This document shows positions 1-23,044 of a stretch of 23,044 nt of DNA, piece after piece (positions within the stretch are counted from its first letter, which is position 1; each line of letters begins with the position of its first letter). Below the pieces are notes generated by a model. The model worked only from the letters and a program-made list of their open reading frames with translations. It ran no database searches and had not been told where the DNA came from. The position numbers and the translations under genes are program-made. Source of the stretch: a virus (taxonomy: Duplodnaviria > Heunggongvirae > Uroviricota > Caudoviricetes); the IMG/VR virus record IMGVR_UViG_2740892487_000010. One strand, written 5' to 3'.

Positions 1-1209
1 TAAATCAGGCAATTTATTTGTCGGGTAAGCCTTTGCCAGTTCCGGGTATTCTTCAGCAGAAAAAGCTGCACCGTTGCATTTCAGCCAGCCTGTTGGCGGT
101 GTGGCTGAAGGCCATGGAACAGGCACACCAACAGGTAATGCAGAGCCTTCTCCCAAACCAAGGTATGTGAGAAGACCAGCTACATCCTTTCCACTCAAAT
201 TAGTCAGCGTATTGTCCAGCGGTTGTTTACCTGCCAGTGCATTAAGCATTGTCGTGGCAAAGTTCGGGTCATTCCCCAGCGCCGCAGCCAGTTCGTTCAG
301 TGTATCCAGTGCAGCAGGTGCAGACCCCACCATTGCCGCAATTGCCGATTTCACAAAAGCCGTGGTGGCAATCTGTGTATTGTTAACCGACTGTGCCGCA
401 GTAGGTGCTGTTGGCGTTCCGGTGAGTGCCGGACTCGACAGCGGTGCTTTTAGTGCCAGCGCATTGTTAATGGTGGTACTGAATTTCGGGTCATTGTTAA
501 TGGCTGCGGCAATTTCTTTCAGTGTGTCCAGCGTGGCTGGCGCACCATTAATAAGGGCCGTCAGTGCCGCCTGTACAAACGCAGTGGTCGCAACCTGCGT
601 GGTATTATTCCCCGCCGCTGGCGTTGGCGCTTTGGGGGTTCCGGTAAATGTCGGGCTGGCTTTTGGCGCGTACTGTGAATGCGGGTCCGGTGCGGCAAGA
701 TGTTTTGCCATCTGATCATCCGCGTACACCTTCAGCTCCAGTGCCTTGTCATCCACATACTTGCGGGTTGCCAGCACTACAGCAGGGTCGATTTTCAGGG
801 TGATATTGTCCGTGCTGCTGGTAATCAGCACCATGCGCACGGTCTGAGTGCGCCCGCTACCTTCAGCCAGTTGCGGCTTATAGCTTTCCGGGCAGTTGCC
901 CACGGCAATCAATGCCCCGGACTCATCAAACAAGCCCACTTCACGTATCCACCAACCGCCCTCGTTTTCAGGGATCACCTGTTCGGCAATAATCTGGCTG
1001 CTGTTCTGCGGGTCGATATAAAGCATATTCAGCGCAGCCCGGCGTTTCTCATTTACCAGTGCCGTCTGCTTTGCGTCCGGCGTTGGCAATACTCCACCGC
1101 CATCGCCCACCGCCATATGGGTAATTTTTAGCGGCACACCGAGCGCGGCGGCGCTGGCAAGTTTCGCCGCGCCAATATCCGTCAGCAGGGTATAAAATTT
1201 TGTGCTCAT
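1..1209 (-). CDS. H: Tail fibre protein (P2 gpH-like), N-terminal part only; the C-terminal end lies beyond the window start
   Basis: Minus-strand ATG at about 1207-1209 overlapping the upstream gene stop (ATGA). Translation MSTKFYTLLTDIGAAKLASAA... resembles the P2 gpH N-terminus as recalled. Frame stays open to position 1. Contains two tandem copies of a ~70-aa module ending NNTQ(I/V)ATTAFV. Plus-strand ORF 74..715 is its antisense shadow. Confidence 0.8.
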   Translation of the reverse strand, partial: MSTKFYTLLTDIGAAKLASAAALGVPLKITHMAVGDGGGVLPTPDAKQTALVNEKRRAALNMLYIDPQNSSQIIAEQVIPENEGGWWIREVGLFDESGALIAVGNCPESYKPQLAEGSGRTQTVRMVLITSSTDNITLKIDPAVVLATRKYVDDKALELKVYADDQMAKHLAAPDPHSQYAPKASPTFTGTPKAPTPAAGNNTTQVATTAFVQAALTALINGAPATLDTLKEIAAAINNDPKFSTTINNALALKAPLSSPALTGTPTAPTAAQSVNNTQIATTAFVKSAIAAMVGSAPAALDTLNELAAALGNDPNFATTMLNALAGKQPLDNTLTNLSGKDVAGLLTYLGLGEGSALPVGVPVPWPSATPPTGWLKCNGAAFSAEEYPELAKAYPTNKLPDL

Positions 1210-1811
1210 GGATTCACTCTCATTGTGTCAATAACATGGACCGCCCCGCCTTCATGCGCGGTGCCACCGGAAATAATCGTTTCGTTGATATACGGATAGA
1301 TCGTGATTTCTTCGCCAAGATAGCTGGCGGCTCCCACCCAATGCGGGCCGCTGGTCTGCAGATTGATGGACATGCCGATCATGTGGCGGCTACATGGTTT
1401 GGCATCGCTTATCAGTCGCTCAAGTTCCAGATAGGTATCTTCAGTGATGCCCTGGTCCTGCACGCCGATATCCAGGCGAAACGTGCCCGGTGTTTCTCCG
1501 GTCTGCCACCACTCAATAATGCGGATCAGGAATCCGAACGGTTCCACCACCCGCCGCACGGCACTGGTGGTTCCTTTATGCTGATGAATATAAAAAGCAT
1601 CCTTCACTACCTGGCGTTTGACGCTTTCTGTCCAGCCCTCGTCCCAGCGATCCACAGAGAACGCCCAGGCGAGATAAGGCAGGAAGCTGACCGGACAGGT
1701 AGCCGGATTCCACAAGTCACGCAGCGGCACCTGCAAATCAGAAATCCCGCTACAGGTTTGCGCCAGTCGGCGCTCCAGTGAAGTTGAACCCGGTGGCAGC
1801 AGACTATTCAT
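1206..1811 (-). CDS. I: Baseplate assembly protein (P2 gpI-like)
   Basis: Track ORF 201 aa; motifs RDLWNP.TCP and LAWAFSVDRWDE.W match recalled P2 gpI; 4-nt overlap with the tail fibre start. Confidence 0.85.
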   Translation of the reverse strand: MNSLLPPGSTSLERRLAQTCSGISDLQVPLRDLWNPATCPVSFLPYLAWAFSVDRWDEGWTESVKRQVVKDAFYIHQHKGTTSAVRRVVEPFGFLIRIIEWWQTGETPGTFRLDIGVQDQGITEDTYLELERLISDAKPCSRHMIGMSINLQTSGPHWVGAASYLGEEITIYPYINETIISGGTAHEGGAVHVIDTMRVNP

Positions 1812-2712
1812 CCGTTCCTCCGTTGGTTACGCTCCACTGCGTACATGATGCCGCCTGTGTTTTGTTCAGGACCACATCCGCCAGCGGAGAAGCCAGTTCC
1901 ACACGTTGAACACCCTCAACATGCAGAGCAGCAAAGATGGCGCTACGGCGAATATCCCGACCAAGCCTCGTCTGGCTGGCAATGTACTTCTGCAGACTGG
2001 CTTTTGCCGCTGCCATTACCGGCTCTGCTTCCGGTCCCGGATAGAGAAAAATGGTGGCTTCCACGCGATACGGGATGATTTCTGCGCTGCGAACCGTAAG
2101 ACGGTCAGCCACCGGGCGGACGTTCTCACTGTTCAGAGCTTTTTCCACCACGTCCAGCAGGTCTTTTTCTGCAGTTCCATCGCCTTCGCGGCTAAGGACA
2201 GTCAGCACCACCTCTGCAGGTGCCGGGCTGGTTGCACTGGCATCCGCCACCCGACCGTCGGCGCTTCGGGCATGAAATTCATAAGCTGCAGTTGGCCCCG
2301 CAACAGAAAGCCCTTCAAAGGCTGCAGGCACACGCAGGCGCAACGCTTCATCGCTTTCCATCACAGCTGCAACGGGCGGCACAGCATCATTATCAGCAGG
2401 CGTCACCGTCAGGCGTGTCACGTTGTAGTTGGCAGCGAGCTGGTCAAGATCGCCGCCCATCGCGTAAGCCACCATCACCGCCTGCGCGGCTTCGTTAATG
2501 CGCTGGCGCAGAAGCAACTCACGGTAAGCGTTCTCCTGCAACAATTTAGTGGCGGGTTCAGATTCCAGTTCCAGCGTGCGGATCACTGCTTCCTGCTCAT
2601 CTTTCGGATGAAGCGCCACAAATTCTGCCTTGCGTTCGGCAAGCAGCGTCTCAAAGTCCGGCACATCCACAATCTGCGGTGCAGGCAACTGCGAAAGGTC
2701 AATCACTGCCAT
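1804..2712 (-). CDS. J: Baseplate assembly protein J (P2 gpJ-like)
   Basis: Track ORF 1804..2751; likely true start is the internal ATG at about 2712 (MAVIDLSQLPAP...) preceded by AGGAG; typical gpJ-like baseplate wedge sequence; overlaps gpI start. Confidence 0.8.
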   Translation of the reverse strand: MAVIDLSQLPAPQIVDVPDFETLLAERKAEFVALHPKDEQEAVIRTLELESEPATKLLQENAYRELLLRQRINEAAQAVMVAYAMGGDLDQLAANYNVTRLTVTPADNDAVPPVAAVMESDEALRLRVPAAFEGLSVAGPTAAYEFHARSADGRVADASATSPAPAEVVLTVLSREGDGTAEKDLLDVVEKALNSENVRPVADRLTVRSAEIIPYRVEATIFLYPGPEAEPVMAAAKASLQKYIASQTRLGRDIRRSAIFAALHVEGVQRVELASPLADVVLNKTQAASCTQWSVTNGGTDE

Positions 2713-3058
2713 TCTCTGCTCCTGTTGATACGGAAAGGGACACAGGCACACCGTTATTCCGCCGCCCGGTCAGCTCCACCACCATTGAACCGTCAAAATT
2801 GCTGTTGATGGTGATGGAATCCAGCGTCAACCGTGGCTCCCAGCGACTCAGCGCCACATACACTGCCGACATGACCTGCAGGCGTAATGCCGGATTTTGT
2901 GGCTGATCTATCAGTGCCGACAGCAGGGAACCATATTCCCGGCGGGCAATACGGCTACCCTGCGGTGTCAGCAGAATGTCCCGCACCGACTGGCGCAGAT
3001 GATCAATATCAGTAATGACTTTGCCGCTGGTATTGTTCATCCCGCTATAAAGCGTCAT
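2699..3058 (-). CDS. W: Baseplate protein W (P2 gpW-like, T4 gp25-like)
   Basis: 119-aa ORF immediately downstream of V and overlapping the J start; size and position in the V-W-J-I-H block are conserved in P2-like phages. Confidence 0.8.
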   Translation of the reverse strand: MTLYSGMNNTSGKVITDIDHLRQSVRDILLTPQGSRIARREYGSLLSALIDQPQNPALRLQVMSAVYVALSRWEPRLTLDSITINSNFDGSMVVELTGRRNNGVPVSLSVSTGAENGSD

Positions 3059-3633
3059 ACCGGGCCTCCGGTTGTATCGCCGCCTTTCAGGACGCCAGTA
3101 TGCTGATGCGCATCAACCACGATCCCGTTAGAACTCATCGCTCCGCCGCCCTGGGTAACGCCACCATTGATCACCACTTCGCTGTTAATGCGCGTGCGGT
3201 CAGCCTCCAGTACAAACTCACTGGTTTTCATGGTGATGTTGTCAGCGGCCTCAATGACCATTGATTTGATGCCCCTGACATACCAGCGCCCGGTGGCGGG
3301 TTCGTATTCAAACCAGCCACCGTCAGGATGTTCTGTCACGCAGGCGTCCGCCGACGTCGACGGTGGCGCGAACTGATTCGAATAGATGGCGGGTAACGCA
3401 AAGGCAGTCTCCAGATTGCCGCCCAGACTCAGCAGCACCACCTGCTCACCTTCCGATGGTCGCCACCATGTGCGGGCATTCCCGGCACGCAGCGTCAGCC
3501 AGCTGATCCAGTTGGTTTCAAGCTCACCCGTTTTCACCCGGCAAAGCCAGTTTTCCCTGTCCACTTCGGTGACTACCCCTGTGCGGATCAGGTTGGTGAT
3601 AAGGCGCATGATTTCGGTTAATTGTGCGTTCAT
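3055..3633 (-). CDS. V: Baseplate spike / central hub protein (P2 gpV-like)
   Basis: 192-aa ORF, N-terminus MNAQLTEIMRLITNLIRTG... similar to recalled P2 gpV; ATGA-type overlap with W. Confidence 0.8.
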   Translation of the reverse strand: MNAQLTEIMRLITNLIRTGVVTEVDRENWLCRVKTGELETNWISWLTLRAGNARTWWRPSEGEQVVLLSLGGNLETAFALPAIYSNQFAPPSTSADACVTEHPDGGWFEYEPATGRWYVRGIKSMVIEAADNITMKTSEFVLEADRTRINSEVVINGGVTQGGGAMSSNGIVVDAHQHTGVLKGGDTTGGPV

Positions 3634-3678
3634 AGGGAAAGGTTGCCATCAGGGGAAGAAAGGCGGCAGTGCTGCAAC

Positions 3679-3698
3679 TTGTATCAGTGCTGATACAA
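3679..3698 (-). promoter_or_regulatory. Putative Ogr/Delta-type late promoter activator site (TGT-N12-ACA dyad) upstream of V
   Basis: Perfect 20-bp palindrome TTGTATCAGTGCTGATACAA in the 68-bp S-V intergenic gap, centred about 55 nt upstream of the V start codon; P2 late promoters carry a TGT-N12-ACA element near -55. Confidence 0.55.
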
Positions 3699-3701
3699 AG
3701 A

Positions 3702-4148
3702 TCACTCCGCCAGCCATTGCAGAATCATGTCGCGGGTCATTGCCTCAACATCATCATTTACACCCAGCAGGCGGCGCTCTGCGTAACGGACCTCCGGTCC
3801 TTTGCGACTGACGCGATCACGCAGGCCGTAATGGTGAACACGGGCAATACGCTGCACCTTGCCTTCAAACTGCACGCTGGCAGAGTCGGTGCTGGCGGCA
3901 GTTTTCAGGTATTTTGTGGTGCGCAGCTTTGCAAACATCTGACGTTTGATACGGCCTTTTTTACTGCGTGCTGTTACCCTGCGCGGTTCATAACTGCTGC
4001 CATCAGGATTGCGCTGCATCCTGATATTCTGCTGCTGTGTCCGGCGCAGTTCCTGCGCCAGCTGGCGCATCATGCGGCTTCTGGCGGCTGGTTCCAGATT
4101 CGCCAGCAAGGCACTCAACCAGTCGTCCACCTTCTGCAATTCAGCCAC
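3702..4148 (-). CDS. S: Tail completion protein S (P2 gpS-like)
   Basis: 148-aa ORF, conserved position between R and V, probable GTG start overlapping the R stop. Confidence 0.75.
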   Translation of the reverse strand: MAELQKVDDWLSALLANLEPAARSRMMRQLAQELRRTQQQNIRMQRNPDGSSYEPRRVTARSKKGRIKRQMFAKLRTTKYLKTAASTDSASVQFEGKVQRIARVHHYGLRDRVSRKGPEVRYAERRLLGVNDDVEAMTRDMILQWLAE

Positions 4149-4593
4149 GTTTCACCGTCCACATTTCTTCAGGTTCATCAGGTTCCGCTATAGCTTCAAC
4201 GCTCGACACACTGCCGTCAGTGCTGACCAGCACACGTTCCGTCAGTTGCAGGTTCAGGCTGATATCACAGACATCGTTGCGCAGAATATCCACCTCAAAG
4301 GTGAATAGCTTTTCCCGTAACGCCGGGTTATTGATGGCATCGGGCTGGTTATCACGCAGCCACAGCAAAACCGGGGCCATCAGCAGATTCTGGTCGCCGC
4401 TGAAATCCTCAATCACCACGTTCAGGGTGTAGCGGTACTCCCATGACATGGAGCTGGCCCCCGTGGCAACCAGCGAACCGTTATCCACAAACAGATGCAG
4501 TTTGTCCGGGTTATTGCGGACATAAGGCACCGCTTTATTGAGGGCGTGGCGCAGGGATTGTGGTTTGTTCACTGTTTCGCTCCTGACACGCAA
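4141..4593 (-). CDS. R: Tail completion protein R (P2 gpR-like)
   Basis: 150-aa ORF; ...NKPQSLRHALNKAVPYVRNNPDKLHLFVDNGS... resembles P2 gpR; exact start codon uncertain. Confidence 0.75.
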   Translation of the reverse strand: MRVRSETVNKPQSLRHALNKAVPYVRNNPDKLHLFVDNGSLVATGASSMSWEYRYTLNVVIEDFSGDQNLLMAPVLLWLRDNQPDAINNPALREKLFTFEVDILRNDVCDISLNLQLTERVLVSTDGSVSSVEAIAEPDEPEEMWTVKRG

Positions 4594-4825
4594 TAATCAT
4601 GTCCACTTTGTCTGCACAGACCGCCCAGGCGGCCTCCGTTTCATCCAGCAACGCATTCAGATCACCGTTAGTGCGCGGTGCTGCCTGCTCCAGCCGACAC
4701 GGCGTCACTCGCGGACAACCACTGACGGTAAGCTGCACCTCCGGTGAGTGCCTGACGTTCCCGCAGCCGGATAATGTCAGCAGGCAAAGGAGTATCAGCC
4801 CAGTGGCGTAAATCCTCGTTCTCAC
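4535..4825 (-). CDS. lysC: Outer-membrane spanin lipoprotein (LysC / Rz1-like), embedded out of frame in the lysB 3' end and extending into R
   Basis: N-terminal signal peptide with lipobox LTLSGC, then a Pro-rich short product; classic embedded o-spanin arrangement; probable GTG start. Confidence 0.6.
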   Translation of the reverse strand: MRTRIYATGLILLCLLTLSGCGNVRHSPEVQLTVSGCPRVTPCRLEQAAPRTNGDLNALLDETEAAWAVCADKVDMIIACQERNSEQTTIPAPRPQ

Positions 4826-5096
4826 GTTTCAGTTCCTCGATCCGGCGTTGTCGTTGTCTCAGCTGTGCGCTGGTCTGTTCTGCTTCGGCATAGAGCCGCG
4901 CCTGCTCCCGGTTATTGGTTTCAGTCAGAATGGACAGGCTGATAAGCTGGCTGTTGCTCTTTGCCAGTGCCTGGCTTTTGCTCTGCAGCTCGTTTGCCTG
5001 CGTGCTGATGGTCTGGCTGGCATCAGCCAGCCGCCACGTCTGCCAGCCCAGCGCCGCTAGTAATAACACCAGCACAACCAGCAGCAACCGGTTCAT
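4668..5096 (-). CDS. lysB: Inner-membrane spanin (LysB / Rz-like)
   Basis: 142 aa, N-terminal transmembrane helix (LLLVVLVLLLAALGW) followed by a charged coiled-coil-like region; ATGA overlap with lysA. Confidence 0.75.
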   Translation of the reverse strand: MNRLLLVVLVLLLAALGWQTWRLADASQTISTQANELQSKSQALAKSNSQLISLSILTETNNREQARLYAEAEQTSAQLRQRQRRIEELKRENEDLRHWADTPLPADIIRLRERQALTGGAAYRQWLSASDAVSAGAGSTAH

Positions 5097-5470
5097 GCTG
5101 CTACCTGTTGCGCCATCTGATTACGGGTGATCCAGAAGGCAATAACGGTCAGTAGATAAAAGACCAGGGTAATAGCCCACCCCGTCCATGCGAGACTTAC
5201 AACAATCAGCAATCGCATCACCCAACTGATAAATACGTTTTCTTTTCGGGTAATTGTCTTCAGCAAAGATGCCCTTAACTCCTGCCAGAGCGGGCCATTC
5301 TGAATTAACGCAGCCAGTGCTACCGGAATTACCGCCCATGTCAGCAAACAGGCTACCCAAACGCCGGACGCTGCCAGTACCGGAAAGATCCCCTGCGGAT
5401 ACACCATTGCTGCGATTAACAGCGCCATCCATAACATCAGAAACAGTCCGCTGATTAATTTCTTTTTCAT
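5093..5470 (-). CDS. lysA: Lysis regulatory membrane protein (LysA-like)
   Basis: Track ORF 5093..5542; probable start at internal ATG about 5470 (MKKKLISGLFLMLW...); several predicted transmembrane helices; position between K and lysB as in P2. Confidence 0.65.
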   Translation of the reverse strand: MKKKLISGLFLMLWMALLIAAMVYPQGIFPVLAASGVWVACLLTWAVIPVALAALIQNGPLWQELRASLLKTITRKENVFISWVMRLLIVVSLAWTGWAITLVFYLLTVIAFWITRNQMAQQVAA

Positions 5471-5471
5471 T

Positions 5472-5984
5472 TCAGTTTGCTCCCTGTAAACACCAGGCCA
5501 TCTCCCGCGCACGGCGGTTATCCAGCCCCTGATTAAACACACCTTTTACATAAACCCAGCGCGGCAACTGTCGGCACGCATCCGCCCAGCGCCGCTGATT
5601 GAGCAATTTCACCAGCGTGGAGCTGCAGGCATTGCCTGTCCCCACGTTGAAGGCAAACGACACCACCGAGTCATACACCTTTTGTGGCGGCTGTTGCTTC
5701 ACACATCTTTCCAGCGCCCGCTCCACACGCAGCACGTTGGAGATAAGCCCTTCTGCTGCCTGTCGTTCCGTAATGGTTTTGCCGGGAATGACGCCCGACG
5801 TATTACCAATGCCGTCAGTCCATACACCCGCGCTGCACTGATACGGCTGCAGACGACAGCCTTCGTAATCGGCAATCAGTTTCAGTCCCTCCACGGAGGT
5901 GTGAAGCTGCTGAAAACCCGGCAGCGTGGCAGCAATAGCCAGCACGGTCCCGACAAGGCAGCGTTTAACGATTGATGGATTCAT
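5472..5984 (-). CDS. K: SAR-type endolysin, T4-lysozyme-like muramidase (P1 Lyz-like)
   Basis: N-terminal weakly hydrophobic SAR-like segment (KRCLVGTVLAIAATLP) followed by EGCRLQPYQCSAGVWTDGIGNT, near-identical to the recalled P1 Lyz catalytic segment (Glu-8aa-Cys-5aa-Thr). Confidence 0.8.
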   Translation of the reverse strand: MNPSIVKRCLVGTVLAIAATLPGFQQLHTSVEGLKLIADYEGCRLQPYQCSAGVWTDGIGNTSGVIPGKTITERQAAEGLISNVLRVERALERCVKQQPPQKVYDSVVSFAFNVGTGNACSSTLVKLLNQRRWADACRQLPRWVYVKGVFNQGLDNRRAREMAWCLQGAN

Positions 5985-6180
5985 AGTCCTCCCGCGTGAT
6001 CTGCCCGTCGCGCAGAAGCTGGTAGGCTTTGTGTTTGTAGTACCAGTTGATAGCCAGCATCAGCACACCGATCATCAGGCCGCCCAGCGTTGAGGCATCC
6101 TTGATGGACAAATCGCCCAGCCAGGCCAGCACGACGGCGATGCAATACGTGATAAAGGCGCTGATTCGCTCAAGCGTCAT
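5965..6180 (-). CDS. Holin (small, two predicted TMDs; possible pinholin)
   Basis: 71 aa, two hydrophobic helices and a charged C-terminus; directly upstream of and overlapping the endolysin. Confidence 0.65.
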   Translation of the reverse strand: MTLERISAFITYCIAVVLAWLGDLSIKDASTLGGLMIGVLMLAINWYYKHKAYQLLRDGQITREDYESINR

Positions 6181-6183
6181 AAT

Positions 6184-6387
6184 TCAGTCCCATAGCTGGA
6201 CGGTCTGCACGGTGGTGGTTGTCGGAATGTCCGGCAGCTCCACCTGCAGCCCGTGAGGTAAAAAGGGGCCATATTCGGCAAGCCCCGGATTTGCCTTCAG
6301 TACCTGCTCCGTGACACCCTGCGTGCGCCCGTAATGACGCCAGCAAAGCGCGTCCACCGTGTCATACTGATGCGCACGCACTTTCAT
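6184..6387 (-). CDS. X: Tail protein X (P2 gpX-like)
   Basis: 67 aa, the same length as P2 gpX; conserved position between L and the holin; ATGA overlap with the L stop. Confidence 0.75.
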   Translation of the reverse strand: MKVRAHQYDTVDALCWRHYGRTQGVTEQVLKANPGLAEYGPFLPHGLQVELPDIPTTTTVQTVQLWD

Positions 6388-6851
6388 CAGATAAGCTCCA
6401 CTGTGCAGTGCGGCGCATCCTGTACCCGGCTGATGGCCCAGCGGGCGTCACGCCACAAATCACCGCTGGCTTCCGCCAGTTCCTCGCCCCGCTTCACACC
6501 AGACGCCGTGGCGTCATAGTCCTGGTAACGTTCGTTGAGCATGGCGCGTGCCCAGCAGTAAACCGCGTTGAAATAGTGCTGAATGCGCTCACTTTTGCCG
6601 TCCAGTTGTTCCGCCGGAACCTCTGCCAGCGAGGCATATCCCAGCATCTGCTGGCGTCTGCGAAACTCATACAGTTCTGCGTTGACCTCCGAAATTGCCG
6701 ACAGCGCAACCTGCTTTAAACGCGGCTGCGTCACCGTGCCGTCAGTGCGCATCACACTGCGAAACTCCGACAGGTCCACATCAGGCCAGAACGGCGTATT
6801 TCTGATGATTTCCGCCTGTTCCGGTGCCTGTTCTGGTGCAACAAACTTCAT
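6387..6851 (-). CDS. L: Head completion/stabilisation protein (P2 gpL-like)
   Basis: Track ORF 6387..6914; likely true start is ATG at about 6851 (MKFVAPEQ...) preceded by GGAGA. Confidence 0.75.
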   Translation of the reverse strand: MKFVAPEQAPEQAEIIRNTPFWPDVDLSEFRSVMRTDGTVTQPRLKQVALSAISEVNAELYEFRRRQQMLGYASLAEVPAEQLDGKSERIQHYFNAVYCWARAMLNERYQDYDATASGVKRGEELAEASGDLWRDARWAISRVQDAPHCTVELI

Positions 6852-6946
6852 GCTGCTTTCTCCTGAAATAGAGGGCGGTGGACGGAGTTTTGATGTGGCT
6901 GTGCCTTTCGCCACCCCGTGCCGCCCGTGCGCGGGGGCACGTTCTG

Positions 6947-7597
6947 TCAGCGGCTGTCATTGCGCAGTCTGCGCTCCAGCTGCTGTTTGTCTTTTTTCAC
7001 GCCACAGCGGGGATCGAGCTGCAACGCATGGTTGAGATGGTTAAGGGCGGAAGCCGGATTGCTTTCACTCAGGACAGCGCCAATCGCTTTATGCAGACGC
7101 GCCCGTGACTGGTCCGGCATATCCAGACCGTCTGTCAGCTCCAGCGTCTGCAGCAACAGATCGGCATCAAAGCCGGTGGCGGCAAGCATTGCGCTCTGCG
7201 CCGCGTCTGCCATTTCCTCTGCCAGCACGGTCTGCACATTGCGATTACCCAGCGGCATCACCCAGCCATGACGCAGGGCGTGACGCCCGATCTCCAGCGC
7301 CCCGGCATAATCTCCGGCATCAATGCGCCACAGCATCACGTACATCAGCACGTCATCCTGTTGAGCGCCTCCGGCAGCAAGGACACCCTCCGCCCAGGCG
7401 GCGTACTTCGGCAGCAGCTCCACCTTGATTTCCGCTTTTTTGACCGTGGACTGAACGCCCTTGAGACGGCGGCGGTCTTCCGCCAGTTGCAGCAGCATCA
7501 GGTCATAGCCCGACGCGTGGCGAACGCTGCCGCCCTCGCGGGCGGCCTGTTCAGCCTGAACGCGCAGGCGATGCTGCCGTGCGGGACTCAGGCTCAT
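6947..7597 (-). CDS. M: Terminase small/endonuclease subunit (P2 gpM-like); possibly truncated by an in-frame TGA (frame stays open to 6848)
   Basis: 216-aa ORF immediately downstream of N; the same frame continues 32 codons past the TGA at 6947-6949 to a second TGA that overlaps the L start codon. Confidence 0.7.
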   Translation of the reverse strand: MSLSPARQHRLRVQAEQAAREGGSVRHASGYDLMLLQLAEDRRRLKGVQSTVKKAEIKVELLPKYAAWAEGVLAAGGAQQDDVLMYVMLWRIDAGDYAGALEIGRHALRHGWVMPLGNRNVQTVLAEEMADAAQSAMLAATGFDADLLLQTLELTDGLDMPDQSRARLHKAIGAVLSESNPASALNHLNHALQLDPRCGVKKDKQQLERRLRNDSR

Positions 7598-7600
7598 GAA

Positions 7601-8659
7601 TTACGCTCCGGTTTCTGCTGCTGCGGCGCTGAAGTCGCCAATCTGGATGTTTTCCACCAGTGCGGCGCAGCGGTAGTCCTCAACCACATAGGCTTCGTTA
7701 ACGGATTCAAAGTTTTCAATCCGGTCACGTTTCGGGTTGTCGATAACTGAGCGGCGGCGGGTGTCTTCCTGCCAGTAGATGGACAGGTTATCCAGACGGG
7801 TGATCAGCAGTGCATTCGGCGGGAAGAACGGCGCACGCACGGCCTGCAGGCCACCCATGCGTTTCTGACTGATGATCATATCGGCAGCCAGTTTTTCACT
7901 GTTTTCCTGCTCTTTGTTGACCAGCGGGAAATACTTGTCAGACAGCAGTTCACGACCGCAAATCACCACCAGATCGTCATCGTCCTGGTAGACCACATCG
8001 ATAAGCTCATTGACGGCATCCATCACCACGGCGTCCAGGTTGGCATATTCGCCACCTTTCCCGACTTTCACCGCACCCGGTGTGGTTTCACCGCCCGTGG
8101 TGGTGCTGCCCATGACGTGATCCGGTGCATCTTCACGGATTTTCTGCAGCCAGCCTTTGTTCACATCCTGCAGCAGCGGGTTTTCGCTACGGCTGGAGGT
8201 TTTCGCACGCTTCACGCCGTTAAAGCCGATCATGATGCGGTCCAGAGCCTGACGTTTCACGATGGCGTCACGGATGCGCACCTGGAAATCCTGAAACTTC
8301 GCCCACAGGTCCAGCTTCGCGTAGGTCAGCACCGTGTCAAAGTTGGTCTGCTCGCATTTATATTCCACATCGACCATCAGCGTCGGATCGACAGGTTCAC
8401 GCTCTTTCGCGGTGGTGTCAGTGGTTCCGGCAATGGTGCTGCCAACTCCCAGCCCCAGCAGCTGACCGGACTGCTCAGTCACTGGCGTGACGTTAATCAG
8501 CGTCAGGAAAGCGGCGGACTGCTGGATCTGGTCTTCCAGCGTCTGCTGCACAGACGGCTCCACGGTGAACTTGCTGGACAGTTCTTCAACTGCCACACCG
8601 TTCAGACGCGCCAGCTGCTGCAGGTAAGCGTTAAAAGCAAAGCGGGTATTCTTCTTCAT
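7601..8659 (-). CDS. N: Major capsid protein (P2 gpN-like)
   Basis: 352 aa; MKKNTRFAFNAYL..., GFNGVKRA, VIISQKR, KLDRIENFESVN and C-terminal GDFS all parallel recalled P2 gpN. Confidence 0.9.
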   Translation of the reverse strand: MKKNTRFAFNAYLQQLARLNGVAVEELSSKFTVEPSVQQTLEDQIQQSAAFLTLINVTPVTEQSGQLLGLGVGSTIAGTTDTTAKEREPVDPTLMVDVEYKCEQTNFDTVLTYAKLDLWAKFQDFQVRIRDAIVKRQALDRIMIGFNGVKRAKTSSRSENPLLQDVNKGWLQKIREDAPDHVMGSTTTGGETTPGAVKVGKGGEYANLDAVVMDAVNELIDVVYQDDDDLVVICGRELLSDKYFPLVNKEQENSEKLAADMIISQKRMGGLQAVRAPFFPPNALLITRLDNLSIYWQEDTRRRSVIDNPKRDRIENFESVNEAYVVEDYRCAALVENIQIGDFSAAAAETGA

Positions 8660-8675
8660 CGGGTTTTGTGCTCCA

Positions 8676-9510
8676 TCAGCAATTGGTCAGAGTGTCAGCG
8701 GGGGCGTTACCGCCTGTTGCACGCTGGCGGTAGTCCTGGCGACTGTCTTCATGACTCAGCTTGTCCACCAGTTCGTTAAAGGCGGTTTGCTGTGCCTGCA
8801 GGGCAGTCTCCAGCTCAGACAGGCGTTCTTCCTGCTCAGACAGGGATTTTTCGGTGCGTGCGCTCAGGTTCTGCTGCTCAGTGGCGACCAGCTCCACGGC
8901 CTTATGCACATCAGAGAACCGGGCGTCATCGGACTGCTCTTTTTTGGTAAACAGCGCCGTGACGCGGGCAAACAGGGACGGTTTGTCGTCCTGGATTTCT
9001 TCCAGTTCGATCACCGTTTCCTCTGCAGCGGTAAAGAGATTGGCAGGATTCTGCTTGCGGTTTGCCAGCGGGTTATGGGCTGCACTGGCGCTGAATGTCA
9101 GCATTTCCGTACCCAGACTGGCAGGGTCATCAGTGGCAGCCAGGCCGACCAGATAGGCTTTGCCCGTATCAGCGAACTTCGGGCTGACTTCCATAGAGGT
9201 GAATAATTTCTGGCCTTTTTTTCACCAGTTCCACCAGGGACTCCGTTGGCTCAACGTCGGCATACAGCGCCATCTTGCCTGCCAGCGGACCTTCCGTGAT
9301 TTCTTCAGCAAACAGCGCCGTCACCTTGCCGTAGCGGTTAAAGGTGCTGTCCGGCAGATAAGACTTGATGTGCTCAAGGTTAATCAGCGCGGTATACACC
9401 GCCGGGTTGTAGCTGGCTGCCATCTGTTCCAGCCATTCACGCTGGATTTCGCGTCCGTCGGTGGTGGCACCTTCCACCCCGATGCGAAAACGCTTTGCTT
9501 TCACTGTCAT
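8676..9510 (-). CDS. O: Capsid scaffolding protein (P2 gpO-like), frame interrupted (track ORFs 9169..9510 and 8676..9194)
   Basis: N-terminal piece has [12 protein letters not shown] and INLEH; C-terminal piece has [23 protein letters not shown] and the terminal [14 protein letters not shown]. Frames switch at a 7-nt A run (minus strand, about 9216-9222); removing one A restores ...[21 protein letters not shown]... Confidence 0.8.
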
Positions 9511-9589
9511 GAGCCGTGCTCCGTTAGAAAAAAACTTACAGGAGCCTTATGGTTGCGGTGATGGGGGCAGTGAAACAATGCGCGGTATT

Positions 9590-9607
9590 TGTACCGACAA
9601 CCACACA
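9590..9607. promoter_or_regulatory. Putative Ogr-type late promoter element (TGT-N12-ACA) in the divergent O/P intergenic region
   Basis: TGTACCGACAACCACACA in the 143-bp gap between divergent O and P; centred about 55 nt upstream of the P start codon. Confidence 0.4.
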
Positions 9608-9653
9608 AACCGCAGGCGGGGAAAGCCTTCATTCAAGGCTGTAGGTTTGTGCC

Positions 9654-11421
9654 ATGAACACCACACTGACACCCGCAGATCTCGATCCCCGTCGGCAGGC
9701 CATGCTGCTGTACTTTCAGGGATACCGCGTAGCCCGCATTGCTGAAATGCTGGGCGAGAAAGTTGCAACCGTTCACAGCTGGAAAAAACGCGACAAGTGG
9801 GGTGACTATGGGCCGCTGGATCAGATGCAGCTCACCACCGCCGCACGCTACTGCCAGCTCATTATGAAGGAGCACAAAGAAGGGAAAGATTTCAAAGAAA
9901 TTGACCTGCTGGCGCGCCAGTCGGAGCGCCACGCGCGGATCGGCAAGTTTAACAATGGCGGCAACGAAGCCGACTTAAACCCTAACGTCGCCAACCGCAA
10001 CAAAGGCCCGCGCCGTCAGCCGGAAAAGAATGTTTTCACCGATGAACAGATAGAGAAACTGGAAGAAATCTTCCATTCCTCCATGTTCAACTACCAGCGC
10101 CACTGGTGGGAAGCCGGAAAAACCAACCGCATCCGCAACCTGCTGAAGTCACGCCAGATCGGCGCGACCTTTTACTTTGCCCGTGAAGCCCTGATTGACG
10201 CCCTGCTTACCGGACGTAACCAGATTTTCCTTTCTGCCAGTAAGGCACAGGCTCACGTCTTTAAGCAGTACATCATCGACTTCGCCAAAGAAGTCGAGGT
10301 GGAGCTGAAAGGCGATCCGATGGTGCTTCCTAACGGGGCCACGCTTTACTTCCTCGGCACCAATGCCCGCACGGCGCAGAGTTACCACGGCAACCTGTAT
10401 CTGGATGAATATTTCTGGATACCGAAATTCCAGGAGTTGCGCAAAGTGGCTTCCGGTATGGCTATTCACAAGAAATGGCGACAAACCTATTTTTCCACGC
10501 CATCCAGCCTGACCCACAGTGCTTATCCGTTCTGGTCCGGTGCGCTGTTCAACCGTGGACGCAACAAAGCTGACAAGGTGGACATCGACCTGTCCCACAG
10601 CAATCTGGCCCCCGGCCTACTGTGCGCAGACGGGCAATACCGCCAGATAGTCACCGTGGAAGATGCGGTGCGCGGCGGCTGTAACCTGTTCGACCTCGAC
10701 CAGCTGCGCATGGAGTACAGCCCGGACGAATACCAGAACCTGCTGATGTGCGAGTTCGTGGACGATCTCGCGTCCGTGTTCCCGCTCAGCGAACTGCAGG
10801 CGTGCATGGTGGACAGCTGGGAAGTCTGGACCGACTTTCATGCACTGGCCCTGCGCCCGTTTGGCTGGCGCGAAGTGTGGATCGGTTATGACCCGGCAAA
10901 AGGTACGCAGAACGGCGACAGTGCCGGATGCGTGGTGGTGGCTCCGCCAGCCGTGCCGGGTGGTAAGTTCCGCATTCTTGAGCGTCACCAGTGGCGCGGG
11001 ATGGACTTCCGCGCCCAGGCTGACGCCATCAAAAAACTGACCGAACAGTATAACGTGACCTATATCGGTATCGACTCGACCGGCGTCGGTCACGGGGTTT
11101 ACGAGAACGTGAAAGCGTTTTTTTCCTGCCGTCAGGGAGTTTGTCTATAACCCCAACGTTAAAAACGCCCTGGTACTCAAGGCCTACGACATTATCAGCC
11201 ACCGCCGTCTGGAGTTTGACGCCGGGCACACCGACATTGCGCAGTCATTTATGGCAATCCGTCGCGCTACCACTGCCAGTGGCAACCGCCCGACCTATGA
11301 AGCCAGCCGCAGCGAAGAAGCCAGCCATGCCGATCTGGCCTGGGCAACAATGCACGCACTGTTTAACGAACCGCTGCAGGGCGAGTCCGCCAATACCAGC
11401 AATATTGTGGAGATTTTTTGA
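9654..11421 (+). CDS. P: Terminase large (ATPase) subunit (P2 gpP-like), frame interrupted near 11118-11124
   Basis: Track ORF 9654..11150 (498 aa) ends prematurely; the conserved C-terminus (VYNPNVKNALVLKAYD...NIVEIF) continues in another frame to TGA at about 11419-11421 overlapping the Q start. A run of 7 T where 6 T would give KAFFPAVREFVYNPN; corrected length about 588 aa. Confidence 0.85.
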
Positions 11422-12460
11422 TGGGAAAGAGTAAGAAGAACCGCGCTGCGTCGACGAAACAGATCCAGCATAAAAGCCAGACTTCAGCCGAAGCATTCAG
11501 CTTCGGTGATCCCGTTCCTGTTCTGGACCGCCGCGAACTGCTGGACTATGTGGAATGCGTACAGATGGATCGTTGGTACGAGCCGCCTGTGAGTTTCGAC
11601 GGACTGGCGCGAACCTTCCGCGCCGCCGTGCATCACAGCTCACCGATTGCAGTGAAGTGCAACATTCTGACCAGCACCTACATCCCTCACCCGCTGCTCA
11701 GCCAGCAGGCTTTTTCGCGTTTTGTACAGGACTATCTGGTTTTTGGTAACGCCTACCTGGAGAAACGCACGAACCGCTTCGGTGAAGTTATCGCCCTTGA
11801 GCCTGCACTGGCAAAATACACCCGACGCGGGTTAGACCTTGATACCTACTGGTTTGTGCAATACGGCATGACTACGCAGCCGTATCAGTTCACGAAAGGC
11901 AACATTTTTTTCATCTGATGGAACCGGACATCAACCAGGAGATCTACGGCCTGCCTGGTTATCTTTCTGCCATTCCGTCAGCTCTGCTCAACGAGTCCGC
12001 CACGCTGTTCCGCCGCAAGTATTACATTAACGGCAGTCATGCAGGCTTCATCATGTACATGACCGATGCAGCGCAGAACCAGGAGGATGTGAACAACCTC
12101 CGCAATGCGATGAAAAGCGCCAAAGGTCCTGGTAACTTCCGTAACCTGTTTATGTACTCGCCTAACGGTAAAAAGGACGGGCTTCAGATTATCCCGTTGT
12201 CAGAAGTGGCGGCGAAGGATGAGTTCCTGAATATCAAGAACGTGAGCCGGGACGACATGATGGCGGCGCATCGTGTGCCGCCACAAATGATGGGGATAAT
12301 GCCTAATAATGTCGGGGGGTTTGGGGATGTGGAGAAGGCCAGCCGTGTATTCGTCCGAAATGAGCTAATGCCACTACAAAAGCGATTACAGGAGATGAAT
12401 GATTGGCTTGGCAAGGAGGCGATACAGTTTAATACCTACTCGCTAGATATAGTCCCATAA
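11421..12460 (+). CDS. Q: Portal protein (P2 gpQ-like), frame interrupted near 11905-11911
   Basis: Track ORFs 11418..11918 and 11918..12460 together about 346 aa; a run of 7 T where 8 T would give ...GNIFFHLMEPDINQEIYGLPGYL...; N-terminal MGKSKKNRAAST... is portal-like. Confidence 0.85.
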
Positions 12461-12463
12461 TAA

Positions 12464-12490
12464 GAAAAGCCACCGTTTGGTGGCTTTTCT
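12464..12490. terminator. Bidirectional rho-independent terminator between convergent Q and the cargo operon
   Basis: AAAAGCCACC-gttt-GGTGGCTTTTCTT: GC-rich hairpin flanked by an A-run and a T-run, directly after the Q stop and before the minus-strand ORF stop at 12495. Confidence 0.7.
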
Positions 12491-12494
12491 TCAT

Positions 12495-13236
12495 TTACTC
12501 AATAGGTTCAAACTCATCCTGAGGAATCAGCGTCGATTGACAGGCTTGGCTTAGTACTCCTGATAATTTACATAATAACCGATAGTTATGAGGAGCATCA
12601 TCGCTAATCTTTTCGACCGTTAAAGTGATTGATTTTGGATCATCCAATAACATCTTCTTGATATCATTACTTAAATACCTAGGGCAGTAACCAACGATTT
12701 CAGCTGGTTTATCTGCACGAACGACAACAGCATCCCCATCGTATTCATTTTGAAGATCCAAGCAAAGACGCAAAATTTGCCCCGGTTTCAATTCAGATAC
12801 ACGAGCATTAGCTAAGCTATTTAAGTAACCAAGTCCATGTAAGAAGAAAAAATGCTCAAAGTTACCATCAGAATCAACATCAATTTTTTTTGAAAATCTG
12901 CAGCTGATCAGTGCTTCGTAAGCCTCCCGAGCGAGCAAGAATATCGATAGGATTTACCTTATCTTCTTCAAATCCAAGCCATTTAATGAAACTCGGATAC
13001 TCTGGACGTCTCGGTGATAAAAGGCGATTTTTAAAAAGAGGAAACAATTCTTCCGAAACATAAGTTTCACGAACATCACTCATGCCGCTAAACTTTGTAA
13101 ATTTAGTAGATTTAAGAGCACCTTTGGTATACCTGAAAACATACCCCGATTTGCGCTCTTGCAAGTTACCAACAACATGCCAGTCTCTGGTATCTGGTGC
13201 CTGCCATGCGACGTAAACGGAGTTTGTATTAGTCAT
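12495..13236 (-). CDS. HipA N-terminal-subdomain-like (HipS-like) domain joined to a C-terminal HIRAN-like domain; frame interrupted at an A/T homopolymer (track ORFs 12880..13236 and 12495..12938)
   Basis: N-part VGNLQERKSGYVFRYTKGAL...ELFPLFKNRLLSPRR...DILARSGG parallels the HipA N-terminus (VGELTKLANGAHTFKYAPEWL...AVFNFFDNLLPDSP...DLLSEIGRDSVG). C-part LRLCLDLQNEYDGDAVVV...EIVGYCPRYLSNDIKKML resembles the HIRAN signature. ATG at about 13234-13236 overlaps the kinase stop (ATGA). The distal ORF lacks an ATG (TTG only) and the frames switch at an 8-nt homopolymer near 12884-12891. Confidence 0.6.
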
Positions 13237-14147
13237 TCTAGTAACCTTCTGCGATTTTCCATTACCATTAACGTTGCAAATCTACGTGCACTGTCGGATA
13301 TACACGATGAAGGCACTTGGTTAAACACATCTGTAATGGAATCTTCTGTTAAAACGCTCAACTTACCTAACCAATGGTCGCGAGCGGCAACTCTCCCTTC
13401 AACTGCATGTTGAAATGCTTCAACGGTCAGCAAGGGCTTTTTATCAGTTTTTGCTTTGAATAGCTCAGAGCGAGCTTTTCTTACAAAACATGGGATTTGT
13501 CGATTTTTATCTTTAGTATTAAGCCGTTCGTTACGCTCATCATCTAACATCTCCCTTCCTAAACTAGCGGCATGATCGTATGTTGGACACAAAAACTGCT
13601 CACCAGTTTCATTGTTAAGCATGATCGCCCAATTTTCATGATGGCGATCTTGATTACTCACAAGTGCATCGAGCATCAAAAATCCACAAAATACATCTGC
13701 TGCATTTAGCCCGGTTAGATCATATACACTCGGAGGAGGCTTGATAGATTCCCTATCTAAACAACCCAATACCCTTGTGACAGTGTGTTCTCTGACCCTT
13801 ACCGGCTTTTCCCCGGCTTGTAAAGGCCCTGGATAATCGAATGTCGAACTGTGAAGCACTTCATTTCCCATTACCATCCGGAAACCAGATGGAATGATAT
13901 TCTGAGTCACCACACCGAATCGACCATTGTATCGCGCCAAATCATAGCTAGCATGTGGAATGTTAAGCAAATGACATAACTCAGCAGCACACTTTTCAGA
14001 CCAATGCTCGCCAGTACCTGGCCTAGAGTACTTAAACAACTGCAAATTTACAGTGTCATCGGAGAAATAGAACCAAAACTTCTCTTTGGTTCCTAACTGT
14101 TCAAGATCGTTAGCTACGGGGCTAAGCTCTACCAATTGGTATGGCAT
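13233..14147 (-). CDS. HipA-family Ser/Thr protein kinase core (HipT-like, lacks the N-terminal subdomain)
   Basis: 304 aa; Gly-rich loop LGTKEKFWF (compare HipA VAGAQEKTAL), catalytic motif LVSNQDRHHENWAIM (compare HipA GATDGHAKNFSV), metal-binding motif LCPTYDHAAS (compare HipA TPFYDIIS); ATG with AGGGA ribosome-binding site. Confidence 0.7.
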   Translation of the reverse strand: MPYQLVELSPVANDLEQLGTKEKFWFYFSDDTVNLQLFKYSRPGTGEHWSEKCAAELCHLLNIPHASYDLARYNGRFGVVTQNIIPSGFRMVMGNEVLHSSTFDYPGPLQAGEKPVRVREHTVTRVLGCLDRESIKPPPSVYDLTGLNAADVFCGFLMLDALVSNQDRHHENWAIMLNNETGEQFLCPTYDHAASLGREMLDDERNERLNTKDKNRQIPCFVRKARSELFKAKTDKKPLLTVEAFQHAVEGRVAARDHWLGKLSVLTEDSITDVFNQVPSSCISDSARRFATLMVMENRRRLLE

Positions 14148-14299
14148 CTGACATCCCTGTTTAGCGGATTATGAATAAGTTAGGTTCCATTTTATCCAAA
14201 CATTGTCAAATACTCTAAGATTTATTAGATGATAGAGCGATACTGTATGCATGTCCAGCAATCAAATCAATATATAACTCTTATATGACTTAGCGCGCG

Positions 14300-14322
14300 C
14301 TCGTATCCCCGCCACGCCTGCC
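14300..14322. other. Putative cos (cohesive end / terminase recognition) site
   Basis: Minus-strand GGCGTGGCGGGGA... matches the first 13 nt of the 19-nt cohesive end as I recall it for 186/P2 (GGCG(T/A)GGCGGGGAAAGCA.); the 3' part diverges; lies between the tum-like gene and the portal gene as in 186. Confidence 0.4.
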
Positions 14323-14363
14323 CGCTTTATGTAGTGGTTTTCATGCAGGTGCATGATCTACGC

Positions 14364-14387
14364 AAAAGCCCGCCAGTTCTGGCGGGC
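14364..14387 (-). terminator. Hairpin with T-run on the minus strand (possible terminator insulating cos and the cargo operon from leftward read-through)
   Basis: GCCCGCCA-gttc-TGGCGGGC stem-loop preceded on the plus strand by AAAA, i.e. followed by TTTT on the minus strand. Confidence 0.35.
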
Positions 14388-14660
14388 CTTAGCGAAAACG
14401 ATCCTCAAACGATCATGCAATCTCATGCAGCATAGACATGCACAGACGAGTAAAGCGAATCGGACCTTACGCAAGGTGAACTCCTCAGCGGGCATAATCA
14501 GTATGTCGGAAGATCTCTAAAAATAAATAATTCGGTTAACAGGTATGCTTACAAAAGCATATATTTGATTAAAAATCATGTAAGGGGGAGGATCTCAAAC
14601 TGAATCGCCACGGGTTTTACAAATTTCGATAGTCTCTCTAACGTTTCGGCTGAGGTCAAA

Positions 14661-15086
14661 ATGAAAAGCTTTTACGTATTAATTTTAATTCTGGTTGCAA
14701 GCTTTGTTAGCGTCCCAGTTCAGGCGGTAACAGCTAAAAACTATGAGAAAGGAACTAAAGCTCAACAGAAATCAATATCTTACCTTTCATGTGCATTCTA
14801 TGGCAGTAGCACACAATTAGATCCTAGCTACACGGAGCAAGTACCTACAGCCGATATCAAGATATTACAGAAAGCAGCTTACCACGCTTACAACGATGCG
14901 CTCTCATACTTTGGCTATGAGGAACCAGATCACGAACAACGCATAATTGATTATGCTGAATTTGTGGCGTCGCAAGAAGCTGTGTTATGGGATAAGCCGG
15001 GAATGAATGGAAAGCAGGTAACACTAATTGCTCGTTCTCTCTACAATGAGAGTAACTGTAACTTGTTACTGGACTCAATTAAGTAG
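14661..15086 (+). CDS. Secreted/periplasmic protein of unknown function (cargo gene)
   Basis: 141 aa; N-terminal signal peptide MKSFYVLILILVASFVSVPVQA; AT-rich codon usage unlike the phage core; GAGG ribosome-binding site; possible promoter TTTACA-17-TAACGT at about 14616-14644. Confidence 0.55.
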   Translation: MKSFYVLILILVASFVSVPVQAVTAKNYEKGTKAQQKSISYLSCAFYGSSTQLDPSYTEQVPTADIKILQKAAYHAYNDALSYFGYEEPDHEQRIIDYAEFVASQEAVLWDKPGMNGKQVTLIARSLYNESNCNLLLDSIK

Positions 15087-15245
15087 GAAAAAGATGGTAT
15101 TTTGCCCGTAGTTTCAACCTTAATCTCCGAACCTGTCGCAGAACGGGCGTTCACTCATCAAATAAACGCCACACCTAACGCCTCACTGTACTCGTTGTTC
15201 AACCTTGCTGACGCCAGAACCAAGTTCAGACGCCAGCAACTTTTC

Positions 15246-15479
15246 TTAATGCAGCCAGCTGTCGTCTTCCCACACCTTCTGCATAATCTTCATCACTTGT
15301 TTTCTTTCTTCGTCCAGTTGCAGTCCGGTCAGTTCCACACCGTTAGAGCTACCTTTGCGGATGCGAATTACCATTTTGGGATACAGGGGGCGCAGATTGC
15401 GGTAAAGCTCGGATTCAAGGGCGTCCAGGGTAGACTGGCTAATCTTCTGCTCTTTATCGATCATTATTTCAATGCGCAT
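15246..15479 (-). CDS. DinI-family protein, likely SOS-inducible antirepressor (phage 186 Tum-like)
   Basis: Track ORF 15246..15551; DinI-like core starts at ATG about 15479 (MRIEIMIDKEQ...LDALESEL...WEDDSWL) with AGGTGA ribosome-binding site; LexA box upstream; same position as tum in 186. N-terminal extent uncertain. Confidence 0.6.
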   Translation of the reverse strand: MRIEIMIDKEQKISQSTLDALESELYRNLRPLYPKMVIRIRKGSSNGVELTGLQLDEERKQVMKIMQKVWEDDSWLH

Positions 15480-15719
15480 AAAGGTCACCTCAGCTGATGA
15501 CATCCATTGAGCGGTTGTATTCGTGGGTTCTGATTTTTGCCATGAGTTCATCAGTCAATTCAGAAACCCACTGCAGAGCCAGCCCCTTCTCTTCATCACT
15601 ACACTCACTAGCCGCTACAAGCTTAAGAAAAAAAATCAATGCGCTGGAGCTTCAAAGACTCCAAAAAATAGTCCTGCATCTTTCCTCCTATGACACCAAA
15701 GCAATACTGTATATATAAC

Positions 15720-15739
15720 CACTGTTTATATTTACAGTA
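15720..15739. promoter_or_regulatory. LexA operator (SOS box)
   Basis: cACTGTTTATATTTACAGTa fits CTGT-N8-ACAG with an AT-rich spacer; adjacent partial half-site TACTGTATATATAACC; between the end of A and the DinI-like gene. Confidence 0.65.
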
Positions 15740-15831
15740 TATAATAATCTTACTGATGTAAAACGTTTTTTTACGTTCATCAGCCTGAAATGCCTGGTAT
15801 TATTAAGAGCACGAATTGTTAACCCGCGTAA

Positions 15832-18247
15832 TTAATACAGGTTTCGCCACTTATCATCTTCCTGCAAACGCTGGTTCCGATAGAAGATACGCAGGCCTGC
15901 TCCTGACGGAATACTGCCGCCGCGAAGCAGTAAATCGACCTCTTTCTCGCTGCCATCAAATCCCCTGGACTTCAGTTCATACACGAGCTGCTGTCGCTGA
16001 TGATCTGTAATTCGCTGTTTGTAGTCTTTACGCCGTTTCGGTTTCACCAGGCGTAACCTTGCTGCCAGTTCCCGGCGCTCTTTTTTGCTCATACTGTGCA
16101 GGTAATCGTGCAACTCCTTGTCATCCATGCGGGTGATATCCGTTCTGGTATCTCCATCAGCTGATTTGTCTTTCCCTTGTTGGTACAAATTTTCAGCAAG
16201 GGGACAGTTATTGCCACGAGTCCAAGGGGCGCAAGCGCCCTGGTCGGCTGCCGCCTCCTGAACGTCAACGGCCTTACGAACCATTTTCCACTTCACTGCA
16301 TGAGTGCAGATCTTGCCCTCTGCAATGGGTGACCAGATGCCATAAATACGAATACCGTGATCGCCATAGGCGGTTGGCTCTTCGTTTATTTCATAAGCGG
16401 TTCTGATGAGGTGATATTTGCGGGGAACCAGTACGCCGCCCTGCTTCATGATGTAAGTGGCAAAACAACCAGCATCAGCAGCAGCCAGGATGGCATCAAG
16501 GCGCGGGTTATCCAGTACCGGCGCACCTGCTTTTTTGTCACCCTGTTGCCTTGCCGCCTGACCAGCCAGCAATCGCAGTTCACGGTAAGCCTGACGCCCC
16601 GGAATGCCAAAGAAGCGGAATTGCTGAACACGATGCAGAGACGCCCAGGCATTAACGTATTCAGCGTTATCACGCAGGGATTTACCCGTTTCCTTACTGA
16701 TCTCGCCAGCCAGACCACGCCCGTCAATATTCTTACTGATATATTTCGCAATGTAGCTTGTCGGCGTTCCTTTGCGCGGGTTTATCAGCTCAGACTTAAA
16801 GCGTGGCCCCGTGTTATTGCCCAGCTCCTCGCGGTCTTCACGGATGGCAAACTTACGCAACAATGCAGTAATGGCGCGGCGGTCTTTTTTTGCGCATGAA
16901 ACACAACAGGTGCCAGTGAACTGTGCCGTCATGATGCGGCTCAGCCACCCGCACGCCATACCAGCGCAACCCGGCTTTGTGCATAGCCTTACGAAATGCA
17001 GCAAACATGCCGACCAGATAATCGCTGCTTTGTCTTACTGTCGCGTTGGTCCAGGTCGGGTTTGGCCTGCCGTTATTTAGCGTGGAATGGAAACGTGACG
17101 GACAGGTGATGGTGTAGAAAACGGCGCAGTCACCACGCATTTCCGCGATAAGCTCCAGACCTTTAACACAGGCCATCATCTCGTTGCGGCGATGCGCCGG
17201 GTTGCTGCTGCTGGCGTTTACCACATCCTCCATGTCCAGCGTGTCGCCGTCTTCGTTCACCAGTTCATGAGAACGGAAAAACTCCAGCGACTTACGGCGC
17301 TGCTCACGTTTATGCATCACGGCTTCATAGCTGACATAGGGAGATGCTTTTTTGCTGACCAAGCAGACAGCACGCAACTGCTCTTCCCGCCATTCGCAAC
17401 GCATCTTCCATAATTTCCGATACCACCAGTCGGCACACAACATACGCGCCAGCGAACCCGGAATGAGTTCATAGGGCACGGGTTTACGGCGGTTTCTTTT
17501 CCGACGGAGTTGCTCAAACGCAGGCGGAATAACATCCAGACGCAGGGTTTCCGCTGCCACCTTTTCCCATGTTTTGCGGATTTCTTCTGGCTTAACGTCA
17601 TCGGTGGCATACAAATCACCACAAGCGGCATCAAGGCACATGCTCATATGCGCAGCGACAAGGGTAGACAGGCGCTTCACCTGATCCTGACTCATTTCAG
17701 GCAGGATAAGCAGGCCGTCCAGCCCTTCATGGCTTGCCATAAAACGAAAAGATGCAGATAGCTGGCTGTCGCGTACATGCTCCAGTCGTTCCAGACATGG
17801 CTTAATTGTCTCACGTAAATAGCGGGAATAAGCCTTTGGCCTGCACAGGCTGCTGAAGTATTCAATACGTTGCATCAGCGGCTTGCTGATATGGGAAGGC
17901 TGGGCGTTGACGTCCGCCAGAATGACCATATCCGGATTAAAACGCTGCTGCTCATGCGCCAGCTTTGCCCGGCTAATGAGCTTATCCTGCTCCATTTCGC
18001 GCTGGACAGGATCACGTGATTCATTAAAAAAATAACGCTCCCAGACCTGATCACTCAGTGCCTCGCGGCGCAGTTGTTCCTGCTCGTTATCGGCAGCGTA
18101 CAGAGTGATCAGGTTTGAAAGCGCAGAAACCGGCGCAACTTCCGCCGGGTCCAGATAAGGGTTAATGGCCTTTTTCGGGCTGTTCCATGAGAACGCTGCG
18201 GCAGCCTCGTTAAAGCCGCAGCAGTTGTTCATATCGGCATGACTCAT
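15832..18247 (-). CDS. A: Replication initiation protein (P2 gpA-like rolling-circle endonuclease), frame interrupted near 16885-16891
   Basis: Track ORFs 16853..18247 (464 aa) and 15832..17004 (390 aa) overlap; HUH-like GTVHWHLL motif; a 7-nt homopolymer where 6 would give ...[22 protein letters not shown]...; ATGA overlap with the dam stop. Confidence 0.8.
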
Positions 18248-19101
18248 GCACGTACTCCGTACACGGCTGAACTATCCACGCCACGCGAAGGATCAAATCC
18301 CACCCAGCAGCGCGGCCCGGAAACAGCGATGATTTCTGTTGCAGATTTACTCTCACCAGCTGCCACACCGATGCTGCGTTTTGCCTTGATGTAGTGGTGA
18401 GTAAAATTGCGATACAGCGAACGGATCAGGGATGTGTCACTGTTAGAAACAATGACCGGATATCCTTCTGATGATCGATGTTCAAGAACGGATGCCAGGT
18501 GATACTGGTCATCTTCAGTGAAACCATCAGTGTGATAGCCGGAAAACGTACCGTCATACGGCGGATCGCAATACACCACATCCCCCACCTGCAGCATCGC
18601 CAGCGTTTCATCAAAGCTGGCGCAGATAAACGTTGCCCGCTGGGCTTTCTCTGCAAATGCGCGAATTTCTTTTTCAGGGAAATACGGATTTTTATAATTA
18701 CCGTACGGAATGTTGAAATGCCCGCTCTTGTTATAGCGACATAACCCACGGTAACCATGACGATTGAGATACAGGAAATATATCGCTTTCATGAAATCAG
18801 TAATTTCAGTGGAGTAATTAAACTCCTGCCTTATGTTGTAATAAGCCACATCCCTGTTTGCTTCCTCAAATAAAGCTCTGGCACGAGATATAAACGCCTC
18901 GCAATCAGCAGCAACCTTTTTATAGAGGTTGATTAAATCAGGATTAATATCCGCAACAAGATAGCTGGGGTAATCCGTCTCCATCATCACAGCACAGGAA
19001 CCCGCGAAAGGTTCAACCAGTCGCGGGCCAGCAGGAAGATGTTTTTTCAGTTCGGACATAATGGCGGTTTTATTTCCCGCCCATTTCAGGATGGTGCTCA
19101 T
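18244..19101 (-). CDS. dam: DNA adenine (N6) methyltransferase, Dam-like
   Basis: Track ORF 18244..19161; likely start [11 protein letters not shown] at about 19101; catalytic DPPY motif ([10 protein letters not shown]); AdoMet-binding EPFAGS-type N-terminus. Confidence 0.85.
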
Positions 19102-19325
19102 ACAGCACCTCCGTTGTAATGTTTGCCTTTCAGCTCTGCGATTTCCTGACAGGTAATGCAAAGCTGCACACCCGGAATGGCACGGCGGCGTGCTGGCGGA
19201 ATTGGCGCTTCACACTCAATGCAAAGCACGCGGGACACGCCCGGCGTTTTGGCACGGGCAGCACGGATATGGCGTTGGCGTTCTTCTTCAACGCGCTGCT
19301 GTACGAGATCCATTGCATCAGCCAT
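19098..19325 (-). CDS. TraR/DksA-family C4 zinc-finger protein
   Basis: 75 aa with CIECEAP...CITCQ (CxxC-N17-CxxC); common small gene in P2-like early operons. Confidence 0.7.
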   Translation of the reverse strand: MADAMDLVQQRVEEERQRHIRAARAKTPGVSRVLCIECEAPIPPARRRAIPGVQLCITCQEIAELKGKHYNGGAV

Positions 19326-19564
19326 TAGTGGATCTCCTGCGCTTCGTTCTGGATTGCTTCAGCAGTCACACGAAGCAGTTCTGCCGCTTCGACGTGGGTT
19401 AGCTGGCGGGATGTGATATGACACGCCAGGCTATCAAGGCGAGCTGCCATTGCTTCAGCCCTTGCCCGGCGTTCTTCCAGACGAGCCTCTGTCAGTAAAA
19501 TATTAAGCCCTGCGTCATCCGGTCCGGTTTTGGTCGAGAGGGTTTCAATATTACGCATAATCAA
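19325..19564 (-). CDS. Hypothetical early-operon protein
   Basis: 79-aa ORF overlapping the TraR-like start by one codon; no recognisable motif. Confidence 0.4.
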   Translation of the reverse strand: MIMRNIETLSTKTGPDDAGLNILLTEARLEERRARAEAMAARLDSLACHITSRQLTHVEAAELLRVTAEAIQNEAQEIH

Positions 19565-19625
19565 TTCTCCTGAATTTAGATAAAGGGATGCCCGGCGGGT
19601 TTACGCCATTAATTTCATTAGTTGG

Positions 19626-19967
19626 TTAATTCGGCATGGTTAGCCGTCTGGGAAATAAGCTCACCACTGCACGAAAATGATTCATTGCTTTAATCAACTC
19701 CCGCTTTTCGTCAGTGGTCAGCTCATTAATGCTGATGCTATGACGTTCAGCTGGAATTTTTGCCATAAAGAATATGGCAGCCAGTGCCCGTTTATTTTGT
19801 TCGCTATTAATATCCCGTGAATCACGCATATCTTTAATAAACCGCTCAAGCTCTGACTCAATATTCAGGCCAAAAACTTTCGCCCTTAACTCCGCAATGT
19901 GATTAAGTCCATTCAGGCGTTCACCGGGGCTTAATGGAACAGTCGCCGCAGTGCCTTCAATAGCCAT
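19626..19967 (-). CDS. Hypothetical early-operon protein
   Basis: 113-aa ORF in operon context; no recognisable motif. Confidence 0.4.
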   Translation of the reverse strand: MAIEGTAATVPLSPGERLNGLNHIAELRAKVFGLNIESELERFIKDMRDSRDINSEQNKRALAAIFFMAKIPAERHSISINELTTDEKRELIKAMNHFRAVVSLFPRRLTMPN

Positions 19968-20161
19968 TTGTTCCCCCGTTTTTTCGTAGATAGTTCTGCC
20001 AGCAATTCATCTTGTGAACGGCACGGATGCCAGCGTTTACCATCCTCCCCCATGATCCAGCCGTGACCGTAATGCATTGCCGGGCTTTGTTTAACCAGCA
20101 GCGATGCAAATGATGGTTCTTTCGTCAGCATAAGCACCTCACAGCAAACCAAATGAAGCAC
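19931..20161 (-). CDS. Hypothetical small early protein (position of 186 fil)
   Basis: 76-aa track ORF; true start probably the internal Met (MLTKEPSF...) at about 20131, since the upstream part overlaps cII. Confidence 0.35.
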   Translation of the reverse strand: MLHLVCCEVLMLTKEPSFASLLVKQSPAMHYGHGWIMGEDGKRWHPCRSQDELLAELSTKKRGNKWLLKALRRLFH

Positions 20162-20654
20162 CGAGGCCAGTCACGGTATCAACTGCACTCGCCATCGCAG
20201 GATTAGCCTGTAAACGGGCCTGCAATGAAACAGCCGCCAGCGCCATCAGTCGTGTTACAGAGTTAATGCTGCTGATAGCATCACGACGACCGGCACAGGT
20301 TTTTACATCGCCAGACACCGCACCTGCAGCAACACGCCCGATCTCTGCGGTTGCACTCATGACGTAATGTGGCAGTTTCTCTTTTGCCACCTCATTAATC
20401 GGTACACATGGCAGACAATGAATCTGTGCCAGAAAACCATCTACCAGCGTTGAATCTTCAGTCAGATCGGTAAGCAGCCAGATTTCTGGTGCGGTTAATA
20501 AATGAGGCTGAGCTGGGTTCAGCTTGTTCCGCAGAATCTGCACATTCATGCCTGCACGTTCTGCCAGTTGCACCAGATTGTGGCGCAGTGCAAATGCACG
20601 ACAGGCTTCATCAAAATGTGGATGTTTGGAAACTTGGTAATCAAACATGGTCAA
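20139..20654 (-). CDS. cII: CII-like transcriptional activator (phage 186 CII family)
   Basis: 171 aa; [20 protein letters not shown]...LRNKLNP...[25 protein letters not shown]...NPAM...GASFGL closely parallels the 186 CII sequence as recalled. Confidence 0.65.
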
Positions 20655-20680
20655 TGCCTCTGATGTATTTCAGAATCGAA

Positions 20681-20902
20681 CTAATTAAGGTTTAGATTGC
20701 ATTCTGAAAGCGCATCAACGGTCATTGCTGCTATGTTGATCATCACTTTTTCGCGTTTTTTATCTTTGCGCAGACGGTGACGGATAAGGCGTCCATCAGC
20801 CAACATGTCATTGATGGTATCGATGGATAGCCCTGTCAGCTCGCTATAGCGTTCAATAGTCACATGAGGCGTGGTAAGAGTGATTGAAATGTTAGGTCTC
20901 AT
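20681..20902 (-). CDS. apl: Apl/Cox-like small DNA-binding protein (excisionase and lytic-promoter regulator)
   Basis: 73 aa, first gene of the leftward early operon, divergent from cI; HTH-like [21 protein letters not shown]. Confidence 0.55.
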
Positions 20903-21027
20903 GATGCAACATTCCTCGTTTAATGATGATTAATCAGGACGAATACGGATCGTTTGTATTTTGTGAACACCATAAACATACGATCGCACGGTGAAATCGT
21001 CAAGATAAAAGTTCACTTGGAGTGACC
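20903..21027. promoter_or_regulatory. Divergent pR/pL switch region with candidate operators
   Basis: 125-bp AT-rich gap between divergent apl-like and cI; perfect palindrome TGATTAATCA at about 20926-20935 and inverted repeats GATCGTTTGTAT / ATACGATCG. Confidence 0.4.
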
Positions 21028-21597
21028 ATGAATTTGGAGAAAGGCGGACGAGGCGCCATAGAGCGCATGGTAGAAGCTTATGGATTCAAGACTCGACAGG
21101 CGTTGTGCGATCATTTAGGAATCTCTAAAAGTACACTCGCCACACGCTACATGCGTGACTCATTCCCAGCAGAATGGGTAATCCAGTGCGCCCTTGAAAC
21201 AGGCACCTCGCTTAATTGGCTCACAACCGGGCATGGTTCAAAGCAAACTTCAGGTAATACAAATACTATGGAAGTTGCTAAATATGTATTATCTGATGGG
21301 GCCTTGTGTGAAGACGGTTTTTATATTTTCGATAGAGAATTTCTACCGTCGGCATTCAAGAATCTTTTTGTAATCACAGATAATAATTCTGAATTTATTT
21401 GTGATAAGGAATTTGATGATATACGTGATGGTAAATGGGTAATAAGTATTGATGGCGAAATAACGATCCGTGACATTACTCGTTTACCCGGTGGAAGAAT
21501 CTTCGTCGAGGGTGGAAACAGAGCCTTTGAATGTAAGATAGAAGACATTGAAATAATTGGTAAAATTATAAGTTTAACAGTCAAGTATGTTAAATAG
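21028..21597 (+). CDS. cI: Immunity repressor, phage 186 CI-type
   Basis: Track ORF from GTG 21022; likely ATG at 21028 with GGAG ribosome-binding site; AYGFKTRQALCDHLGISKSTLATRYMR...CALETGTSLNWLTTGHG matches the 186 CI N-terminal domain pattern. Confidence 0.75.
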   Translation: MNLEKGGRGAIERMVEAYGFKTRQALCDHLGISKSTLATRYMRDSFPAEWVIQCALETGTSLNWLTTGHGSKQTSGNTNTMEVAKYVLSDGALCEDGFYIFDREFLPSAFKNLFVITDNNSEFICDKEFDDIRDGKWVISIDGEITIRDITRLPGGRIFVEGGNRAFECKIEDIEIIGKIISLTVKYVK

Positions 21598-21612
21598 TAC
21601 CGGGAGAAAATT

Positions 21613-21804
21613 ATGCTTGGTAAGGTATTTTTTGTGGTTTTGTCATGTTCTTTGTTATTAAACCCACTAGCTACCTATGCTAGAAATTATCCCTGCTCAG
21701 GGAAAAAGGGAGGTGTTTCTCACTGTACCTCTGATGGCAAATTCGTTTGCAATGATGGAACTATTAGTAAATCCAAAAAAATCTGTACTAAAAACTCACG
21801 ATAA
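21613..21804 (+). CDS. Small secreted cysteine-rich protein (candidate moron/lysogenic-conversion gene)
   Basis: 63 aa; signal peptide [23 protein letters not shown]; mature peptide of about 40 aa with 5 Cys; GGGAGA ribosome-binding site; sits between cI and int. Confidence 0.5.
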
Positions 21805-21992
21805 CTTTTGCTTTTATATCTGCGCCTAAAATAAAAATGAGCCACAGGTTAACCGCAAAAGTTACATGATCACATAGCAAAAAGAATAGCCTACTTCATT
21901 ATGGCTTCAGTGAGATGTATGGTCGCAGGATTTCATACATTGACACTGGTTATACATACAGTAAAAATGCTCTCTATTGGAGGGCATTTTTT

Positions 21993-23044
21993 ATGGCTGT
22001 ACGAAAACTCACCACAGGAAAATGGCTTTGCGAATGTTACCCCGCCGGACGTAGTGGGCGTCGTGTGCGTAAACAATTCGCCACCAAAGGCGAAGCACTG
22101 GCTTTTGAGCGTCACACGATGGAAGAAACCGAAGCAAAGCCCTGGCTAGGTGAATCAGTGGATCGTCGAACACTGAAAGACGTGGTTGAGCTATGGTTCA
22201 AACTACATGGTAAATCACTGACTGCTGGGCAGCATGTCTATGACAAATTGCTGCTGATGGTTGACGCTCTGGGCAATCCCCTTGCAACTGATCTAACCTC
22301 TAAAATGTTTGCCCACTATCGAGATAAACGCCTGACAGGTGAGATCTACTTCAGCGAGAAATGGAAGAAAGGAGCAAGCCCGGTCACCATTAACCTGGAG
22401 CAAAGCTATCTAAGTAGTGTTTTTAGCGAACTATCCCGCCTGGGCGAATGGTCGTATCCGAACCCACTGGAGAACATGCGAAAATTCACCATCGCAGAAA
22501 AAGAGATGGCATGGCTTACCCATGAGCAGATTGTTGAATTACTGGCTGATTGCAAACGTCAGGACCCAATTCTGGCACTGGTAGTTAAGATATGCTTAAG
22601 CACAGGCGCACGCTGGCGAGAAGCCGTAAATCTTACTCGTTCACAGGTGACCAAATACCGAATTACCTTTGTAAGAACGAAGGGGAAGAAAAACAGAAGC
22701 ATCCCTATCAGTAAAGAGCTTTACGAAGAGATCATGGCGCTTGATGGGTTCAATTTCTTCACAGACTGCTATTTTCAATTTTTATCCGTGATGGAAAAAC
22801 GTCTATCGTGCTCCCTCGCGGTCAACTCACACACGTTCTGCGCCATACGTTTGCGGCGCACTTCATGATGTCGGGTGGAAACATTCTGGCCTTACAAAAA
22901 ATTCTCGGACACCACGATATAAAAATGACTATGCGTTACGCACATCTGGCACCGGATCATCTGGAAACGGCGCTCCGTTTCAATCCTCTGGCAACGCTGC
23001 CAAGTGGCGACAAAGTGGCGGCAGCGGTTGGCATTACCCCGTAA
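21993..23044 (+). CDS. int: Tyrosine integrase (P2/186 Int family), frame interrupted near 22780-22800
   Basis: Track ORF 21915..22868 with likely start MAVRKLTTGKW at 21993 (GGAGGG ribosome-binding site), plus ORF 22808..23044 carrying LPRGQLTHVLRHTFAAHFMMSGGNILALQKILGHHDIKMTMRYAHLAP (catalytic R, H-x-x-R, Y). Adding one A to the A5 run at about 22795-22799 gives ...MEKTSIVLPRGQ... Stop is at the window end. Confidence 0.85.

Follow-up and report, generated by a model that had tools for sequence, protein, structure and literature searches.

The eight discordant A/T runs of this P2-like prophage are, judging from sequence comparisons, very probably errors of homopolymer length made in sequencing or assembly, and not marks of prophage decay. 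The stretch of DNA analysed, 23,044 nucleotides long and referred to below as the window, carries lesions that are all (8/8) changes in the length of an A/T run, six adding one base, one adding two (in Q) and one removing one (in int), and each of seven genes is left in two frames, namely O, P, Q, A, int, a HIRAN cargo gene and a 62-aa ORF. We infer the technical cause for this assembly, rather than seeing it directly, from alleles private to the window, from proteins restored exactly upon correction, from selection that has not relaxed and from recurrence in error-laden assemblies; on these grounds we side with the first-pass annotation, which preferred systematic sequencing or assembly indels to decay.

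The prophage and its discordant runs

Gene content and order point to a P2-like (Peduoviridae) Escherichia coli prophage of the rcdA/ybjJ-site type that is ordinary and probably intact. The P2 order is present with high protein identity (H-I-J-W-V ... S-R-lys-X-L-M-N-O / P-Q / cargo / A ... B-cII-cox / CI-int), the stop codon of int forms the 3' limit of the window, and host DNA is absent from it. No match above about 98% identity to the window over long stretches was found in PLSDB or among the complete E. coli genomes. The intact P2-like prophage at rcdA/ybjJ in E. coli 21AR0133 (NZ_CM132251.1) has the same order from tail fibre to int and the same HipA-like/HIRAN cargo, at a nucleotide identity of 97-98%, and its P and int proteins are identical to those of the corrected window. 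It differs in possessing a DUF2971 gene between V and S, which the window lacks, in carrying another small cargo segment at the place of window positions 14442-15175, and in the orientation of the invertible tail-fibre segment, which is flipped relative to the window. The features concerned, including the intact partner of the HIRAN gene, are as follows.

8676..9510, minus strand: O, capsid scaffold; T7 at 9216-9222, T6 in relatives; two frames by tblastn
9528..9534, no strand assigned: A run in the O 5' leader / O-P divergent region; A7, A6 in relatives
9654..11421, plus strand: P, terminase ATPase subunit; T7 at 11118-11124, T6 in relatives; two frames by tblastn
11421..12460, plus strand: Q, portal; T7 at 11905-11911, T5 or an interrupted run in relatives; two bases too many
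12495..13236, minus strand: HIRAN-domain cargo gene (PADLOC PDC-M03B); T8 at 12884-12891, T7 in relatives
13233..14147, minus strand: HipA-like kinase partner gene (PADLOC PDC-M03A); intact, 304/304 aligned, 99.7% identity
15490..15679, minus strand: conserved 62-aa ORF; A8 at 15628-15635, A7 in relatives
15832..18247, minus strand: A, replication endonuclease; T7 at 16885-16891, T6 in relatives
21993..23044, plus strand: int, integrase; A5 at 22795-22799, A6 in relatives; the sole run that is too short

Six of these breaks (in O, P, Q, the HIRAN gene, A and int) lie where the first-pass annotation had placed them, that in int now being pinned to a single A5 run. It had counted six or more breaks, all at A/T homopolymers; all do fall in A/T runs, and the number rises to eight with the addition of 15628-15635 and 9528-9534. 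Its proposal that a single-base change restores each gene holds for most of them but not for Q, where one added base would also mend the frame (at the price of an extra codon), whereas the relatives' state is two bases shorter. The supposed balance of indels in both directions is absent, seven runs being too long and only that of int too short. Nor would all cargo genes be kept if the run lengths were real, since the HIRAN cargo gene is broken as well.

The true lengths are most likely, from 5' to 3', T6, A6, T6, T5, T7, A7, T6 and A6, and with these lengths, which are those of relatives, all seven genes would be full length, their proteins being free of gaps. Corrected O (277 aa), the HIRAN protein (246 aa) and the 62-aa protein each have exact matches on at least 1000 contigs, and corrected Q (345 aa) on 193 contigs. 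Compared with the proteins of the nearest complete genome (L003), corrected P and int are identical over 588/588 and 350/350 residues, and corrected A (804 aa) aligns without gaps at 98.4% identity. Of the relatives found via the V protein, which is very common (8,162 blocks) and hence not diagnostic, 10/10 have O at 277 aa and P at 588 aa, both intact.

Distribution of the window run lengths

The comparison with closely related assemblies that had been suggested as a check was informative: relatives carry other run lengths and encode single-frame proteins. Among the related IMG/VR loci (the panel), the window length occurs in 0 of 16-156 loci at seven runs and in 1/127 at the eighth. The individual counts are 0/101 for T7 in O, 0/110 for the intergenic A7, 0/155 for T7 in P, 0/156 for T7 in Q (and 0/618 genomes), 0/16 for T8 in the HIRAN gene (and 0/21 genomes), 0/114 for T7 in A and 0/127 for A5 in int (and 0/1102 complete genomes); A8 in the 62-aa ORF is found in 1/127 panel loci (IMG/VR locus L110) and in 0/1101 genomes. 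The inactivating alleles at O, P, Q, the HIRAN gene and A were thus common to none of the 16-156 relatives, contrary to what inherited lesions would show. Seven runs were checked in 5,426 complete E. coli genomes, with a single genome, an error-laden record, sharing a window length; the window alleles at P, Q, the HIRAN gene, the 62-aa ORF and int occur in none of the complete E. coli genomes, and the A7 at 9528-9534 is common only to the error-laden NZ_CP019246.1. Scans with exact patterns gave the same picture: the P T7 allele (as an exact 31-mer) had 0 matches in IMG/VR, GTDB representative genomes and JGI metagenomes, the T6 pattern having at least 120; the window allele had 0 matches and the corrected pattern 14 for the HIRAN gene; the A5 allele of int had 0 matches and its corrected pattern at least 120; and the window allele of A had 0 matches. 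The truncated products of P, Q, the HIRAN gene and A found no match in a collection of 15 billion proteins, and that of P was missing from the gene-position index as well. Two loci are very close to the window, namely L074 (3 mismatches and 4 indel events across 8.9 kb) and L200 (1 mismatch and 1 indel across 3.1 kb), amounting together to 4 substitutions and 5 indel events; their differences from the window are nearly confined to these runs.

All indels relative to L003 are run-length changes except one at 15699, which is not in a homopolymer and represents a natural polymorphism common to 24/126 relatives, and no private indels were seen in the window outside the eight listed runs. Runs of at least 5 nt depart from their modal length at 8/86 positions in the window versus 15/6,348 observations in 267 related loci (Fisher p = 3e-10), with a maximum of two deviant runs per panel locus. 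Within the window, the deviating fraction of A/T runs is 1/48 at 5 nt, 5/23 at 6 nt and 2/4 at 7 nt. The clustering of the breaks in 8676-23044, which had been put forward as a signal, is in itself not significant: the probability of no break in 1-8675 is 0.40, because few long A/T runs occur there (three of 6 nt and nine of 5 nt). An apparent specificity for A/T over G/C runs (8/75 versus 0/11) was likewise rejected (p = 0.59).

Homopolymer-length errors are described as the commonest residual error of bacterial assemblies built from long reads only (PMC8812927). The window shares with error-prone assemblies (PMC8812927, PMC12007338) indels confined to mononucleotide runs and commoner in longer ones, alleles private to the assembly, and correction that gives known proteins exactly. 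Such miscalls would arise in sequencing or consensus building, and their odds would grow with run length, so that the position of runs of 5-7 nt, and not gene function, would decide where breaks appear.

Some public records demonstrate errors of this kind at the very same sites. The spurious "plasmid" records pCombat13F7-1, p13P477T-2 and p13P477T-6 (NZ_CP019246.1, NZ_CP019275.1 and NZ_CP019279.1) contain a P2-like prophage, as the window does, with frameshifts in the genes O, Q, A, Dam, int and CI. Core genes are frameshifted too in the host DNA that these records include, so the error there is proven, whereas the window is without host DNA; and at only 96-97% identity to the window the records are not its source. 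Both the O T7 and the intergenic A7 are present in NZ_CP019246.1, where rlmC, artJ and artM are frameshifted, and the run in gene A is one base longer in NZ_CP019275.1, where recN and ppnK are frameshifted. Between two records of the same prophage, both from a single strain, there are 32 indels but not one mismatch across 14.7 kb. The O T7 was further seen in the heavily fragmented GCA_018263635.1 and in two unrelated Logan contigs, and the int A5 in seven Logan contigs, with all those comparable across the flanks (6/6) carrying additional homopolymer deletions. The window differs from the error records compared in that its errors are insertion-biased, include one +2 and are confined to A/T runs of at least 5 nt, whereas those records have errors in shorter runs or are deletion-biased; in the records L269 and L270, whose errors are proven, indels affect runs of all four bases at lengths from 2 to 9 nt, so the platform behind the window probably differs from theirs. 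The change from T5 to T7 at Q counts against an artefact, a +2 being unusual for a consensus miscall.

Technical error weighed against real run-length change

Were the prophage genuinely defective, it would have undergone eight recent, real slippage mutations after selection had gone, possibly in a mismatch-repair-deficient host, with scaffold, terminase, portal, replication and integrase knocked out. Real slippage is concentrated in long mononucleotide runs, its rate being exponential in run length (PMC8510543), so the run-length dependence described above does not by itself discriminate; moreover, an intergenic T7 at 15766 is naturally polymorphic among relatives (T6/T7/T8), and natural run-length variation thus exists in this phage group. 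We nevertheless consider such decay very improbable. Private to the window against the whole panel are 6 substitutions and 8 run-length events, a ratio far over that of about 0.18 recorded in mismatch-repair-defective E. coli (5,324 indels per 30,061 substitutions; PMC8510543), and the probability of at least 8 indels among 14 events under the latter is 3e-4. Relative to L003, 89 synonymous and 14 non-synonymous codon differences lie upstream of the breaks, and 75 and 13 lie downstream; selection therefore acted on the downstream frames right up to the tip of the lineage. In truly cryptic prophages, deletions and insertions are seen along with substitutions that have built up. At face value the window is, like defective or cryptic P2-like prophages of E. 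coli, without working morphogenesis, replication and integration genes, but its lesions are run-length changes alone, set in an otherwise pristine and selectively constrained background; deletions, IS elements and nonsense codons are absent. It further speaks against decay that insertions account for seven of the eight changes, that no allele, with the possible exception of that in int, is shared by descent with close relatives, and that identical sites are altered in demonstrably erroneous assemblies. The run lengths would also be real if an insertion-biased burst of +1 slippage had swept the A/T runs of the whole prophage within a very short time. This strikes us as highly unlikely; it would call for a source, for instance a passing defect of mismatch repair or of a polymerase, and would have hit one defence gene too, and residual expression might then be provided by transcriptional slippage on the runs of 7-8 nt.

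The case of int is somewhat different, as its change is the sole deletion of the eight events, and most runs could be artefacts while the step from A6 to A5 in int is a real, inherited deletion locking the prophage in. The A5 occurs in two contigs that were sequenced independently, L284 (3 mismatches and 0 gaps over 2,687 nt) and L286 (1 mismatch), whereas L200, equally close to the window, has A6. In L284, however, the core gene mdfA is frameshifted by a private deletion of one base that occurs in 0/5,232 complete E. coli genomes, and L286 carries two more deletions, both from T6 to T5; the idea that the seemingly clean L284 establishes the int A5 as real was dropped as unproven given the mdfA frameshift. 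The A5 also turns up in four diverged backgrounds, and other homopolymer deletions accompany it in three of them (L285, L287/L288 and L290), a pattern indicating a recurrent miscall, and the complete genomes and panel loci are uniformly without it. A mixture of this sort is thus unlikely in our assessment. Least plausible, to the point of deserving hardly any weight, is that the shifted frames are functional through programmed ribosomal frameshifting, transcriptional slippage or phase-variable switches on the A/T runs. Runs of 7-8 A/T can allow some slippage of polymerase or ribosome, and, were the indels real, full-length protein might still be made at a low level. However, a programmed arrangement would be conserved, whereas it is present in 0 of more than 100 relatives at any of the seven genes, all of them encoding single-frame proteins, and seven unrelated genes would each need a shift, these differing among them (-1, -2, +1); by its lack of conservation a programmed or phase-variable arrangement is effectively refuted. 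Homopolymer-length error accordingly remains the reading that we prefer. The A5 of int is common to the near-identical L284 and L286 and could be inherited, and this counts against an artefact at int.

Consequences for annotation

The chief value of these observations lies in quality control; the discordant runs are very probably not a biological feature. Taken at face value, the window would enter annotation as defective and its seven split genes as pseudogenes, which would skew counts of intact prophages and of pseudogenes, and also of defence systems because the HIRAN partner of PDC-M03 would be scored as broken. Had the indels been real, the prophage would be locked in and non-inducible; the evidence points against this. 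Across public assemblies, the T6 in O, the T6 in A and the A6 in int are recurrent miscall sites of P2-like phages, and a list of such sites helps in the curation of pseudogene calls in prophages.

Reading-frame breaks in the prophage

The window is a P2-like (Peduoviridae) prophage of the kind that sits beside rcdA/ybjJ in E. coli; searched by megablast, the 5,426 complete genomes of this species include 1,376 with a related element. The best match was NZ_CM132251.1 (97.6% identity at 95% coverage), which contains the closest complete-genome prophage, that of E. coli 21AR0133 (L003); P2-like phages of Klebsiella and Escherichia likewise match the window.

Gene order along the window
Tail fibre H, I, J, W, V, S, R, lysis genes, X, L, M and N, in that order: minus strand
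O, after N: minus strand
P and Q, after O: plus strand
Cargo island, 12.0-16.0 kb: low GC (~42-45%), with the HIRAN gene and a HipA-like kinase gene
DinI-like gene, 62-aa ORF, A, dam, traR-like, B, fil, cII and cox-like genes: after the cargo island
CI, ydcA-like gene and int, last: plus strand

When translated proteins of the annotated relative were compared with the window by tblastn, genes within 1-8659 gave one full-length match each; O, P, Q, HIRAN, the 62-aa ORF, A and int gave two each, in different frames and abutting at an A/T run. Base-level alignment to L003 revealed nine indels across ~18.5 kb, listed below. Both approaches bear out the six break sites named in the first-pass annotation (all of those listed except the 62-aa ORF and the intergenic sites), although two further discordant runs, at 9528-9534 and 15628-15635, had escaped it. 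It had also described indels in both directions, which do occur but are mostly insertions and not balanced.

Indels in the window relative to L003, with the protein restored and its identity to the relative
9216-9222, O: +1 T (T6 to T7); 277 aa, 99.3%
9528-9534, O/P intergenic: +1 A (A6 to A7)
11118-11124, P: +1 T (T6 to T7); 588 aa, 100%
11905-11911, Q: +2 T (T5 to T7); 345 aa, 97.7%
12884-12891, HIRAN: +1 T (T7 to T8); 246 aa, 99.2%
15628-15635, 62-aa ORF: +1 A (A7 to A8); 62 aa, 96.8%
15699, intergenic, not in a homopolymer: -1
16885-16891, A: +1 T (T6 to T7); 804 aa, 98.4%
22795-22799, int: -1 A (A6 to A5); 350 aa, 100%

Resetting the eight runs to the lengths seen in relatives made all seven proteins full-length and gapless, as had been proposed, save that Q differs by two bases and not by one. 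The corrected O, HIRAN and 62-aa proteins each match, exactly and end to end, a protein present on at least 1000 contigs, and corrected Q one on 193 contigs; the N-terminal fragments that the breaks leave of P (498 aa), Q, HIRAN and A were absent from ~15 billion proteins.

Run lengths among relatives and in faulty records

We compared each window homopolymer of at least 5 nt with its modal length in a panel of 267 related loci gathered by pattern scans of IMG/VR. The window departs from the mode at eight of 86 runs, comprising one of 48 A/T runs of 5 nt, five of 23 of 6 nt and two of four of 7 nt, with none among 11 G/C runs. The panel does so in 15 of 6,348 observations, at most twice in any locus (Fisher p = 3e-10), nine of these falling at a single polymorphic intergenic T7 (15766). 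That run (15766-15772, between gene A and the 62-aa ORF; T6 in three relatives, T7 in 106, T8 in six) is the sole homopolymer whose length evidently does vary in this phage group. Since region 1-8675 holds just three A/T 6-mers and nine 5-mers, with a 0.40 chance of zero breaks, their lack there is uninformative, and their clustering in 8676-23044, noted earlier, carries no significance of its own.

The comparison with close relatives for which the first-pass annotation had asked indicates that the window run lengths are private or nearly so. The window allele was found in none of the panel loci covering O (0/101), intergenic 9528 (0/110), Q (0/156), HIRAN (0/16) and A (0/114), and in one of 127 for the 62-aa ORF. 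For P (0/155) and int (0/127) the loci had largely been retrieved using the corrected allele as pattern, so the independent evidence at these two sites comes from exact-pattern scans: the P allele had no match in IMG/VR, GTDB representative genomes or JGI metagenomes, and the A, int and HIRAN alleles had none in IMG/VR. In the complete E. coli genomes that matched at each site, the alleles of P (0/637), Q (0/618), HIRAN (0/21), the 62-aa ORF (0/1,101) and int (0/1,102) were all missing, that of O occurred in NZ_CP019246.1 alone, and a gene A run with an extra base in NZ_CP019275.1 alone. The 15699 indel, common to 24 of 126 panel loci, is thus a natural polymorphism.

The few public sequences with a window allele are faulty themselves. 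NZ_CP019246.1 ("plasmid" pCombat13F7-1), a chromosomal fragment with both O T7 and 9528 A7, is frameshifted in rlmC, artJ, artM and a lipoprotein gene, and also in dam, A, Q, O and R. NZ_CP019275.1 (p13P477T-2), with the extra base in gene A, has recN and ppnK frameshifted; its prophage occurs again in NZ_CP019279.1 from the same strain, and the copies differ by 32 indels and no mismatches over 14.7 kb, which assembly error alone can explain. GCA_018263635.1, an assembly in which nearly all phage genes are fragmented, shares the truncated O product, as do two short Logan contigs whose lineages have diverged (16 and 23 mismatches per 1.3 kb). The truncated int product is found in seven Logan contigs that come from different sequencing runs and backgrounds, and the six comparable across the flanks each have further one-base homopolymer deletions. 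Even the cleanest, L284 (ERR14117359), has a private one-base deletion (5872-5891, T4 to T3) towards the 3' end of the host's mdfA, a frameshift that lengthens the called product to 478 aa and is shared by none of the 5,232 complete E. coli genomes that match there; this otherwise clean-looking contig therefore contains errors. Given that the window alleles recur in faulty records, these A/T runs are recurrent miscall sites in error-prone data.

None of these three RefSeq/PLSDB entries, labelled as a "complete plasmid" of Hong Kong E. coli, is a plasmid, and all are full of indels: NZ_CP019246.1 and NZ_CP019275.1 combine a P2-like prophage with neighbouring chromosome (potFGHI, artPIQMJ, ssrA, smpB, recN), and NZ_CP019279.1 is prophage DNA alone. 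Eight Logan/ENA contigs carry the 172-aa C-terminal O fragment (window ~9194-9216); seven begin ~2-22 nt from its first codon, short of the T-run, as if assembly graphs commonly broke at this homopolymer, and the eighth (L294) spans it, with O broken into pieces of 114 and 172 aa.

Origin of the breaks

The evidence supports the view that the breaks are not a biological feature, and their cause is very probably homopolymer-length error, which would have arisen in sequencing or consensus building. Genuine recent decay, in a mutator host or otherwise, is very unlikely. Two panel loci are nearly identical to the window: one (IMGVR_UViG_3300014614_000024) differs over 3982-12879 by three mismatches and four indel events, the other (L200) over 19956-23044 by one mismatch and one indel. 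Compared with all panel loci, the window carries only six private substitutions in 22.9 kb and eight run-length events likewise private or almost so, an indel share that speaks against decay: mismatch-repair-defective E. coli mutation-accumulation lines gave 30,061 substitutions and 5,324 small indels (PMC8510543), and at least eight indels among 14 events have a probability of 3e-4 at that ratio and 2e-5 at a 10% indel share. Lesions of any other type are lacking, and the alleles, that of int possibly excepted, have no shared ancestry. Nor is selection relaxed: upstream of the breaks, 89 synonymous and 14 non-synonymous codon differences separate the window from the 97%-identical relative, downstream the counts are 75 and 13, and the frames past the breaks have therefore been under equal purifying selection. 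The earlier preference for sequencing or assembly indels over decay thus agrees with indel ratio, single lesion type, selection and unshared alleles alike.

A mixed reading would make int A5 a real, inherited mutation. It draws on the presence of this allele in two Logan contigs nearly identical to the window (L284 and L286), but each contig holds other homopolymer deletions and we consider the reading improbable. Programmed frameshifting or phase variation would call for a conserved arrangement, and is effectively ruled out because there is no such conservation. Under the favoured explanation of homopolymer-length error, the window profile (A/T runs of at least 5 nt, insertion bias) is nevertheless unlike both error profiles inspected: indels between NZ_CP019275.1 and NZ_CP019279.1 affect 2-9-nt runs of all bases, and the int-A5 Logan contigs are deletion-biased. 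The two-base gain in Q is unusual under any model.

Cargo and variable segments

Window 12495-14147 (minus strand), at the P2 hotspot after Q, matches the two-gene candidate defence system PADLOC PDC-M03, with the HipA-like kinase as gene A (304 aa, E = 1e-121) and the HIRAN-domain protein as gene B (246 aa after correction, E = 7e-93); in Pfam the kinase scores weakly as HipA_C (20.6 bits, under the 30.5-bit cut-off). A second variable cargo slot is the V/S position, where L003 has a DUF2971 gene (7387-8421) missing from the window (3633-3775) and other relatives a TIR-domain gene or a 429-aa ORF. Window 1-164 matches L003 2201-2038, within its invertible tail-fibre segment, in opposite orientation, and the window thus begins within the recombinase-flipped region in the other phase. 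A low-GC segment (14148-15250) is missing from L003, the alignment stopping at 14442 and resuming at 15175. It includes a 141-aa ORF (14661-15086, plus strand) with a hydrophobic N-terminus and no match in Pfam or PADLOC, and an exact 40-mer taken from the segment is present in 23 IMG/VR contigs.

Follow-up and report, generated by a model that had tools for sequence, protein, structure and literature searches.

A cos-proximal accessory-gene hotspot with two exchangeable cargo slots in a 186/P2-like prophage

The window, the whole 23,044-nucleotide stretch analysed here, has a 186-type layout, with Pfam matches to portal, gpA, DinI, CI/CII, Dam and integrase. Its interval 12461-15245 lies between the portal gene (gpQ) and the replication gene (gpA), as placed by the Pfam families Phage_portal, Phage_GPA, P2 capsid and terminase and by synteny with annotated Peduoviridae. 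In 400-bp windows, GC content is 0.38-0.46 over positions ~12400-16000 and ~0.53-0.62 in the structural genes, which bears out an earlier note, made from the letters alone, that a 2.8-kb interval here is AT-richer than the phage core. That note had also placed a kinase module on the minus strand on the portal side of a cos-like sequence and a secreted-protein gene on the plus strand across it, an arrangement that the open reading frames and profile matches confirm. The features of the interval and its flanks are:

11418-12460, plus strand: portal gene (gpQ/W homologue; Pfam Phage_portal), the left conserved flank, split at 11918 by a homopolymer frameshift
12461-14292, minus strand: slot 1, the hipI-hipN operon
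12462-12491, both strands: hairpin resembling a bidirectional intrinsic terminator, in the 34 nt that separate the convergent portal and hipN stops
12495-13236, minus strand: hipN, HipS-like N-terminal and C-terminal HIRAN domains (PADLOC PDC-M03B), split by a frameshift
13233-14147, minus strand: hipI, small HipA-superfamily Ser/Thr kinase of 304 aa (PADLOC PDC-M03A, E = 1.4e-121)
14229-14257, minus strand: candidate sigma-70-like promoter for hipIN, inside the cargo (TGGACA-17-TATCAT; consensus scan 10/12)
14293-14443, no strand: conserved 151-bp cos island separating slots 1 and 2, with the cohesive-end homologue and a hairpin inside
14300-14318, no strand: 19-nt cohesive-end homologue, CTCGTATCCCCGCCACGCC (reverse complement GGCGTGGCGGGGATACGAG)
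14364-14390, minus strand: conserved hairpin with a short U-tract, inside the cos island and 46 nt from the cohesive end
14444-15174, plus strand: slot 2 cargo cassette (731 bp), delimited by junction mapping
14536-14565, plus strand: candidate sigma-70-like promoter for the slot 2 gene (TTAACA-18-TATATT; consensus scan 10/12)
14661-15086, plus strand: gene for a 141-aa predicted exported, all-helical protein (WP_000834899.1 family, phrog_7437)
15175-15245, minus strand: conserved dinI 3' region, the right edge of slot 2, where homology resumes at 15175 in most relatives; weak hairpin
15246-15551, minus strand: DinI-family gene (Pfam DinI, E = 1e-22), the right conserved flank
15722-15737, no strand: LexA-box-like CTGT-N8-ACAG upstream of the orf63-dinI operon, read from the sequence

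By its architecture and motifs, the slot 1 module is assigned to hipIN (PADLOC candidate system PDC-M03): the gene for a short HipA-homologous kinase with the core motifs overlaps the next one, which encodes a HipS-like plus HIRAN protein. The length of HipI falls within the 279-321 aa range of hipIN kinases and the protein lacks HipA N-subdomain 1; it also matches phrog_8728, and its motifs GTKEKF, DRHHENW and YDHA are invariant among 47 homologues. Pfam HipA_C stays below threshold on HipI (20.6 versus 30.5 bits), a PDB sequence search returned no significant match for HipI or HipN, and NCBIfam gave no match for any cargo protein. Among known structures HipI is placed by fold search only, its AF2 model (pLDDT 84.6) having CtkA, HipA and HipT as best Foldseek matches, each at probability 1.00. 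HipN scores 52.7 bits for HIRAN and a below-threshold 17.9 bits for Couple_hipA, and its two halves correspond to positions 1-117 and 114-241 of the 245-position PDC-M03B profile; relatives carry an intact HipN of 246 aa (WP_000185757.1). The kinase-HIRAN bicistron is kept in unrelated contexts. The module resembles hipBST and hipBA in its kinase fold (Foldseek, HipT-HipS and HipA structures) and in having an N-subdomain-like polypeptide in trans, but it has no HipB HTH partner, its kinase gene comes first and its HipS-like domain is fused to HIRAN. The window's copy differs from other hipIN modules in its interrupted hipN.

The 141-aa product of slot 2 begins with a hydrophobic signal-like segment, MKSFYVLILILVASFVSVPVQA, and it is improbable that any specific function assigned to it would prove correct. 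Its gene has the orientation of P2 old, whose own promoter drives transcription away from cos, and the same is predicted here. The earlier note matched the interval to the slot where P2 carries old and tin, a match that holds for the gpA side only. P2 old/tin and 186 orf97 are dispensable accessory genes that lie between the right-hand cos end and the genes for replication and the SOS response, and slot 2 is their equivalent in position only; the cargo ORFs have no AAA/OLD-family Pfam match and, in PADLOC, match PDC-M03 only. On the portal side, where P2 and 186 have only the terminators tQ and tW, the window carries a 1.8-kb cassette.

Between the two slots, the sequence at 14300-14318 aligns column for column with the annotated P2 cosL/cosR and 186 cos cohesive ends, 15 of its 19 positions being those of 186, and the motifs beside it, GCGCGC and TGCCCGCTTTATG..GTTTTCATGCA, are conserved. 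This homology to mapped cos sites argues that the cos-like sequence seen earlier is indeed the packaging site, so that the cargo would adjoin cos, slot 1 at 7 bp and slot 2 at 125 bp. The surrounding island contains five CATGCA/TGCATG repeats, found by hexamer enrichment, is 92-97% identical among relatives with differing flanking cargo, and is present in 117 of 120 IMG/VR loci sampled by cos pattern.

Comparison with related prophages, which the earlier note had called for, shows that gene content differs from one to the next. Only the flanks and the 151-bp cos island are common to all 15 annotated relatives. Their homology to the window runs up to 12379-12450, from 14292/3 to 14441/3, and again from 15175 or 15236/15248, and what separates these blocks is unrelated cargo: AIPR/Abi, retron St85, TIR, Hypoth_Ymh, DUF262, DUF4062, PIN, DUF4145, DUF6953 and others. 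The junction at 14292/3 recurs in 10/10 relatives whose slot 1 cargo is unlike the window's, and most relatives with other slot 2 content share the junctions at 14441-3 and 15175. On its left, slot 1 has a diffuse junction, which falls anywhere in 12379-12450 inside the portal gene. Slot 2 is empty in four relatives (L003, L004, L005 and L011), which have only 7 bp, TACAGAG, in its place. The two slots assort independently: the same HipN (WP_000185757.1) is paired with five slot 2 states, one of them empty, and the same 141-aa protein (WP_000834899.1) with five other slot 1 cargos.

The same variability is seen on a larger scale. Where the flanking genes are in range in the IMG/VR loci, portal always lies to the left on the plus strand and gpA to the right on the minus strand. 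Slot 1 ranges from 60 to 4383 bp, and clustering 55 of its cargo sequences gives 46 clusters. Cargo GC is below that of the adjacent core gene in every case, both in slot 1 (54/54; 0.37 versus 0.53 for portal) and on the gpA side (46/46; 0.43 versus 0.54). Of 5426 complete E. coli genomes, 1295 contain the flanks, but query coverage reaches 100% in one record only and 80% or more in eleven. A megablast of the INPHARED phage collection gave no match for either cargo segment; the cargo is present in complete E. coli genomes and in contigs of IMG/VR. The earlier proposal of a slot that swaps accessory genes is thus upheld, by unrelated cargo in both the annotated relatives and the IMG/VR loci.

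The portal gene is a single ORF of 1026-1047 nt in relatives, with the window's indel at 11910-11911; its last ~10-80 nt diverge along with the cargo, making the C-terminal ~25 aa cargo-dependent. Relatives annotate DinI as a 234-nt gene, 15246-15479 (77 aa). The earlier description of this gene as tum-like is half right: BLASTP against 186 Tum aligns Tum residues 71-145 only (40% identity), the DinI-like C-terminal half, and the N-terminal antirepressor half has no match. The LexA-box-like site is the positional analogue of the LexA site at 186 p95.

A simple consensus terminator scan listed neither the portal-side nor the cos-island hairpin, and we therefore judged hairpins by explicit folding against shuffles and by covariation; promoters and terminators are throughout predictions from consensus or structure alone, and promoter-like sites were fewer in the consensus scan than in shuffled sequence. 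The portal-side hairpin may have escaped the scan because its paired A/T runs lengthen the stem. The bidirectional terminator previously proposed at 12464-12490 is a real hairpin, extending over 12462-12491, with a perfect 13-bp stem, a 4-nt loop and U-tracts on both strands. It folds at -20.4 (plus) and -21.0 (minus) kcal/mol (z = -7.4 and -6.2), with 0/200 shuffles as stable, and fits the definition of an intrinsic terminator, a GC-rich hairpin followed by a U-tract, on both strands. Its position is that of tQ in P2 and of tW in 186. Among 14 relatives each distinct slot 1 cargo has its own, different hairpin here, except in L018 (14-nt gap). A hairpin after the dinI stop, 15190-15235, is no better than shuffles (z = -1.8), and we do not claim it as a terminator for that reason. 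Rfam gave only a far-sub-threshold match, on the terminator hairpin, and thus no retron or other known ncRNA in the interval.

The cos-island hairpin fits the terminator definition weakly and on the minus strand, where the fold of 14365-14390 has an energy of -26.5 kcal/mol (z = -4.5) and UUUU comes after it. The earlier note had made this structure, at 14364-14387, a boundary of the interval; the hairpin is real, but it is an internal, conserved part of the cos island and not a cargo-specific boundary. It is likely a terminator, a candidate for stopping SOS/early transcripts heading toward cos, or alternatively a palindromic protein-binding site. The latter, a packaging-site element bound for example by terminase or a host factor, is quite possible, if somewhat doubtful. 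Pairing is maintained while the stem sequence varies (80% of cells pair, against 32-43% in slid controls; 0/500 shuffles; changes on both sides in 7/8 pairs), which argues for a terminator but is equally compatible with a palindromic DNA site. The location so close to the cohesive end, the conservation centred on GCCAG-N-CTGGC, the U-tract of only 4 nt, and wobble counts that do not favour minus-strand RNA (61 plus-strand, 35 minus-strand) all suit a DNA element, as does the 186-like cos subgroup, in which the palindrome is kept and the A-run is absent. In the window's own subgroup, however, 48 of 61 well-paired hairpins have an A-run of at least 3 directly 5' of the stem on the plus strand, corresponding to a minus-strand U-tract after the stem, and none has a T-tract on the opposite side; moreover, in relatives with an empty slot 2 the hairpin lies ~100 nt downstream of the dinI stop, the expected position for a terminator.

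Three further alternatives concern the cargo. Insertion by a dedicated mobile element, whether by transposition, integron-like capture or site-specific recombination, would account for junctions as precise and recurrent as 14292/3, 14441-3 and 15175, yet it is very unlikely: the slot 1 left junction is diffuse, neither slot has target-site duplications or terminal inverted repeats (both were looked for at the slot 2 junctions), and ORF and Pfam searches found no recombinase or transposase gene in either. Five frameshifts within 6.7 kb (terminase, portal, hipN, orf63 and gpA), three of them in essential genes, prompt the reading that the prophage is in decay and that phage and cargo alike are dead; in hipN, a single additional T in the run 12884-12891 breaks the gene into 12880-13236 and 12495-12938. 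All five, however, add 1 or 2 nt to a homopolymer of 7 nt or longer, and of the six such runs in the stretch compared only one is unaffected, which is the signature of homopolymer sequencing error. That stretch has no other indel within genes and one 1-nt intergenic deletion, at 15698, and the window is otherwise 97-99% identical to intact relatives. The frameshifts in hipN and the four phage genes thus look like sequencing errors, and real decay, which we consider improbable, would leave the identity of the locus unchanged; if the hipN frameshift is real, the window's module may be non-functional. Finally, hipIN might be a plain addiction toxin-antitoxin that stabilises the prophage by post-segregational killing. 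The HipA/HipT-type toxin fold of HipI, the analogy of HipN's HipS-like domain to the HipS antitoxin and a stand-alone two-gene hipIN insert in the V. cholerae chromosome, with no obvious defence island around it, are consistent with this reading. We nonetheless find it unlikely, given that the alternatives in the same slot are overwhelmingly of defence type (retron, TIR, AIPR/Abi, DUF4062), that PADLOC lists hipIN as a defence candidate and that addiction leaves a HIRAN DNA-end sensor without an obvious role. Addiction and anti-phage roles are not mutually exclusive, and we put the chances that hipIN acts as an anti-phage module at about even.

The locus is almost certainly the cos-proximal accessory-gene hotspot of 186/P2-like (Peduoviridae) prophages, the gpQ-gpA 'moron position 1' or 'P2 defence hotspot', and very probably it is organised as two independently exchangeable cargo slots flanking the conserved 151-bp cos island. 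Position 1 was defined by Wiles et al. 2013 (PMC3573123), the P2 defence hotspot was published by Rousset et al. 2022 (PMC9122126), and a cos-proximal hotspot is also documented in PMC13586616. The likeness comprises the portal-to-replication position, cos adjacency, extreme variability, AT-rich cargo and defence-type genes, and in the published passages on the gpA-gpQ hotspot we find nothing essential that differs. Those passages treat gpA-gpQ as one locus, whereas here we resolve two slots, with cargo-specific bidirectional terminators on the portal side. The present gene combination is itself catalogued: Table S5A of PMC9122126 lists WP_001154434 + HipI + WP_000185757 + WP_000834899 + DinI, and the 'HIRAN-kinase' of its Table S6 corresponds to hipIN/PDC-M03. 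The one HipA-containing P2-hotspot system described there as cloned, pFR108 ('Exonuclease + HipA'), is a different system from hipIN and matches none of the three newly validated systems in section 10 of that paper. The present instance is an already catalogued locus and no new kind of element.

Homologous recombination is the probable mechanism by which cassettes are exchanged, and it would act in the conserved flanks: the 3' end of the portal gene, the cos island and the 3' region of dinI. The diffuse left junction of slot 1 is as expected from recombination in diverging homology, and purifying selection on cos can account for the sharpness of the right ones. The predicted terminators would stop late-operon and SOS/early-operon transcripts from entering cargo or crossing cos, so that in the lysogen the cargo would be expressed from its own promoters. 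The 141-aa protein may be a lysogenic-conversion factor in the envelope. The hipIN architecture and a DNA-end-sensing hypothesis, with kinase toxicity neutralised by HipN and protection against phage, were put forward by Gerdes et al. 2021 (PMC8262856). As a toxin-antitoxin-like abortive-infection module, hipIN would sense the free DNA 3' ends of an invading phage through its HIRAN domain and release the kinase, which, by analogy with HipA on GltX and HipT on TrpS, might phosphorylate an essential translation factor.

The locus is a reliable source of prophage-borne defence and conversion genes, and its resolution into two slots with reproducible junctions provides precise anchors for cargo mining and for the engineering of P2-like phages. 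As hipIN recurs at the hotspot and we found no experimental test of its toxicity, neutralisation or defence in the published literature, it would be a sensible choice for a defence assay, of interest as a DNA-end sensor controlling a HipA-type kinase. The ends made by terminase at cos are the two termini of the packaged chromosome. [quoted passage not shown]

The window is a 186/P2-like (Peduoviridae) prophage lying in reverse complement to the standard P2 map, with the following genes in and around the region of interest.

7601-8659, minus strand, P2-type capsid gene
9654-11150, plus strand, large terminase
11418-12460, plus strand, portal
12495-12938 and 12880-13236, minus strand, split gene after HipI (HipN)
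13233-14147, minus strand, 304-aa ORF (HipI)
14661-15086, plus strand, 141-aa ORF with a typical hydrophobic N-terminal signal-like segment ending VQA
15832-18247, minus strand, replication protein gpA
18244-19161, minus strand, Dam methylase
20139-20654, minus strand, CII/CP76
21022-21597, plus strand, CI repressor
21915-22868, plus strand, integrase

GC content, taken in 400-bp windows, is 0.53-0.62 in the structural genes versus 0.38-0.46 from ~12400 to 16000. The earlier note had described an AT-rich stretch from the portal stop to a tum-like gene, with a kinase module on the minus strand on the portal side of a cos-like site and a secreted-protein gene on the plus strand on its far side, and every point of that observation (base composition, ORFs, cos homology and both hairpins) was confirmed. 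A second GC dip (0.42-0.46) coincides with the D12-class Dam methyltransferase gene directly downstream of gpA, a region that may be a further accessory insertion. The GC minimum of the window, 0.36-0.45 at 20600-22000, covers the gene for the CI repressor and the DNA upstream of the integrase and is typical for an immunity/integration module.

When 15 annotated relatives were compared by BLAST, three conserved blocks recurred in all of them, and the DNA between the blocks was unrelated.

Up to 12379-12450, portal
14292/3 to 14441/3, 151-bp island, 92-97% identity
From 15175 (or 15236/15248) onward, dinI/gpA side

Two cargo slots lie between these blocks, slot 1 (12461-14292) on the portal side of the island and slot 2 (14444-15174) on the gpA side. 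The cargo of slot 1 differs among the relatives and includes AIPR/Abi-alpha, a retron St85 reverse transcriptase with its effector, TIR, and Hypoth_Ymh, DUF262, DUF4062, PIN, DUF4145 or DUF6953 genes. Slot 2 is empty in four relatives, where 7 bp (TACAGAG) separate the conserved blocks, and elsewhere holds a restriction endonuclease with an ASCH protein, or hypothetical proteins. Assortment of the two slots is independent: an identical HipN (WP_000185757.1) is found with five slot-2 states, and an identical 141-aa protein (WP_000834899.1) accompanies five other slot-1 cargos. The flanks are present in 1295 of 5426 complete E. coli genomes, a set in which eleven records cover the query to at least 80% and a single one (LR-71-1) covers it in full.

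A further sample of 120 IMG/VR stretches was retrieved with the 17-mer CCCCGCCACGCCTGCCC. The cos island is found in 117 of these, and wherever the flanking genes fall inside the stretch the portal lies on the left (+) and gpA on the right (-). Slot 1 ranges from 60 to 4383 bp, with about 24 of 83 loci 'empty' as in P2/186 (~165 bp holding the terminator alone), and the 55 slot-1 cargo sequences of at least 500 bp group into 46 clusters. The cargo is lower in GC than the core gene beside it in 54 of 54 cases at slot 1 (0.37 vs 0.53) and in all 46 cases on the gpA side (0.43 vs 0.54).

The left junction of slot 1 falls within the portal gene, in its final ~10-80 nt, and the C-terminal ~25 residues of the portal vary with the cargo. 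The slot borders are without target duplications, inverted repeats or recombinase genes, and from this together with the junction layout we infer that cassettes would be exchanged through recombination in the conserved flanks. Two compared sequences carry other changes. In Escherichia phage 500465-1 (L003) an IS21-family element (IS100kyp-type istA/istB fragments, 4662-5894) interrupts the gpA region, and the portal annotation is also split. In E. coli SW071614 (L014), a carrier of the kinase module, the variable region is longer, dinI is absent with orf63 alone left, and the truncated portal gene adjoins a VgrG/Pvc8-family pseudogene; given the dinI loss and the truncated portal, this prophage is rearranged.

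For comparison of the cos site, the annotated P2 (NC_001895) and 186 (NC_001317) ends were joined into circularised junctions. Window positions 14300-14318 align with the 19-nt cohesive ends of both phages (15 of 19 positions identical to 186), the motifs GCGCGC and TGCCCGCTTTATG...GTTTTCATGCA beside them are conserved, and cos, with its cleavage, is predicted to lie there. Five of the window's 13 CATGCA/TGCATG hexamers fall in the 151-bp island, where ~0.09 are expected by chance, an excess that makes the repeats at 14342-14355 and 14414-14443 candidate terminase recognition repeats. The palindrome CATGCA-NN-TGCATG has a centre that alternates between GG and CC among relatives. A 55-aa plus-strand ORF at 14353-14520, which overlaps the cos-island hairpin and has no match in a family search, is most likely spurious.

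The cargo had been described as insulated by terminators, and both hairpins are real as judged by folding against shuffles, even though a simple consensus terminator scan listed neither. The portal-side hairpin (12462-12491) has a perfect 13-bp stem, a 4-nt loop and U-rich runs after the stem on both strands. Its folding energies for the two strands are -20.4 kcal/mol (z = -7.4) and -21.0 kcal/mol (z = -6.2), a stability reached by 0 of 200 shuffles. In the short convergent gap behind the portal stop, nearly all distinct slot-1 cargos carry a strong hairpin of their own, each differing in sequence; the exception among 14 relatives is L018, a relative with a gap of 14 nt and no such portal-side hairpin. 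A predicted bidirectional terminator is evidently retained with each cassette, replacing tQ/tW. The second hairpin (14365-14390), which on the minus strand has a folding energy of -26.5 kcal/mol (z = -4.5) and UUUU behind it, is not cargo-specific, because it sits in the conserved cos island.

Across 104 distinct cos regions the cos-island hairpin is paired in 80% of cells versus 32-43% in slid controls, with changes on both sides in 7 of 8 pairs, and the observed covariation was reached by 0 of 500 shuffles. Of 61 well-paired versions, 48 have a run of three or more A residues before the stem on the plus strand, and thus a U-tract after it on the minus strand; a T-tract behind the plus-strand stem is seen in none of the 61. 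This fits a putative minus-strand terminator at 14364-14390. The element may instead be a palindromic protein-binding site, since wobble-pair counts are uninformative. Upstream of orf63-dinI (15246-15737 region) lies a LexA-box-like CTGT-N8-ACAG at 15722-15737, so this small operon is probably SOS-induced, with transcription directed at cos; a hairpin directly after the dinI stop folds no better than chance against shuffles. As a terminator, the cos-island hairpin would stop transcripts of the LexA-controlled orf63-dinI operon, and perhaps those of the early operon, before cos and slot 1.

The hotspot had been equated with the old/tin slot of P2, which is apt for one side of cos. P2 carries old and tin between gpA/orf91 and the right cos end, transcribed from near cos and away from it, and 186 has the order tum, t95a, orf97, t95b, cos on the gpA side. 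The exported-protein gene of slot 2 occupies an old/tin-like position in the same orientation as P2 old. The kinase module, in contrast, lies across cos, on the portal side, where P2 and 186 carry tQ or tW only. Of 186 Tum, the 'tum-like' ORF matches the DinI-like C-terminal half alone (40% identity over residues 71-145).

In slot 1, the 304-aa protein matches PDC-M03A in PADLOC (E = 1.4e-121), and the halves of the split ORF match PDC-M03B positions 1-117 and 114-241; in Pfam, HIRAN scores above threshold and HipA_C and Couple_hipA below it. An AlphaFold model of HipI (47 homologues as input, pLDDT 84.6) resembles H. pylori CtkA, HipA and HipT as seen in HipS-HipT complexes. Three motifs are invariant in the 47 homologues: GTKEKF in the Gly-rich loop, DRHHENW in the catalytic loop (with D167 and N172 as putative catalytic residues) and YDHA. 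On these matches the module corresponds to the hipIN type described by Gerdes et al., in which the gene for a short HipI kinase precedes that for HipN (HipS-like domain and HIRAN). Their proposal, made without experiments, is that HIRAN detects the ends of phage DNA and frees the kinase, leading to abortive infection (PMC8262856). Our literature search turned up no experimental work on hipIN or PDC-M03. The bicistron, with its overlapping stop and start, is kept in an E. coli island and the V. cholerae chromosome, and in Ectopseudomonas it adjoins an integrase; by this distribution it is a self-contained mobile cassette. A second hipIN variant, whose kinase shares 71% identity with that of the window, is found in E. 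coli outside P2-like prophages (L142-L144, 5001-6663), beside a two-partner-secretion/CDI-type locus and, in one genome, beside an AEP-type primase gene.

The split of hipN was examined against the closest relative, E. coli LR-71-1 (97.3% identical over 6.7 kb), which carries an intact hipIN (NZ_AP027599, 4596353-4598004) and relative to which five homopolymers of at least 7 nt are expanded by +1 or +2 in the window.

11118-11124, T7 run, terminase frameshift
11905-11911, T7 run, portal frameshift
12884-12891, T8 run, hipN frameshift
15628-15635, A8 run, orf63 frameshift
16885-16891, T7 run, gpA frameshift

Because the expansions hit five of the six runs of this length that the compared 6.7 kb contains, and no other indels occur within genes there, the frameshifts are probably homopolymer sequencing or assembly error rather than decay.

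The 141-aa protein of slot 2 belongs to phrog_7437, a PHROG without assigned function, and to a tiny family (13 representatives among 1.84 billion proteins) in which each named source of a close homologue is an enterobacterium. Its model is an all-helical bundle (pLDDT 76) with non-specific structural matches. A 77% identical Hafnia alvei homologue (L020, SITA01000031.1, 6001-6426), flanked by two further unannotated ORFs, occupies a different accessory slot, located between gpS and gpV in a P2-like prophage, and by this change of slot the gene behaves as a moron.

According to Rousset et al., P2-like phages have a hotspot at the cos-proximal gpA-gpQ locus, for which 18,150 E. coli loci gave 1,650 arrangements. 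The window's arrangement (WP_001154434, HipI, WP_000185757, WP_000834899, DinI) is listed in Table S5A of that study, and a 'HIRAN-kinase' system from a prophage hotspot of Vibrio is named in Table S6 (PMC9122126). Wiles et al. call the locus 'moron position 1' (PMC3573123), and a 2026 survey confirmed that it is the principal defence hotspot of P2 (PMC13586616). The hotspot finding is thus correct and already known, and the interpretation is supported except in three details: the scope of the old/tin comparison, the role of the cos-island hairpin, and a 'tum-like' gene that is DinI-only. A more far-reaching reading, which we consider possible though less likely than not, is that recombination driven by cos itself turns both of its flanks into hotspots and that hipIN is a genuine system of abortive infection sensing DNA ends. 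In the parts of the three papers cited here gpA-gpQ is handled as a single locus; what is added is that two independently assorting slots surround a 151-bp cos island, with predicted cargo-specific terminators on the portal side and a structurally conserved hairpin in the cos island.

Follow-up and report, generated by a model that had tools for sequence, protein, structure and literature searches.

The window analysed here, a stretch of 23,044 nucleotides (IMG/VR record IMGVR_UViG_2740892487_000010, Caudoviricetes), encodes a genuine HipA-type kinase and its HipS-like/HIRAN partner, carried as cargo of a P2/186-like prophage beside the packaging site. The two genes (13233..14147 and 12495..13236, minus strand) very probably form a hipIN-type module, identical with PDC-M03 of PADLOC and with the 'HIRAN-kinase' of Rousset et al. 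A preliminary description, which named the domains correctly from the raw sequence alone, was right in substance. It had presented the pair as a candidate new module and as a HipA/HIRAN combination without a described precedent, but hipIN appears in PMC8262856, PDC-M03 in PADLOC and, in PMC9122126, the RefSeq accessions of the two genes from a 99.6%-identical E. coli locus. The architecture of the pair, the mechanism proposed for it and its place in the cos-proximal hotspot of P2 were thus all in print before this analysis; the module is already known and its role in defence is that of a candidate. The features of the cassette are the following.

12495..13236, minus strand: hipN-type partner gene, with a HipS-like N domain and a HIRAN C domain; 246 aa if intact
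13233..14147, minus strand: hipI-type kinase gene, an intact ORF of 304 aa with a HipA-superfamily core lacking N-subdomain-1
13233..13236, minus strand: ATGA stop/start overlap of the kinase stop with the next ATG, coupling hipI and hipN
12884..12891: T8 run (A8 on the coding strand) with a +1 insertion, which breaks hipN at the junction of its two domains
14229..14257, minus strand: candidate sigma-70-like promoter (TGGACA, 17 nt, TATCAT; 10/12 in a consensus scan) in cassette-specific DNA upstream of hipI
14285..14443: cos core conserved in phages taken to be P2-like, holding the cos-like GGCGTGGCGGGG at 14307-14318 (minus strand); right boundary of the cassette
12462..12491: GC-rich hairpin (13 bp) in the gap that separates the portal stop (12460) from the convergent hipN stop (12495)

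The translation of the kinase ORF contains the three HipA motifs that had been reported for it: LGTKEKFWF at residues 18-26, in which GTKEK (residues 19-23) is the Gly-rich loop, DRHHEN at residues 167-172 and PTYD at residues 188-191. Pfam HipA_C matched it with E 3.8e-4, under its curated cut-off, and the NCBIfam HipA/YjjJ model only with E 0.12; NCBIfam gave no usable name for the proteins of the module and the PHROGs matches were to families of unknown function only (8728, 8026 and 7437). An AlphaFold model of the kinase (pLDDT 83.5) was compared to known structures with Foldseek. CtkA was the best match (TM 0.68-0.75; 3akj with E 1.5e-11 and TM 0.68/0.74), followed by HipA and HipT, and the model aligned only to the kinase core of these three proteins, in agreement with the claim that the N-terminal subdomain of HipA is missing. 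Sequence-only searches of the PDB with the single module proteins gave nothing significant, while the kinase family profile retrieved CtkA as its sole significant match (E 3e-4), with NQDRHHENW facing NFDRHNGNW and PTYD facing PIFD; no sequence alignment to HipA that spans the activation loop, the fourth canonical motif, was obtained. Since these PDB searches gave little beyond CtkA, the fold assignment rests on predicted structures. Pfam HipA_C and Couple_hipA both scored under their curated cut-offs, so that predicted structures and the PADLOC models described below are also the basis for calling the kinase and the HipS-like domain.

Conservation was evaluated on 75 kinase sequences from one-per-species loci (35-89% identity). 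G19, K21, K23, D167, R168, N172 and D191 are invariant, and T20, E22, H169, H170 and H192 are conserved in 97-99% of the sequences. The 97-100% conservation of the Gly-rich loop, the catalytic loop and the Mg-binding Asp predicts an active enzyme under selection. Together with the modelled fold, it shows HipI to be a Ser/Thr-type kinase core of the HipA fold, in which the catalytic residues are fully conserved and the N-terminal lid subdomain is absent. E16, which is also invariant, presumably occupies the place of the autophosphorylated Ser150 of HipA, an assumption on which no claim is based here.

In the window the partner is read as two ORFs in different frames, 12880..13236 (118 aa, HipS-like) and 12495..12938 (147 aa, HIRAN). 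Once one A is removed, the gene encodes 246 aa, and this product matches P0121, a database protein that stands for a cluster of 89 member sequences, with 100% identity. Pfam HIRAN (PF08797) matched the partner above its gathering threshold (E 3.9e-14, 52.7 bits for a cut-off of 24.7), and Couple_hipA matched weakly, under its own cut-off (E 0.0046). In the predicted structure (pLDDT 89.2), the N domain matched HipS from the E. coli and Legionella HipBST systems (7ab3_E, TMt 0.73, and 8ezr_A, TMt 0.74), and the C domain matched the HIRAN structures 4s0n, 4xzg and 3k2y at E ~2e-5 with TMt 0.6-0.79, the HLTF HIRAN domain (4s0n) having E 1.8e-5. A search of the PDB with the partner profile reached the bacterial HIRAN protein 3k2y only at E 0.4. 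In the same one-per-species analysis, the HIRAN residues N163, D166, A169, G182, Y183 and P185 are 93-100% conserved, and the motifs NxYDxxA and GYxP are conserved in the partner family. Profiles and predicted fold together show that HipN is a HipS-like domain, homologous to the lid that the kinase lacks, fused to a HIRAN domain. The domain order given in the preliminary description therefore stands, but not its single ORF, as the frameshift had been read through. It had also proposed profile searches and structure prediction of the pair; these led to CtkA, HipA and HipT for the kinase, and to HipS and the HLTF HIRAN domain for the partner.

The described ATGA overlap is present at 13233-13236, and homologous pairs also have stop/start overlaps (11 nt in locus L002 and 8 nt in locus L006). 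The kinase gene precedes the HipS-like gene and there is no HTH ORF, and hence no HipB-like gene, in the cassette (12461-14285), as had been noted.

In order to assign the module, both proteins were compared to the PADLOC HMMs. PDC-M03A matched the kinase with E 1.4e-121 and PDC-M03B the frameshift-corrected partner with E 3.4e-93, each with full-length coverage, so that the two component HMMs that define PDC-M03 matched adjacent genes. PDC-M03 consists of a HipA-like protein (A) and a HIRAN protein (B), and no difference from the module studied here was found. PADLOC derives its PDC candidates from genes embedded inside known defence systems and makes their candidate status explicit; the suggestion that this pair is a defence candidate is thereby borne out. 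Gerdes et al. 2021 (PMC8262856) described hipIN, with 14 modules in their tree and a HipI subclade within main clade XI, and proposed that HIRAN senses DNA ends, leading to kinase activation and abortive infection. Their hipIN kinase is a short core of 279-321 aa that has no N-subdomain-1 of HipA and whose Gly-rich loop follows shortly after the N terminus. The kinase of the window has the same build (about 300 aa, 304 exactly, no N-subdomain-1, GTKEK near the N terminus), and LGTKEKFWF, DRHHEN and PTYD are present and align to the catalytic and Mg-binding regions of CtkA. The HipS-like and HIRAN domains of the partner are found together in the frameshift-corrected gene and in its relatives, whereas in the window they lie in different frames. 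Apart from this frameshift in hipN, there is no architectural difference from hipIN.

The same two genes appear in the survey of Rousset et al. 2022 (PMC9122126). Their Table S5A places WP_001146828 and WP_000185757 in the P2 gpA-gpQ hotspot, and these are the RefSeq accessions of the two genes in L001, a 99.6%-identical E. coli locus. In their Table S6, a system of a Vibrio prophage hotspot is named 'HIRAN-kinase', with the domains HipA_C and Couple_hipA/HIRAN. The P2 system that they cloned under the name 'Exonuclease + HipA' (pFR108; PMC9122126) is different from this module, and the term HIRAN does not occur in the table of cloned constructs that lists pFR108.

Several related systems share only part of this organisation. 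In HipBST (E. coli O127, Legionella), the kinase likewise lacks the N-terminal subdomain, which a small HipS-fold protein supplies in trans; the present module differs in having no HipB HTH gene, in placing the kinase first, which reverses the hipB-hipS-hipT order, and in the fusion of its HipS-like domain to HIRAN. Its kinase fold is also nearer to CtkA than to HipT. In a classical HipBA system, hipB lies upstream and the kinase, of about 440 aa, carries N-subdomain-1 in cis, whereas here the kinase has 304 aa and hipB is absent. HipL (Gerdes et al. 2021) contains the same three domains (kinase core, HipS-like and HIRAN) in a single polypeptide encoded by one gene; in the present module, two coupled genes share them. 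CtkA, a HipA-like Ser/Thr kinase of Helicobacter pylori, is the top structural match (3akj) but shares only about 15% sequence identity; it is called a 'proinflammatory kinase' in PDB entry titles, and no link to a HipS/HIRAN partner occurs in the material retrieved.

The cassette is delimited on both sides, between the portal gene and the cos-like site, as the preliminary description had placed it. The portal gene ends at 12460 and is convergent with the module. The intervening hairpin at 12462..12491 (fold energy -21 kcal/mol, z-score -6.8; none of 200 shuffles was as good) is likely a bidirectional terminator. GC content is 0.38-0.45 over 12501-14500, compared with 0.49-0.62 for the morphogenesis genes of the phage on the left side, so that the cassette is indeed AT-richer. 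On the other side, the stretch 14285..14443 is common to 104 phage records, mostly Klebsiella, Yersinia, Escherichia and Salmonella phages, which we take to be P2-like. The cos-like GGCGTGGCGGGG is unique in the window and was matched in 0 of 100 shuffles; judged by the cos sequences of P2/186, it is presumably the cohesive-end site. The promoter candidate at 14229..14257 lies outside this shared core, which starts at about 14285; promoter-like sites are not enriched over shuffles, which makes the scan weak evidence for this candidate.

The break in hipN most likely stems from a homopolymer error, made in sequencing or in assembly, and not from biology. The window contains seven insertions, each of which lengthens an A/T run to 7-8 nt, and no deletion in a homopolymer. 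At the site matching 12884-12891, the related locus L001 has a run of 7, and its hipN (the one locus inspected) is an intact 741-nt CDS of 246 codons plus stop. An artefact is the likeliest explanation, since the corrected protein has an identical database match, hipN is intact in every relative examined and six further A/T-run insertions are present, at 9216, 9528, 11118, 11905, 15628 and 16885. Four of these six break the scaffold, terminase, portal and gpA genes, so that five of the seven disrupt either an essential phage gene or hipN. Damage to so many genes is also what a dead prophage would show, and the A8 run is present in the window sequence. The frameshift could accordingly be genuine, leaving hipN in a decaying prophage as a pseudogene, or split between a protein with the HipS part alone and a detached HIRAN fragment; the speculation of Gerdes et al. 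(PMC8262856) that hipJS came from hipIN through loss of HIRAN fits with such a step. We nevertheless consider this improbable. Insertions only, and only at A/T runs, are a technical signature, whereas neutral decay would have added stop codons and deletions; elsewhere the DNA shares 96-97% identity with a prophage that is intact, and the kinase gene is undamaged. Moreover, HipN is full-length or near-full-length in a single frame at all 58 viral loci, including 19 with a 100%-identical kinase, and each of the 21 closely matching E. coli loci has a HIRAN domain-containing protein annotated at this place. A programmed frameshift, or phase variation, at the A run was considered as well and rejected, as other members of the family do not conserve the run (junction consensus FKRIE) and the six other A/T-run insertions accompany it. 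The homopolymer insertions of this window create false pseudogenes, which calls for care.

The kinase gene is followed by a full-length hipN in 75 of 75 species (genome) loci and in all 57 viral loci with room downstream. The two genes are coupled in translation, and these data show that they always occur together, in this order, across many bacterial phyla. The immediate vicinity of cos and of the portal gene, together with the P2-type portal found after hipN in 39 of 58 IMG/VR loci, could mean that the pair belongs to the conserved core of a phage lineage and serves its life cycle, for instance in packaging near cos. The distribution speaks strongly against it. The full module was found in just 21 of the 1273 E. 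coli genomes matching the region, the rest being partial, among the matches listed at the flanking portal segment, and other E. coli genomes have different cargo in the slot, such as DUF4062. No close DNA match exists among 50,697 deposited phage genomes; relatives in that collection are limited to kinases of 37% identity from phage-like elements of Vibrio cyclitrophicus and to a distant HipA of a Clostridioides phage. Non-phage settings of the pair include the Vibrio cholerae chromosome and loci from cyanobacteria and Acidobacteria. The core-gene reading, which the preliminary description had named as one that would overturn its proposal, is effectively refuted by these data and we regard it as extremely improbable; a variable cos-proximal cargo slot of a P2/186-like prophage, as first described, accounts for them.

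Taken as one blended proposition, the hipIN/PDC-M03 identity and the mechanism of abortive infection inferred for HipIN are, in our judgement, somewhat probable; the mechanism by itself stands at nearly even chances, slightly on the doubtful side. It is built by analogy with the neutralisation of HipT by HipS in HipBST and with the binding of 3' DNA ends by the HIRAN domain of HLTF. DNA ends, either free 3' or single-stranded, would be generated by a superinfecting phage and engaged by the HIRAN domain, and this would release the inhibition. Freed HipI would then phosphorylate a host factor that is essential. As the targets of HipA and HipT are GltX and TrpS, respectively, an aminoacyl-tRNA synthetase or another translation component is the best guess. 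Translation would halt and the infection would abort. The stricter version, in which HIRAN is a direct sensor of phage DNA 3' ends that frees the HipA-type kinase from its HipS-like lid in a working abortive-infection system, is proposed more tentatively, with the balance tilting against it. If true, this would make HipIN the first kinase toxin to be triggered by DNA ends, and its target might differ from GltX and TrpS; as a hypothesis, the idea is already that of Gerdes et al. 2021. Searches of the available literature, which mostly lies outside subscription journals, returned no experimental work on hipIN, HipL, HIRAN-kinase or PDC-M03, and no report in which any hipIN module was examined for toxicity, neutralisation, binding to DNA or defence against phages.

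The same architecture lends itself to two other functional interpretations. HIRAN may instead have its role in autoregulation, binding the operator as the part of an antitoxin that contacts DNA and replaces HipB; the module would then be a plain type II toxin-antitoxin addiction system that stabilises a prophage or island, with no part in phage defence. The absence of a HipB-like regulator from the cassette and the presence of the module both on mobile elements and within chromosomes are consistent with this, as is the fact that Gerdes et al. chose their kinase modules partly for an adjacent DNA-binding putative antitoxin (PMC8262856). We find it unlikely, since the HIRAN domains characterised so far bind DNA ends and not specific operators (PMC8262856), since gpA-gpQ of P2 is documented as an anti-phage hotspot, with many validated defence genes (PMC9122126), and since PADLOC nominated the pair from its embedding inside defence systems. 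Alternatively, HipN may be no antitoxin at all. The HipS-like domain need not be inhibitory, as it is homologous to the N-subdomain-1 that is integral to the active HipA kinase; it might complete HipI as the lid does in HipA, while HIRAN would recruit the kinase to DNA ends, where a DNA-associated phage or host protein would be phosphorylated in a direct, non-abortive interference. HipL, which unites kinase, HipS-like and HIRAN domains in a single polypeptide, is easier to square with such a cooperating unit, and the identities of HipI and HipN co-vary across loci. HipS of hipBST is nonetheless an antitoxin that neutralises HipT (PMC8262856), and HipS-HipT and HipBST complexes have been solved (7ab3 and 8ezr); sequence alone does not separate activation from inhibition, and we give this alternative a little less weight still than the addiction module. 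Release of an inhibited kinase by DNA ends is kept as the working model for HipIN, and the module as a good candidate for an uncharacterised kinase-based defence.

Addiction and defence are not mutually exclusive. The E. coli/P2 copy of the module is compact, at about 1.8 kb including the promoter region, and would be a convenient and easily cloned model for hipIN; its proteins are 100% conserved in many prophages.

The preliminary description had placed the two-gene module between a cos-like site and the portal gene, as an AT-richer operon with an ATGA overlap, and had given its first gene 304 aa and three kinase motifs; all of this was recovered. GC content is 0.38-0.45 over 12501-14500, against 0.49-0.62 in the adjoining morphogenesis genes. 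The portal gene, convergent with the module, ends at 12460. On the other side, 137 bp of cassette-specific DNA containing a weak sigma-70-like site lead from the kinase ATG to a 160-bp core, found mostly in Klebsiella, Yersinia, Escherichia and Salmonella phages, which are taken to be P2-like. With the portal gene end and this cos core as borders, the cassette therefore covers about 12461-14285. Elsewhere the window carries the genes of a 186/P2-like prophage, among them those for CI repressor, CII/CP76, integrase, DinI and gpA.

Features of the module and its surroundings (window positions).
12462-12491: hairpin of 13 bp between the portal and hipN stops (-21 kcal/mol, z -6.8)
12495..12938, minus strand: 3' part of hipN, in a different frame (ORF, 147 aa)
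12880..13236, minus strand: 5' part of hipN (ORF, 118 aa)
12884-12891: A8 run (T8 on the plus strand), site of the hipN frame switch
13233-13236, minus strand: ATGA overlap of the kinase stop (TGA) and partner start (ATG)
13233..14147, minus strand: kinase gene hipI, intact ORF of 304 aa with LGTKEKFWF, DRHHEN and PTYD
about 14285-14443: 160-bp core common to 104 phage records, enclosing GGCGTGGCGGGG
14307-14318: GGCGTGGCGGGG, 5' of the kinase, found once in the window by pattern search
14661..15086, plus strand: gene of a 141-aa protein (ORF, phrog_7437, unknown function)
15249-15551, minus strand: DinI-like gene (Pfam DinI, E 1e-22)
15493-15639, minus strand: small hypothetical gene; its region includes the run at 15628-15635, A8 here and A7 in E. 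coli SCU-106

Pfam HipA_C matched the kinase (HipI) at only E 3.8e-4, under its curated cut-off, and PADLOC PDC-M03A matched it over its full length (E 1.4e-121). The best structural match of the AlphaFold model (33 homologues as input, pLDDT 83.5) was CtkA (E 1.5e-11, TM 0.68-0.75), followed by E. coli and Shewanella HipA and then Legionella HipT. The catalytic and Mg-binding segments of CtkA align to NQDRHHENW and PTYD in the kinase family profile. These analyses show a HipA-fold kinase, active-looking by sequence, that lacks the lid (the HipA N-terminal subdomain). An invariant Glu, E16 (about 14100-14102), lies three residues N-terminal to the Gly of the Gly-rich loop, at what we take to be the position of autophosphorylated Ser150 of HipA; if this alignment is correct, E16 could be a built-in phosphomimic.

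The partner, HipN, matched Pfam HIRAN over the cut-off (E 3.9e-14); Couple_hipA weakly matched its N-terminal ORF (E 0.0046), and PADLOC PDC-M03B matched the frameshift-corrected protein (E 3.4e-93). In the predicted model of the corrected protein (pLDDT 89.2), the N-terminal half resembles two HipS proteins, that of E. coli HipBST (7ab3_E, TMt 0.73) and that of Legionella (8ezr_A, TMt 0.74). For the C-terminal half the matches were the HIRAN domain of HLTF and a bacterial HIRAN protein, 3k2y. HipN is shown to be a translationally coupled partner in which a lid homologue is fused to a HIRAN domain. Profile searches and predicted-structure matches of both proteins therefore confirm the HipA-kinase and HipS-like/HIRAN assignments made earlier.

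The domains of the second gene (12495..13236) had been described correctly, but not its single ORF: the frames change at the A8 run, a frameshift that had been missed. The E. coli SCU-106 locus, 99.6% identical over the 2.1-kb query (window 12300-14400), has A7 at this run and an intact 741-nt CDS (246 codons plus stop) annotated 'HIRAN domain-containing protein' (WP_000185757.1). Deletion of one A from hipN gives a protein 100% identical to cluster P0121 (89 member sequences), and HipN is full-length or near-full-length in a single frame in all 58 IMG/VR loci. Relative to the intact SCU-106 prophage, which is 96-97% identical, the window has seven insertions (9216, 9528, 11118, 11905, 12884, 15628 and 16885), each extending a run of A or T to 7-8 nt; deletions in homopolymers were not found in it. 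Five of the seven each divide one gene into two ORFs (scaffold, terminase, portal, hipN and gpA). That hipN is a genuine pseudogene in this prophage is quite improbable, since the insertions are one-directional and confined to A/T runs, unlike decay; they look like a systematic homopolymer error of sequencing or of the source assembly, which calls for caution with any 'pseudogene' in the window.

Pairing was scored when a HipN homologue lay on the same strand, at most 200 nt 3' of the kinase, with a single-frame match over both domains. Wherever there was room downstream, HipN followed the kinase (75/75 one-per-species genome loci and 57/57 IMG/VR loci), in Enterobacterales, Vibrio, cyanobacteria, Acidobacteria, Tepidisphaeraceae and others. 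Kinase residues G19, K21, K23, D167, R168, N172 and D191 never vary among the one-per-species loci (kinase identity 35-89%); conservation is 97-99% for T20, E22, H169, H170 and H192. At least 93% conservation is seen for N163, D166, A169, G182, Y183 and P185 of HIRAN and for F65-P66, N70-R71, R77-P78 and T109-D110 of the HipS-like domain. Together, these results show that hipI and hipN co-occur obligately, as a unit. The pair also occurs in a non-phage context, on a Vibrio cholerae chromosome. A second variant, 71% identical (cluster P0036, with 146 members), is found outside P2 prophages in four E. coli contigs (L002-L005, gene 6001-6933), adjoining a two-partner-secretion/CDI locus; its neighbours suggest a different mobile island. 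In L003 an AEP-type primase gene is also nearby. A 37%-identical kinase was seen in PQ189286, PQ189287, PQ189331 and PQ189359, small Vibrio cyclitrophicus 'PE' phage-like elements of about 14 kb.

The pair had been proposed as new, which did not hold. The architecture, hipIN, was defined by Gerdes, Baerentsen and Brodersen in 2021 (PMC8262856), who proposed that HIRAN recognises the DNA ends of invading phages, leading to kinase activation and abortive infection; the DNA-end/abortive-infection hypothesis of the preliminary description is nearly identical in wording. The slot is the hotspot that Rousset et al. 2022 (PMC9122126) defined in P2-like phages, the cos-proximal gpA-gpQ region. Their Table S5A includes WP_001146828 and WP_000185757, the RefSeq accessions of the SCU-106 pair; Table S6 contains a system called 'HIRAN-kinase' (HipA_C + Couple_hipA/HIRAN). 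The term HIRAN was not found among the cloned constructs that they tabulate, and the pair was therefore seemingly not tested there. PADLOC, a standard resource for annotating defence genes, also contains the pair: among its 145 PDC candidates, nominated because they lie within known defence systems, PDC-M03 is reported to consist of HipA and HIRAN proteins. Experimental characterisation of hipIN was not found in the literature searched, a result that is not conclusive as most subscription journals lay outside coverage. hipIN is thus already known, as a candidate; apart from the frameshift the original observation is real, and its interpretation is sound in substance.

The full module was present in only 21 of the 1273 E. 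coli genomes matching the region (query 12300-14400). The others match part of the query (the flanking portal segment, among the matches listed), and at the module position other E. coli genomes carry different genes, e.g. DUF4062. hipIN is cargo, not the conserved core gene that had been considered as an alternative, and this distribution effectively excludes a core role in the phage life cycle. A convergent P2-type portal lies just after hipN in 39/58 IMG/VR loci. These portals range in identity from 62% to 100%, so the module either spread in this slot among diverged P2-like phages or was kept there by them.

The location is shown to be a defence hotspot. [quoted passage not shown] This scheme as a whole has, in our analysis, close to an even chance of being right. 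A pure addiction module, with HIRAN as an autoregulatory DNA-binding domain, is unlikely, and somewhat less likely still is that HipN completes and targets the kinase rather than inhibiting it.

On the gpA side of cos, a 730-bp segment (14443-15175) is lacking in the SCU-106 locus. Its DNA occurs at 99% identity or more in 101 of 5426 E. coli genomes (100% in the eight matches listed). The encoded 141-aa protein has a hydrophobic, signal-peptide-like N terminus and no Pfam or PADLOC match; its gene is a second, independent cargo gene of the cos-proximal hotspot. Between the hotspot and gpA lie the DinI-like and small hypothetical genes, as in many P2-like prophages.

Follow-up and report, generated by a model that had tools for sequence, protein, structure and literature searches.

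Downstream of replication gene A, the phage considered here carries a short operon under an apparent LexA operator. This locus raises the question of which of its products would free the prophage from its repressor after DNA damage, and of whether the gene concerned is really broken, as the sequence reads. The window, that is, the whole stretch of 23,044 nucleotides of viral DNA that was analysed, had been the object of a preliminary description, in which a LexA operator was placed between gene A and an ORF of the DinI family and the whole was interpreted as an induction module of the type of phage 186. All these elements were found where they had been placed, and the 186-style wiring was borne out, since a LexA operator at the promoter, homologues of tum and a CI repressor of the 186 type are all present. 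The region is very probably the SOS operon of a Fels-2/PSP3-like phage of the P2/186 family (Peduoviridae) integrated in a host of the Escherichia type, in which tumA would encode the antirepressor and the truncation of this gene would be artefactual.

The module lies on the minus strand, directly after gene A, on the border of the accessory genes that precede the portal gene Q (Table 1), and the order gene A, 62-aa ORF, DinI-like gene, accessory genes and portal is common to the relatives. The locus matches 56 phage records, from Klebsiella, Escherichia and Salmonella phages including Fels-2, as well as about a quarter of the complete E. coli genomes. The ORF listed at 15246-15551 is really a 77-aa gene (tumB) starting further inside, at the ATG at 15479. 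A reading of the locus as non-coding RNA was dropped, since Rfam holds no RNA family matching positions 14000-16500.

Table 1. Coordinates of the features of the SOS module, of the CI gene and of the length changes private to the window.
Feature	Position	Strand	Remarks
Gene A stop	15832		
Hairpin, candidate terminator/insulator for the early operon	15752-15784	-	33 nt; 3' arm includes the -35 hexamer
Putative sigma-70 promoter	15734-15762	-	-35 TTTACA 15762-15757, 17-nt spacer, -10 TACTGT 15739-15734
LexA box 1, distal	15720-15739	-	TACTGTAAATATAAACAGTG; overlapping with both the -10 hexamer and the predicted start of transcription
LexA box 2, proximal	15705-15724	-	CAGTGGTTATATATACAGTA
tumA-type antirepressor gene (predicted)	15490-15689	-	RBS AGGAGG 15689-15684, ATG 15679-15677, stop TGA 15492-15490
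A/T homopolymer of 8 bases, with +1 insertion frameshifting tumA	15628-15635	.	
tumB, 77-aa DinI-family gene	15246-15490	-	RBS GAGGTGA, ATG 15479, stop 15248-15246
Inverted repeat directly after tumB, candidate bidirectional terminator	15205-15239	.	T-rich tail on + strand
186-type CI immunity repressor, 189 aa	21028-21597	+	presumed TumA target
Private indel, scaffold gpO	9216		window T7, relatives T6
Private indel, intergenic	9528		window A7, relatives A6
Private indel, terminase gpP	11118		window T7, relatives T6
Private indel, terminase gpP	11905		window T7, relatives T5
Private indel, HIRAN gene	12884		window T8, relatives T7
Private indel, tumA	15628		window A8, relatives A7
Private indel, gene A	16885		window T7, relatives T6
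Private indel, int	22795		window A5, relatives A6

The near-consensus LexA operator which had been proposed at about 15722-15737 is present at these positions as a perfect CTGT-N8-ACAG, CTGTTTATATTTACAG, the sole exact occurrence of this pattern in the window. The bare 16-mer core is common, 0.32 copies being expected per window and at least one being found in 25% of shuffles. Weight-matrix scoring, which the preliminary description had put forward as a check of the operator, was carried out with a symmetric 20-mer matrix built on 27 E. coli LexA sites, the scores of which are semi-quantitative. On this matrix, whose training sites range from 12.7 to 27.2 bits, box 1 (read from 15739 to 15720) reached 23-24 bits (23.3-24.0) and box 2, TACTGTATATATAACCACTG, 18-19 bits (18.4-18.9), both values falling within that span. 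Sites scoring 18 bits or more numbered four in the window, against 0.004 expected per 23 kb of Markov-simulated sequence, while the next-best site in the same window stood at 8 bits. The adjacent half-site mentioned in the same description is thus real as to its place, 15705-15724; it is, however, a second LexA box of a double operator and not a mere half-site. The centres of the two boxes are offset by 15 nt and the 37-bp operator region forms one large palindrome. Taken together, the two boxes correspond in sequence to a colicin-type double SOS operator. Such a double lock may keep tum silent until LexA is deeply depleted, which would be sensible for an irreversible lysis decision.

The operator is also conserved among relatives. 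Box 1 is identical in 813R9, 500465-1, Cartapus, Fels-2, E. coli HS and L009, and a LexA box of at least 21 bits stands just 5' of the start of tumA or tum in 186, PSP3, Fels-2, SopEPhi, ESSI2_ev015, ESSI-2 and a Yersinia phage. In a MAFFT alignment, the counterpart of the lone LexA box of 186, PSP3, ESSI-2 and the Yersinia phages is box 2, box 1 being an extra upstream site common to Fels-2, SopEPhi and the E. coli prophages. The -10 hexamer TACTGT sits inside box 1, as in p95 of phage 186, a promoter annotated as LexA-repressed (TTCACA-N18-TACTGT), in which the -10 constitutes the left end of the box. By analogy with this annotated promoter, the putative promoter of the window was assigned as the equivalent of p95. 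A generic promoter/terminator scanner made zero calls on the minus strand between 15000 and 16000; the promoter was missed because TACTGT breaks the -10 rule of the scanner.

The module appears to be delimited by two folded elements. Between the gene A stop and the tum promoter, the hairpin was predicted by RNA folding at -12 kcal/mol, with z = -2.97 against shuffles, and it may act as a terminator or insulator for the early operon. Terminator-like palindromes are likewise reported to precede the LexA boxes of the Gifsy SOS loci (Lemire et al., PMC3121763). At the other end, the inverted repeat that follows tumB folds at -21 to -22 kcal/mol, but with a z of -1.6; its T-rich tail could conceivably serve the convergent 141-aa gene at 14661-15086, and its position is comparable to that of the partial terminator t95a of 186.

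Two other strong LexA boxes, the only ones besides those of the tum operator, were observed in the 23-kb window. One (21944-21963) falls in the spacer between the hexamers of a near-consensus promoter, TTGACA-N17-AAAAAT, some 30 nt upstream of int, and the other (14241-14260) precedes by about 95 nt a HipA-domain/HIRAN pair listed as the PADLOC defence candidate PDC-M03. Relatives retain both boxes, and E. coli HS has that of int as well; a literature search for LexA-controlled int in P2-like phages returned nothing relevant. It is possible, and we propose it only tentatively, that the tum operator is one node of a small undescribed phage-borne SOS regulon. If the two boxes were functional, LexA would coordinate antirepression, the supply of integrase for excision and accessory defence in Fels-2-like prophages.

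With regard to the first gene of the operon, the short ORF with a strong ribosome-binding site and the A/T run of 8 nt within it, both pointed out beforehand, are present. As written, the tumA reading frame is not intact, the 8-base run breaking the gene, so that it encodes 18 aa and meets a stop at 15625-15623, just beyond the run. With one base removed it encodes 62 aa, MQDYFLESLKLQRIDFFLKLVAASECSDEEKGLALQWVSELTDELMAKIRTHEYNRSMDVIS, and its TGA forms part of GAGGTGA, the ribosome-binding site of the DinI-like gene. The preliminary description was therefore right in stating that a run shorter by one base would extend the ORF up to that ribosome-binding site, the length being 62 aa instead of the approximately 58 then given. 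Its suspicion that a homopolymer indel hides the structure of a tum-like gene was likewise confirmed when the run was compared with three related phages, four E. coli prophages and E. coli HS: the window holds 8 bases, and all aligned relatives hold 7, which gives the 62-aa ORF in every one of them.

The repaired product belongs, by its profile matches, to the Tum lineage. In fact, against PHROG it matched phrog_698 with E = 3.6e-38, phrog_8554 with 2.4e-8 and, weakly, phrog_1993 with 2.2e-3, and the N-terminus of 186 Tum (44-61 residues) matched the same three families in a colinear manner, with E values of 2.7e-5 (residues 7-44 against phrog_698), 1.4e-11 and 1.4e-22, respectively. Pairwise BLASTP of the 62-aa protein against 186 Tum and PSP3 TumA produced no alignment, and Pfam and NCBIfam contain no family for it. 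Among closer relatives, the repaired ORF is 98.4% identical to STM2728 of Fels-2. Profile matches and synteny together identify the 62-aa protein as the presumptive counterpart of the N-terminal, antirepressor half of 186 Tum.

The second gene, tumB, covers the other half. Its product scored 81.5 bits against the Pfam family DinI, PF06183 (cut-off 24.2, E = 5.4e-23), residues 14-76 covering profile positions 1-63 of 63, and 41 bits against the NCBIfam equivalog for chromosomal DinI, below the cut-off of 111; TumB is therefore to be regarded as a DinI-like paralogue and not as DinI itself. In addition, it is 40% identical to residues 71-145 of 186 Tum (E = 2e-23) and 77% identical to PSP3 TumB, and on these similarities the C-terminal half of 186 Tum is its counterpart. 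The CI protein of the window (189 aa), of the non-cleavable 186 type, shares in turn 33% identity with 186 CI across 175 aa (E = 7e-38); an identical TumA also occurs together with CI variants of 299-311 aa.

The function of the small ORF has been established in an essentially identical element, DuoHS of E. coli HS, and is extended to the window by analogy. The DuoHS module likewise has the same promoter, both LexA boxes and the position after gene A, with 97% DNA identity; it differs in that its run counts 7 bases and its 62-aa ORF is intact, whereas in the window the run has 8 and the ORF is truncated. The repaired ORF is identical at 61/62 residues to its counterpart ECHS_RS04495 (WP_001154431.1), the DinI-like gene ECHS_RS04500 follows it with one differing TumB residue (M35 against T35), and the DuoHS repressor (WP_001047320.1) is identical to the CI of the window. 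It is ECHS_RS04495 that the supplement of the Phollow study names as tum, and, according to that study, the deletion of tum in DuoHS and a lexA(Ind-) background each abolish mitomycin C-induced lysis and virion formation (PMC12055606 / PMC11195241). The deletion primer NHR28, in which ATAGGAGGAAAGATG is followed directly by TGAGGTGACTTTTATGCGCATTG, joins the tumA start codon to the stop codon and leaves the DinI gene and its ribosome-binding site untouched.

This deletion bears directly on the assignment implied by the preliminary description, in which the DinI-like product would be the Tum antirepressor. According to this alternative, the small upstream ORF would be a leader or an irrelevant peptide, a proposal which may draw on the fact that in 186 the DinI-like part belongs to a single Tum polypeptide and on the name "RecA filament binding protein DinI" that databases give to Tum. 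Nevertheless, induction is lost in DuoHS when only the 62-aa ORF is removed and the DinI-like gene is kept, from which, by analogy, the DinI-like gene would not be sufficient for induction in the window either. Moreover, the annotation of PSP3 attributes the UV induction of the prophage to tumA and describes tumB as a DinI homologue, the short DinI-only products of 186 are annotated as modulators and not as CI inhibitors, and non-polar dinI deletions in the Gifsy prophages are reported to be without effect on induction (PMC3121763). An antirepressor role for the DinI-like protein is for these reasons very improbable and the earlier assignment is abandoned. Because the DuoHS deletion of that ORF alone abolishes induction with the DinI-like gene intact, the antirepressor of the window is taken, by analogy, to be the small upstream ORF and not the DinI-like protein.

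As regards the frameshift itself, the extra base could be a genuine mutation, the window then representing a naturally tumA-null, SOS-non-inducible and decaying cryptic prophage with frameshifts in gene A, terminase, scaffold and int. The given sequence does encode just 18 aa, and the presence of several frameshifted essential genes in the same window would fit a grounded prophage. Against this, all eight indels private to the window are length changes of 1-2 bases in A/T runs (seven expansions and one contraction), a pattern typical of homopolymer-prone sequencing chemistry, while no other type of lesion, such as IS insertions, deletions or nonsense substitutions, was found in the window-wide comparison with relatives. 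Furthermore, the 44 tumA codons past the run are otherwise intact and the rest of the gene is 100% conserved in its protein sequence. The allele is also missing from the genomes surveyed: an 86-nt query across the run, compared by megablast with 5,426 complete E. coli genomes, matched 1,104 records in 1,101 of them, none of which matched 86/86 or reached 99% identity, the best being 85/86 over 85 bases. An exact-pattern scan for the 7- or 8-base allele in species-representative genomes found a single locus, in Escherichia sp. MOD1-EC7003, which says nothing on allele frequency. A genuine mutation is thus improbable. A regulated slippery site, at which transcriptional or translational slippage would yield a small amount of full-length TumA and thereby impose a high induction threshold, has in its favour that A/T runs can support polymerase slippage and that the 0 and -1 frames jointly encode the full protein; yet the relatives are in frame with 7 bases and need no slippage, the 8-base allele is conserved nowhere, and the existence of seven further homopolymer indels, in genes that are unrelated, points to one technical origin for all of them. 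Programmed slippage was consequently rejected as unparsimonious, and hardly any credence is given to it. Because the private indels all fall in A/T runs, the allele is absent from the 1,101 genomes and tumA is otherwise undamaged, an error of sequencing or assembly is the most likely cause of the frameshift, and our confidence in this reading is high. The apparent pseudogenes of the window (tumA, gene A, terminase, scaffold and int) should not be interpreted as prophage decay unless the reads are checked.

With an intact tumA, the operation of the module can be outlined as follows. In the lysogen, LexA, probably as two dimers, would occupy the double operator, overlapping the -10 and start of the p95-like promoter, and block transcription. 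DNA damage would lead, through RecA-stimulated cleavage of LexA, to the transcription of tumA-tumB, two genes which are probably translationally coupled, because the tumA stop overlaps the next ribosome-binding site. TumA would then sequester CI and block its binding to the operator, as 186 Tum does in vitro, where both its binding to CI and the block of operator binding are reported (Shearwin 1998, cited through PMC3121763). With CI sequestered, the early lytic promoter and operon, including gene A, would be derepressed, whereas TumB would probably modulate the RecA filaments and the timing of the SOS response and not inactivate CI.

These results have implications for the annotation of such prophages. 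The label of the 62-aa induction gene in RefSeq is "hypothetical protein", while the adjoining DinI-like gene attracts labels such as "Tum/SOS modulator"; therefore, the antirepressor role is easily given to the wrong gene. This E. coli prophage type is very common, and about 1,100 of the 5,426 complete E. coli genomes contain the 62-aa gene. In addition, the double operator and the extra LexA boxes offer modest leads on the tightness and breadth of SOS control in this prophage family.

Among the known systems, that of 186 likewise has a LexA box which forms the -10 of the promoter; p95-tum lies in the interval from gene A to the right genome end, Tum is also DinI-like in its C-terminal half, the target is also a CI of this type and a hairpin also stands 3' of the gene. 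It differs in that 186 Tum is one polypeptide of 146 aa with internal starts, under a single LexA box and with orf97 next, while in the window the two halves of Tum are separate genes under a double operator. The 186 annotation states that the 146-aa product "inhibits CI DNA binding" and that the shorter in-frame DinI-only products "modulate SOS induction". In Fels-2 and PSP3, tum is described as split in two, with the upstream gene of PSP3 as the antirepressor (Lemire et al., PMC3121763, the primary source for Fels-2 being Bunny et al. 2002, cited therein). The annotation of PSP3 agrees with this, tumA being "similar to 5' end 186 tum; UV induction of prophage" and tumB "similar to dinI and 3' end of 186 tum". 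Both PSP3 tumA/tumB and Fels-2 STM2728/STM2726.1 also consist of two cistrons 3' of gene A with a LexA box upstream; PSP3 has a single box and a TumA without pairwise similarity to that of the window, whereas Fels-2 has the double box, as the window does. The split tumA/tumB arrangement is already known from PSP3, Fels-2 and DuoHS, and the window does not depart from it; a literature search for TumA/TumB by name returned nothing relevant. The operons of Gifsy-1/2/3, as described in PMC3121763, likewise combine an SOS-box promoter after a terminator-like palindrome, a small antirepressor (gfoA/gftA), a DinI homologue and a repressor that is not cleaved, but their gene order is reversed, dinI preceding the antirepressor gene; moreover, neither the antirepressors nor the repressors are related to those of the window, and these are lambdoid phages.

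Finally, the operator itself has its counterpart outside phages. A 48-nt operator query matched over 1,100 plasmids, among which small mobilizable replicons of the Col type are numerous, and in the two plasmids inspected the matching sequence was TACTGTATATAAAACCAGTGGTTATATGTACAGTATTT (or TGCTGT...), located in one of them directly 5' of a colicin-like tRNase bacteriocin gene. The phage and plasmid operators are identical at 33/38 positions (approximately 87%). On the same matrix, the boxes of the ColE1-like/colicin-tRNase plasmids scored 22.0-23.5 bits, with 15.5 for the proximal one, so that the phage boxes score at least as high as the colicin ones on this semi-quantitative scale. The double SOS boxes of colicins and klebicins likewise consist of two 20-bp LexA boxes with a 15-bp offset which have the CAGTGG junction in common, and colicin double operators are reported to bind two LexA dimers with cooperative occupancy (PMC2994835). 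The likeness may be due either to common descent or to convergence on the requirements of LexA; the colicin operators drive a bacteriocin/lysis operon, whereas that of the phage would drive an antirepressor operon.

A LexA box occupies the spacer of a near-consensus promoter, and int starts about 30 nt downstream. This box has been kept in four of the E. coli prophage loci used as relatives (L005, L006, L007 and L008) and in E. coli HS, being retained even where the genes lying between cI and int differ. In related phage 813R9 and in the Klebsiella 4LV2017-like phages, moreover, a conserved block of DNA starts just upstream of the -35 hexamer of this promoter. The placement of the box and its conservation suggest that the int promoter is LexA-repressed; a literature search for such a promoter in P2-like phages returned nothing relevant. 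Another LexA-like box, kept in L006, L007 and L008, precedes by approximately 95 nt a HipA-domain gene, which is followed by a HIRAN-domain gene. This pair corresponds to the PADLOC defence candidate PDC-M03 A/B (E = 1e-121 and 3e-93), and it may constitute a defence module under SOS control, sited in the P2 hotspot for accessory genes.

Coordinates of the features (in the window unless a relative is named; bit scores are semi-quantitative, from a weight matrix of 27 E. coli LexA sites)
Feature	Position	Strand	Description
HipA-domain/HIRAN-domain operon	14147-12495	minus	
LexA-like box	14241-14260		TACTGTATGCATGTCCAGCA; ~20 bits
141-aa ORF	14661-15086	plus	convergent with tumB
Inverted repeat	15205-15239		
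TumB codon 35	15375-15377		
Stem-loop	15752-15784	minus	-12 kcal/mol, z = -2.97
CI	21028-21597		189 aa
Long-form CI	L005 15826-16761; L008 21541-22440		duplicated N-terminal helix-turn-helix
Promoter upstream of int	21940-21968		TTGACA-N17-AAAAAT, near-consensus
LexA box	21944-21963		CACTGGTTATACATACAGTA; 23.7-24.1 bits
int start codon	21994		ATG
Private A/T-run length changes	9216, 9528, 11118, 11905, 12884, 15628, 16885, 22795		

As regards the antirepressor, an identical 62-aa TumA accompanies CI repressors of differing architecture in the window and the relatives compared. L006, L007 and E. coli HS share the 189-aa form found in the window, and the CI of L005 and L008 measures 299-311 aa and has a duplicated N-terminal helix-turn-helix domain. 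By eye, the N-terminal domain (IERxVxAYGFKTRQAL...CALETG) looks well conserved across these repressors and the C-terminal halves appear more divergent. Since TumA is identical throughout, this distribution hints that it recognises the N-terminal DNA-binding domain of CI. The TumA-type gene is listed as "hypothetical protein" in every RefSeq E. coli locus inspected (L005-L008 and L019); some phage records name it "levan regulatory domain protein", and in some the label "SOS induction modulator" is placed on the DinI gene instead. An experimentally validated induction gene falls here in an annotation gap.

The tumA gene is also among those frameshifted by length changes private to the window; two of these changes fall in the terminase gpP, and others hit the scaffold gpO, the HIRAN gene, replication gene A and int. 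All eight such changes lie within A/T homopolymers, a pattern which points to homopolymer-prone sequencing rather than to prophage decay. A private substitution, ACG to ATG, is found in the DinI-like TumB, where residue 35 is Met (PKMVIRI versus PKTVIRI) and all six relatives compared carry Thr or Ala.

Convergent with tumB lies a 141-aa ORF whose N-terminus, judged by eye, resembles a signal peptide; this ORF is also found in L005 and L008, and a PADLOC search gave no match for it. The inverted repeat between both genes has its T-rich tail on the plus strand, and therefore it probably acts as the terminator of the 141-aa gene and only weakly as that of the tum operon. At the other end of this operon, a stem-loop separates the gene A stop from the tum promoter, whose -35 hexamer lies within the 3' arm. 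This structure is analogous to the terminator-like palindromes that are reported to precede the LexA boxes of the Gifsy prophages (PMC3121763), and it may shield the SOS operon against transcripts reading through from the early operon.

Follow-up and report, generated by a model that had tools for sequence, protein, structure and literature searches.

What does a 63-codon open reading frame (ORF) contribute to a temperate phage that carries it between the gene of its immunity repressor and that of its integrase? The question is raised by a 23,044-nt stretch of DNA, referred to below as the window, which represents a 186-like (Peduoviridae) E. coli prophage; relatives with an identical lysogeny segment are integrated beside rcdA. 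An earlier note on this DNA had described the ORF as encoding a secreted cysteine-rich peptide, inserted between cI and int in the manner of a moron.

The gene between cI and int

The lysogeny region of the window contains the following features, given with coordinates, strand and the evidence on which each was assigned.

20139-20654 (minus): cII-like establishment regulator in the lytic-direction early operon; Pfam Phage_CP76, E 4e-42; 'phage regulatory CII family protein' in RefSeq in an identical relative
20681-20902 (minus): apl/cox-like small excisionase-regulator gene, divergent from cI; 73-aa ORF in the position of 186 apl, weak match to TIGR01764, an excisionase model (E 0.037)
20975-21003 (minus): pR-like sigma-70 promoter TTGACG-17-TATGTT, pointing away from cI; consensus scan, located by the cI start in the place of pR of phage 186
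21028-21597 (plus): cI immunity repressor of the 186 type; Phage_CI_repr E 2.8e-33, Phage_CI_C E 2.7e-27, WP_001047320.1 'phage repressor protein CI'
21602-21606 (plus): Shine-Dalgarno sequence GGGAG, 6 nt 5' of the ATG of the YdcA-family gene; sequence reading
21613-21804 (plus): YdcA-family gene (63 aa plus stop); NF007463, PF27300, PHROG 6000, WP_001513672.1, low core pN/pS
21613-21681 (plus): predicted Sec signal peptide, residues 1-23, cleavage after T-Y-A; hydrophobic and lineage-divergent N-terminus, Ala at -1 kept, AlphaFold helix
21682-21801 (plus): mature basic peptide of 40 aa, R24-R63, with four conserved Cys; alignments, cross-lineage identity, AlphaFold pLDDT
21940-21968 (plus): promoter-like TTGACA-17-AAAAAT upstream of int, attributed to the int module rather than to the YdcA gene; scan
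21963-21991 (plus): terminator-like hairpin with A-run and U-run, ending 1 nt before the ATG of int; folding, -17.5 kcal/mol, z -6.2
21993-23044 (plus): tyrosine integrase of the P2/186 type, frameshifted here; alignment to the intact WP_000290937.1

Both the sequence and the ORF list bear out the position and length that the earlier note had claimed for the frame, which extends on the plus strand over 63 codons from the ATG at 21613 to the TAA at 21802-21804. It begins 15 nt downstream of the TAG stop codon of cI (21595-21597), on the same strand, and the ribosome-binding site described as good in the note corresponds to the GGGAG 6 nt ahead of the ATG.

The encoded protein matched the NCBIfam model NF007463 (PRK10040.1-2) over residues 5-63 with 114.6 bits (E 1.3e-33), above the curated cut-off of 93 bits, and scored 68.5 bits against the K-12-type model NF007462, below the cut-off of 118. 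It carries a precomputed Pfam assignment to PF27300 'YdcA', matches the functionally unassigned PHROG 6000, and is identical to WP_001513672.1 in RefSeq, a 'YdcA family protein'; the exact sequence recurs on at least 1000 contigs. In a Pfam-A scan its sole match was a sub-threshold, GULLO2-like one, the YdcA model not being part of that copy of Pfam-A. A possible resemblance to DUF3761 was dropped, as neither the mature peptide nor a duplicate of it in circular permutation matched this family in Pfam scans at E values up to 10. Profile searching of 1.84 billion representatives yielded 452 family representatives at E <= 0.001, among them P0183, which we take to be YdcA of E. coli K-12.

The consensus of the mature domain in this family reads N-[TY]-P-C-S-G-x-K-G-G-[IV]-x-x-C-x(2,3)-G-x-F-x-C-x-D-G-x-x-S-x-S-K-x-x-C, and a regular-expression census detected the motif PCSGxKGG..C..FxCxDGxxSxSK..C in 201 of 227 family proteins. 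In the alignments the window protein carries this four-Cys motif directly after its predicted signal peptide. With the family as a whole (PF27300; NF007463/NF007462, PRK10040; K-12 YdcA; PHROG 6000) it shares a signal peptide that runs directly into the pattern PCSGxKGG[IV]xxC..FxCxDGxxSxSKxxC with its four Cys, whereas it differs from K-12-type YdcA in being prophage-borne, cI-linked and a member of the NF007463 rather than the NF007462 subfamily. These matches strongly support the window ORF as a genuine YdcA-family gene. The peptide is not an orphan; it belongs to a known family with a chromosomal paralogue in E. coli.

A signal peptide, as proposed in the earlier note, is predicted from Lys4, the hydrophobic residues 5-19, the T-Y-A ahead of residue 24 and a helix at residues 3-15 in the AlphaFold model of the window protein, together with the Ala at position -1, which is invariant or nearly so in the family alignments. 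From these we infer a Sec-type signal peptide that would be cleaved after Ala23. The note had counted five Cys in the mature peptide of about 40 aa; five are present in the 63-aa precursor (residues 12, 28, 38, 46 and 58), but Cys12 lies within the signal peptide and is not conserved, leaving four in the mature peptide, Cys28, Cys38, Cys46 and Cys58, all of them invariant or nearly so. The mature peptide, of an expected 4.3 kDa, is strongly basic with nine Lys or Arg residues against two Asp, and residues 31-50 of the AlphaFold model reach pLDDT values of 89-91. Family-wide, the net charge of the domain averages +3.9 and ranges from -1 to +9.

A lipoprotein signal was considered for V-L-S-C12, which resembles a lipobox, and was rejected. 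Cys12 is too near the N-terminus, sister alleles have F, I or V in front of it, and many family members lack it; it is the conserved Ala at -1 that precedes the mature N-terminus instead.

According to the database records of phages 186 and K139, the lysogenic operon runs from pL through cI to int, and in 186 it is given as pL-cI-int-orf69. The switch region of coliphage 186 has the same layout as the window, with cII and apl divergent from cI and int following. However, cI abuts int in 186 with no gene between them, whereas the window holds an extra 395 bp at this place (21598-21992) with the YdcA gene and the hairpin. The YdcA gene is therefore accessory. The terminator scan detected no terminator between cI and the YdcA gene, and the consensus scan no promoter-like site on the plus strand upstream of the YdcA ORF. 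That scan also missed a pL promoter in the window, and pL is placed here by analogy only; on this analogy, the YdcA gene would sit in a transcription unit expected to be active in the lysogen. Rfam returned no match within 20500-23044.

The hairpin in front of int was not detected by the terminator scan and became visible on folding. It buries the Shine-Dalgarno sequence of int, GGAGGG, and is overlapped by the promoter-like TTGACA-17-AAAAAT. Phage vB_EcoM-813R9 keeps the hairpin with a different stem sequence, and similarity of the window to other int modules restarts at about 21934. Because it is common to phages with other cargo, the hairpin is best counted as part of the int module. If it terminates transcription, cI and the YdcA gene would form a maintenance transcript and int would be attenuated.

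Thus the ORF does lie directly after the repressor gene in the lysogenic operon, as the earlier note had it (15 nt, same strand, no terminator between). The term moron fits in part: the gene is accessory, being missing from 186 and replaced in other phages, but it lacks the promoter and terminator of its own that characterize a classical moron, the hairpin belonging to the int module. It is an operon passenger and not a self-contained cassette.

Compared to WP_000290937.1, the integrase gene of the window lacks 1 nt in a run of six A residues (about 22790-22795) and is thereby frameshifted. Other window genes carry, or apparently carry, frameshifts too. From about 21200 to 21990 the GC content is 0.34-0.37, compared to 0.43-0.53 elsewhere, and this low-GC block also spans the 3' half of cI.

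Distribution and conservation

The YdcA segment was present at a coverage of at least 80% in 627 of 5426 complete E. coli genomes (about 12%), including BL21 and BL21(DE3). The cI, YdcA and int genes of BL21 are 96% identical to those of the window, the YdcA gene there being HO397_RS04110 in CP053601, with WP_001321204.1 as its product. The earlier note had advised a search for similar peptides between cI and int of related prophages, and these were found across Enterobacterales and Haemophilus: the gene order cI, YdcA, int occurs in E. coli (with two alleles), Klebsiella, Enterobacter, Hafnia, Yersinia enterocolitica and Haemophilus. The spacing varies along this series. In an Enterobacter prophage the YdcA stop codon is 3 nt from the start of int; the second E. 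coli allele, which is 67% identical, is separated from int by a gene for a KAP NTPase; and in the Haemophilus phages HP2 and S2 the ATG of a 60-aa YdcA homologue overlaps the cI stop codon (ATGA). The HP2 homologue is unannotated in its GenBank record.

Compared to the BL21 allele, the YdcA gene of the window shows 11 synonymous and 2 non-synonymous differences. Both amino acid changes lie outside the conserved mature domain (residues 25-63), one at residue 20, within the signal peptide, and the other, R24K, at the predicted cleavage site. Among enterobacterial prophage alleles, pN/pS over the core of 27 codons is 0.00-0.05, with 30-100% of synonymous (pS 0.3-1.0) and 0-5% of non-synonymous sites differing; in comparisons with the copies from Haemophilus and Moraxella, pN/pS amounts to 0.11-0.18. 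Across the prophage lineages, the mature peptides share 71-95% identity. In the same lineages the identity is 44-98% for int, 17-53% for the YdcA signal peptide and 27-90% for cI, the cI values being 27-70% in all but one pair, the second E. coli allele versus Klebsiella, which reaches 90%. Since the synonymous sites are saturated, the high identity of the mature peptide reflects selection and not recent transfer. Extreme purifying selection on the mature peptide is thus strongly supported by these comparisons, in which it is the best-conserved product of the lysogeny module, beyond cI and int. Conservation exceeding that of cI and int in turn points to a target that is conserved and generic rather than a co-evolving, phage-specific protein.

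With its saturated synonymous divergence, YdcA is an old, cI-linked companion from E. coli to Haemophilus. The notion of an ORF inserted between cI and int therefore needs qualification: it is absent from 186, but its age and tight linkage to cI do not fit a recent local insertion.

That the ORF arose by chance in AT-rich DNA, or is a functionless remnant in decay, might be suspected from the local GC content of 0.34-0.37, the shortness of the ORF and the actual or apparent frameshifts in other genes of the window. This explanation can practically be dismissed. It is refuted by the NF007463 score above the curated cut-off, the 452 family representatives, the core pN/pS of 0.02-0.05 at saturated synonymous divergence and the intact ORF in the 627 E. 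coli genomes. Lack of conservation in close relatives, which the earlier note had named as grounds for giving up the ORF, is not the case, as it is conserved from E. coli to Haemophilus.

In other phages the slot between cI and int is filled differently. It contains PD-Lambda-1 in vB_EcoM-813R9 and a 349-aa gene of unknown function in 4LV2017, and in some E. coli strains PDC-S20, the KAP NTPase, lies downstream of YdcA. The PADLOC-DB 2.0 models did not match the YdcA ORF itself; its slot neighbours in relatives matched PD-Lambda-1 and PDC-S20. The integrase-primase interval of P2-like phages has been described in the literature as a minor defence hotspot. Defence cargo, whether validated or still a candidate, thus occupies the same variable slot as YdcA, but PD-Lambda-1 and PDC-S20 are large cytoplasmic NTPases whereas YdcA is a predicted periplasmic peptide of 40 aa. 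YdcA can co-occur with defence cargo, always staying beside cI.

The family is not confined to this slot. Members were also detected amid the tail genes of siphophages from Moraxella catarrhalis and Acinetobacter, among the few cargo genes of mobilizable plasmids of 3.9-5.4 kb in Acinetobacter and Psychrobacter, and as chromosomal, non-phage copies such as the paralogue ydcA of E. coli. In Moraxellaceae, phages, plasmids and one chromosome encode, after YdcA, partners that are membrane-anchored and homologous to one another. A universal partner gene was sought by comparing HP2 orf1(S), the Moraxellaceae membrane protein and the downstream genes in Acinetobacter, and was rejected, as only the Moraxellaceae partners are interrelated; the enterobacterial prophage copies of YdcA have no partner gene.

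Domain fusions and a probable structural relative

Among the 58 longer family members that were scanned, the only catalytic domains fused to YdcA are nucleases: Endonuclease_NS in three, SNase in one and PLDc_2 in one. These three nuclease superfamilies are mutually unrelated, and in the nuclease fusions the YdcA domain always directly follows the signal peptide. The YdcA-SNase fusion is encoded on a P2-like phage contig. Furthermore, YdcA is joined to a T6SS VasL domain in one family member, and others form tandem arrays of two to three YdcA domains with Ser/Lys-rich linkers.

This architecture bears on the idea that the lysogen releases YdcA as an extracellular antimicrobial peptide of the defensin or bacteriocin kind, or as an arbitrium-like signal. 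A small, cationic, Cys-stabilised product with a predicted signal peptide encoded in the lysogeny region would suit such a role. However, the YdcA domain is unlike a diffusible signal or toxin in being fused to periplasmic enzymes and arranged in tandem. Moreover, no gene for export, immunity, processing or reception adjoins it in the window or in relatives, and a Sec substrate of a Gram-negative cell is delivered to the periplasm, not to the medium. On account of the export route and the missing accompanying genes we consider antimicrobial and signalling roles very improbable.

The only probable relative in the PDB is Dis2 (Lpg0823; PDB 7MUC/7MUD) of Legionella's Dot/Icm T4SS (a type IV secretion system), which ranked as the top Foldseek hit (37-38% identity, E 0.5). 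A profile search gave E 8.2e-5 with the signal peptide and a marginal E 0.053 after its removal, and hhalign of Dis2 against YdcA lacking the signal peptide gave 84.8% probability over 21 columns. A fragment of a Dis2 orthologue is itself tagged PF27300, its second lobe reading CCLWRGGV...GLVLCNDGSISEEC. Dis2 has been described as a dispensable protein of two similar lobes with five disulfides, seated on DotC, DotD and DotK beneath the outer membrane, and as having no recognised homologues outside Legionellales. As a part of the outer-membrane cap it shares with YdcA the pattern C..GG[IV]..C..G..VCN[DN]G..S and the character, predicted in the case of YdcA, of a small disulfide-pinned periplasmic domain, but it has two lobes and five disulfides and belongs to a T4SS, whereas YdcA is a single domain with four Cys. 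We regard the relationship between YdcA and Dis2 as probable. The ORFs of the 23,044-nt window include no T4SS genes.

Dis2 also suggests what YdcA might do. Like a single Dis2 lobe, it might serve as a protein adaptor close to the outer membrane that docks on outer-membrane lipoproteins or on a trans-envelope machine, be it a secretin, a pilus, a secretion system or a phage receptor complex. The position of Dis2 as the best PDB neighbour (Foldseek, the 8.2e-5 profile match, hhalign and the PF27300-tagged fragment), its contacts to DotC, DotD and DotK beneath the outer membrane, the VasL fusion and the conserved membrane-anchored partner in Moraxellaceae speak for such an adaptor, which we nevertheless consider rather unlikely. 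Just as unlikely in our estimate is its consequence, namely that YdcA alters the activity of the machine and that exclusion or a changed cell surface follows as a secondary effect.

Candidate functions in the lysogen

Our preferred reading, to which we hold only tentatively, is that YdcA may be a lysogen-expressed periplasmic module that hinders the entry of foreign DNA and so protects the prophage. In such a mechanism, co-transcription with cI from pL would cause YdcA to be made continuously in the lysogen. The product would be exported to the periplasm, where its four Cys would form two disulfides, and in that compartment it would work as a small module that binds an anionic polymer or machinery near the outer membrane, such as the route of DNA entry. 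Nucleic acid would be the likeliest ligand, given that secreted nucleases of three unrelated superfamilies have this domain as their N-terminal module. Free-standing, as in the prophage, YdcA would then obstruct the entry of superinfecting phage and possibly of conjugative or transforming DNA, resulting in superinfection or entry exclusion.

The nuclease fusions, the carriage by mobile elements and the neighbouring defence cargo point this way, as does the precedent of Glo. In Vibrio phage K139 (Peduoviridae), a phage of the P2/HP1-like type, the pL lysogenic operon contains, between cI and int, the gene for Glo, a protein annotated as periplasmic and as acting in phage exclusion. This is the same slot, and the same compartment as predicted for YdcA; YdcA, too, lies between cI and int and carries a predicted signal peptide. 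Glo differs in its length of 137 aa and in being preceded by a further gene, orf2. Homology of the two proteins was rejected, as hhalign gave a probability of 1.9% with only the signal peptides aligning. Similarly, Ltp of Streptococcus thermophilus phage TP-J34 is a small exported superinfection-exclusion protein whose gene adjoins int in the lysogeny module, but it is a lipoprotein of 142 aa from a phage of a Gram-positive host, and its likeness to YdcA is one of position and logic only.

Several observations weigh against a role of YdcA in hindering DNA entry. The nuclease fusions fit an envelope-anchoring or metal-binding module equally well. Strong basicity is not universal, the family charge extending down to -1. 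The prophage already confers immunity to homo-immune phage through cI. Moreover, what has been reported for the chromosomal gene points to envelope or stress physiology: E. coli W lacking ydcA was severely impaired in its growth with 300 mM 3-hydroxypropionate (3-HP), and ydcA is reportedly induced at pH 5 under YdcI. Deletion of yieP overrode the 3-HP phenotype of the ydcA deletion, for which the authors gave no explanation. In the literature on DsbA substrates and on the function of YdcA and its family, these 3-HP and acid observations were the only ones found.

Alternatively, YdcA could be a lysogenic-conversion factor. The prophage copy would act like the chromosomal YdcA, or add to it, in tolerance to acid, organic acids or envelope stress, and would thereby serve the fitness of the lysogen instead of blocking phages. 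We rate this as possible, if doubtful. It draws on the sole experimental data for the family, the 3-HP growth of the deletion mutant and the induction at pH 5, and agrees with the existence of chromosomal, non-phage copies and with a mature peptide that is near-invariant across hosts, as would fit a conserved host target. On the other hand, the 3-HP phenotype is overridden by the yieP deletion, and a role in stress tolerance leaves unexplained why the domain is fused to three nuclease families and recurs as cargo of phages and 4-kb plasmids; in addition, the cargo beside YdcA in the same slot is anti-phage. The docking role modelled on Dis2 overlaps both with hindrance of DNA entry and with such a function in the envelope.

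Extended to the whole family, the preferred reading of YdcA as a barrier to foreign DNA leads to a speculative proposal, which we put forward with considerable reserve. YdcA mini-proteins might constitute a widespread and unrecognised class of single-gene periplasmic exclusion factors on mobile elements, built on a disulfide-stabilised module of 35-40 aa. Speculatively again, the module might bind DNA or the route of DNA entry below the outer membrane, by which 186-like phages, HP2, Moraxella and Acinetobacter phages and small plasmids would bar rival DNA. With the same reserve, it might also target periplasmic nucleases to their substrate, and have been duplicated and recruited as Dis2 of the Dot/Icm T4SS.

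The window protein and the YdcA family are already present in databases, and cargo between cI and int is a known phenomenon. In the literature we found no description of the systematic placement of YdcA directly after cI in prophages of Enterobacterales and Pasteurellaceae, of its conservation exceeding that of cI and int, or of its nuclease fusions and likely link to Dis2. Through this link a T4SS component now called species-specific would be placed within a family. If YdcA blocks the entry of DNA, it would bear on phage-therapy host range and on horizontal gene transfer, and would add a very small exclusion factor to those described. The gene is probably constitutive in the lysogen, its product is predicted to act in the envelope, and it is common in E. 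coli, the BL21 laboratory lineage included.

Cargo of the cI–int interval and the sequence preceding int

In related 186-like prophages the interval between cI and int carries cargo genes, which encode either the 558-aa PD-Lambda-1 or a KAP-NTPase recognised by the PADLOC model PDC-S20. Their positions, in the coordinates of each locus, are:

L004, 1791-3467: cargo of the cI–int interval
L011, 3255-4586: cargo of the cI–int interval
L014, 5198-6529: cargo of the cI–int interval

Since the PDC-S20-type KAP-NTPase is positioned downstream of the YdcA gene, defence cargo builds up in this interval while YdcA remains beside cI.

Two elements of the window lie close to the int start codon:

21940-21968: promoter-like sequence TTGACA-17-AAAAAT, overlapping the hairpin
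21963-21991: 13-bp hairpin bordered on one side by an A-run and on the other by a U-run, ending 1 nt short of the int ATG

The hairpin is retained in BL21, MS20659 and Klebsiella phage 4LV2017, and is replaced in phage vB_EcoM-813R9 by one that differs in stem sequence and is accompanied by a U-tract. It could constitute a terminator or attenuator, or else a translational operator for int. The Shine-Dalgarno sequence of int is sequestered by this structure.

Frameshift in int and a possible second one in the replication endonuclease gene

Compared to the intact RefSeq integrase WP_000290937.1, int of the window (21993-23044), whose stop codon ends at the last window position, carries a 1-nt deletion at 22790-22795 that shortens an A6 run to A5 and thereby breaks the gene into the ORFs 21915-22868 and 22808-23044. 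Either int is a pseudogene, in which case the prophage could not excise, or the deletion is a homopolymer sequencing error. On the minus strand, the gpA-homologous replication endonuclease (15832-18247), which comprises 804 aa in relatives, is represented by two overlapping ORFs, 16853-18247 and 15832-17004, suggesting a second frameshift in the window at approximately 16853-17004.

Fusions, extensions and neighbours of YdcA-family proteins

Several family members are joined to a nuclease domain of the SNase, Endonuclease_NS or PLD type, with the YdcA domain placed after the signal peptide (proteins P0118, P0169, P0200, P0213 and P0176; locus L013, 4001-4669). The YdcA-SNase fusion is encoded by a P2-like phage contig, with the tail gene D region on one side of it and the early genes on the other. 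Other longer members (P0056-P0062 and P0123), one of them from Herbaspirillum, share a C-terminal extension, C.C...C.GPRGG.YC...G.K.Y, for which the PBCV-specific basic adaptor domain (PF08789) gives a weak match; within the extension, the CTGPRGG stretch resembles the CSGKKGG motif.

Dis2 (Lpg0823) of Legionella, described in the literature as Legionellales-specific and devoid of structural relatives, appears to consist of two diverged lobes in tandem, each resembling YdcA (PF27300) (PDB 7MUC/7MUD, chain AN; proteins P0228 and P0229).

In Moraxellaceae, a second gene comes after that of the YdcA family; its product, homologous between the loci, is ~210-320 aa long and has a membrane anchor at the N-terminus:

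L005, 3438-4264: two-gene module
L021, 5001-5884: two-gene module
L036, 728-1697: two-gene module
L037, 1281-2440: two-gene module

Carriers are Moraxella catarrhalis phages, the M. bovoculi chromosome, and plasmids of Acinetobacter (3.9 kb) and Psychrobacter (5.4 kb).

Genes of the His-Xaa-Ser system (HxsD, a radical-SAM enzyme and an HxS-repeat protein) adjoin two unrelated YdcA-family loci (L028, 1757-2080; L035, 2622-4919), comprising a Herbaspirillum gene and a YdcA-Endonuclease_NS fusion. This adjacency may be coincidental or may reflect a real association.
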